Of a DNA stretch of 64,000 bases, positions 1 to 64,000 are shown piece by piece; position 1 is the stretch's first letter; each line of letters starts with the position of its first letter. The notes below the pieces were generated by a model. The model made no database searches. It saw only the letters and a list, made by a program, of their open reading frames with translations, and had not been told where the DNA came from. The DNA is from Ruditapes philippinarum (lineage: Eukaryota). The stretch covers positions 62,001 through 126,000 of the forward strand of contig NW_026861848.1 in NCBI RefSeq assembly GCF_026571515.1. The letters run 5' to 3'. A program made the translations under genes and the position numbers.

Positions 1-3000
1 GGAAAACCCTGATCCGGATATATAATGATATATTGCATAAATGTTGTTTTAAGAAATATATCCTTGAAATCTTTACTCTATGTAAAATTATGTATTTAGA
101 GCTCTTATCAACGCTTCTTAATAATTCTAAAATGCGGTTTGTATCTGAATCTTACAACATTTGTCCTAGACACTGGCTTTTTTGTCGGCCTCCTTTCATA
201 GATTGCAATGTTGTTTTTTAATGACTTTTTTCCTGAGGATCATTTCTGTGCCTGTAAAGTGTTTTACTTTATGAACATTATTTTGAATCAGCACATATCA
301 GACTCACGGTCAAATATTACTCAATTTAAAATTTGAAATAACGACTTCTTCTTGACTAAGAAGCAGATATTGAAATAATCACTTAATCCAAAGTCTCAAA
401 AATGATATTCACAAAGTAGACATAAAATGGTTCTTAACACGCAATGTACTGCCATCACTTTTGTATAAGTACAATATAAGAAACGTGTATTTACAAAGAC
501 TTATATATCTTTTTAAAGCAGAGAAGATATCCTACTTTACATTTATTATAATACAGGTAATATGACAGTCTACAGGCCATGACATTTAACGTTATCTTAA
601 ATACGAATCTCTTTGGTATTATCTTATTGATTATCAAACACGGTAAGTGATTGGGTCAATTCGTTAAAAATCACTGTAATCTATTTACATTCAATTTACG
701 GACATTTCGATATATTGTCATTGTCTTACTCAGCGTACAAGGCTTTTATTTTCTGAGTGAATTGATGTCAATTAAATGACAGTTATGTTTTTCGTTTAAT
801 TATTGATTGTCAAATGATATTTTACTCAGCTCAAGATGTACAAACAAAATAGCATTAATTTTATATACAAAAAGTTATATTATTTGTTACGTTTGTAATA
901 ATTATAAATACTTTATTGACAAATCACTGTAAAGTGATATTTAACAGCTTTTTAGGAATTATTTTAATACACTTCTTGGTACATGTGCCGAAAATACGTC
1001 TTAGTTATACGCGTTCGTATTATACATCTTCGTTATAAAAATGGAAAATATTTTTTTAATTTCTCACATAACATTTATCGTCAGATTGCAACAAAACAGA
1101 TGTCAATCAAATACGTTTGTTGAACACAATAAACAAATAATATAACATTGTACATTTTTTTCAAGTTCTTTGATTGGAATGATAAACCACAACTTGATCA
1201 AGAGCCTATGTTCTTATAGTATGCGAACATAGCGCAAACAAATCATTTCATGACTCTACAATAGCATAATAAATATAAATTCCATGTCGCAAATAAATCA
1301 CAGCGATTTGTTATGAAAAAATAACAAATGATTTATATTTTATCATTTTTTACTTTGTGAATACATATAGCTCCGATTAAATGACAACTTGTGTGCTTAA
1401 GGAAATAAAATGATTGCCATTGAAATGCTGATATTATGGAATAGAATTGTTTACGTGTAAGTAGAACGAATGTCCTTTTTCGATGATATATTTAGAATGA
1501 TGTTGTCAGCATGAATCGAGGACGTTATCATCACTGGTGACTTGTTTTGAGCAAATGTCTCGAATTTCCTCCTAAATTGAAAGATTCTGTTCTTTTCTAA
1601 AATCACCAACATCCGCTATAAATGACTAAATTGACTAAAATACAAAAATCATACACTATCAAAAATATTTTAATCATCAACATTTCACAGGGAGATAAAG
1701 TTTTGATATAATTACATCCATAAAATAATTGGAAAATATATAGCTTAGAAAGCTATAATTTTTGGAAGATAATTGATTTGACAATAAATGCTTTCTTTTG
1801 AACGCAGCTCATATATTGTTCACATATACGCGGATCTTTCAATTAAATGTACATAGTGTTGTCTAAATGAATTAGATATTTAAAAATGTGGCCTTACTTT
1901 TGCTCTTATTCGTAATATAACAGAATAAATATTCTTTTTTAAATTACTTTACAAATAAACTGTTCCATCTATTCCCGTATGATTTCATGCAAACCTTTGT
2001 CCCGGTTTGTATTTGATTCTGTCTGAACAATTTTATTTCATTTCTGCATTCGTCGCCCTTTTAATATTTGCTTAATCAATAACATTCTAATATTGAACGT
2101 ATTAATCAACATTTTTTCTTGTTTGATACAGAAGTGATTGTACAAGAACTTTCTATACACTTTTTTTATTGCAACTTTTAAGGTCTTAGACCCATCATTG
2201 ACATATCTTAGAACCTATGGAATGTTAATATTTATTGAATCTATGCTACATGCCTGGCATGTTTGCAAATGTTCATTGACTTTTACCATCTAATAAGAAA
2301 ATTATGACCAAGTGTATGTTTTCGGCCTTTCCCTTTCTGGATCGTGTAAAATTTGCTAGAGTTGAACTATAGAAATGAGCTTATTTTCAACAGATATTGC
2401 AAAAACATTAGAAATTTGGTACCAAATTGTAGTACATTTATTATATTATCAAAATAAAATATCATTTGAGTGACAGTATTTGCAATAAAACTTATGAAAA
2501 CAAATATATGTTACCCTTGTCACTCGGAAAATGGCAAAATCGTGAAAATGTAGACTTGTACTTCAATTTTTCTAAGAATTTTCTATAACCTTCTTACAAG
2601 GTCCAGCCAATTGAAATACATAGAAATTATCTAACATACCATATGAGAAAAATAAGAGAAGCATTTACCATGTTGTTTGTAAAATATACAGCATTAAATT
2701 TGACAACCCCATAATCTGATTTTGGCCATTTTTCATCAACAGTACACATTTCGTCATGTAAAATTCAAAATACATTTTGAAAAGTATCAAACATTCTCAA
2801 AATGACCTAATTATCATGAAGCTATATTCTAAGCATTCTATAAATATGTTAATTACTGTATATACTGAGTAAATGTAAAAATTGTCAACTTGAAATGGAT
2901 CTCAACGTATTGTTCTGACTTTAGAAAGAGCACGACCAGTGTACTAAACTGTATTATTCCCAAAGTATCACCTCTGGAGCAACACAGAAGTATATCATAT

Positions 3001-3019
3001 AAAAATGCTATGTCATACA

Positions 3020-4871
3020 CTAATTCCTTGAAAAATACTGTGCAAGGGCAGCGATAACAGTTTCTAATGTTATTTTAGTATTAGTTACTCGTGGCTGACC
3101 GTCACAGTTCTTCATCACGAAAATGTTCCGAAGACCATCTTCGCCTTGGCGCTTAAAGATGCACCTTAGATGTTGTAGGTTTAAGCCGGATGCAGCAATA
3201 TTCTCGGCTGTAGTTAACTTACACACACTATTATAAATCAATACTCTAAGTGACGGCAAATTCTTTGCTTTTTCCCGACTGCACAACTGAGAATTGTACA
3301 CAGATTTTGCTGAAAATGTGTGTGGCAGCAGATCAACAGATAATATGTCCAAGTGGTGAATAAGTTTACCAAGAATCGAGACATCTTCGGAAGCATTATG
3401 AGCACAGTATGAAGCTCCCAATAGATCTTTTGCAAGGTCTTCCTGTTTGTAAGACTTCCTGTTTGGGTATGCTTTTCTAAATATAGACAGTGAATCCGCG
3501 CATCCAGCAACACACTTACACATTCTGTCCCTCAATCCTACAGTGTCACATGCCGTCAACAAAACAGGAAAGTCAAATCTTCTGCCATTATGCGCAACCA
3601 ATACAACATTCTGAAATTTTTCTAACCAATCACAATATGATTTCAAAGCTTCATATATGGAATAAGCCTCTACATTAGTTCCATTGTACTGCATCTTGTG
3701 ATCCACCATTCTTAGGCCGGTCACTTCTTATGCCTTGTCAGATATGGGCAATGTAAGTAGAACATACATATTGAAAGCTTTTCCACTTTTAGGTTCTGTG
3801 GCAGCAACCTGGGTAATATGTGGGATCTGGCCATCGTGTACTGAAACAAACAACACAATTATTTATAAATAAATAATTTTGAGCTGTTTTATGTGCTCTT
3901 ATAATAATCTGAGATCTTATTCTAATTCAGCTTGTTCCAAATAATGATAAACCATTCCTGATATATTGCATTTTTTTTTACAATTATATTTTAAGAGACG
4001 ACTAATCACTCAACCTAGTATTGAAGGACGATAATCTAAAATGAAAGCAACTGTGTTACAGTTTTCACATGATATATATCAACAAATTCGCAATACAGGT
4101 CTACTTACTAAGGCCAGTTGTCTCCAGGTCAAAAGCAATGTATGTAGGCTGTCCTTTTGGCAGCGCTATAGGTTTGAAGTCACCACGAGGGACTGGATCT
4201 GGCAGCTTTTGGATGTCAGCATTATCTGAATGCCCGATCTCTTAAATACAAATATATAGATTAGAATATAACCTATAAAAGGAAACGAAAGGTAATTTGC
4301 AAACTTTGTTTTAGTAATGTTTATAGTTACAAGCTTCTAATGATGTTCGAAGAAGGAAAAGTAGAAGGAAAACACCAGTACCTGCAAGACTGGCAGTATT
4401 TTGTCAAAATACATGTATATGAGCTGTGTCACGACAAAACCAACATAATGGGTTTGCGACCAGCATGGATCCTGACCAGCCCATGCTGTTTGCCATCAGT
4501 TTCTCTACTTGTAATAGAGTTGGAAAGCGAACAGCATGGATCCTGATCAGACTGCATGGATGCGCAGGCTGATCTGGATCCATGCTAGTCGCAAACCCAT
4601 TATGTTGGTTTTGTCGTGACACGGCTCATATGTTTGTTGTGTAAGTAGAAAAAACACAGCACAAATCACTTTATCTACCTGACTGATAGGACATGCCTTC
4701 AAGAGCTTCTTGAGCACCTTGTGTTATTGACAGCTCTTGTTTTAGTTGTAGTCGCCGCCGCTTAGTCGATGGCAGTGCCGATCTTTCCTGGACACGCTTC
4801 CTTTGCTTCTGGCATTTATCTGCATATCTGAGGCTGCGGACACCAGGGGAAAGACCTGCCTCGGAGTGTAC
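3020..4871 (-). pseudogene. Spliced transposon-borne ORF, 5'-truncated: transposase-like C-terminal tail fused to a DEDDh (DnaQ-like) 3'-5' exonuclease and a PML-C/Exuperantia-like helical domain; one in-frame stop
   Basis: Three phase-compatible GT-AG exons. Exon 4871-4679: VHSEAGLSPG...KRRRLQLK...EGMSYQS. Exon 4240-4109: ...TYIAFDLETTGL. Exon 3840-3020: HDGQIPHITQVAA...ISDKA*EVTGL...AHNGRRFDFPVL...AHNASEDV...IAASGLNLQHLRCIFKRQGEDGL. ExoI (DLE), ExoII (HN..FD) and ExoIII (H...D) motifs are all present. TAA at 3730-3728 interrupts the frame. No further upstream exon found. Confidence 0.85.
4417..4631. mobile_element. Palindromic MITE, internally deleted copy, inside an intron of the exonuclease ORF
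   Basis: Long terminal inverted repeats atatgagctgtgtcacgacaaaaccaacataatgggtttgcgaccagcatggatcc ... ggatccatgctagtcgcaaacccattatgttggttttgtcgtgacacggctcatat; second copy at 41424-41666. Confidence 0.9.
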
Positions 4872-5357
4872 CTGACAGCAGTAATCAGATTATTTGGCAC
4901 ACTTTTAAATGACATATACAGTCAATCATGGATATTGTAAGAAAAGAATTTTCTTGATCTATATATAAACCCAGGCAAAAATAATTCAGATAAAATGGGA
5001 ACTATTCATAACTCTTTACTATTTTTGAGGAAAATTGCATTATGATTTTTGTAAAAGTAACACCATTATTCAATAAAGTTTGCTTTACACACCAACACTT
5101 AATACATTCCATCAAGATGCATAGTGGTCTATAAGCAATATTTTTCTTAATCATCACTCAACATTTTCAACAGCAATTGCTTATATCTTTATATAAAAGT
5201 AATCTTGGGGATCTTTTGTCTCATAAAACTGACTGGCATACAGGTCCTATCTGCTTAAAGCATAACAGAAAATTTAATGACAATCTTTCCAAAGTTCTAG
5301 AAAATGTAGACAATTTGGATAAAAATCTTAAATGATTTTGCTTATCTGACACTTACA

Positions 5358-5360
<3 letters not shown>

Positions 5361-5439
<79 letters not shown>
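5361..5439. repeat. (TA)n microsatellite
   Basis: Perfect dinucleotide run of about 39 units. Confidence 0.98.
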
Positions 5440-5441
<2 letters not shown>

Positions 5442-8400
5442 ATTCCGTTCTTTTTCTTTTGTACTGCTTTATTAAAGAAACATTTAAACAAAATTTACAC
5501 TCTTGATAAAATCGAATTATTTTCAAATATATATGTAAATGATTTGTCCATTCGAATTAGTTTGCTCGTTGACAAAGAAAATCCGTAGTTGAGTTATTTA
5601 GACATATAGAAATTAAAAGAATAATTTGCTGTATGTAAACAATATTCATCGAGATGCTGAAGAAAATGATAAATTGTAAAGATTTCATGCATTGACTGAA
5701 TCTGATGTATCTTGTATTTCGCAGATGGATACATAAGTGTTCCTCTAACTTTGGATGGAAATAGAAATAACTAGGATTATAAAAGGTATCTGGTTTGTAA
5801 AACATTTTACTTTTACACTTTTGCTCTTTCTGCGTTTATTGATTGACTGGTATGCATAATGATATATCGAAAAAAATGTGAAGGTTCGAAAGGCGGAATT
5901 AACAAGCTTTCTTGATTAATCAGAATATCGATAAAAGGGCATTCAATGCTATTCATGCAAAGATTACACACTATGTTTTAGTGAACATCAACATTCACGT
6001 GGTAGAACTATTTTTTAACATTTTAAAAATTATTTTGAATTTATGTCTGTTCAGAATGCACTAATACTTAAATCCAAAGCTTTGGCCTGAACTAATGATT
6101 GTATAAAACATTACATAAGCTGTAAAATGGACAAAATCATAAGTACCAATGCTATTGATGATTTTTACAATAGTTATAATGCCTATTTGTTATTGCTGTT
6201 ATCATTTTTTTTTTAATTTGTATTAATGTAATAAATGTAACCACTAAGCGTACATTGGCTTTAATAACAACTTATTTCTGACCATTCGCTTTCACGAACG
6301 TATCAATTTAGCAAACTGTGTGACGAACATTGATATGTGATTGTATCTCTAAAACAAATTAAGTTTATAAGATTAAATTGTCTTAAAATTAGACAGAATG
6401 CAATAAGTTTTATTGTTCTGAAAACTACCTTGTAATAGCATTACATTAACATTTTGTTCAAATTTTTCTCTTTAAATGCCAAAGCTATAATTATTCTGAG
6501 CAAATAAAATCGTGACGGAATTAAAAATGTAATATTTGAACGAAAATTCCTTCAGTGTTTAGGAACACCATTAAAGTGAAAATACACTTCATTTCTTTAA
6601 ATGCTATGGTATTTTCTAGGTAGTTTATTTTGAGTTTATGTTCATTTTCATTATACTTCATTTGTTATCTTTATATTTATTTACCCTTAAATAAGCAAAA
6701 TTAATCATGATCTCATTCATTTTCAAAAAACACTTTATACTTTGCACATAATTTTACACATAATTAGTCAAGAATTACCTGGGGTTCGTGTAATGCTAAA
6801 TTGTATGCAGACATATTAAATACAACTGCAAAGTCACATTTAATGTGACATCTTACAGTATGTTCTTTGATTTAAGTAATGATGTTTGAATATCAATTTC
6901 GAACCTATAACTTATTATATTTCTCAATAGAAAAAATTTTATCACCGAATTGGTACAAACACTGTCATGGGTAAGTGTGTTTGTTAATTCTTTGATCATG
7001 AAACGTTGTACTCATTTCTTCGAGAGTACATGTTTTGCTATATTATACATATCACATTTGAACTGAAACAAATTTGTATTAAAACAACATTTAAGCTATA
7101 TTAAACATTCTCAAAGCAACGTATATCCCTTTTTTTCTAACAGATATAAAGTTTTATGATTTTTCTTAATAAACACGACACATTCCATTTTTAAATGTAA
7201 ATAATGTGAATGGAACATATAATCTATGCGAACAAACCTCATTAACATTTTATATATTTTGCACACACGCAATAACATGCAATTATCTTTCTAATGAACA
7301 TTTAAGAATACATGTATTATATAAAATTATGTCATTTTGATACATGAAATCTCTTGACAAATAAATAGAACATAAACATGCTCTGTTTGTGCCTTTTAAA
7401 TAGTTCTAGATTGCTGTTATTTTGTCTTGACTGAGTTTTGTCTCTCTGTCTAGTTTTATTATTAAATAAAGCTACAATCACAACTGTTACTGATTTAGTA
7501 AAATTAAAGCCTTTGTTTTAATGCTGATCTGTAAAATAACCTAAAAACGAAAAGGAACACGGATTGGCTTTGTCTAGCTATTGGGACTAACGCAAGAAGT
7601 TAGGTTTCTTTTAATTTGATATCATTAGCATGAAGGGTAATTCTTCCATAGTTTCACAAAATATTGCCAGCTTCCTTCCAGTGAATGTTTACATGCGAAC
7701 CTTTTCATTCCGAACGATAATTAGGGTCATGCAACATGTCATTTTTGTTTTTTAATGATTCTTTTACATTCTTTCCTATTATATATCAGATGTCCTCAAT
7801 GTGTAAGTTTGTCATCCTACAAATACTAAATTTGGATTACCCTTACTTGAATTCTACAATTTAACTTAAATGAATGTTGTTAAACAGTGATAATTATCAT
7901 GTTTTGTTTCGTTTATTTGTTTAGAATCATAACAGTCCGTTTTGTGCTAAAAAAAACTTCATGGAATCATTATGCTTGTAAAAAGCAACACAGAAGAAAG
8001 CCCTTAAAAATGATTTTTGTATTAATTTTTATTTTATTCAGTAGATGCTAAAATTAAAAATCATTAGTCTGTTGAGAAGCTGTCATTTAATAGACGTCAA
8101 CGAAATACAATTTATAGGCACAAATATAGGGCACAAAATGTGTTACAATAAAAACGCCAACAAACGCATAACAGGTATAACAGTCCGTCTAAATCGCTTA
8201 CCTACATGTATGACGTTTGAAATTATTGAGAAATCCTGTCAAAGTTAAGTAACAACACTATAACATTTTGTAAATTTGTATTACCCTTCTAATTCCGGCT
8301 ATTGACAATTACTTATGCGTGTGCGTTGATGTCTGAAACATATGAAATAAATGTTCCAAAAATTTTCAATTCATTCAATCCGAGTTAATTAAATAACTTT

Positions 8401-10554
8401 GGAACAGCATTGTAATTAGTGCTTTACAAATGGTAGACATTGAAAAGGTTTGGTTGAATATTTGTGAAAAGGTTGTTGCTAGAACTGTTAGAAAAACTGA
8501 AACGAGTAGGGTCATTACTCCAAAGATACTATAATTCAAAACATTTTCATCTTTAATATGAAAGGAACGCCTACAAGATTCTACAAAGCTGTCAACAGAA
8601 GACGCTAAAGTTTTTTTTATTCATTAGATTAATCTCGATAGTCTCATCTAGGATTAAGTAATGTCATTTATGTTTTATTCAATGCTACTAAGTGACATTT
8701 TATCAAAAATGTATGTACAATGTATGACACAAACACGTTTTAATTGGAAGAGACAAATGAACTGTAAATGTTACTGCATCTATCAATTAGATATCAATGT
8801 ATTATAAATTAAAGAAAAAGTATCGTTTTCTGTATATATCATCCATGCAAGTAAAACACTAGTTTTCTTTTAAAATAAGCGTTGTTAAGTATGTTCGAAC
8901 ATTTTGTAGTTTTTTTACCTTATTTTTCCTCGCATGTTGATCAGCTGGTTCATTGATGACTTAAGGCTTAGTCTAACTAACAGTTCAGACAGAAGGTCAA
9001 CTTGATTAAACAAAGTCATGGCATTCACCCTGTCACATAGAAATGATTACTCATTGTCGGACATTTTTTAGATAAATGCAATCTCGATAAAGAGAAAGAC
9101 AGAATAATGACAATAATTGAATATATCTCATGGAAACAATTTTCTTAATATGCAACCTTTAAATATTATTTGCTCTTAAATCTTCATTTGATTTCACATG
9201 GCAAATATTGCCAAACTAATATATTATCGAGGAAGAGGCAAATTACAAATTTCTTCTGTTAAAGAACATTCAGATATTGAAAGTACTTTCACGAAAATCC
9301 GACCTAAACTAGATATCTGCAGTTTAGCGGTCTGATTAACGGTTCTAAATAAGAAAAATGATTTGAAATATTTTATTTAGATAACGAAAATTATATTTTA
9401 TTATTGCCAGTATTTAAATTGACATGTGTCCGTATTAGAAATTGACCCGTATTGTAAAATGGGTTTTATCGAAAAGTTATTTCATTAATTTGATTTTCTT
9501 ATTATTGCATTCATTTTGCTAGTCAATTAAAATATGCGTTCTTTATAGCAATAACACGCATAACGTACCGTTTCATTACTTTGCACAAATTCAGATGAAC
9601 TCATTCAGTTTAGTAGGTTTTTATCCTGCTTTGATCAAGAGGGAAAGTGCGCGCTGATGGGGATACTTTACATCTCACATTCCTTGTTTAGAATTATGTT
9701 TTAATTTATCAGATTGATTGCCATTGTACGTTTAAACAAAGTGAAACCATATCTACTTACATGAAATATTAGTCTTGACAAATACACATTTGAAAGCTTA
9801 CAATTTTGTTTTCAGTCTCTTGAAATTAAAATATCTTTAACTTAGGCTGCTTCCAATATTTTCTCTGAAAATTAAACCATATAAACCTCAAAGCAGTTAC
9901 CAAATTACTGAAAACAAAGAAATCATGACAGCAACAAATAAATATTTATTTTCTAAAGATAAAGATCCGTTCAAGTATGATGTAAACAAATACAATATTT
10001 GTTGTTTTATTAACCGTTGATGTCTTAATATATACATTGTATACAATGTACATATATTTCAGATAGAATCTCCAAAATATTAACTCGAGAGTTTTCTTGT
10101 TGTTGTTTTTTCTTTATTTGTCTTATGTTTTACCGTCACACTTTTGCTGCACGGACACATATATGTCATATACATGTATATACATAGACTGACTGACTTC
10201 TAGCTTGTGCATTTCTTTCTTAAATATCAAGATAATTTTTGTTTTGTTTTCTATAAACAAACAACTAATTTTTTAAGCAAATGCATGTTTTTTAATTTTA
10301 AAATGTGGAAAGGTCGTCAAATATATGCACTTTATATATAAATATTTTTCAAACTTAATTAAAACACTCTGTATCAGATGTGCTTGGTTTGGTTATTATT
10401 AATAAACATAAAAAGTTGCATGTATTATTGGATAGAAGTCTATCAAACCTGTAAATCTGGGGAACACTCATCAGATATATGGAATACGTTAAAGTAATTC
10501 TGACATCGTTTAATCAAGTAATAGTTTTAGTACATTTAACGAGTTAGTTACGAC

Positions 10555-10674
10555 GATATAACACTGGCATAGGCGACATCAAGGGATGTTTCTGCTAAAA
10601 AATGGTGAGGCCGTCAGGCCGAGACATTTTTTTTGAAGAAACATCCCGAGAAGTCGCCCAGGTTGTGTTATATC
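10555..10674. repeat. Long imperfect palindrome, likely core of a non-autonomous element
   Basis: Left arm gatataacac..ggcgac..gggatgtttct..aaaaaatg pairs with right arm catttttt..agaaacatccc..gtcgcc..gtgttatatc around the core gaggccgtcaggccgag. Confidence 0.75.
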
Positions 10675-12649
10675 CTCGCGACGTCTATGCTTACCATTAC
10701 TTTCAGATAATATAAGGCAAAAGTATCGATCTCTTTGAGGGATAGCAGGAAATATCTTATTGCTAAAAAAAACTAAACCTCTAAGAAAAGATTTTCTCAC
10801 AAAAATGTTTGAAAAGATAATTACAGTCATGCAACATCTCATTAAATTTTCATCAATTTTTGAATTTTTTTTCTTCATTTTTATACCGACTTTTCTTGAT
10901 CTGGCAGTTTGCAATAATATATGAATGTGACGAAAGGGACCATTAGATGTATTGGTTAAAACGAAACCGACTTGGACAGATATGTTTGGTAGAAGTAATA
11001 AATAAATAGCTTTTATACAATTTTCAACTTCTTTGCATGACTATTTTGAGTGTTATATGACCATCTTTCCGGTTAGTTACATAGTGTTTCAAGCCAGCTT
11101 CAAGCTACAATCTTATTATTGAAATTGAAATTTGGAAATGTCGAAACTTTAAATCAATTTACAAAAACGTAAATACGTTCTTTCGTTTTAAGAGGTGCTT
11201 TCTAAAAGTAGCCACGAGTGAGAATACTGTTTTTAAAGTTCACGAGATGAAATAAAATTACATCTCACACAACAAACAAACAAATTTTCTTTTTGTTTTA
11301 TGCTTAAAAACAAGTTAAAACGAAACTTAAGTTAATATTAAAATCTGTTTTCCCAATTTAGAGCCTCAAAAAAGTCGAATTTCTCATTAAATACAAGAAG
11401 TCATGGGCTAAAAAATAAGTTCCACAATCAACGTTAAATGGTGGTGATAGTATTCATCTTATTAAAAAATATGTCTTATCGCTTGTTTAAATAATAAAAA
11501 CAAACAATTCTAGTAGGAGAAAAAGTCCAACCATCCATCCATATTTCTGTTACTGACTGCGAATTTATATTAGTCCTGGCTATGTTAAACGTAAGCGGCC
11601 GCCATTTTTAAAGTTGTGTATTTCACTGGATGAAAATAATTGTGTCTGATTCAGGGGGATATCATTTGGATTTGTTAGTCATACACCTATTTAAAAGAAA
11701 GAAAACTTATTTGAGGATTGTAACAGACAATAAATAAGTGTTTACAGATGTGTAAACATTCAAAAAAGTGGAAAGTAAATTGGAAAACTTGGGAGCCTTA
11801 CGAACGCTGGGTTGTTTTACATATTCTTCGACTGAAAGCTGCCATTGGTTTTTTAAGGTTTTCATAAAGCATACGGCAGTTTTTGCTCGTAGGATACTTA
11901 AATATTCCCAAATGTCGTCAAGAGCAGTTTTGCATGTGGAAGGAATGTATTTTTTAGACTGTAAAAATGAAACCAAAAAAATAAAGAGACGATATTTGGT
12001 GATTGGTAATTTGAATGAATAGAAGTAAGTTACTGTAAGTTTTCTTCTTTTTATTACTTTTTACATATAAGTTATTTATCAGTTTCAGGTTTGCTTTTCT
12101 TTAAACAGCCTGACATTGTCGGAATAGTCACCAAAAATAAAATTGAGGTACCACATGGGGAAAAACTTAAAAAAGTAGTTTCGTCATTGAAAAGTGTGAA
12201 ATTATATTTTGATAATTTTCACTGTGAGATTATCAAATATACTTTTCAAGGATAAATCAGTAATCCACTGAAAAGCATAAAACAAATTCCTTTAATCTCA
12301 TTATTTACAAATCTTTTAACTTTATTCTATCATTATGGACTGATATCATGTTATTAATGTCCATTCGTTATGTTGCAAATGCATGTTTTATAAAGGGGGG
12401 ATTCTGAACATTGTAATTTATAAGAAAGTGAATAGTATTTATTGCCTTATGGCAAAAGGGTATAACTCTGACTCTGTGCCTGTCAAAACTGAACGTGCAA
12501 GTCAATGTTCAAATGGCATATCGCAGCTCTTTATATATAATTATCTCTCTTTATATTGTTAAAAAAGTGGTTTCAGTTTGATATACTTAATGTACTGAAA
12601 GAACAAATTGCCGGTATAAAACGACTATGTCAAGCGAAATTACGCTGAC

Positions 12650-13940
12650 AAATTCCTTGGTTTGGGGCTTTGGGTCTTATATTGTGCAAAGAACATTCTT
12701 CAAACTGATACAAAAACGAATCTGCAAACTAAACTAATGTATTCAAGGTTAGCTCGAAAAATGGTGTCTTTTACGAACATTGATACACTTTATATACAAA
12801 TGAAAAAATAGCCCGTACACAAAATGACAAAGCCACGCGGAAACCTCATGGGCATATTGCTTTAAATAGGACTTTGGGTCTTGAATTTTGCTAAGAATAC
12901 CCTCAAAACTGACACAAAAACAAATTTTCAAAGACATAAGACAAATGATATTTTCATGATTGGTTCGATAATATGGTTTTTATTGCGAACATTGATGACT
13001 TTTACATATAACAAATGGCCTGTACGAAGAACACGGCCACGCCAAGAGGAAATCCCTCAGACACATTCCTTGGGTTAAGGGCTTATGGCCTTATACTGTG
13101 CAAAGAAGACTCTCCAAACTGATACAAATTAAATGGTTTCCTGCGGGGAACATTTTAATGATATAAAGATTTTTCATTTAACTAACTATTTTCAACATTA
13201 TTTGGGGGGGGGGGTTAAATAAACGTTTTTTTATCAGGAATATAGTTGACAATAATCGATCAATATAGAAGAAGGGTTTTGGAAACAGGTGACTGTTGAA
13301 GACCGGAGAAGGTCCAACATAAAACAATTATTTCTTTTTAAGAAAATGATTAAATAGGCCTACCATTTTATGAATAATTCCGAGCAAAAAAAAAATAAAT
13401 AAAGTAAACACACAAGTTTACGGAGAAAATATCTCTACTTATTGTGGCAGATGCCTCTACGAATATTTTAATTTTGTAGATTTTCAGTATAAACAATTTA
13501 TTGTTTGTAAAATTTGAGATAGATATTAATGAAACATTGATAGTTTTCAAACACATCATTCAAGTTTTTCCACCTTAAACGGTAACATAATTATAGAAAA
13601 TTAGAAATATCATGTAATAGTTTTTTGTTTTCAATTAGGTATAATTCGGACTAATTCCCTACAAGTAAATCCGTAACGTACCGGCAAACAGTATTAGCTG
13701 GGTTTACGAAAAGGTCGATTAACCAATCATATACGGTTGATAGATCACATGCTCCTCCATGTACCGATAACAGGTCACGTGCTCCTCCATGCCTCAAAAG
13801 TTAAACGCATACCAATACCCTGCGGTCTCCAGACCGCAGGGAATAAAACAAATCTGCAAAGCAATTAGACACATAATCTATTCAAGGTTAGCTCGAGGAA
13901 ATGTTTTCTTTTACGAAACTTGATACACTTTAAATACAGA
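12650..13940. repeat. Degenerate ~205-bp tandem repeat (about 3 units), third unit split by an insertion
   Basis: The motif ctt(t/a)gg..ttatattgtgcaaagaa..ctcaaactgatacaaaaac.aat recurs near 12668, 12872 and 13082. The block ttcaaggttagctcga..tcttttacgaa.c.ttgatacacttta occurs at ~12742 and again at ~13881. Confidence 0.75.
13128..13846 (-). mobile_element. Helentron-associated non-autonomous element (HINE/DINE-like)
   Basis: Cleanly interrupts a satellite unit (caaactgatacaaa|aacaaatctgcaaa) in an A/T run with no TSD. Terminal hairpin ccctgcggtc-tcca-gaccgcaggg at 13818-13841, matching sub-terminal cctgcgg near 13140, and an internal ~30-bp tandem at 13743-13790. Confidence 0.65.
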
Positions 13941-16204
13941 AAGAACAACTCATCTGTTCAATATTCAATATCTTAAGATGATATGTAACATTATGTGTTT
14001 CCATAAAATTTTAATGTTATCAATTAAACCTGTGATCATAAAACTGCTTTTCATTGATATCAATATTGTCAATAAAGTGTTAAATAATTTTGTAGATTTA
14101 AATAGATAAAGGTAATTTTAATAAAGATTATATCGATATTTTCTGTTATAATATAACGTTTTGTTGTCATTGTATACTAAAATGATACTTGTATCCAATA
14201 GACTTCTGCGGCGAGTTCGATATATATTATCGTTTAGATTATCTATCTAAATGTATTTGAAAAATCATTCAACATCCATTACCAACTACATGATATTTAT
14301 TTTATTATCGCAAGTCATTTATAATAGTCTCAATGTATGACTTTATCATAAAGGCATGCATTACTTTGGCATCTAGCACTGTAAAATGCAGTTATATAAG
14401 TTCGAAGAAATAATAGTATAAGTAACATGAATTGTATGATTTATTAAACTGAATGTTTAATTGAGAATATAATCATCCTAAATGCGGAATGTAACTGTTG
14501 AATACAACAATCGTCAGCTGAAGGAATTTCCACTTAAAAATGACTTATTTTACTCCCTGATTATATGCAGATACATTACACCTACGCCCTCATAAAATAT
14601 ACGCATCGTATAATCGTGTATTTTCAACATTGTACTTTTAAATTAACAATGTATCTTAATTCTATAGGCGTCATATTGAATTTTAACAATACATCTTTAC
14701 ATCTTAAAAATGTTTAATTTCATATCAATCAGCAAAACGAACAAAAGCAAACATTCATCATTGTTATTATGGTAAACAATTATAAATCTGACATTTGTTT
14801 AGTAATAAAATTACAATAGATAACCTTTCATTCTATAAACATGAGTTTAATTGTAATCATTATACGGCCTCCTTTCCACGATTTAATACAATCTATTTTA
14901 TATGTCTTTCAAAATGATGTTTTTTTCTTAATGCAAGCTTAATCATTACAGATTAATATCCATTCAAGATGTTAACTTTACGATCTGTTATATATCTTTA
15001 AGTTAAAAATGAAGAAATAAACATATCCATATTTACATCAAATAGCTAAAAACATACACGTAAACGCGAAATGAATATTCGCAAAAGGAAAAATTTCTTA
15101 TTTGTTAATTTTCAAATGGCAATATTTATGCTAAATCATTCCATCTCGCTGGCTTAATACAGGAAAATAAAAGTCGGCTATGTCGCATTTAGGTTTAAAA
15201 AGAAATTACCTAACATATATTGATAAAAAGTTTTACTTAAAAGACCGCAGTCATATTATATTTCATTACATTCGTCTCACCTTAATGTTCTTCCTCATTT
15301 CTCAACAGAGGAAGTTCAACATTTTCAAATGACTGTTAACGAAACAGTTTCTAGATATTTTAATATATATTATTTCTACATCGTTCTAATTATACTTAAA
15401 TGAAAACATTTTTACAGATCTTATCTAGTCCAACATCTTTGTCATTAATAATTTGTCAATTTTCTGCTTTTTCCAACAAAATCATAATAGCATAGAAGAC
15501 GGAAGTTTGTTTTTTAAATTTGAATAGATGAGACCGCTGACTTCGAACCACCTTCCTCTTGTGATTTGTAATATTGAATCTAAAAAGCCTATGGAAGTTC
15601 AGTGGTTCTACAAAGGTGTCGAGGTGACTAAGAATTTAACAAAAATGTATAAAATCAGTTTTGTTAAAATCATGAAGATATAAGTTGTTGATTATTTTAA
15701 AATTTAGATTGTATTGATACAATGCAAAATTATAAATATCATGAATAAGGTATTGAAAATAAACGATCAGAGTATTGTAAAAAAGATAACTTCGAAACAG
15801 AGAAAAAAATATAATAAAATATAAAAAATATATCGAGTGTAATGGGAGCAGTAGGCTTCGTTCAGTGTTTTATTGCTTTTTTGATAATTTTAAAAGCGTG
15901 AAACCATACAAGAATTATATTCATCCTAATTGACGTTTCATCTTTGATTTGCGTGTCAATGTAAAGGGTTTCCGATTAAACAGAAACGAAATACGAGATA
16001 AAATTTCAGTACAGAAGGCAAGCAAACAAATATGCAGACGTAATATTTTAACCGATATACTGTCTTATTGGGTTTTGTTGTTCCTATATTTGTATTGTCC
16101 TGTACCAATCAGATCGTTATTCCTGCTATTTTATAAACAATTCACCACATCTAATAAAATCAGCGAGTGGTATGGCTCGTATTTCACTGCTATGTATCCT
16201 TGTT

Positions 16205-16931
16205 AAATTCTGGAAACAAAGTGATCCCTCGGAAGCATTAATCACAACAAAATAACATAAGAATTGCAGACTCGGTTTGATTGAGTCTGTACATGAGGGA
16301 TAATGAATAAGTGCAACATCCCTCACGCCCCCTAGCAGCGGCTTGAGCGGTACTCAATTCTCAACACTTTATAGTGTTGGCATCAATGACCCCGAAGGAC
16401 CAGAAAATTATTACAGTACTGAAGTGAAGTACGGGCAACTTTTTACGGCTGCCCACACGGCACTTGACACCTGCTGTTGTGAAGTACAAAATTCTGGAAA
16501 CAAAGTGATCCCTCGGAAGCATTAATCACAACAAAATAACATAAGAATTGCAGACTCGGTTTGATTGAGTCTGTACATGAGGGATAATGAATAAGTGCAA
16601 CATCCCTCACGCCCCCTAGCACCGGCTTGAGCGGTACTCAATTCTCAACACTTTATAGTGTTGGCATCAATGACCCCGAAGGACCAGAAAATATAACAAC
16701 ACTGAAGTGAAGTACGGGGCAACTTTTTACGGCTGCCACACGGCACTTGACACCTGCTGTTGTGAAGTACAAAATTCTGGAAACAAAGTGATCCCCCGGA
16801 AGCATTAATCACAACAAAATAACATAAGAATTGCAGACTCGGTTTGATTGAGTCTGTACATGAGGGATAATGAATAAGTGCAACATCCCTCACGCCCCCT
16901 AGCACCGGCTTGAGCGGTACTCAATTCTCAA
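16205..16931. repeat. Tandem array of about 2.6 near-identical 283/284-bp units of an unclassified hairpin-rich repeat
   Basis: Units begin aaattctggaaacaaagtgatccc at 16205, 16489 and 16772; the third unit is truncated at 16931. Confidence 0.95.
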
Positions 16932-16978
16932 TTTCAAAGCCAGTTTTTCATGTGACAAAGTATTAACTTATCTAATTA

Positions 16979-17292
16979 CTATGGTGACTGGTTTATGTCA
17001 TGAAGAACTTTCAACCGAGCTACAGAGCAAAAGTTAGACAAATTGGTAACGCATTGTCTTCGTCCTGCGCCCTGCAGTCAACGTTTTTAGTGATTTCGCT
17101 TTGCGCCCCTGAAGCAAAAGGCAAATACACGAAAATTCAAAATGATCACTTTGTCGTTTGTTTGTGTTTTTACCTGGCGCCCCGCGAGGCGAAAGTACGA
17201 CAATCGGTCGCTTTGTCGTATTGTCCGTATTTTCGTGTTTCGTCTGGCGCCGCGCAAAGTAAAAGTACGATAGGGTACAAATTACCCTCCAT
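16979..17292. mobile_element. Probable degenerate MITE with internal repeats
   Basis: GC-richer patch bounded by tatgg...ctccat, with repeated ctggcgcc..gcga/aaagtacga and ctttgtcgt motifs. Confidence 0.4.
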
Positions 17293-20200
17293 GAATAACT
17301 GAATGATTACCCGTCAAGTATTTTCGATGTTCTTATATATTTATACTAAAATATAAACTGTTAAACTCATTAATATAATGTAATCCACATATTTTGTTTT
17401 CAACTAAATTAAATATGAACATTCATACAGTACAGAACAGACAAACAATATACAAATGCATTTCGATTTATTTTTGACCCTTAAAAATAATTCTAATTAA
17501 ATTCTTACATTGCAGAGACTATTCGAATCAGAATCAGGAACTAGTTTGTCTCTCCCTGGAATAATTACATTTTCACTTGTTTCCTGACAGATGCCATCTA
17601 CTTCCAGTTTTTTCCGATTATTTCGAGTAGGAACATTTGCATGCATGCGTTTTCATTAAAATATGTTCTAGATTTAAGATGTTTTAGTACGTTTGCCCGT
17701 TATGCGTTATATAATTATTTGACACTTTACTTTAAAAGATAACCTTCAAAGACTTTATTCGTATGGATTGACTATTATACTTTCTAGATATGTTCCAATA
17801 TATTACTTGACTTTTTGACGAAACTGCCTCTTTTTCGACAAGGTTACAGCATTAAAGAGGTTTACTTGAATAATGTGACCTCTTAACGAGTATTATAATT
17901 AAAGATATACTATGCTCATGAATTAGTAAAATAGTTTTATCATAGAAATTTAGTGAAATCTATGAAATTCTTACTGAATATGTCTGATTTGGAAAAAAAA
18001 GAATGAACAATCTTTGAATGGGAAGCTGCGTTCCCTATTACAGATCAAGTAAAGTTTTTTTAATGACACTTTATATTCTTATTATGACCACCTAAAGTGT
18101 GTTTAGTTTCAAATATAACACAATTACTTTGTATGCATTTTATTTAATGTTATTTAACCAAAGCAATGTTTATTTAATATTAATATTCATAAGGAGACTG
18201 TGCATCCATTTTCAATATTTTCTAATATCAAGTTTTAGCATAGTATATCTTTAAGATAGACTAAACGCCATCTCATTATTCGCAATACAACTGTTTATAT
18301 CTTCTTACAAATTATTGCGTAAGTATTTGATATCAGACAATTAGGCAGAGAATCATTGTATACATTGTACACGTAGTAAATTGGGGCCTTTAGAAATCTA
18401 AATATCTCTTTACACAAGAAATAACAAAAACAACTTCATGTATAGCAATTTTCTTCTGATAAATCTGGGAATAATTAGGATAGACTTTTATGTTCGAATA
18501 ACGAAAATGTCAACTGACTTCTCAATGTGGTAAATGTAGTTTACAGGAATTACTCCAAACTAAATTATTGAAAAATTAACATAGATGTATAAGATGTACT
18601 GTGTGTTTTTGTTTTTTGTTGTTGTTTTTTTTTTTTTGTTTGTTTGTTTTTTTTTTTTTGTTTTTTTTTAAGTTGCACAAATTATGTTTAATGCTAAACG
18701 TTTTAAAAATGGTTATTTTATGCGGAAGCTAGTCAATTTGTTTTGCTTTTTGTTATACAATCACGTATCATATTTGTAATGGCAAGCTGGCATGGGATCG
18801 GAAAAAAGAAAACATGTAAAAAGATGTCAGTTAAATAAACACAAATAACTAAAAAATAAGCCTTTTTTTTATTATACACCTCGTCGAATTGTAACATAAT
18901 GCGAATGATAGAAAGCCGGCAGCGTCCTTCCTGATCACGCTCAGGTACAATTAGGCTTTTTTCTTAGTTTTTTTACATTTTTATGTATATCCAGCGTATC
19001 ACTTTGTTTTTCGTCTTTAAAAAAATGTGACTTGTGTTGTATAGCTTTGTTGTAATGAACACCTAGAGCGTATTTGAACATTTTCCGAGTTTGCTTTCTG
19101 TGCATAAACTATTTGCCATCTGAGTAAAAACGGTTGTGACCCTTACAACGACCCGAATACACGATCCTTAAGTTGATAAACAGTAACCGTGTTACCATTA
19201 ATTGATAAACAGTAAAGGTGCTACCTTATTTACTTCTGTGCATTACAAAACAAGCATATAAACACGCTTTTAAATACTACAATGTTATCTTAGATGAAAA
19301 ATAAAAAAACAAGTGAAGTAAAAAATGCAAAGGCTTCTAGCTTTTAAAAGTGAAGCAAACCCTTAAAAATCTTAAAGAGTCTCAAATTGAATCCATATAA
19401 AGTATCATTAAATCTGAAAGACGTTGACTTCTATTTTTCAATTGACATAAAAACAACATATTTTAAGTGCATCATTCTTTTAAGGATACCAAAATCAAAG
19501 GCAACAAAAACGTTCAAGAAACAAGAAGGGAAAAAAACATCGGACAATGTTATCAAGACATTTAAAGCGACTTCATCTAAATGTTCTCCTTTGCAAAATG
19601 TAAAAACTCTTAATCATAATTATAAAATTTTAAATAAACATATAACCACTGCTGTACCTTTTTGTTTTTGAAACAATCGGTTTGAACCTAGCACTCTCTA
19701 TCCTTTCTGTAACTACACGAACGGGTTGTTGTCCATGTACATTCGTATTTTAATAGAACGTTGTATTAACCGATACATTAAAACAATTGATAAATACGTA
19801 GTCAGTATAAACCAATTGTTTACCCTAACCTGAAGTTGACAATGGTATAACTTTGAGTTTCTTTACTTCTATCCTTACATGTATCGATATTCTACCCTTT
19901 AAATATCAGATTTGCATAAACTGCTTTTTATATTGAAAAAGGTTAAGCAGTTTCAAACAAAATTCAGTCTATTTACATGTTATCATACTTTGATATAAAT
20001 GATGATGTATTGTTCAAAGGCTGTTATATTAAGATGAATATTATAGAAATTCATAATTAATGTAGGGTAAGGTATGGTGATTGACAGTTCTTTTCAACAG
20101 ATATCATGTGTTACAATTTGATATGCCGAATTTGTTGCGTTGTTCTTTTTATAGTAAATGTGTAATTTATCGGCAATGAATTCATTTTAGGTTCAAAATA

Positions 20201-20540
20201 TTCTTTTATATTTTACATTTTTTTAATCGGACGTTTTCCTTCTTTAGATATTTGACTCTGAAATCATAAGTTTTGCCAAATATCTATTCCAGGTATATGT
20301 TAACAGTATCATGCAGGTCTAATTATTTTGACTGTTTTATAGTAATTGGATAGTTATTAAGAAAATAAACATTGACAATAATGGGATGCGTTTGTTTAAC
20401 ATATTTAACTAAACTGTTTCATCTTTCTATGGTGATAGTTGAAATCGTGGTATCCATTATGTAATGCATTTGTCTCAGAAAATATCTAAGACATAGCGTG
20501 AGCTAACCTTGTTAAGGTGTCTCATAGATAAATGCTGCAC

Positions 20541-22210
20541 AGCTATAACTTAATTTTGAAATTACGTTTCACTTAATAAAATTTAAACTGCATTACGTAA
20601 TAAAATAGTCAAAAAGACAAAAACAACTTCAAACATTTATCAGCTGTAGAACAGATAAACAACAAATACAATTATAGTGAATTAGTATTTTGTATTGAAG
20701 ATAAAATACTACTTTGTTGACATTTTACAACATGTATGACAAATTAGATTACATTTATAGCAACTTTCTTCTGGTAACAAATATATAACATTCTGTTAAA
20801 GCAATATTCAAATGTTGTAAAATTCATATTTGCCCTTGTATAAAGAAGTTAGAAAAAACCTTTTTTAAGTAAATAACATGTGTTGGATATGTTGATATTG
20901 ATAAGCAATTATAGTCTGATGTTGTTGTTGGTGGTGTTGGTGTTGGTGTTGTTGCAATAGACAGAGACTGGAAACCAAATTGAAAAACATGTTGACAAAC
21001 TTTAACAGTCAAATACAAACAGAAGTGTTGCACATTAGGCAATAATCTTTTTAGATTACGAATATAAAGAATCAAAACCCTTTGCCTTGGTTATCAATTA
21101 AACAAAGACTAAAAACTAAATAAAAAATTGAAAGCCAAATGCTTAAGCCTTTACTACAATGTACATTAAATAAGATTAAGCAAAATAAATTGTTCTTCTT
21201 GCAATTGGATTTTAAATGATAAAATGCAAGTACATGTATATAAATGCCTGGTTGTTCGTAATATTTGCATTTAATTTTGAATAATGTTTTATACATTAAG
21301 TTTTTGTTTGCTTTATAGTAAGCGTGAAAAAAATGTGGTCACGTTTTCTGGGAGATTGCAGTCATGCTTTCCGTGAGAAACTATTGAAAAGACAACTCAA
21401 CTTAAGCCTTTAAATGGAAGTTTTGACATTTTTTGTGTGCTTTTTTAGAATTAAGCAGATGATATAACGCATGTTAGCAAAACTATTATATTCTTACGTT
21501 TGTTCATATTATTGCGTCTAACATTGGATGTCTAGAGAAATGGTATCGTTGTATAAAAGGTTATTTGTATACTAAATCATATGTTAGGTCTCCCGCAATT
21601 TTTTATATGGTAACATTATGTATAACACATTCTCCCATTTCGCTGCATCATTGCAGGTTTAACTAAAGTTCATTAAATTCTGACTACCAAAAGAAGATAC
21701 TCGAGATCATTTTTTATACATAAATCAAGTTTGCTTAGTATACATTTTGTTATTTCATGATAAATTGCTCATTTGGACTTACAATATCGATGATATATAG
21801 CTGTGTGATATTTGAAAAGATGTCTTATCATCATAAGTTTGTTAAGCTTGACATATTCATTAATACCATAAACCTTCCTAAGTTTATAAATAGTATAAGG
21901 AATCGATATATTAAGTAACAAATTGCTAAATATAAGTTTGACTGTCTTTTCATTCTCTTAGAAAATGCAATACCGCCGGCAAAATAACAAGATAAACTAT
22001 TAACACATCATTTTTATATGCAATTAATTAGTATTTACCTATAAGAAAAGCGCATATAACTGAAATACAAACATAAAGATAATCTAATTTTAAAAAACGA
22101 TTATACAATTCTTGAACTACGACCTTGACATCATATAATTATGCTGTTTTTGGTTTCTATGGGTGAATATTTTAGAATAAATTATCCTTTACCTTACATA
22201 AGGTTAAACT
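20541..22210 (+). repeat. Old segmental duplication, copy 1 (paralogous to 25644-26965)
   Basis: Collinear similar blocks at 20541/25644, 21322/26103, 21560/26340, 21800/26595 and ~22198/26953. Confidence 0.8.
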
Positions 22211-25200
22211 TAGTATGTCATTGTTAAATTAGATCAATTTTAATCTAAGTAATTTATTATTATGAAAGATAATAAGAAAATGTGTTTAACTAACTTATTG
22301 TTATTTTGATTATATACTTACTATTAGTATGATGCGGAATGAAACACCAAAATACGAATACCGGCAGCAGAAAATGAGTAAAATAGCGTTAGTGAAATCC
22401 TTTTCAGTTTTTTCTTGATTATTTTAGAACCGAATATGTCGTTCCTTATTTCTCTCTATTTTATTGATGCTTATAGACTTAATAACTTATATTGCCATTT
22501 AAATGCAAAGACAAATGAACCACTCAGACTTGCGGGGTCAATTCTTTAACATCAAAACGCCTTATAGATGTTAAATAGTCAACTACCACCAGACATACCG
22601 TTATTATAATTATTTCTCAAATATTACAGATTTTAATTGTCTTATTTCTATGGCAGTTTTTTATTATTTTTGAGTCAATCTTTAATTATTTAGTCCATAC
22701 AATTATAATATCATACTTACACTACCCCTCACGATATTATTGAATCTAAAATAAAGAAAGACAAGTTAATGAGGAGGGACAAAATAGTAATGTGTATGTT
22801 TAAGTGAGTGTTATTAAAAACAGAATTACATTGGGATGAGATAATATAACTTCTTAAATGAGTATCATAGTTCAAATTAAAACAAAACTGTCTTGTTATA
22901 ATTATCATTGATTATATTTAATAAGCTTTTTTTGTATTTGCATGTGATTATGATAGCGAGTATCAAAATTGAAATTAACCTAATGTCATATTTTGCATAT
23001 AACTACTTATATGAACATATTAATTATTTAAAATTATTTTGTATGAAGCAATTAGACGCATTGTATAATCAATGATTTCATTTAATGATTTAAGGTATAC
23101 ACAAACCTATACTATCAGCACAAAACATTTTCAATTAAGGCATTTTGTAAGTTATAAATTTTGGAATAATTAAGGCATACTTTTTTGATAAGGCAACTTA
23201 AATGTCAACCGACTCATTAATAAGGTAAAAATAATTGAACATATTTTGTAGTGGAAATAAATTTGCTCTATTATTTACAGGATGTATAAGATTCATTATC
23301 TCTAACGAAAAAGATTATTAAACGATTATTGTGAGCAAAATAAAAAATAGTCAACTAGTTTACTTTTTATGATACAGTTAATTAAATTTCTCGATTTTGT
23401 AACAGAACGATGGAATGGCATTAGAAAAAAAAATCTGAAGTCGTAAGTATTTGAATATTGAAAATAAACAATCAGTCCCTGGCTGGTATATATTACACGC
23501 TTTATGTCACTGATCACATCCATTTCATTACACAGTTTTCATAATTTGTATAATATAATTATTATAGATATTTCTGTGTTTGAAGCTTGTAGGACTGTTG
23601 TTGGTTTATTTTATTCAGTTTATTTTACTGTACAGAGGAAATCATTTTATGTTGTAAGGAAATGAACACAAATGCCATTTGATTAAATATGGTTGTGACA
23701 AGAAACCAAAATTTTTAAAATGAGGAACAGAAAACTAATTAATTTTGTTACACAAGAATGGTCTAATGCTGAAAAGATTTTCATTGCAATGAAAACAATT
23801 CAAATGTATCTAGCTTTTAGAAGGACACTAACATCTGAGAAATCATAAAGAGGTTAAATCCAAATGAAAATAACACTGTATTATAATGACTTTCTAGTCG
23901 TTATTTGGCAAAGAAAAGTCAATTTAGGTGAGCCATTCATTATTATGCGGATTCTAATATCAAATACAGCAAAGTTAACAAGCAACTTGAGAAAATCAGT
24001 ATTTTTACCTAATTTTCTAAAAGAAAATGTGATCAGCCAATTGTCTTATACAGTCTCTATCACCGAGGTGAATCATCATATAAGGTAATTTTGTTTTCCT
24101 GACGGTTTTGATAGGCCACATATTTTAAACAAAGTGTCACTTTGACGTTGATATTTGACGAGTGACACAAATACTGACCAGACTATACGAACAGGACATA
24201 CAGAGCAACACTATCTGGTATTTTCTCACTTGTTTCAGTTGGGGCCAATATAAAGAAGTATTTATAGTAATATATTACAAATGAAACTGACATTGCTGCT
24301 GTACCATTTTCCGTAATGAATAAATAATAAATCGATTTCAACATAAACAGATGTGGAAATCTATGTACCCTTGCTTCAATTTGACGAATGCATTGTTATC
24401 TGCGTTAATGCTTATTTTAAGACTACGTAGTAGTGTTTGTTACAAATCAAAGTTTAATTGGCTGAATACCCACGTATAAATTGATTGTTTAATTAGCATT
24501 AGTTAAAGTTGATATAAATTGGTATTTCCTTGTTTTCCTTTACATGTATTTTTAAAAGCATTGACATTCTATCGGATTCTCTCACGACTGCTTTGATATT
24601 TAAGCAATATAGTAAATGTGATATAATAAAGAAAAGGTGTCTGAAAGTAGTACCAAGTAAATGTCAGACTACTTCATTTCTATTATCCTTGACAGGAAAC
24701 CCCAATCTAGATATATAATGATAAATTATGTAAATGTTGTTTTAAGAAAGGTATTTTTAAAATCATTACTTTATGTTGGATCAAGTATGCTATTTACAAC
24801 CCTTTTAGGCGTTTTCTAAATATTTATAAAACTAGTTTTGTATTTAAATCTTACCTCATTTGTTCCACACATTGGCTTCATTGTTTGTTTTCTTTTATTG
24901 ATTGCAATATTGTATTTTAATGATTACTTCCGGAGGATCTTTTCTTTGCGTCAAACTTTTTTACTTTCTGAGCAATATTAAGACTCGGTACATATCTCAA
25001 TCACGGTAAGAAATATCACTTTATTTCAAATTGAAAATAACAAACATGTTTTTCACTTAAAAACAAACATTGAAAATGGTACTAAAACCAATGAAACTAG
25101 GTATATCTCGACCGTGAGATATTCAGACATTCATTTTGTTTCGTTTAAATGTGCCTTATTTTTTCAACAAAGTGATGTAAATTGATCTTGTTATTTAAAT

Positions 25201-25643
25201 GATGAATGTCTATTAAAATTTATACTGAAACTTTTGTGTTATTTTCAGATGCAATGTGCAATCATTCGGCATTGCTCTGAGAGCTATTTTATAAATCAGT
25301 TGATATATTTTATATACTTGATTTATCAAACATTTTCTGCATGTGTAAGTATATTTATGTCCATTTTTGCTAGTGGATACTAGTTTATGTTAACAGTGTC
25401 TTGCAATTAGTTTGTTAGTAGTGATATATTATTATTGTTCGTATATTATTGTTCGATTGTCGCAAAAGTCATTGAATATGCTGGGAATTGTATGAATAAC
25501 TTGTCAATAAAATATAAAATACGATCATATTTAAAGTAAGCAACAATGTTGTCGTTCAGTATTGTGTAAATAGAAGAAACTTAAAATCAAGGAAACTTTC
25601 TACGATTTCGACAAATGCACTGCTGAAGCTAGCTTCATTAAAC

Positions 25644-26965
25644 GCTGTAACTTAATTCTTAAATTACGTTTTCACTAAATGAAAGTTTAAATTGCATCTT
25701 GGTATGAACTAAATAAAAAGGCAATGCAACTGAGTCTAATGATTATTTGTCTGTCACTGTTGATTAAAAAAAGTATTTTGGTAAATGCGGAGGAAATGGT
25801 AATTACTATTAGTTGTTTAGGAAAGCCGGTACACCGGGCCAACCGATGAGATATGACCAACACGTGTCAACATCGGCGTCAAAACCAGACAAATAAACAA
25901 AGAAACCGGGATAAAAATGTCCCATTTAGTTCGTATTTGGATTGTTTTATTTCTGTAATTTCTGAGTAGACCTTGGTCTATATCACAATGTATACGTATT
26001 GCTCTTAGATTTTATAATGATGCTAAATAGGCCGTGTCCTTTATTCGTTACATTTGTTAGCTTAATTGCAATATGTTGTTTTATATAAATCCATTAAGGT
26101 AGGCGTAAAAAGTGTGAGTTAACGTTTTCTAGACGTTTGCGGTCATGCTTTCTAGGGGAAACTTAAATAATACGACAGAGAACAATTTGTCCCAAAACTA
26201 AATACAGACGAATAGCGAAATAAAATAAAAATCGGATAATATTCTATTCCCATCAACTAAGGTTATTCTATATAGAGTATTGCCTTCTTTCTTTGATATA
26301 AAGCTAAGACACCTTCGTTTAAATAAAAAGATATAATAAGTTATTTGTATACTAACTCATATGTCAGATATCCTGGTGTTGAAATACATGTACATGGAAA
26401 CATGTTTATAACACATTTTCCCATTTCGCGGCATTGCAGTTTTAATACAAACTTTAAATTTAAAGTCTGACTACATTAAAAGAAGATACTCTCGATCAAA
26501 TTGTCAAAATGATTTAAGTTGTTCTGATATGCATCATGGCGCTATGCATATTAGAAATTTTTGTTCAGTTAAAACTAAAATATCCATGATGTACAGCTGT
26601 GTGACATTTGAAAAGAAATCGTACCATCATACGTTTATTAAGCTTGACATTATAAGTACCATAAACCTTACAGTTTTACAAGATATCGATGGTATAAGTA
26701 TATATCCCATTAGAAAAATTCCAACACATGGTGTATTAATTACTTAATAAGTTATTATCCAGTATTGGTCATATTCAAGCTGTTCGTCTCAACGTTCAAA
26801 GAAAATGGGAACAAAGCATTTGCATCAAGATGATAACATTCTTGAATCAATAGATATGTGACACTGACACATTATGATTGATGGCATTAATGCGGTTTAT
26901 GGTTTTTATAAATAATAAAGGATATCTTAGGATGCACGTATACCTTATTTTTATAAGGTTAAACA
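25644..26965 (+). repeat. Old segmental duplication, copy 2
   Basis: For example gttatttgtatactaa.tcatatgt, tataacacatt.tcccatttcgc, ctgactac..aaaagaagatactc and gctgtgtga.atttgaaaaga..ttaagcttgacat are shared with 21560-21880. Confidence 0.8.
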
Positions 26966-28268
26966 CATTTTGTGGTTATTTGACCGAATTAATTATCAAC
27001 TAAGTCAGTATTTATGAAAACGCACCATTGTAAATATGATGCTTCGTCGATCACGTGACCATCATAAAAATTATAGAATATAGCATTTAGTGCAAACATT
27101 TATGTGCCAAATCAGGACCTGATATATTAGATATTGTCATTTTTCCTTCAATAAATACACAAATGACAATATAATGTTGACTACTTTTATTGTTTTACTG
27201 ATTTCATGTTGTGACTTTTATTTACACAGCTTTTATTTTCATATCTTGATCATTATAAGCAAAGTTTTCCCTGTGCAGAAATATTTATATGAGCGTTTCT
27301 CTACAAACTTTGAGACAAATATTTTTTACTTTTTATATTATACATTTTATTATATTTTTATCTTTTTTATTTATTTGAAGACAACAAAGAATATTTAAGA
27401 TACATAATAACAACAAAAATCAAATTATCAAGTTAAATATGTTGTAAACAAGTTAACATCATTATCTACATTGTCAATAATTTGTTATCAAGAGAAAGTA
27501 CAGACAACAGAATAAAAACAGGTTTTATTTGAAACAATGTCCCTCTTAAAAATATATGTTTATTTTGTGCTTGTATTTGACTCAAAACCTTTTTTCCTAG
27601 GCCTAGATCATACGAGAGCAGTTGATCCATAACACAATATACGAATGTATAAATGTTGTATCAAAACTCATTTGAAATAACCGATTTGTTATTATAAGTA
27701 CATATTACATCCTTGAATTTAAGGCTGATTTGTTATTACAATATTAACCATAAACCACTTAATCGGATTACATCTGTACACAGTACGGAATTTCTTTTTG
27801 TCGGATCGTATTTGAGCATGCCATATAGAAATATATTGTACAAAAAACACAATAAAAATCAATCCTAAATTGAACTATATAACATCCCTCAATGATGGAG
27901 TAACAATTTAAGAATAAGTTATATCCGAGCATAACCACATTATACGGTAGGCAAACATAAAATTAAGGTGTTCAACTAACAATCATAAATATATGCCAAA
28001 GAACATGTAATTTGAGCATCGTATGATAATTCTTACAAAGAATCCTGATAAAAGGCAGTTTGATTTTTGTTTCACTAACAAACTGGCGAATATTGATAAA
28101 TTGGCTACTCTGATGTCTGTTTTGTCTAGGGGGTACACATATAATATAAATGACAACTGAGAATATATAAACATATGTTTTGCTCTACAGTCAATGGTAA
28201 GTATAGCCTATATATATAATTGTAATTTATATGATATAATGGAATGGTATTGACCCTTTCTCGTTGCA

Positions 28269-31200
28269 CTAGATATATGGTGAGGTGAAATCCGGCGCAT
28301 AATACACGGCGTTATATGGTGTCTTATTTGAACTGTAGTAAGGTCTTGGTATGTTCAGATTCGAGATGGATGACCTGAAAAGACAATATATAAATTAAAA
28401 TCTTCACACTAGTACGAGCAGTTTCCATTTCGGATTAACTCCGTAAACATTTTGACTTAGTACAATCGATTATTTTATATACAATTACATAATTTCAAAG
28501 ATAATTTGTCTATAATGGAAGGTCTGTAATTATACAATGAATAATTACGTTAAAAGTACTTTTGGTATAAGACATATCAACAAACCACGAAAAAATTGTT
28601 GGCAGTTTGTGTGATATACCTGATCTGATATTTCATTTATCCATATAAAAGATATATGTTCTAGAACAAAATATAATTATTCATCCTAAAATGTGCATAA
28701 TCTATATTACTTAGGACTTTATCAACAATTTTGTTTCAAACAACTTTTTATCAAAATATATAAAATTGATACATTTCTTTTGTTTTTATAAATATTTAAT
28801 AAGAAAAACAATATGGAAAACGTTCCCTTTTAAGATCTATCCACTTTAACATATAATTTGACATCATGTTTACATATGAATATAAAGATAAAGCTATATG
28901 ATTATGGACACAGAAGCAGACAATTAGATAAAGGTAAATGACTATTAAGACGGAAGTAAACAATTACTTACAGATATTTGATTATCTACACGAAACTATT
29001 TATCAAACCTTTAGCGCAGCACTATACATCAAGTTTTATAAATTAAATTTAGAAATGTTTACACGGAAGCAGCAGACAATTAGCGGTAAATAATTGCCAT
29101 CCAGCACGAACCTAGATATAAATCAACAAACACATTATCAACACGAAACTGAATACGAAGACAATCAAAACATGCTTGAACACGAAGAATCTAAATGTAT
29201 ATTGCTATCAACATGGAACTGAATACAAAACTACAAGTATATTTCTATCACGGAATCAAACACGAAGCTACAGCAATATGACTATCAACGTGGAACCGAT
29301 CAGCACATATTTGACTATCGAGAGGGAAAGGGGCATTTTATTGTATTTATTATTGTATCATAGTTTGGAGACTTTATTATTGAAAATATGTCAGAGCTAA
29401 ATCGTATACCAAAGAATGTGCAGTGTGTTTACATCATCGCACTCACTGTCACTTAAAAAATCATATTAAAGTGCTCGTGCATTGGTTACTTATTTCTTGG
29501 GTTTAACAATGTTAAAACAGGGAACGTGTTTGCCTATAAGTAAAAGACGAAAGAACATCAAAACACTAGGCAATCTGGTTGATAATCGAGGGCTACGCCT
29601 CCTTGACCAAATCAGATAGCCTCGTGTTTCGATGCTCTTTCTTTTACATGCAGAGAACTTGACTTCAGTGTTGTTATATTTTCTGGTCCTTCGGGATCAT
29701 TGATGCCAACACTATAAAGTGGTGTGAATTGAGTACCGCTCAAGCCGGTGCTAGGGGGCGTGAGGGATGTTGCACTTATTCATTATCCCTCATGTACAGA
29801 CTCAATCAAACCGAGTCTGCAATTCTTATGTTATGTTATTTTCGAGGGATCACTTTGTTTCCAGAATTTTGATGTAATTGTCAATAAACAATAAGAAGCA
29901 GGAGTATAGTATATTATATAGATAAGTCACATAAATACCTTCTTCTCCACAGGTACCGGTCTCTTCTGATGTCTCGACTAAAAAAAAATAATTATAGTAG
30001 TAATTTTCACATATAAATATGATTCTTTTTCATTTTCAATTTGAGTGTAAGGACGATAGGAAAACGGACTCATTTTTTATAGTTAAAAAGTTCATATAAA
30101 TTGGTGGCTTAAAACTAACTGTTATGTTGCATCTTTGAAAGTGTCCTTGGGGCAAGTATTCACTTATGCATTTCAGTTTTGTTCTAAATCAGATGTAAAA
30201 ATGGTAAAATAACTATTAGATTAAACCTAAAAGTCATACATATGTTTGTCTTCATCCCCTTCGGTGTTCTGAGTTTCATATTGCTTTTCGTCATCTAAGT
30301 CGTTAAGTGAATACGCCTGTCGCATATGGTCAACGTCGGTCCTAAATCTATTAAATTTACTCCGGGTGTGACGTTTATCTTCCCTTTGTTGATAACGGTG
30401 ATCATAGTAACCCTGATGCTGACCTTGACCATCATCACGTAGCTAAAAAATGAAGATTGTTATTATAGTTAAAATTAATGGAAATAATGTCTGAAAATAG
30501 ATATAAATGTTTACAGTATATCTTGTACAAACACAGTCAATAGATCCACTTGCTTTGAAATGCTTTGAAATGTAATATGCAAAACGGGTAAGAGGAGATG
30601 GGGTGTCATGTGTGCATGTTTCTGCTCTTTTGCAATCGGAGCTAAGATGTTTGCAACACTATGCGTTCGATGCATTGCAAAATGTTCATTTCTGTTAGAA
30701 ACAAGTTTATTATTTCTTTCTACAATCTATAAGCGCCGTTCGAAAACATACTGTTTTGTTTGTTTGTATCATTTTACGCCTTTTTCCAACAGTATTTCAG
30801 TCATATAGGCGGGTAGTTTCCTAACCATCGTTCCTGGAGAGTTAGACCAGTACTTGACTACCTTCCTCCGCGCTAAACTACCAAAGCATCTCCCGGGGAT
30901 CGAACCCACGCCAGAGAGGTAACTGGATTAGAAGTCATCGACTCTAACCACTCGACCACGGAGGCGGTTCGAAAACATACACCATTTAAATACCGTATCT
31001 GATGAAAGCAACATAAGAGAAAAGTTACAACGTTGTTTGGTTTTGTTTGTGATGAACTAACACTACCTGGTTGTTATATTCCTCTGTATTATTTTCATAA
31101 TATCTGTATCTGTCTGGGTAATCATGAAAATGTCTTGTCTCATTCATGTTATGTCTCGGGTTATTGTCGTCTACTTTCCTTGATAAACTAAACAATAAGT

Positions 31201-34200
31201 AGTATAAGCATTTGAACACAACTTTATGCTATGAACGTGGGAAACAATAATGTGATATATAGGAAATATTATCGTCAATTTACAAGCGACGACAACAACA
31301 ACGTCAAGAAACTTCAACGTAACGTTGTAAAATAGGTTATATTGATAAAAATAATAATGCCTTTTAGATATGAATTACATGTACATCACTCATTTCATGA
31401 GCGAAAATCTCAAAATCGATAATAGTCATTAAGACCCATTACAATGATATAACGAAGGGTCAGGGATTTACTTCGAGTGTCTTATAACTTTGCTCATCTT
31501 TACGGAAAAGGTAATTTCTAAAAAAAGGTAACTTATTCGAACCCATGCTTAGAGCTACATGTTTGGTTGTTAAATTTGACTATAATTGCGATTTTGTCGT
31601 CAAATAAGGACTGATTCGCAATCGCAAATCAAACGACCACTTGTCACATAAAACACACTATGAATTATGATAAACAAGATCGACAAGGAAAGGCAGCGCT
31701 CAATGAACGCAGCTTACAGTCTGTCATAAATGACGTCACACCATGTACATTTTACTTACTCTTACTACATTCCAAAATATTATGTACGCATGACGTTTGC
31801 ATGAGTAGTATCTTCATGAATAGATAATGTTAAATTGTTCCTCTTAGGATTTCAAAAACGAGAGAAATTCTGTTTGTGGACTAAAGATAAAAGTACGAAA
31901 CCGACTCGTGATAATAATGATTGACAACCAAAGGCAGGCAACATTTAATTATTTAAGGCCAACTATGATTTACCTGTAAGGATGTGACGAGCCGTCTTCA
32001 AGGTAATATTCTGACGAATCCCTGTACCTAGATTATAAAATTATGAAAAAATAACAAAATACATTTTTAAAGAGACACTCAATTTTTCGAATTTACTAGT
32101 ATATATCTTCAAATTTTAAATCAGTTAGCTAGTGAAGTTACTTCTATATATGTACAGCAAATTTAAACACTATGTTAAACTTTTATCAACAAACGAGGTG
32201 ACATATTGGTTCGACGGCATCACACTTTCGTTCTTATTGAGAAGCTCTACAACAAAATAAAACATACTTGTTGTTGTTGACGATGGCAGTCATCTTGTTC
32301 TCTTTATTGAGCATATTAAAATAAATGCAATATATAATTGTTATCATTATTCAGTCTGTTATTTTTATGTAACTCTTTGATTTATTTCTAACTTCATCCA
32401 CCAAAAGTATCATTCGACCTTGTCGATTTTAAATTTTTTTAAACAAAAAATAATAATCTATAAAAGGGACTCCGATGAGGTTTTTTGACATGACGGGACT
32501 GGAAATTATTTTTAAATAATAAGTTTCTATTCAATGTTAGTGCAGACCAATTATTGTTATCCAAAATTTTAAATCATTTGTTCCAGAATAGTTATTCTTA
32601 TCTTGACAAAAGACCCGAAATCGAACTGCGTTGCGACGCTTTTCTCTGACATTTTTTGCATGTATTTCTAGCTGATCTAAAATCAAAATTTTATGTTTTA
32701 AGACTTTTGGAACTCAGCGGAGTTTGTTTTATCATAAATTTTCCCATTCGATCAAATATATCTGTTATGAAAGCAACGGTACTGTTATAAACGTCTCGGT
32801 CATTCATAAAACATATTTCATTTTTATTAAAGCTGTATTTTATAAACAACTTTTTAACAATAAATTTCTGTTATCTAACATCTACATGTATACTTCAATG
32901 GAGATAAGACATAAACATAAAATCAGATGTAAACTTAAATCACTTTAACTCTGAACTATTTTTCTATAGTATATCAATTTTTCTTTTCTTCAAGTAAAAT
33001 TTCTTTTGTTCTCCGAGTTTGACAATTTTAATGAATTAAAATCCCTACCACAACTGGTCACCCCCCCCCCCCGCCTAAGAAATCAAATATCTTTTATATC
33101 ATTTTATCATAAAATCGTAGTATTCATTATCATAATATTACTCTTGTTATTATTTTTTGAGTTTTTTAACATTTATACTTTACTTGACTTCAATGTTTCT
33201 CCGATGATAAAGGATGGGAGATAACTATTTCAATATTAAAATACAATACCCATACTGCTTAGTTTTCTTGTTTCCTCTTCTCCCACAGTATAATGCGACA
33301 CAGACGAAAATAATGAGAGCTGCTACAAGAAATCCGACGACTCCAAGTACAATTATTAGTATCATGGTGTTTTCTTCTTCATTAGAGGTAGGTGTTGCAG
33401 TTGTGACTTCATTAGGCACTGCATAAATAATTGTTATAACCTAAACATGATGTAACATAGGTTTTAAAGATAACAACGTTCACTTAATTAAAGATAGCAA
33501 CGTTAGTTAAAGATACATATAGTTGCTGATTTGAAAACAGTTATTAAATTATCTCTCAAAATCGGGCATAATAATTGATGGAATGTTCTCAAAAATGAAA
33601 AGAATAAAGATTGTCAACAACAAAAAAAAAATAGAATTTCAGTTTTGTTAATCTCAATATGACATCCTTAAAGTACTATGTATATGAAAACAGGGTTAAA
33701 CTGTCCACTTAAAGAACCTTTTTTATGTTTTTTGTATCATTTATCAAAGATTTAAACATCCTTAAATCTATACCTGTTTGGATGACAAGCTCAACTTACA
33801 TGAATATTTTGTGTTCGTTATATTATATATTTTGAGTAAATACTCATGTAAGACATAGACGATATTTAAGTTTTTTTTATATATATATACTGATATTTTA
33901 TCATGTGGTATGAAACTGGAGTGAAATATGATAATGTTTATGTCACAAGATGAAAATAAATCCTGTATTTATCGAAAAAAACTTATATTTCTGTTTATCA
34001 TATACATTATTGGTTATTTGACATTACAATTTGAAAGACTTCCCCTTAAATTGTGTGTATTGTTTGAATGAAGAAGAAAGTAGTTCGGCAAGACATCAGT
34101 GAAAATACGGAAAATATGTTTCACTGCAGTGAAAAGAAAATATTTACAGTGAAAATACGGAAAATGAAAATACGACTTTTATTTCATCAATATTTGTCAA

Positions 34201-35282
34201 TATTTCATTTACATGTATAAGTAATGTATAAAATATTATAATAAATGTAATTGTTAGACAGTTTAAATACTTTTACAATAGGGGTCTGCAGACCAGTGTC
34301 CACTTTGCATGCACGTGACGCTTGATGGTCCCACTAGCGTCAGACCTGGTTGACACCGGACAGTTACAACTGTGCCGACACTTCGTGAGTATGTGTTAAC
34401 TATAAGATATTTCAACATATCAACTGTAATCACTGGTGGATTTGGTGGCAGCTCTGTTAGTGAGGGGCATTCTATAATAAAAGACATTAACAATATAATT
34501 ATAGTTTCTTATTACTAAGGAACAAACGCAAATGTTCTCACTAAGTTGAAATGGACGCTGATCATATATCGATGATGATCAATTATTGAGTATTTTTTCA
34601 TTACATTGATAGAAAATATACATATAGTTCGAGATATGAGAGTGAGATTAATTGTCTTATATTAATACAATTTTCCCATAATATAACATTGCGGTTACAC
34701 ATACAAAGCAATAAGCCTAAGAGCTGAGGGACATTTAACCAATTAACAAAAATCTAAATCTTACAAATTTTGCTTTCACAACGCTTCAGAATCCAAGATG
34801 GCGTTCAATATGGTCGTCGATTTTATGCGAACGGGTATATCTTATTATGGTAGAGTTTTCATCAAGAAATATGCCGTTTTCAGTAAAAAAAGTTAAAAAA
34901 ACATTTCGGAAATGATCAAATTATAATTAGATAACAATGAAATACATAGCTGTTTATGTTTTTATCTTAATGTTTTTATACGGTTACATAAAAATAACAA
35001 AGATAAGCTACTAAAATTCCAATAGTGTTTGTTTGTTTCTCATAAATACTATGTGCAATTTAATTTCAAACTTGCTGAAATGAAAGAAATGCATGCATGT
35101 AATTATAATTATGTCAATTGAGAATGCGTCAGTGAATACATCTGTACATACAAATTTTGAAAAAAAGTAATTAAAAGTAATAACTTCGAATATATAGAAT
35201 TTAAATTAACTAAGTTAGTTATGAGACCGGTATTTTAAAAGAATATTGTCTCACGGGAGGAAACGTTTTCTATACCTGTCAT
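28269..35282 (-). CDS. Sushi/CCP-domain single-pass membrane protein without signal peptide (SUSD3-like architecture), ~297 aa, 8 coding exons
   Basis: Exons 35282-35276, 34471-34271, 33418-33256 (or -33250), 32027-31974, 31187-31067, 30442-30240, 29977-29939 and 28374-28269; all GT-AG and phase-consistent (894 nt). Sushi: CPSL...GTVVTVRCQPGLTLVGPSSVTCMQSGHWSADPYC. TM: ILIIVLGVVGFLVAALIIFVCVALYC followed by a basic stop-transfer GRRGNKK. An in-frame TAA lies upstream of ACC-ATG. Confidence 0.88.
29541..29646. repeat. Imperfect long palindrome (MITE core)
   Basis: gaaagaacatcaaaacactaggcaatctggtt pairs with aatcagatagcctcgtgtttcgatgctctttc; loop contains gagggctacgcctcc. Confidence 0.7.
29657..29870 (-). 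repeat. Dispersed inverted copy of the 283-bp repeat unit, in intron 7 of the sushi gene
   Basis: Near-identical reverse complement of ~16488-16712 with a short internal deletion; ends at the same ccagaatttt boundary as the array. Confidence 0.95.
30752..30966 (-). mobile_element. tRNA-derived SINE with 14-bp target-site duplication
   Basis: Minus strand: A box TGGTCGAGTGG, B box GGTTCGATCCC, tail tgactgaaatactgttggaaaaaggcgtaaa plus (CAAA)n. Perfect TSD gttcgaaaacatac at 30738-30751 and 30967-30980. Confidence 0.92.
33790..34230. mobile_element. Probable non-autonomous element with central palindrome and internal repeats
   Basis: Palindrome tttcactgcagtgaaa flanked by repeated cagtgaaaatacggaaaat; boundaries approximate. 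Confidence 0.35.
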
Positions 35283-37617
35283 GGTAAATGCTGTACATTA
35301 ATTCAACGGCATTGAAGTGATCTGGAATTGGGATGAACGACTTTGGAAATCCTCTTCAAAATGATTATTCTTTATCTAAGAACATATAGAAACGTCTTGT
35401 ATTAATTAGTGTGGGTAACTATTGCAATATGGGTAATTTGTTTACTTTGTCCTTTAAAAAATATCATGATATTCAGTATCAGTGATACCCCGAATGTTTT
35501 CTTATGTTTCGTTTTACGGCACACCAACACAATTTAGGTCATATAGCGCCGAAATAAGAAAGAAGATTTTTGCTAACCGCGGATGTTTCAAACTTGACAA
35601 TGTTTCAAGGTTCAGAACCATCTAACCTGCAGGAGGTCAGAGATACATAGACACCTGTAATAAGCAGATATCTGTTAATTTATAAACTTATATAAATGTT
35701 CAAATGGATTTTATTTAACAAATAGTACTCGTAGAAAAGTATGTTCAACGCAAACGACGACTTTAGTTCACTCATTCTCACCTAAGCTAAATGAAAGGGT
35801 GTAAGGAGCCTATATATTCCAGCTTTTGATTTGCGTGTAAAATTATATTATTCTAAATCAACACATATCTAAACAGTCTGTAAACAAGCATATATTTAGC
35901 CTATTGAAATTGCTTCAACTTTACATGCATACACAAATCAATAGCTATTGTAATAATAAACATAATTTCTAAATGAATGTATTGATATTTATCCAATACG
36001 TGCCCTGTATGAAAAATGATCAATTACGATGTTGAAAGCCTCTAGCATCACTTGAACACTAATTGAAGATGCTATCAAAGAATAATATTGACAAGGACGA
36101 GTTTAATGGTATACTTTTTATCATCGATTGATTATTCGGGAGGCTAAATGGCAGATAGATCAAATTCCGGTCAATTCGATATGTGTTTAAAGTTGTTTTT
36201 TTTTTAGATACAAACGTTTTACACTTTCCATGCTTGCGGTGACAGAAGATATACATGCGACCAGTACATACCAAGAACAGCCTGTACCATTCGTGTGGCT
36301 CTGTGCGCTATTAAGTCAGTACTATATTATACTTTTAACCTACATAATTATGTTACATCGTTTTGTCGAGACTAAATAACATACTTAGGATTCTTGGCAT
36401 TTTACATGTTAAAACAGTATGTGGGTCAACAAAGATTATTTACAAAAGCAATCAATATAACAAGATATAATAAAAAAGGTGCATAATTATGTTTTATAAT
36501 CAAATACAACATAAAGAAACGTATTTAAGACGATAAATAAAAAGCAAAATTTTTACCTTTTTATAATCTAATCCACAGTCATGCTTTTAAAATTTGATCA
36601 AGTTTTTCGTTGCTTGTTCGACCGACTGAAATATTTATATCCAGTGTTTACAGCAGCAACAGGTTTTCAGGTGAAACGCATGACTGTTAAAAGATGTTGA
36701 ATCAATATTGAACAAATAATTATATACCACAGTCACGGTAGATGAATTCAAACAATATAGACGCTGAAGCTATCTCACGTGGTAAACATAAATTAAAACC
36801 AATATAACCTAATTACATTGTGTCATAAAAAGGGATAAATTCTATTTGTTTTATTTTATTATTTTATAAAACTTCATTCCCACTGCTGAAACATGTATTG
36901 ATTCTTTTCAACGGGGAAAATGGGGATCGAAGATGTTGAAAGTCGAGTATTATTCGTCACTTATAGTTTAATAATTGCGTTACCTTTAGGAAAATAGCTA
37001 TGTTCGTCAAAGTTGTTGAAATATTGATTTTCAAAGTTAATAAATTATTCAAATATTGCATTAATAATGTTTTGAATTAACTGAACACTGCTTTCATTTA
37101 TTAGTTTTGCAACTATAAAATTGTCTGCGAAATGAATTATTAATAAAAAATAACTTGCAAATTGTTGTTATGTTCATCATACTAGAAAGAAAGAAAAATA
37201 TACTGTAAAAACATTGAAAAAGCCTGTAGAAATATAAACTGGCTTATCCTAGTCAAGCAAATCGATTGAACAAAGTCGTATAGAGATTGATGAAACGACA
37301 AAGGCGCAATCGAACCGTGAAGCGCAACACATTTGTTTTATCGATACAAGTCATCTTTTTATCATCTTTGAAACAGCTTGCAGTAATGAACAATGTCCCT
37401 ATTATGTCGATATATCGACTTTGTCTTGAGACAATTTATTAACAATTTTTGCTTCATTTGATGAACAATATTAATGATATATATTGATTAATAGCCTTTA
37501 CTAATTTAAAAGAAAACCACAATATTTATGTTATTTATTTAATGATTCGTTTATTTATTTATATTCTTATATCATTAAACATTCATTGATTAATTCATTT
37601 GTTTATTTATTTACAGG

Positions 37618-37998
37618 TGTCACAGTCCACACTAACTTAAGGGAAACGGTGCTATTCATAGGTTCAGGGCTTCAGTGTGGCTTCAAAAATACACAGATGC
37701 GCTTTCAGAAAATATTTATTATCATTCAAAGATACTCCGCGCGCGACATTTGGAAGTGAAAATACAAATAATAATTATAATGACAAATGACATAGAATCA
37801 AGAGTTGCAAAAGGAATAACAATTATGGAAACAACACAGACATTAATATATACCTGCAAAAAAGCGAGGACGCGCTCTCAGAAAATATTTATTATCATAC
37901 AAGAAAGTCTGGAAAACGTCATGAAAACCTTCAATATGAGTGCGCATGCGTGACGATACTTAGTGCGGAAATAGAATAATAGATTGAGGCCCGTAACA
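37618..37998 (+). mobile_element. Solo-LTR-like element
   Basis: TGTCAC...GTAACA termini, internal direct repeat cgct.tcagaaaatatttattatcat, followed immediately by gTGGTCAG (PBS-like start). No clean TSD. Confidence 0.4.
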
Positions 37999-40900
37999 GT
38001 GGTCAGTACATACTTATTAAAAAATTAATGATTGAACACATGAATAAGATAAATAATGACTGACAAGAATGAATAATTAACAAATGAATTAATGAAATAA
38101 TGGATGCGATATAGGACAATAGATGCAAATAAAGAATTTTACAAAATCTATACAATAACCATACAACAGAATGTTCCGGACATATTACATAACATAATTT
38201 ATCGCGTATCATACGAGAAATATATTGAAAAACAACGTATAACATTTACACATTAATAGGAATCTTCGACAATACACTTTTCTAATGAAAGATAAAACAA
38301 TTAGTTGTAACTACATAGTACATGTGTATATACATGCCCAGGTTTAATTTCAGTTTTCAACGTTTTTCTCTGATTTGAGTTGTATTGGAGAATATTGAAA
38401 ACAGCCGCATGACCTATTTAAGTGGAATGCAATCTGGCGTTTAAATAAACAAACAACAAATACGTTTATTTTATTTTCTAAGTTAATGTATTTGATGCGA
38501 GCCGACATCCTTTTTGTTTCTTCCTTTTTTAATTTAACAATCTGATTTATAAGTGAAAAAAAAAACATAAAAAAAACTAAAAAAAATATTTTGATAATAG
38601 TACAAAATGCAAACTGAATGATCGAAGAATGAACATGAAAAAACTTTGTTTAAAGTTGCAAGCAACACAAAAAATACGTATAATGAAATAATGAATGTTC
38701 AACAAGATCTTATTGTGATGTATTTTTTTATAAATCTAATCTAAAAAACTGTATGCTACGCTTTTGTCAATTGGGTTATTATGATAAAAAGTCAACATTC
38801 GATAAGAGCATTGCCACTTTAAATGTCAGAAGGTAATGATAGTATGATGTTTAAAAGTTAATCTATCATCATAATGATACAAATTACAATATTTGCGTTC
38901 ACGTATAACTGATACTTGTACTTCAAGTACTTATTTACTAATACTTAACAATACCAATGAATGTAAAATCATTATGGAGGTCAAGGATTTTATGTTCATA
39001 CCGAAGTCTGGGTAACTTTTACAAAAATACAATGCATGGCATTTCGTTACAGTTTAAATACACTAACAATTAAAAACACTATCATCTAATATATGTTAGA
39101 CGCCTCAATATGTATTTTGGTGTCTTGGTGTTGATTTCTTTGTCCCATCTGTTCTTCCTACTTCCTTGCAGTTCTTTGACAATTGCATCTTCAATGTTTT
39201 GCCAACATATTTTTGTTCTGAATCTGAAATGGCCTTAAGCGGAGGCCTAATGATATTTTGTTTCAGAACTAATTGGTTACGTTCAATCATCTTTTACAGA
39301 ACAGAAATTGTTGGCGTACTATTAAGATATTCACCAAATTACTGACATTGAACGATGCACAAAAGTAATTTAACTGACAAATGATAAGGTGTTTCATATT
39401 AGGAATGTCGACTGATATGTTCGGAGAAATACAGACAGTGGTGGTTGTATTTTCACAAACATTTCTTGCTTGGGAAATCATTTGTATCAGGAATGGCATG
39501 GCTTTCCTGGGTATTTTCATGAGTTTGGCATGCTTACCTTAAAAGGGCAATTTTGGAGAGCGTATCTTATAATCGTCTATACAATTCAGAATTAGAAATA
39601 AGACAGGAAACTAAATTACAGCCATTTGCAATTTTAAGACGAGTCTCTTTAAAATTTCTGAAAAATCAATTTATCAATGCCAGCTTCACTCTTAGCTAAT
39701 TCAGACAATAATAATTGCTGGTGGTAACTTAATCTACTCGTACAGATGTAATTAGCAAAGACAGAGACAAGCTTTGACATCTGCGCTGTTTAATCATGAT
39801 ATGCATTGTTTGCAACCCAAAAAATAATGAATATATTTTTTTTGAAAGACTAGCAAGTCCATTTGAGATATTTAAAAGTTTATCATATAGAATATGACTA
39901 ACGTCATTATTACCAGAAGGTAGACACATTGACCTCACAAACATATGAAATGTGATTTAGATAGTTATATTTTTTATAAGATTGAGGTATACTCAAGGAA
40001 GTTGATAGCAACCTTGAACAAAAAATAAAGGAGGCTGATATAATTTTGATCATGTAATACTCTCGGCGCTCATTCCTCTTCCTCTTGAAGTTTAATTAAA
40101 ATGTTGCTAATAAGCATTTCCATTTGTGTTGCTATAATAATTACATATAAGACAATTTAAACTAAAATAATCGTTTCCTGAATAACAACCGACTTAATTT
40201 TAATATAAAGAACTTAGACTATCATATCTTAAGATATATCAAATATGAAATAATATTCATTCAGGTACGAACGGTGCGGAAAAAGATGTTTATTCATGAT
40301 AAGAACATTATTTTCAAGTATCCTCACTTCAAGATTATAATGATGAGTATGGATCTTTGTTGGTTTATCTATTATAAATGATAGGTGTATTTACTTATAT
40401 GAGCTACCACAGACCATCTTATACACTAAGTTTATCAATTTGTGGGTTTTTGTGTCAAAGTTGGTCAGACTTTATTTTGCTAACGCAAAAAATAGTTGTT
40501 AACGATTTAAAAAGAATTTCATATAATAAGGTACACTTTCGTTAAACGGAAAGTTGTCATTATTTCGGAATAAATTAGTAATTATTTAATGCTTAACTGT
40601 TATTCAAACATTTTTTTTTAAAGTTACATTTTCTCATTTTCGCGATTCTTTCTTGCTATCATTTATTTAGATGGTTCATCAAATATTGTACTTTAAATAT
40701 ATACTGAAAATATGCACCTTTTTCATCAATGTTGTTTCTCAATTTTTTATTTAATGGTATAAAATTGATAGTAAACTTGCATATTTTGAAGATTGATTTA
40801 TACATTCACCCATTACTGCATAAACACTTTGTGAAAATTAGATGTTTTTATTGAGGGGGCTCCCTTTTCAAGTTCAAATTGCTATAAAAATATAAAAACT

Positions 40901-41423
40901 GCTTCGATACTTATCAAACTTGGCACAAAGTTAACGTTGACTGGACCATTGACTTTGTTACAACTTGCTCAGTTAAAATTTCCTGCTATCATGACAACGA
41001 GGGGACATCTCAAAATTGCCAAAAGTCACTATTTTGCGTTGATTTTTTCCATCAAAATTTATTTCAAAGCGCTGCAACTTCTCAATATATTAAAATAGAG
41101 ACAAAGGTTTTTTAGCGTTACCTTATGATCGATCTTGGGTCATTTTTATCCTCTCACAAGTCCAATTTTTTCTTTGCACATTTCCCTTCTGGCAACCACC
41201 TCATGTATCTTTTAAGTAGGGGCGCGCCGAAAAAGTGGTCATTTTTAAACAACATTTCTCAAACAAAAACAAAATCCTAAATAAGAGATTTTACGCACCA
41301 TTTGAGACAACAACAAATAGATGAAAAAGGTGTTAAAAGGCGTAAATATTAAGTTATTGGTTAACAGAAAATAAAAGAAATACAAGAAATTACCATTTTT
41401 TCCATGTTTAAACATAGCCCAAC

Positions 41424-41666
41424 AATTGAGCCGCGTCACGACAAAACAAACATAATGAATTTGCAACCAGCATGGATCCAGACCAGCCTGCGCGTCCGCG
41501 CAGTCTGATCAGGATCCATGCTGTTCGCTTACCAACCCTATTACAAGTAGAGAAACTGATAGCGAACAGTATGGATCCTGATCAGACTGCGCGGATGCAC
41601 AGTCTGGTCTAGATCCATGCTGGTCGCAAACGCACTATGTTGGTTTTGTCGTGACACAGCTCAAAT
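41424..41666. mobile_element. Palindromic MITE (same family as 4417-4631, opposite orientation)
   Basis: TIRs gagccgcgtcacgacaaaac...gttttgtcgtgacacagctc with nested ggatccagaccag/ctgatcaggatcc repeats. Confidence 0.9.
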
Positions 41667-41755
41667 GAATTTGAAGAAAATTGTTGTTTTGTAGATTTTT
41701 TTTAATTCTTTATGATTTCCTTCTTATACCTATTTGTTTAGAGAACTAGGCTATA

Positions 41756-44700
41756 ATGGACAAGAAGATCGGAAGAGGTTCGTCTAACAATGCTTTTTAT
41801 AATGATGATCACAAGTGGGATTCTCAAGACTCATCACATTTTGACAATAAATGTTGTATACACATTGAAAACAAGAATGAATCAAAGAAGTCAATTAATA
41901 AGGAAAAAATGGATTCTGATAAAAATAAAAGAGTAAAAAGCGAAAAGAATAAAGTAGATGGGCTCAGTTATTGGTGGGACGTGTTTGTTTGCTTTGTCAT
42001 CAACGTTTGTATTCAAACAATTGAATCATTTGTTGACATAGGAATACATGACCAAAGGTTTTTGAGAACATTTGATGTGAATGAAACGGAGGTGCAACAA
42101 GTCAATAACTATTTTAAGAGTATGATAGATTTCTTCGGTAATTATTTCTTTTACATTTGATTTATATTCTAAAAACAACAGTGTGTACATTATTATTAAC
42201 TAAAGTAATAAATGTGAAGCAATAAATGACATCACAGCACTTATATTTATGTATCAGAATAGCACACCAACATTTATTTCATTTATGGCCTAGTTTCTAA
42301 TTTGATAGTTGACATCACTAATATTCATTAAATCTAAATTTTTAAAAACAATAAAAACTCATTGTTAATTCTGCTTGCTTTTCGGATTTATAATATTTGT
42401 CATAGTTTACGGTTCGGATCGAAATATCCGTCCCGATGTAACCCGCCCATTGAGCGGTTACGAGGCTTGCCCACTTACCTCCCATGGGCGGGTGGCCGAG
42501 TAAAGGATATTTCGATCCGAACCGCAAACATATGTCAGATATTTATTTTTGCATGTTCTGCCATATTACACTATATTTTAAATTCTTTATCTTTATTTTC
42601 AATGGAAATTTATATCATTACAACCGTAACTACTTTCTTGCAACAGCGTATGAATTACAACTTTATTCATAACGGTATAATGACGCCATCCTAAGCGTGC
42701 CATTGTACAGCACATGAAATTTCCAGGAAACGCCAGTCTGATATGCAAGAAAAATTTATTATATTCTAATCACGGTCAGTAAATGAATGGTCATTAACGT
42801 TTTCAGGCACATCCAAGACTTTGCCATACTTTGTTATTGAACGTAATGATTATTCTTCATAAATTAATAAAAAAAATATGCATTTGACTAACCATTATTT
42901 CACTGAATTTTACTTATTCTTTCAAAACAATTTTAGATGTGCACAACTGCGTCTTTTCGCTTTCAGCTCCGATTGGCGTATTTGTGATGACAAAGTTTGG
43001 ACAAAGGACAAATATTGTTGCCGGATCACTATTGATCTGCGCTTCATTTACAGGCATATCTTTCCTTGACAGTAGATCAGGTAAGTAATCACAATTATAC
43101 ATATTTTGAAAACATTTTTTTGTTTGTTTCGTAGCTGAAGTTTTTATCATAGTAACAAGAAAAAAAATTGTTACTTCACCAAAAACAAGTATCCAACAGC
43201 AACTCTTTTTGTAAGAAAATCTTTAAGTCAATTAGGTGAGAATATTAAGTATATAAAATCTTGAAATATAATGTTGATAGTTCTCAGTACCATTCATGTG
43301 GAGACAAACTACTAATAATAAATTGATTGAAACAGATAATGATGGTGAAAATGATAACCTTATACATATCTATATACAGTAGATAAGTAATTATTCAAGA
43401 ATCAAATGTTATTCATTATTTTAACTTTATCACCTTTAACTAAGGATATATTAACTTAAAGAATACCATGATATCTAAAAAAACATCACTATTGTTTTAA
43501 TCAATATTTGAAATACTTACTGAATAATTGTGCCCATTCACGACATATCAAAAGCTTTGTTGTTGTTTTTGTTGTTTGTTGGTTTTTATATCCTTTTTTC
43601 TGTGTTTTTTTGTATTGCTATCAAGTTTCATTAAATGTATTCCTCGATAATCAAAATCATTCAAAATGGACAAAATTTAAATCTCAAGTCTCATGGACAA
43701 CCGTTAATTTGGTATATACTTTATTTCAAGTGCCGCATTCTGTCTGGTACTGGAAAATTGGTATTTGTGGACCAGCAGGTAAATGTGTTACTCGTTCTTA
43801 CTTGCTTCTTAGTACATGCTATCCACGTTTTACATTTAACCGCTGTGCAAAACCTGCATGTAAATTGTGTAAAATTGATTTTGTTTAAAGAAATGAAATG
43901 TCAAGACATCATGTGGTAGGTAGCTACGGACCCTCGAATATGATAAAAGTTGATGAAAGTAAGATACAGATATACAGAATAAAAATCTTCTTGTTCATAC
44001 AAAAGTTATAAAAAAAAATTCTGGGATGGAAATTATCGGAAACACTTTTTGTCAATCAAGTGATGTAGACCCCTTCTTCCTCAATTCACTGGTTATGGCT
44101 TGAAATAACGTGTTCTGCATCTTCAATGCATGGGCATGCTTCAGAAAAAAAGACCTGTTCATATTTTGACCGATCAAATAAGCGAAATTGTAAGTCAACA
44201 TATTACGCTGTATTATGTCATTTCCAAAACTAAATGTTGTTTAACTTTAGGGTTTGGAATAAGTCTTCTGAAAATAGGTGCCTTGGTTCCTGTACTCGAG
44301 TATTTTACTAAAAGGAGGATGGAAGCACTTTTGTTGACAAAAGTTGGTTTTGTATTAGGATATGTTATTGACATGGGTGCTAAGTTTGCAGGAACTCTAC
44401 ACTGGACAACATTATACAGGTAAGCTTCACATTATCATACAAATTTTAATCTTATGAAGGGCAATATTGATAAGTAAATAAGTATTTTATTGGTCTTGGT
44501 CCTCAAATTTCTGAACTATAGAGATATATACATTCTGTCGTATTAAGATATGAATTATTTGTATTTGGTTCCAAATTGTAATTTAAGTAATACTTTAGAT
44601 ATCAATAAAGTGTTCAACTAGATTAAATAGATTAGTTTTAAGTTAAGGTAAAGTCATACCTTAGATATGTATAATAGTGTTTAACTTGGTTCAAGGGATT

Positions 44701-47700
44701 AATTTTAAGTTCAGCTAGATTTATACTTATTTGCCTCCGCGCCGAAGCGCGGCGCCTATTGGAATGAAATGAGATTTTGTGAAAGGGCGACAGCAACTTC
44801 TCGAGCCTTTTATAGTTGCCAATAATAAAAGCCGATCATTCCGATCGGTATGAGGGTGCTTGATTATTAATTAGTCGCGATATGTACAATGAATGGCGAA
44901 CTGGAGAATTTCGCAATGCAAACATTTTCAAATGAAATAACCTTTTCCGTCAATAAATCGCGCTCTTCGGGGTATTTTTGCTTATCATTTTGTAGTACAC
45001 AGTGGGTTATTATGGTATGTTATTCCGAAAACGTTAATAGAATGATGAGTTGATGACCTAAATATTCCGAAAATCTATTTATAGAGGGATGTACTCCTAT
45101 CCGTAATTCCCGGTCTCTCCCGGGATTTACTAATGACCGGCGAATAGTACCACACGTTTATTGTCCGGTCTCTCCCGGTTTTGGAGAAGATATCGTTACA
45201 GAACAGAACAAATATTTTACAGATAAATAAGCTTTTTTTCAAAATGAATGTTTGTCACTTAGTTTGGTTACAATAATTAATAAACACAGATCAACTCTCG
45301 AATTGATTGATTATTATTATACATAAACATACAATTCGAAAAAAAACCAACAACACAAATCGCATGTTATATTTTATCTATATGAGATAAAAACAATAAA
45401 TATGTACAATAATTGAGAAAAAATGTACATTTTTATGGCATTAGTATGACACTATCAACTTTAAAACATTTTATATAATTTGTTATTCGTGTTTAGTAAA
45501 GATTCCGAGGAATTATTCAAAGTTACAAATCAGATTTTAAGAATTATTCAATTGATTGATAATTTAAAAAATGATAAAGAAAAATACAAATGTACATGTA
45601 TATGGTTTAAGAATAAACAATATTATAAATTGAAAGATTAACCATGATTTACTGACTTTTTCCAGTTAAGTTGACTTATAATCGTCGATCATTATGACAA
45701 TTGAATTCTTAAAATAGTAGTAAACGTAAAAACTCAGTATTAAAATAGCGCATAAAACACACACAAAAAAAGAAAAGAAAACAATATTCATAAAATCTGT
45801 AATTTTTTTATTAAAATAGAAATTATATTTATTGTATAATAAACAATTATGCTCAACATGATCAACATGGTAATATAACAAGTGTCATATTGTTACTTAG
45901 TGTGAACAGATACCTTAAGAGGGGGTCCTCGTTAATAGCAATAACATAATAAGGGACAATTACACAAGTATGGTGTTGATCATGCGTTACACATATGGAT
46001 TATAAATGATTGTATACATGTATATCCGTTGCTATTAATAACCACGATCATAAAGAAATAACAAGTAATATTTTAATTTCTAGCATGCCGATCAAAGTTA
46101 TAAATAATGAACAATGTCTTTCGTCCGTTCATTCAAAAGTGATATACAATTCTGGTAAAACCCAATGAACCATTGAAAAGTTTATAAGAATATCTTGTCA
46201 TCATATATCTACTAGTTCATCTGCACCTGCTGTTTGGACGCCCTTTGATGCTTTGCATCAATGCTTTTCTTGTTGTCACTATCATACATTTGTAAAGATC
46301 TATTCTGTGTTGTTTTGATCTTGTTTGTGCGCGTGTTTTTTGGGGGGAGGGGGGGGGTGGTAGTTCCCAGTACTTAATATGATCGAAATATAGAAATAAA
46401 ATTATGCCTTAATCCGATTTTTATTTAAAAAGTAATTGATGTCTTAAAATATATTAATATTCATAGGCGAATGCCGTCAGTGTACGCTGCTCTGATTAGG
46501 TCTAAAAACAGTTCATAATATCACAAGTTTCAGGTTTGAAACTTTGATATTTGAGATGATCTTTAGTGTTGTATGTTTACAAATTTGAACAAAAATTGAA
46601 ATATTCTTAATTTTCTGTCTTTTACAGCGATGAAATTAAATCCATCTGTCATTTTACCTGCACATGTATTTTCATTTTTTTAGAATAAATGCTGGTTTAT
46701 GTGCATTTCCTTTAGTGTTTATTTTTAAGAAGAAGGTTTTTATGATTAAGGTATGTACAATTTTAGTGCTTGCAATCGTTCAAGAATAATAGTTTATCTG
46801 TAAAATTTTGTATGCTAAATCACGTAAACAACTGCAGACAGATATCATCATCCATGCTTCTATATAAATCAATATAAGTGTGCATGCACGTAAATTCGTG
46901 TATGAGCCTGCATGTGTACATAAGTAAATAGAAAAGGAAAATATTAATTTACATTTTTGGCAGTCAAATGCTCATTTCAGCTAATAAATGTAAAATATAT
47001 CATTTTAGACGAATAATTATTGTGAACTTTACAAGGTTTTATATTCAGGTTATATCTGAACAAGAAATCGAGGAGGAAAGAAATACCAATAAGAAAGCAG
47101 AAACAAAAGGAGGGCGGAAAAATAATTGTAAAGTTCCATGCTTAGATAAAGTTTTAGACAACTTTCCTGTGTTGAAAAGGAAAACGTTGTGGACAGTTGT
47201 TGGGGTGTTTTCCACCTTTAGATTCGGTACCCGTTATTTAATTGTTACATAAATGATGATAGAAGTGAAAATTTTATTTAAATGAAATTGCCGGTTAAAG
47301 CTTCTAGAGTTTGTATCCTTTTAAACAGTAATTAACTGCCAATATGTCCGAGTCATTTTACGTTCTGTCTTCTTTTTGTGTTTTGAAATTAATACAGTTA
47401 TGCAGATACATTTCTTTAAAAGCATTCTTTGACCTTTATTATTATTGCTTTTTTGTTGTTGTTGTTGCTGTTGTTGTTGTTGTTGTTGTTATGTTGTTAT
47501 CTTAAAGAAGTATTGTTAATATCAGTTTTATCATATCTTACTTAAATTGTTATTAAAACTATTTAATTATTATTAAAGGGACTTCACTTCCCAGATTTTC
47601 TCAGTCGGGGATCTCAAAGAAAATTAAGGGGCATATAGAATCTACCACAGATTCTTTCGTTGAAGATCTAACAGTAATAATAGGAACTTTAGTCGGAATA

Positions 47701-50700
47701 ATATTGTCATATTTGGCAAGGAAGTGCAGCTGCCTCAAAAGGTAACAAACTTTACCAAAATGAATATGTATTTAAAAATACCTTCGTATAGTTCCGATTG
47801 CCTTACACAATTTCTTAGAGTTTTTGGGGGAAATGCGCAGGTAATGAATCAGCGTAATCCATCTTTTCTTCCATCTAGCTTGATTCATATATAACAGCCA
47901 GTTGATCAGGTTGATTTTAATAGACATGACTGAATGTTATAGTCACATAATACATTTATTCATACACAATGTTTAATACAATATGTCTACAACAATCGGA
48001 CCCACTACATGTTATATATGGATCATATACAATCATGAATAAGGAAATTACGGAGTGTACTTGGTCGAATGGTTAATGTTTTTTCTTTAAAGCTAATGGC
48101 CCTAACCGCTGTGTATACGAATCCGACATGGACTTCAGATTCGTTAGGTGATGTAACTAGCGTATGGAATGTCGCCGCTTTTACTCAGGTGCCCATTCAT
48201 TCAAAAAACGGGAAAAAATGACCTTTATGTGTTGGTACTGTGTAAAATCTTGTCCCGAGATCATGTGTTAAGTAATTTCAATCGAATCCAACTTACGTTT
48301 TCGAATTGTTAACCCTTTCTTTTATAACGAGTGTCATATTCTTAATCTATTAATGGACGGTTATTTATTTTCACATATTTAAGCAGGCAGGAAAGAAATT
48401 AAATACTGTCACTTTCTGCAGTTCCATTTCTGAGTTATGATACATTTTAGCCTATTGCAGATGTGATGTATTGCCAAAGAAAGAAGTTCAATCAACCAAA
48501 TCCTGCAGTATTTTCAAATTTGTCGTTTTGGGCGTTCTAAAGGGATTTTAGTTTTTCTCTTTTTTACAAATGTACAATTTGAAATGTATTTCTTTTTTAA
48601 TGTAATCTTAAGGTTAAGCTGGAAAAGGAAAATATCTCTTAAAATCAGTGAAAGTAAATGCATAAAAGTTGATTGAAGTTGAAGAATGAAAAGATATTAA
48701 TTTAAAGTTTTTAAACAATCTTCATGAAACCATGCCTGTAAAATTTTCCATTTTACCGCAAATTACGTACTTATAGGATTCTGATTCTGTTTTTTGTTTG
48801 TTTGTTTTTTTTTTCGATTTTAGTTATTGCCCTGTAACTTCGGACATTTTTCAGAAATATATGTTTTACTTCAAATTTAGATTTTTTTTTGATATATTTC
48901 AAAACTTTTACATGAATGGATAACATGCATAATGACGGAATAATGGTATTTAAATGCTATCGTCATTCCTGTACATTGTGTGTGTTGAGTATTGGTCCTG
49001 TAATATTCTATTTATATTTTGTACTGTGAAACGAAAATGTTGGTTCGGCAAATTATTCGTTCTTCTAGGGTCCAAGTAAACTTTACAATTAACTAAATGT
49101 TAATTGATCTATAAATCATTAATCGTATCCAAAAAGGTAAATACAAATGATAAAAGTATTTGTTTTCATATAATGAAAACAATTCCCAAATACTGTTATT
49201 AATGAAATAAATTTTGTAAATTTCCGCGAAAGAATTAATAGAAACCTAAAGTTTTGAATATTTCTCTGTATAATTAATTCCAAAATTTATCATAAAAAAG
49301 TTTAATTTCCTTCAAAGCACCATAAGACTAGTAAAAAGTTTATTTTTGTAAAAGGATGTTTAGTTCTTCCACTAGTGTATGATAAACCCCTATTGTATCA
49401 TATTTTGCCACCCACGTTCGAAATTAATTTCTGTCTCTTAAAGTATGAGCTCCCTAAGGACACTATAAGGAACTATAAAATTGACAACATAGGTCTAATA
49501 TATACCTTAAAGGACACCTGTATGCAAAATTTAAAGAAAGTTTACCATATGGTTAACGAGTTATGGTATTTTTTCTTACTTGAAACTTAGCTACAAGAAG
49601 GGCTCTTTTTCAGAAAGGAGAAACTCTCAGTAATCTATCATAATTATAATCAATATGAAAAATATTTTCCATTTGATTATTGTTAAAAAACAAATAATAG
49701 CATTCAACTAACAAATTACACAAGAAAAATTAGTGTTTCTACACAAAATGTTTGAAATATGTATACAAGTGTTACCCTACCCCACCAATTTTAAACCCTT
49801 GGTTGACAATTTCCTTCTTGGAGGACCTTAATAGCCTTAAAATTTATCAAATTGAGGGACTGTTTTCAAAGTTTGCCTATTTTTTTTTAAAGTATACTGT
49901 TTGAGCTTGTCAAATATAAAATACTGTTACCGTCTAATTTTTTATATAATTAGAGTTTGAAAATATCAGGTATCATATATGTTGATAAATTTGGCATAAT
50001 TTAGCCATAAAATATCAATAATAATTTTATAATTAAAATGAAACACTCTTTTCTTACCAAGAGTGACCCAAGAGACACAACAAATGTTGAAAGAAAAAAA
50101 TAGAAAGAAAATAAAAGTTGCCTCTACCCGCGCCCCTCAGCTTTAATGCAGTTGACACAAGTTCTAGCCTATTTGAATACTCTTCAAAGTGGAGGTAATG
50201 CATTAGGTGGGTCATACCTTAAATGATCCCCTTATTTTGCCATTAGAAAGAATTATTATTCTTTTGCATATACCATTTATAAACTTATCTAATTCCTGTA
50301 AGGAATCTGTTCGGAAAGAAATGAATCAGAGGGATAGTTTCTATAAATGTTGTACATATATATTGTCCATTATCTATGTTGGTCATAAAACCCTGTTGTC
50401 TGTTTGGGCTTGAATATTTCCTTCAGGTAAATCTTGACACGTTTTAGACAATATGTAGAATATATTATATAAATCCCTTTTATATTATAATAATAAAGTA
50501 GTATTAAACAAATAACACTAATCAACCATCTTCTTTAAATGTTCTGCAACATTTTGTTGCAACTTTCCTAAACCAGATGCTGTGAGAATAGTAATAAACG
50601 GTTGCCGAAACAAACTTGCTTATATTTGTTAAATGGTGCAATAATCTTTACATTTAATCTAATAACAATTGTTGAAATTTCAGAAATAAATGTTGTTTAG

Positions 50701-53368
50701 TTATATATGTTTTGTATAATTTATTTGTAATTGTTTCTCTGAACTGTATCTATTTAATGTTTTTCAGAATAAGTCCTGAGGATTTTGGAAAATTAAGTCA
50801 ACTCCTACAAGTTATTTATTCTATTTTGTATTCCTTTTTCTTCCTATATAGATAACATATTCATTTCTTAAAGTCAGGAATTGACGTAACTGGTTTTTGC
50901 ATTCATTTTCTGTCAAGAGTAAATTCTGAATATCTGGATTTTGCTATATTTTCATAGGTATAGAAGGAGAGGTTTGGACTTTGCCTTCACAATCGTTTCC
51001 ATTGCTTGTCAAGTTATCGGTTTTTCTTCTGCAGTAACTTTAGACAAAGTTGGCTATCACATCTACTTCAATCTTATTCTTATGGCTTTAAAAGGTATAA
51101 ATTTGCGATTTTCTTCAAACTATATGTTTGTCTGTCTGCATACAAACATGTTTGTTTGTGTTTATTTGCATGTTTTAATCATTCAATGTGTTTTGTCGTA
51201 AAGTTTTTAGAATTATTGTAATGTAAAAAGACTTTGTTAATAGAAATTAAGTATAAAAGGATAATTTAGAACAAATGAACGTATTTTTCACAATTCGTAG
51301 TGCCACTTAGATGACCTATGTGTGTAGTTTGATATTGTACAATGATTAAACAAAAATAAACACTGTAACACTAGGTTAAACTACAATTGTCTCAATATCT
51401 CATTCCTGGTCAATACAATAAAACTCTAGAACCGGAAGTGGTGTACACTCTAACATGCATGCATCTATTTAAACAATAAGTAGCTGATTCCATGGATTAA
51501 CCTGATATTCCACATGCATGTCATTGCGCACTACTCTTGTTCATCATGTTTTCATCACAATAAAAAAGTACACATTAAATTGTATCAAGATAACGTTAAT
51601 TCAATGAGTCACCATTTAGTGCATTTTTACTTCCTTCCAAGAAGTAGCGAATAGTATGTAAATAACACATGGGTTTGTGGGTAACAGTATAATATCATCC
51701 CGAGGAAAACACTGTTACCCGAGGCGATTACCCCGAACAAAAATACTGTGACGATCTGAAATTGTCAATTAAATCTAACTCTAACAAAAGTAAACCAAGA
51801 GTAACAATAACTAAACTGTCCTTACCTTTTAAGTTTTAAGTGTACTTTAGGCCTACTTGAGAAGTTTTCTTTTTCTTTTATTCTTTAAGCATGTGATGAT
51901 ATCTACAAATCATAAACATACAATAAGCTAGCTAGGTTTAATTTAGAAAACAAAACACTAAAATAACAAGAAATAAAGATCACAAGGCAAAGGCAACGTT
52001 CACAGGACGCCGCCCCCGGACACACCCAAGCAGGACACCAAAAAAGTAAATGGAGTGGACACAAGGGTGAAAGGAGCGGGACATGTATTGTGAAATAATA
52101 TAAACAAAAACAGGCACATAATGAAATTAAAGGGAAGGGGCTTTACGGGTGAAAAGGTGGGGGGGGAATTAAAAATGGAAAGGGGGGGAGGAATACCTAC
52201 CGTCAACGACAATCCAACAAGACAGACATCACAAAACAAGTATACATCTAAAAACAAGTAACAATACAGATACACACATAGCTGACACATCGATATTTTA
52301 ATGTATTGGCGGACAATATTTATACATGTGTTAAACTGACATTATCACTACTTTGCAAGGTTTATCAGAAAATATAAGAACTGAAGCAATGCCAGATGTC
52401 CTTGGAAGTTCTAATATTAAAATAACGGAGGGACTTCTTCATATGTTCACAGGATTAGCCGGTATAGTAGCTGAAACTGTACACAGTAAGTTTTATTTCC
52501 ATTTAGAATTGCTGAACACTTTTTTAATGATATTAAGTCAAAGAAATTGTAAGATACTGGCTGGATGAAAGCATAAGCTAAACGAAATAATCAGTAATAT
52601 TAATTTACAGAATTAAATCGTAACATTAAACTTTCCAAATAAGTTGCATCATAATATACGCTTTCACCTATTTGCAAGACTTTTGTTCAAGTGTCAACTA
52701 AGGTCAATACTTTTTTTAATTTGTTTTAGTGTGACTTTTGCATTCTGCAAAATGATATATAATGGGTTATAAGCACCTTTATATTTGTAATGTACTAATA
52801 AATTTGGATTTCTTTTAAATATAAATTCAAAGTTTATTTTATTCGAGGTGCACAACGTACGACAGACGGCCAGCAAGACTGGAAAAAAATGTTTAAGATA
52901 GGTGGTGGATGTCTCCTTATGAATGGTCTCTTGTCAGAGGTATACGTTATGTCAATGTTATTTAAACATCCAAGACAAGATGAAGATGTGTCAAATAAAT
53001 TGAATGAAGACGGAAATGAATCTAACCAAGATAACGAGGATTTTGCTGTGGTAGAAACCTCGAGTATTAAAAATGCAATCAAGAGCAAACTTCTAGCGTC
53101 GAAATCAACGGATACTAACATACTAACAGTAAATACAGGTACTATGACAGAACCATTCAAGACTGATCCGATGCCAGAACCATTAACGATTAATGTTAAC
53201 CCACTTCCATATAGCCAACCAACATATTCTAAAGCAAGAATACCAGCAACTACTCCATCAAGAAATTCAACAATTTCACCTGGCACAGTAGCTGCTGTCA
53301 TAGATTGTCCAAGATATGTTAAAGCATTGATGCCGCCATATAAACGAACATTTCCAAAAAACATGTAA
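41756..53368 (+). CDS. Divergent monocarboxylate-transporter-family (SLC16-like) MFS protein, ~634 aa, 10 coding exons
   Basis: Exons 41756-42137, 42967-43080, 43731-43778, 44251-44419, 46684-46750, 47049-47226, 47579-47741, 50958-51094, 52360-52485 and 52848-53368; all GT-AG and phase-consistent (1905 nt). SLC16-like motifs: VDGLSYWW (DGGxGW-like) before TM1, APIGVFVMTKFGQRTNIVAG (MFS motif A region), EYFTKRRMEA (YFxKRRxLA) and DVLGSSNIKITEGLLHMFTGLAG, with a central hydrophilic loop and a long C-tail. Confidence 0.85.
42392..42543. mobile_element. Palindromic MITE core
   Basis: catagtttacggttcggatcgaaatatcc pairs with ggatatttcgatccgaaccgcaaacatatg; centre contains cgaggcttgcc. Confidence 0.8.
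44728..45190. mobile_element. Possible Helitron/Helentron-type fragment
   Basis: GC hairpin ccgcgc-cgaa-gcgcgg at ~44737-44752 and repeated ccggtctctcccgg at ~45109 and ~45165; extent uncertain. Confidence 0.3.
48052..48250 (+). mobile_element. Degenerate tRNA-derived SINE
   Basis: A-box-like tggtcgaatggtta, B-box-like tacgaatcc, body tactcaggtgccc and tail atgacctttatgtgttggt. Confidence 0.6.
51747..52287 (-). mobile_element. LTR-like insertion adjoining a truncated palindromic MITE (51655-51746)
   Basis: Minus strand TGTCAG...GTCACA termini, strong strand skew, AATAAA about 130 bp from the 3' end; no TSD visible. Confidence 0.4.
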
Positions 53369-53754
53369 ACGATTAGTAGAAAAAAAGAATGGAAGACGCA
53401 GAGAATATAATGTGTTTATGCATATGCAAATAACATTTCTAAACCTTATTGTCATTTACAAAAGTTATAATATTCCTACTCAATATTAAACTCTTTTAAT
53501 AATGAAGTATTATTGCCTTTTATATTAACATTGAACTCTTTCTTTAAGTGGTCAAATCAGCTGCAGGTAATTATGTTTAGAAAACAATACAATAATTAAA
53601 GTAAATAACAGGAACATTTGAATCTACGACTCATTAAATATACATTCTCAAACTGTGAATGTTGTTTAACCCAAACACTTTCAAAGATAATTTAGCTAAC
53701 CACTTTAGTCACATATTGCACAAGATTATTGCTTCTATTACAATTATGCTTTAA

Positions 53755-54411
53755 AGCGGCCTTCGGGTTTTCTTAAGTTGAAATTTATTACCCTTTAGTA
53801 GATAAATCGTTGCATATAAGTGTCAAATCAAAATTAAGTTGAAAAATGAATTCTGTCGACGATAAAATGTATAAACATGAAACCGCTTGATACCTATAAT
53901 CTACCGGTCCATCCTCTATATTTAAACTTAATGGATTTAGCTCAATACAGGATTGGAGCAGCACCTCTAGACGCTTGCAGAAATCATGATCACAAAATAG
54001 GCAAATATCGTTTTTTTTTTTCGCCGATTTTTACATTTCCCTTGATTATCGTACTAGATTCGGTGTGAAAAGATGAATTAGACCTGTTAAATTTAAATTC
54101 CGTTGGGTAAAAAGACAAGCTTTTAGCATTTTATCATTCAAGCGCCTTGTCCGGTATATACCGGAATACGGTATTTAGTGTGGTGCTCCAATCCTTTTTT
54201 TAGTCACAGGCTCACAGCCAAACTTAATTAATAAAGATTAGTTCCCCGGTTTTATATTTTTAGAAACGAACGTCATTGTCGCGTTATTAATAGCTATCTG
54301 GACGGTGTTTTGTAAATGTGAACTTTTCGAAAATAAAATTACTGACTGAAATATTTCGTTTGAGAGAACGCATGATTATTTTTTTAACAGAAAATAAAGC
54401 TTTAGGCCGCT
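53755..54411. mobile_element. Non-autonomous TTAA-type DNA transposon (Kolobok-like MITE)
   Basis: ttaa|agcggcct ... aggccgct|taaa termini; internal inverted pair ggattggagcagcac (~53950) and gtggtgctccaatcc (~54180); palindrome ccggtatataccgg at 54151-54164. Confidence 0.6.
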
Positions 54412-55591
54412 TAAAATGTTATTCACTTGTAATGAATATGAGAACAAATATGTCATTCTAAAGATAAAACAATTGTTTTTGTAACAATAAGAAGAAATAG
54501 CATTTTCCATTTACTGTCAGAAAATGACCGTTACACTTACTGCAATGTTTCACGTTCAGAATATAGAAAAGGTTGCAAACACAATTGAGATTAAAAATCA
54601 CAGCAGTTTTTTACAAGTCATAGAACGTGTAGTTACATTTACGTGATATTAATTGACAAAATATTTCATCTATGTATTCCGATTATGATATGTTTCGATC
54701 AACAAATTGATTTTTTTACTTAAAAGAGGAATATACCTGATACTAAAACTGTTTTGATGAAAATAGAAATGCCTAGAATTATAAAAAGGATGTTTTTCAC
54801 GAATATTAGAATATACAAAACTTTAATGAAAGCTTAAAGTACTGACGTAACATAAGGTTACACGGTTTTGGTGGAGCCCAAATTACCAATCTATCAGTTT
54901 TTCAACTAGATATAAACATATTTAAGATAGTTAGAAACTTTTCTTTTTTTAAAAATAAGCTCTAGTGAACCACTCTCTGTATTTAAAAATTAAAGCTTTA
55001 TTTAGATTCAATACAACTACCATTACTCAATGCACCTATCAATTTAAAGATCCCGAAACAGATTTTTATGGTTTTAAATCATAAATATGATGCTTAATAA
55101 ATTAAGATTTATCAATATTGTAGGTTAAAAAAGCATTTTAATTTATAAAGATATCACCGATGTAAATAAAGGGAGGCAATAAAAATTGTTTTTTTTTGCA
55201 TAATTATGTACATATATATTTTTTCACTTAGTGTGGTTTACCACTTTGATCAAAACATACAGGATCTTTAAATGGATTGAAGCATAATTAATTATAGCAG
55301 ACATATTCTATGTATTAATAGTTTCAACGATAGTTAATTGCAAAGTGTGCATGTACCTTATAAATACCCCCATTTACGTTTTTTTTTTTTCATTTTGATA
55401 GCAACATAATTGTACAAACGTAGTGAATTTGAAAGATTTTGATGTATGCAAAGTATTTTTAATCCTGAGCTACGAAAATGATATATATAACCAGATTCAA
55501 ATAAACTTAATGAATAAAAGCAATTTATATAACATAATACATTGTTATTTCTTACCCAACAAACACAGAAGCTTTATATCTAGAAGGAAGG

Positions 55592-55800
55592 GTGTAACCC
55601 ATCTTAAATTTGCGTCAACCTTACACAAATAGGCAAGATTGACGAGACAAGTATGTCTATTTTGTCTAACAGCAAAATAAAGAGCCCTTGTCCAAAAGAG
55701 AGAGCAAGAGTGTAACCAATCTTATATTTGAATCAGCCTTACACAAAAAGACAAGATTGACGAGACTGGTATGTCTATTTCGTCTGACAGTGAAGTAATG
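55592..55800 (+). repeat. Diverged ~118-bp tandem duplication
   Basis: gtgtaacc.atctta.atttg..tca.ccttacacaaa..caagattgacgagac..gtatgtctattt at 55592 and 55710. Confidence 0.85.
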
Positions 55801-56049
55801 TCTTGAAAGTCATTACGACGTATCGACTTAGTAAAACGACGGCTGGCATTTAAACATCTGATTGCGTTTTCTCCTAGTTCTAAAGGGCAAATAAAGTGCA
55901 AATTTATCATCCGATTAATTACCGGATGTATTGATTGACTTCATCAAGGTATTTTTGGCCAAGATAATTTGTGTTTGTTAGCTTTAAAAAAGGTTAGTTC
56001 ATACGAATTTGATTTCTTTCTTTAGTGTTGGAAGCAGTAAGCGTATTGA

Positions 56050-56200
56050 ACTTTTCTCAAACCCATTCCTTGAGTGCCAACCTTTACACATCAATAGGGG
56101 TAAAATCTCTTACTCATGGAAATAACGTCTTATCCAAGACATAGTTTGAACCCACGCTACCAGCAATCCTTACCGAACTAGTCATTCACATGCCACCGCA
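56050..56200 (-). mobile_element. Highly degenerate CORE-type SINE remnant
   Basis: gtaaaatctcttactcatggaaataac followed by tttgaacccacg resembles the reverse of a CORE domain plus B box. Confidence 0.35.
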
Positions 56201-59200
56201 ATTTGCTATAATTGTCATACAGGAAAAAATGTACTAAACATTGAAATTATTGAAGATCAAAAGTTGTCCAAATGCGACTAAGAAAAATGTGAGGAAATTC
56301 AGGAAAACAAATACAGATAAAGAATAAGCCCAGGCAGGTGTTACGTGTTAATGGTAAAGCAATGCAAACGCCAGACTCTATTCATTTAGACTTGAATTCA
56401 TTGAACGCCGCCTTTCCTTGTTGATTTTGTTTATCATATTTCGAGTAAAATTCGTTTTTTAAGTATCCTTCATATGCAACATGAAAGATGGCGGCGGAAA
56501 CAAAAAATACTCACGTCAAAACGGAAGTTGTTACTGTTTAATCTTTTGACAATTTAATTTGGCCAAAAGGAAATTTGATGACCAGTCATTGAATAAGTGC
56601 CTTATCTGCATGTGTTAGAGATGTTCACAAAGATATAACCGAAGTTAAAGCAATCCCACTTGGTTAACGAGTAAATTTCAACAAAGGCAATGTCATGTTT
56701 TTATGAAATAATTGATTTACATAACAATATATTTATTATATGTTTTTGAGACAAGCAACGTTCCTTTCAGGGCAATTGATGATCAAAGCAGGATTTTAAT
56801 GTAGAAGCAAACCATTTTATAGAGGAAACGCTGAAAACTTTAGTACCATATGGAACAAATGCACCGCTTTTGGGCCTTATATGCACAACATTGTTGAAAC
56901 ACACATTTTGTCTTTGAAAAAGCAGTTAAAAACTCGGGTTATTGTTCCTTTTTGCGCTAAAATTTTCGATATTGACATTACAACAAACAAATCTTTCTTC
57001 TTTTATACAAACAGCGTGATCTAAAGTAAAAAACGTGGTAGGTACTTGGTAACTATTAAAGCATATCATTCACTTCGTTAAAATCAAATGACGGTTTTTT
57101 TATGCATAATTTTCGATTTTCCAGGATTTTCCATCAACTCGACATCGGGAATGAACGATGTCGAAAGACTGCAACTGATTTTGACAATATTTCATCCACA
57201 CGATACATTGTCACAGCTAAAGTAGATATGGTAGGAAGTGGCTTTATGCTCATGAATAAAACAAAGAACTACATTTTGATTAAATAATGAGATTCTAAAC
57301 GAGGTTTACACATGGTTCTACCAAAAAGTCTTACATCTCTCAAGGCCTGTCCGACAGCTATCTGCGCATGCGCAGTACGTATAGTCTTACGCATCAAATT
57401 TCAATCTTATCCCTAACATGTCTTATTGCCCCTGATAAACAAGACAGTGTACACAAAAGAAATCCCTACCAAGCGAAATTCTAACATAAATTTTGTAATT
57501 GTTACAAAAAGTAAACGTTTGTACATGAACAGAAAGAACACCAATGATCAGACAAAACAGGAACGTTTGCATAAAAACTTTTTGAAAGAGAAAGAATGAT
57601 CTTATATAAGCTTGTCTATATCGTTTTCCTTTTTATTCCCATTTAACAGTATCATTTTAATAACTTAACTTTTTCTTGATAACTCTCACATGAAATATGA
57701 TTTGTTTTGCCAAGTCAGTATTTTGTCAATATTTTGGCGTGTATTGCATAATACTTGAGAAATCAAGTTATTGAATATGTGTAGAGTCTTCTCAAACCTG
57801 TTGTTCTCTATATATTTTTGTGCACTGGCCGAATTTAGATGACAATAAGACACAAATTTATTGCATCACATTCTTTAAGCCTAATAAAAAAGAAAATATT
57901 GCAGAACGATCGGTTAAATCTACATTATGACATAAATCGTTTGATACTGGTTATTTTCCGATAAGTTTCGATCAGTTCGGGTGACCAAACATATCTAATA
58001 AAATTGTCATTTTGTTCTCCATGTTGACACTGTACTACATTTTTTACTACAATTGATATTTGAAAGAAATAGGACAGTATTAAACTCGTTCACATTGAAA
58101 TAAACAATGAGAGAAACATAACATTATTGCGTTAATTAATAAATAGCCGATGGTCGATGACCCCTGAAAGCGGTTAAAGTTATCTGGGTAAAAAAGAAAT
58201 AGTTTTTTTTGCAGTCGTAAATTGTACTTGTAGCATTCAGTGTGTTTATATGTGACTTATCAGTATATCAGCACTTTAAATTCAATCAAATTAATCTTTC
58301 ATCTCGTCGTTATCAGTCCCCGTCCCCGGCGATAATCGATACTGATTTGTAAGCAAAAATGATGTGACATGTGTGTATTTTCTTCATGTATTTTTTTATT
58401 ATATTATGACAAATACTAATGCTCTATAACTTTAATTCTCAATTACTCATTTAGTACATATAAATACTCTTGAGTATTTTTGACAGCACTCGACTCAACC
58501 TGATTCTATGTTTGCGAAAGAACAAACACCTTTATGAGCAAAAGGCGGCATTATTACTAGATAAGCAAAGTAGGCTAAATACTGATATAATCAGTGGAAG
58601 GTCACAAGTAAAGAAATTTGGCTGTATAAATATCTTGAAGTGTCGTACATTCGTAGCATGGTCATTTCAACGGTTATTTTGCCAGAGAGGTATACATGAA
58701 AGGTACACAGTTGCAGCGGAACACAGCTTGATAGCAAAGACTATGAGCTGCGCACTTCTATTCGAGAGTGTAAGCTACCCAAATCACCCCACCTATAATT
58801 AAAATTACATAAAAACAAAGTCCAAATTTATCGTCGGTAATTAAGCCGAGAGAAATATTGGAGTCATACCATGAATTGAAATTAAAGAAAAAAAATAATA
58901 AAGTGCTTATGATTCATATAGTTATTCCATAAAATATAAAAATGATTCGAAACAGAAAACAACAAATATTTACTTTGATAGTGTGTTTTTGATAAATTGA
59001 TAAGATTGATAAGAAATTGGACAACACTCTTTGGTAGATTTCATACAGACCTTCAAAAAACCAAAATTTGAATAATTTTCCCCAAGAAGACGCCGTTTAT
59101 ATTAAAATGTTAAACATTGCACTCATTTATACTTAAGAAGTTGACATTTATTGTGCTGAATTGTTTTTACGATCGTTTAAATGACAACTTCACGTTAAAC

Positions 59201-60613
59201 CAATACGTTATTTGACCCGAAAATAGATGCAATTTTTTAGAAGTTTAGATCATTAACACACGATCTTTAATGTCGTTACACATTAGTTTATCTCGTTGTC
59301 AAAGTCGGAAAAATAAATGATAGCAATAATTTTTAACCACGCTATAATCACTTTCAGATATAAAAACATAATGGGGTTCAAATGTGTTTCAAAATAAAAA
59401 AAAAAATTATCCTACAAAAGGGAAGGTATATGTTCCGCATAATCTGTACCACATGCGTTCCAAAACAACAATCAAAGTAAGCAATATTCATGTATAATAA
59501 ATAAAATTTTTAGTTAGATTAATGTTTTCTTTCTTGCCCCTGTTTTATTAAATCTGGCATATACCTACTGCAATTAAGCAAATAAATCAGATATGCTTTT
59601 CTTTCTTTACTTTCTTTTTTTCATTAAAATATGTTTGTTATTATCACTTTTACACTTTTATAGGCTGATGAAAATGAAATAAGTCAAATGGTTTTTCATT
59701 GATGAAAACATATTTATCGTTATCTGCTCTGTATAACTGAAACGAAAGTCAATACTGATGTATTTTTCATATTTGTGTGAAGAATATGATAGAGTTTAAT
59801 AATGTTAAGTTTTAGATGACTTATAAAACATTGTCAATTATTGATACATCTAATACCTTCAACTTACTGTCAGCATCAAAACACGAGGTACATTTTCACT
59901 CTTGGTGGTAGTTGACGTCTGACTTCCTTTTTTATTTCACACATTATTAGATATAAGTAATGCATTTTCAGGTTTTGTGCCAGGTGATGGTCTAACAGAA
60001 TCCTTATTGGATCGAATCTTATAAATTTTGCCTCGTTTTAGTCTAAAACGTCCACCTCAAATCCATATCTTTACCCCGAAAAGCTTCATTTTCATTCCCA
60101 GAATCCAAAAGGATAATATCAAAATAATGTACCACCCAATTGTTTTCATTTTAGAGTCCAAAATACCTTTATCAAGTGCATATCATTCTCAATCTAGCCT
60201 TGTTTTCTTTTTTGAGAGTTAATCCTTACTGTAATTGAGGTAACAAAGTTATGTCAAAATGTTAAAATATAGTGGTGTTATATAAAGAGGTCATTAAACT
60301 TGGTTGAGAACAACACTAATTATATCGGACTTGTACACGACTGCGTATCATATATCAGAATCGGTAAGCATCACGTCCAGTATAGTTTTGACAGCTGTGT
60401 ACTCGAATTCAGTATTGTACTCAACCATGTAAAATAACCGTTAAGTATAATACAATGTATCTTCGAAAAAGTGTTTTAAACCCATATTTACAATAATAAT
60501 AGTTATTTTATTGTAACGGATAGTTTTAATCAGTTTAGTAGAAATAAACAAAACATTGTATATCCAAAAGCAGAACTGTTAATTAACTGATCATTTGTGT
60601 TAAAGGAATAATA

Positions 60614-61488
60614 CATACTACTCAACTTTTGCTAAGCACAAGATGTTTGAGTATAAATATTTTTTGGGATAATTTTTTTAACGCCGAGCGAAAGGTTTTA
60701 ACCGTTGATTTACTGTTTTATCAAATCAGCTGAAGAACGAATTTAACCCTATAAATGAGTTTACACTGATTCTGTGCTAGAGAAAAGAATGACCCCCTCC
60801 CTCTTTTAAGATTTCAGAACATACAGCCAAATTTGTAAATTTGATTTTTTAGTTACAGTTTTAGACTTGATACCGTATGTGTAACCCGTGACTATCAATG
60901 ACAGCTTTGCAGCGCCTTCTCATAATCCCATTATTTTTCTGAACGTTCTAACGGGTATGGCTGCCCATTCTTGGACCAACATGGCTCAAAGCTCCTGGAT
61001 GGATCTATGTTGCAACAACTGACGAGCTGAAATTCTAACCTGCAGCTCATTTCACATGTGTTCTAATGGATTTAAGTCAGGTAAGCGAGATGGCCAGTCC
61101 ATGCACTCAATGGTCTCGCTCTCTAGGCAGTCCTGGACAACCCTGGCCCTATGATGCAGGCATTATCGTACATTAGAATGAACTGCTGATGCTGATGCCT
61201 CCCCACACCATAACTGACCCACTTATAGCGGTCATGCTCAGCAATTTTTGCAGCCTGAAACCGTTCTCCTCGTCTTTTCCAGACAAATGACATGTGATTG
61301 TAAACCCCATCAAAAACATGAAAATATTAGGGTGCATGCTTTCTATGCTACTTGAACGAGTTGTAACGGATAAGTAAACACGGATGCATTGCTGAATCAG
61401 AAATTTCAAAAATTGGAAAGAAATCTGTTTTATACTTGTGATAATACATAAATTAACTTATGGTGCTTAGCAAAAGTTGAGTATTATA
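60614..61488 (-). mobile_element. Tc1/mariner (DD34E) transposon remnant, internally deleted
   Basis: TIRs tactcaacttttgctaagcac and gtgcttagcaaaagttgagta. Minus-strand relic transposase GSVMVWGGIS..., DNA, HRARVVQDCL...MDWPSRLPDLNPLEHM*...MRRRCKAVIDSHG with stops and frameshifts. Confidence 0.92.
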
Positions 61489-61943
61489 ATATTCGTTTTT
61501 TTTTCTAATGAAATCTGTTCATTTTTAAGATAACTATTTTTGAAAACTTTAATGCCTTTAATGTTATAAATTAAACAAGTGCTGTTTTCGAAAACTCTTA
61601 AGGTACAAGATTGTGTGCTTTACTCGTACGAGTGCTGGACACGCAATAATTGTACACTTAGAGTGATCTCAAGAACAATTTATATGACTCTATTAAGAAA
61701 TGCACTAAATTTGAGTCAAGAGATTCCTTAGAGATCGCAAAGTTACAACATGAAAGGTATGCACTATCTTCATATAAAAGAAGTATTGTTTTACAGATGC
61801 ATCGTAGTAGTTGTATTCATGTACAGTATTTTTACGTTAATACAATTAAAACCGGTTATTTTTTATATTGCAAATTGTCACAGTCAAAAAATGTTAATTT
61901 ACAACTTTATTAATAAATAGATAATAAATACAAATTAAATTAT

Positions 61944-62080
61944 TTGTTGTTGTTGTTGTTGTTGATGTATATAAATGTAAAAAATAAGTTAGTTTGCCTT
62001 TTTTTGTAGCTGTTGTTGTTTTTGTTGTTGTTGGCTGTGGTGGTGGTTGTGTGGTGTGGTGTGGTGTTGTGTTGGTGTTT
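61944..62080. repeat. Compound (GTT)n/(GTGGT)n simple repeat
   Basis: Direct inspection. Confidence 0.85.
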
Positions 62081-64000
62081 TGAGGAATGTACATGCGTTA
62101 TTTCTTACTTTTAACAATTTGCACAGCTGAATTTCTTAAATTTACTTTTTTAAATATCATAAAAGTGCATTTCTATAATATCTTTATGAGTAATAAGAAT
62201 AGAGATAGATAATATAAAAAGTTCAAGAACTAATCATAAATTTTAAACATTTCGGATAACACTTAGCGGGTAATGCACATAATAGGTTTCCATGAAATAC
62301 CAAGGAGGTTTAAAAACTTAATGTTCTGGTATCAGTAGTAAATCAAGATAAAGTTATAGTTTTTAGGTACAAATGTTAAGTGTTAATGTCAAGTTTTTAA
62401 TAAACGTGAATCTGTTCACGCTTTTTCTTGATTTATTTCGTTTCAACACCTTATAAAGTACAAGTGTCTTACAGGCAGATATACAATGTTTATCATAAAG
62501 ATGCTTTTGAAACAAGTATGTTTTAATAGGAAAAAACGTCATAAATAAATATAAATCGTGCAATAAAATTTGAAATAATATTGTATACCAAATCAAGAGG
62601 TTCGCATGTGACGTCGAATACACCAAGTCAGCACATTTTAGATAAAAACTAAATAACTGTATACAATAAAAATCAATTTAATTCAGAAATACTGTCCTCT
62701 TAGATAACGTTCTATTTTAGAATAAATGAGCTTATTATAGTGGGTTTGTTATTGGAATCGAATTAAATACAACTTGAATAATTTTGACAAAGTTATGACA
62801 ATTATATTTGAAACATTAACTATTGTATCAATATATTTATACTATTTAAATACATTTATTTTTTCTGACGTGTCTTTTAAAAAGAAATATTTGATCGACT
62901 TGATCAAAGCAAACCAGTCAACTTTCTTACGCTTTTCGACCATAATATCCTTTGCTTAAACGAGATTTTCGAACTATCATTCCAGACAAAAGCATAAGCC
63001 AAAGATATATTTATTATATGTTCGCCAAATGTTTCAACTACAAACAAATCAGTCAGTATATGTTTCTTTGTGTTGAAATAGAGAAAAACAGAATCCCTAA
63101 AGAAAGCCCAACACGGCAAAATTTTAAATGTTGCAGGCTCGGTTTGATTGAGCCAGTTCATGGACAGTACTGGAAAGTGCAAGTTATTTTATTTTTGTGG
63201 AGTAGGGAATTGGCTGCAGCATTTGCTGATAATTTCATAATCAAAAAAGCAATAAACCTTCAAATGACGTCATATTCGCAAGTGTTAAGCTTTATTAAAC
63301 CAGTTATGTTTTTACAAAACAAAATAAAACACAAAATAAAAGAAAAAAAGAAAACTTTAATGAAAGAATAAAGATTTATACTGCACTTTATCGTGCATTA
63401 GCATATGCATAAGCTCTCGTACTTTTATCAAATTCCGTAACCATGCCGGGTTGGGTGCGTCTTTGTACTACTGCATATGTTTATGCACGAAAACGGTACA
63501 TTAACCTTCTATTGTTAGAGTAACAACTGTTCAATGTGCAGGTAAAATTTCTTAACCTCCAAAGGTCATTGATACTGAAGGAGATGTACATTTTACATTT
63601 TAAATCCATGTAGTCTAATAGATTCATAGTCGAAGGTCGAAAGGGAGGACCAACAAAATGTATGTCAGTATTTTTGTCTTCTCTATGTGTTATTTATCTC
63701 TCTGAGTAAAGTTAAGTGTGCTCCGTGTATACTTTAAACTGTTAAGGTACGACACTGGAGCCCGTATCTATCCTAAACAAAACTGATAATATGGAAATAT
63801 GTGACAAATTTAACGATAAAGAAGACATCGATTGAGCAAAGTGATCAATTGAAAGGACATTGTCAACGTTATCACAAGGGTTATGAATGTAAGATTAGTG
63901 GGGCAAAATAATCATGTTTTATGTTTTTATCCTTTATCATTACAGAGTTTATTGCTGTTGATACCAGTGCAACTGCCATTTTCTGTAAGGACATAACAAT

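Follow-up and report, generated by a model that had tools for sequence, protein, structure and literature searches.

The family closest to the element described here is biv-TRIM, a bivalve repeat published as a miniature LTR retrotransposon and cited as one of few animal TRIMs, with a TDR of 202-218 bp and an inner domain of 77-80 bp. It is reported at 27,489 loci of median length 126 bp (0.26%) in Ruditapes philippinarum, in tandem arrays, and in TSA transcripts (PMC6934838; here and below, statements on published systems refer to those parts of each source that were accessible). By its authors' account it has neither a canonical PBS nor an autonomous partner; the text states that canonical copies were seen, and its accessible parts hold no claim of a TSD or of TG...CA termini (PMC6934838). 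The Helenus TRIMs of bivalves are likewise short non-autonomous repeats with a direct-repeat layout, but in the accessible account they carry a tRNA-like LTR, a PBS, a PPT and 4-bp TSDs (PMC10886601), none of which was found in biv-TRIM here apart from a PPT-like 7-mer. Two systems of other kinds are also relevant. Penelope-like elements (PLEs) yield 5′-truncated partial tandems; one group of them, the Naiads, has no hammerheads and is abundant in bivalves, and MRC1, a non-autonomous element of Chlamys, was at first mistaken for an LTR element (PMC8557442). Animal non-LTR retrozymes are self-paired, non-coding monomers of 170-400 nt that occur in short tandems; they are present in mussels, and a PLE has been proposed as their mobiliser (PMC7229834).

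The window analysed here, a stretch of 64,000 nucleotides of Ruditapes philippinarum DNA taken as a whole, holds a tandem array of 2.6 copies (period 284, 98% matches by TRF), whose first two units are identical at 278 of 282 aligned bases, and an inverted solo copy that matches the unit at 207 of 214 aligned bases (Table 1). The first-pass annotation had described this layout, and its description held: array and solo copy share the start aaattctgg between unrelated flanks and differ at the other end (unit position 161 in the array, about 226 in the solo copy), and a 9-bp direct repeat, gtgaagtac, lies at 16707-16715 and 16762-16770, around a linker that the solo copy lacks. Where that annotation called the unit unclassified, we can now give it a name, since primer sites, inner motif and period all match biv-TRIM (PMC6934838), and on these sequence grounds the 283-base repeat is biv-TRIM. 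The published reverse-primer site matches at 19 of 20 positions in three places and 18 of 20 in a fourth, against no match in 100 shuffles; of the forward primer's first 16 nt, 14 match at one site, in unit 2; and the inner motif is found at three sites with 12-13 of 14 positions alike, and exactly in read variants. The period of 283-284 fits the published TDR plus inner domain, a PPT-like site and the end of unit 3 divide the element into about 208 + 76 bp, and the latter end coincides with that of the published TDR. Tandem and solo forms and fragmentary abundance are further points of agreement.

The sequence family itself is therefore not new. What the present analysis adds is a boundary about 48 bp inside the published TDR, the probable assignment of the RNA to the opposite strand, a rod-plus-cloverleaf fold that covaries, and a sister subfamily without the published primer sites and inner motif, and these together argue against an LTR element. 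No reclassification of biv-TRIM was found in the literature searched, where one further paper uses the name and merely cites the family; one may exist in other papers, in Repbase or in Dfam.

Table 1. Copies and parts of the element in the window. For copies, rod, core and linker the strand is that of the putative RNA.
Feature	Position	Strand	Remarks
Unit 1, full	16205..16487	-	left edge 16205 is the fixed end, the putative RNA 3′ end
Unit 2, full, 283 bp	16488..16770	-	holds the one forward-primer match
Unit 3, partial	16771..16931	-	unit positions 1-161; putative 5′-truncated last copy
Long rod, 3′ arm on the putative RNA	16488..16550	-	pairs with 16639-16692
Conserved four-way-junction core, unit 2	16543..16646	-	closing helix and three hairpins; 32 pairs, 9 changed on both sides
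Long rod, 5′ arm	16639..16692	-	contains the published inner-domain motif, 16671-16684, with 2 mismatches
Linker hairpin, including the gtgaagtac direct repeat	16695..16770	-	PPT-like 7-mer at 16716; published forward-primer site 16726-16741
Span matching the published TDR, about 208 bp	16723..16930	+	probable bounds, from primer and PPT positions
Solo copy, inverted relative to the array	29657..29870	+	unit positions 1-226; 12-bp deletion; no linker
Older truncated copy	48434..48563	+	same fixed end as the array
Possible very decayed copy	48676..48793	+	weak, E 0.004 with rough calibration
Old truncated sister-subfamily copy	63075..63194	-	same fixed end as the array

Besides the array and the solo copy, a profile and a covariance model located two old copies in the window plus a weak third one, the last about 230 bp from the copy at 48434-48563 and in the same orientation, and one metagenome scan supplied five loci, L001-L005. 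L002 and L003 represent the same insertion site with two copies in each, and these copies form the sister subfamily (about 74% alike across unit positions 60-155), to which the old copies in the window are nearer than to the array. Among nine loci with a visible left end (the array, the solo copy, the two old window copies, L001, L002a/L003a, L002b/L003b, L004, which is the most degenerate, and L005), a small sample in which every locus was picked through the core, the element starts at one and the same AAA in every case. Comparison of the 60 bp upstream shows no relationship between the loci (3 of 45 pairs reach p<=0.05, with differing offsets), and in none of the nine does this flank contain the linker. 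The fixed end thus lies about 48 bp inside the published TDR, and not one of the nine loci begins with the first 48 bp of that repeat. The right ends, by comparison, vary: the seven loci that show one stop at about 95-110, 115, 140, 160, 161, at least 200, and 226, and the two that stop near 160, the published TDR end, hint at a second preferred boundary. Insertion junctions are AT-rich, the fixed site would be U-rich on a minus-strand RNA, and a T-run is present on one side of the element only. A check for a 4-6-bp duplication at two loci was in line with the earlier observation that no TSD is evident, the longest shared word being 3 nt at the array; for the solo copy, two candidate ends share nothing and a third shares 4 nt. 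At L002/L003:850-905, an inverted copy of about 55 bp of the fixed end abuts the main copy at its truncated end. Inverted end pieces of this kind are PLE-like; this one is known from a single locus and looks more diverged than a copy from the same event would. It may also represent a separate insertion or a TIR.

The scans elsewhere yielded chance matches. Three scans of viral contig collections gave 0, 1 and 0 loci, the single match (L006) being due to chance, and two scans of prokaryote genomes gave 0 and 4, all four dropped as chance since no more than 23 nt fitted the model in three of them and none did in the fourth (L008). Adjoining the element at L001:170-590 (+) is a broken, Cys/His-rich reading frame with no Pfam match, which we take to recall Crypton-associated proteins.

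Folding of the unit exceeds chance on both strands, with z of -6.05 for minus and -3.21 for plus and none of 200 shuffles as good on either. On the minus strand, the predicted structure is a long rod capped by a four-way junction. The suggestion that gaattg/caattc closes a multibranch fold proved sound, for this helix closes a covarying core: in a 13-row minus-strand alignment, 91.9% of 308 cells are paired, compared with 31-37% in slid-partner controls. Five of the pairs changed on both sides fall in the middle hairpin and two in the closing helix; the number of such pairs by itself does not exceed a shuffle control (169/500), and the covariation comes from essentially two lineages. The 32-pair structure leans towards certain sequences because it was defined from single-sequence folds of them, and RNAalifold, run on the same alignment, recovered one hairpin of 6 pairs because most rows are truncated. 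The loops are nearly invariant, notably AAUCAAACC. The chain of hairpins read in the first-pass annotation survives as a real covarying structure with several of its links redrawn. The caacact/agtgttg hairpin has weak support (79% of 34 cells paired) and, together with the cTTCGg hairpin, is absorbed into the long rod in the minus-strand MFE, whereas accg/cggt does pair, as the inner part of a 7-bp minus-strand helix.

The rod also bears on the strand of the RNA. In the two subfamilies, whose rod arms are only about half identical, the duplex has 41 and 42 pairs on the minus strand, 5 and 6 of them G-U, as against 35 and 34 on the plus strand, with 0 and 1 G-U. Eleven of the 12 rod wobbles thus fall on the minus strand (p 0.006 if independent). 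With DNA parameters the minus-strand advantage of the rod is smaller, and reversed for L003b, and deamination or selection acting on a single-stranded DNA form of the minus strand could also produce the bias. Independently of each other, the wobbles and the fixed end both indicate that the RNA is the minus strand and that its 3′ end lies at the U-rich fixed site, as is expected when target-primed reverse transcription leaves copies truncated at the 5′ end.

One fixed end, a ragged other end and a predicted, conserved minus-strand fold make it more plausible that biv-TRIM is a structured RNA pasted into the genome by a reverse transcriptase. We favour, with modest confidence, the reading that the family moves as a non-coding, structured minus-strand RNA carried by a Penelope-type reverse transcriptase (RT) and not as an LTR element, and its published classification is probably wrong. 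Partial tandems, the lack of a TSD, AT-rich junctions and the one adjacent inverted end piece favour a PLE RT over that of a LINE. Host read-through transcription of dispersed and tandem copies would supply the RNA; the RT would bind rod and core and start at the U-rich fixed site, with nicked AT-rich target DNA as primer. Copying would then run towards the RNA 5′ end, where drop-off at variable points could leave truncated solo copies, while on array transcripts, or by template jumps, the RT might run on into the next units to give 1.x- to 2.x-mers with the same fixed end. A PLE such as Naiad is the leading candidate for the RT, and a LINE is a less likely one. Neither a ribozyme nor a circle would be required. 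The first-pass annotation had offered a Penelope-type repeat as one of several options, and this is the one that we retain, along with its view of a mobile unit with one fixed end and partial multimers; the need for the circular or rolling template that it suggested is not supported, because a PLE RT starts internally at AT-rich cuts in vitro and does so without hammerhead cleavage, and such internal initiation on tandem transcripts suffices for a fixed end and multimers (PMC11167929, accessible part).

The comparison with non-autonomous PLEs (MRC1/Chlamys and Naiad 3′ ends) is close in several respects. Like them, as far as the accessible part of that source describes, biv-TRIM has a fixed 3′ end (nine of nine loci), 5′ truncation (variable across seven loci, with the strand taken from the wobbles), partial tandems that mimic LTRs, no canonical hammerhead and a high copy number in bivalves (PMC8557442). 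The pseudo-LTR layout is present in the array and in junction-spanning reads and contigs. In contrast to these elements, no microsatellite target bias was seen here, nor, in the nine flanks, the 30-40-bp tail that is an optional feature of PLEs. A rod-plus-junction fold is not described for PLEs in the accessible part of PMC8557442. No autonomous partner was found: 125 open reading frames, from the window and L001-L005 taken together, gave no RT, GIY-YIG, helicase or recombinase family, and 10 exact words compared with part of the line-wrapped Naiad/Chlamys supplement (PMC8557442) gave no relevant match. Exact core words likewise had no relevant match in the accessible supplements on Helenus (PMC10886601), bivalve SINEs (PMC11481361) and KolobokP (PMC9587614), and a full-text search for core words returned only unrelated plant papers. 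If the boundary and strand proposed here are true, biv-TRIM is a non-LTR passenger RNA and its TRIM entry needs correcting, and its short, high-copy, covarying motif offers a test of how hammerhead-less Penelope elements pick their templates. A bolder proposition, which we consider unlikely, is that biv-TRIM represents the first hammerhead-free retrozyme-like family, at about 10^4 copies per genome across bivalves, and that the cloverleaf-capped rod is an undescribed motif, either a new ribozyme or a template signal for a Naiad RT; the core is a cheap candidate for a cleavage assay.

The abundance of the element was assessed by comparing reads and contigs from four sequencing runs with the stretch 16648-17250. 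One run (X1) placed 22,919 contigs on this stretch and another (X22) 98,722 of 12,895,792 reads, with a core depth that exceeds the average over nine flank bins about 14,000-fold, a ratio that serves as a rough copy number; the copy number is roughly 10^4. Run X22 is labelled as transcriptomic RNA-Seq, yet its best-supported loose ends are GATC-GATC joins at both GATC sites, and X1 behaves likewise. These joins presumably represent a proximity-ligation pattern, and X22 is probably proximity-ligation DNA; because of them its depth is biased and of no use for expression. In the DNA reads the unit-to-unit junction is well covered, and the left/right asymmetry at a nearby GATC site gives a rough estimate of about 0.3 for the fraction of fixed ends that follow on another unit. 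Beside the array, the stretch 17040-17280 is GC-richer and contains short repeated words, and a slight rise in depth at 17150-17215 suggests another low-copy repeat.

RNA data bear on a different proposal, that of a retrozyme-like circle, in which the conserved core would act as a new ribozyme that cuts tandem transcripts into 283-nt monomers, which are then circularised and copied by a rolling RT. Its size and its tandem-plus-dispersed layout match those of animal retrozymes in the accessible account (PMC7229834), a minus-strand circle is predicted to be 70% paired, the loop and junction letters are conserved while the helices covary, and six of the 20 listed runs that carry the element are RNA, as small assemblies. 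Such assemblies were not counted as expression, since contigs show neither level nor strand, and one of them (X15) was compared. In the true RNA run (X24), 1,322 of 7,369,024 reads match, a share of 0.018% as opposed to 0.77% in the DNA-like run and hence 43-fold lower. These reads are split evenly between the strands, which does not single out the minus strand, and their identity is mostly 85-95%; 86% of them continue into unlike sequence, coverage falls from 566 in the core to 53 at the unit junction, and among the best-supported positions no site gathers many read ends. The picture resembles that of copies carried within host transcripts and gives no sign of the abundant circular RNA of animal retrozymes, although library selection may lose small circles. 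A circle by itself, moreover, does not yield one fixed end. We regard this proposal as quite unlikely.

Searches for known ribozymes point the same way. Comparison with Rfam, which the first-pass annotation had put forward as a check, gave no match at E<=10 on the array, none at the gathering score in the window, and five on four relatives, all below threshold. The CUGANGA hammerhead core reported missing from the unit is indeed absent on both strands, and unlike the published retrozymes (PMC7229834, as far as accessible), the element has no type I hammerhead; pistol, hairpin and HDV motifs were likewise absent in Rfam and regular-expression scans. The sole match of the latter was a non-conserved, twister-like word. 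The loose resemblance to twister noted earlier dissolves on comparison, as AAGC becomes AACC or AACT in the sister subfamily and Rfam gives no match. Likenesses to 7SK/U3, hatchet, hairpin and HDV motifs and to a tRNA D-arm were set aside as not conserved in both subfamilies or without Rfam support. The most conserved hairpin, at 16550-16580, extends on the plus strand to about 12 pairs with G-U, and we take it to recall, loosely, a tRNA D-arm; a tRNA origin for it has no ARAGORN or Rfam support. In seven copies ARAGORN called no tRNA at thresholds of 100 and 90 and made inconsistent calls only below them, and with no credible tRNA there or in Rfam a tRNA-derived SINE was rejected.

That biv-TRIM is a genuine TRIM, perhaps self-primed, has to our mind little probability. 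Plus-strand RNA would start from the AAA, its 5′ end would pair with the inner domain, and arrays and solo copies would arise by TDR recombination. As a rule, LTRs have TG...CA termini. Here TG is missing both at the published TDR start and at the true start, and CA is present at the end of unit 3 only (16929-16930), at about the point where L001 also ends. The sequence that follows the TDR end, from 16647, does not begin with the TGG of a PBS, and GGGGCAA at 16716 matches the published PPT 7-mer at 5 of 7 positions, as do many other words in the unit. The plus-strand arm duplex is beyond chance too (z -5.2 and -3.0), and the published classification itself speaks for a TRIM (PMC6934838); against it stand the variable right ends, the missing 4-6-bp TSD, the nine loci of which none has the TDR start, and the same report's lack of a canonical PBS or partner. 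Among the clones of its Table S3, an intact TDR start is present in none of 20 taken as primer-independent, an assignment made by clone name and by counts of 8/9/3, of which 14 are 5′-truncated, one is truncated on an unstated side and five start in the inner domain, though AluI digestion may explain part of the truncations (PMC6934838, accessible part). The complete elements in that table are among the clones taken as PCR products, and the primers would amplify within arrays too.

A rolling-circle DNA element of the Helentron or HINE kind would account for the fixed end by a nick at the AAA, for the ragged end by variable termination and for the multimers by read-through, with the fold forming on single-stranded DNA. 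The single fixed end, its T-run on one strand, the missing TSD and the tandem copies fit this scheme, the arm duplex is stable with DNA parameters too, and HINEs occur in molluscs and enter T-rich sites without modifying the target (PMC4067079, accessible part). HINEs have defined boundaries (PMC4067079), whereas the second end here shows no pair of subTIRs with a 3′ palindrome and T-runs are not on both sides; conservation, furthermore, centres on a junction inside the element, 55-160 bp away from the end, while the subfamilies differ at about half of the terminal arm. We consider a rolling-circle origin improbable. The weakest of the alternatives derives the unit from the split repeats of an Ngaro/DIRS-type retroelement with a tyrosine recombinase. 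Such elements integrate via a DNA circle, which should leave both ends precise. This origin is very doubtful, since the right ends vary and neither an A-B-A-B split arrangement nor a partner open reading frame was found, even though the lack of a TSD and the AT-rich junctions would suit it and in cockle neoplasias DIRS-type elements are stacked head to tail (PMC11126487, accessible part).

The remainder of the window contains features of other kinds. A 235-aa open frame at 3020-3727 (-) encodes an exonuclease domain and PML_C (E 7.8e-16) and has many bivalve relatives, the nearest named ones being clam, oyster and scallop proteins (best 58%). A Sushi-domain exon lies at 34266-34508 (-), and the solo copy may lie in or near that gene. 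Other repeats include a MITE-like, self-complementary sequence of about 245 bp in two copies at 79% identity (4417-4634 and 41421-41667), two other dispersed repeats, each a pair of 330-380-bp copies that are about 73% identical (4-375 with 24697-25075, and 21552-21876 with 26332-26669), and decayed tandem regions at 12578-13128 and 13845-13948, and at 55585-55798, with periods of about 200 and 118 bp.
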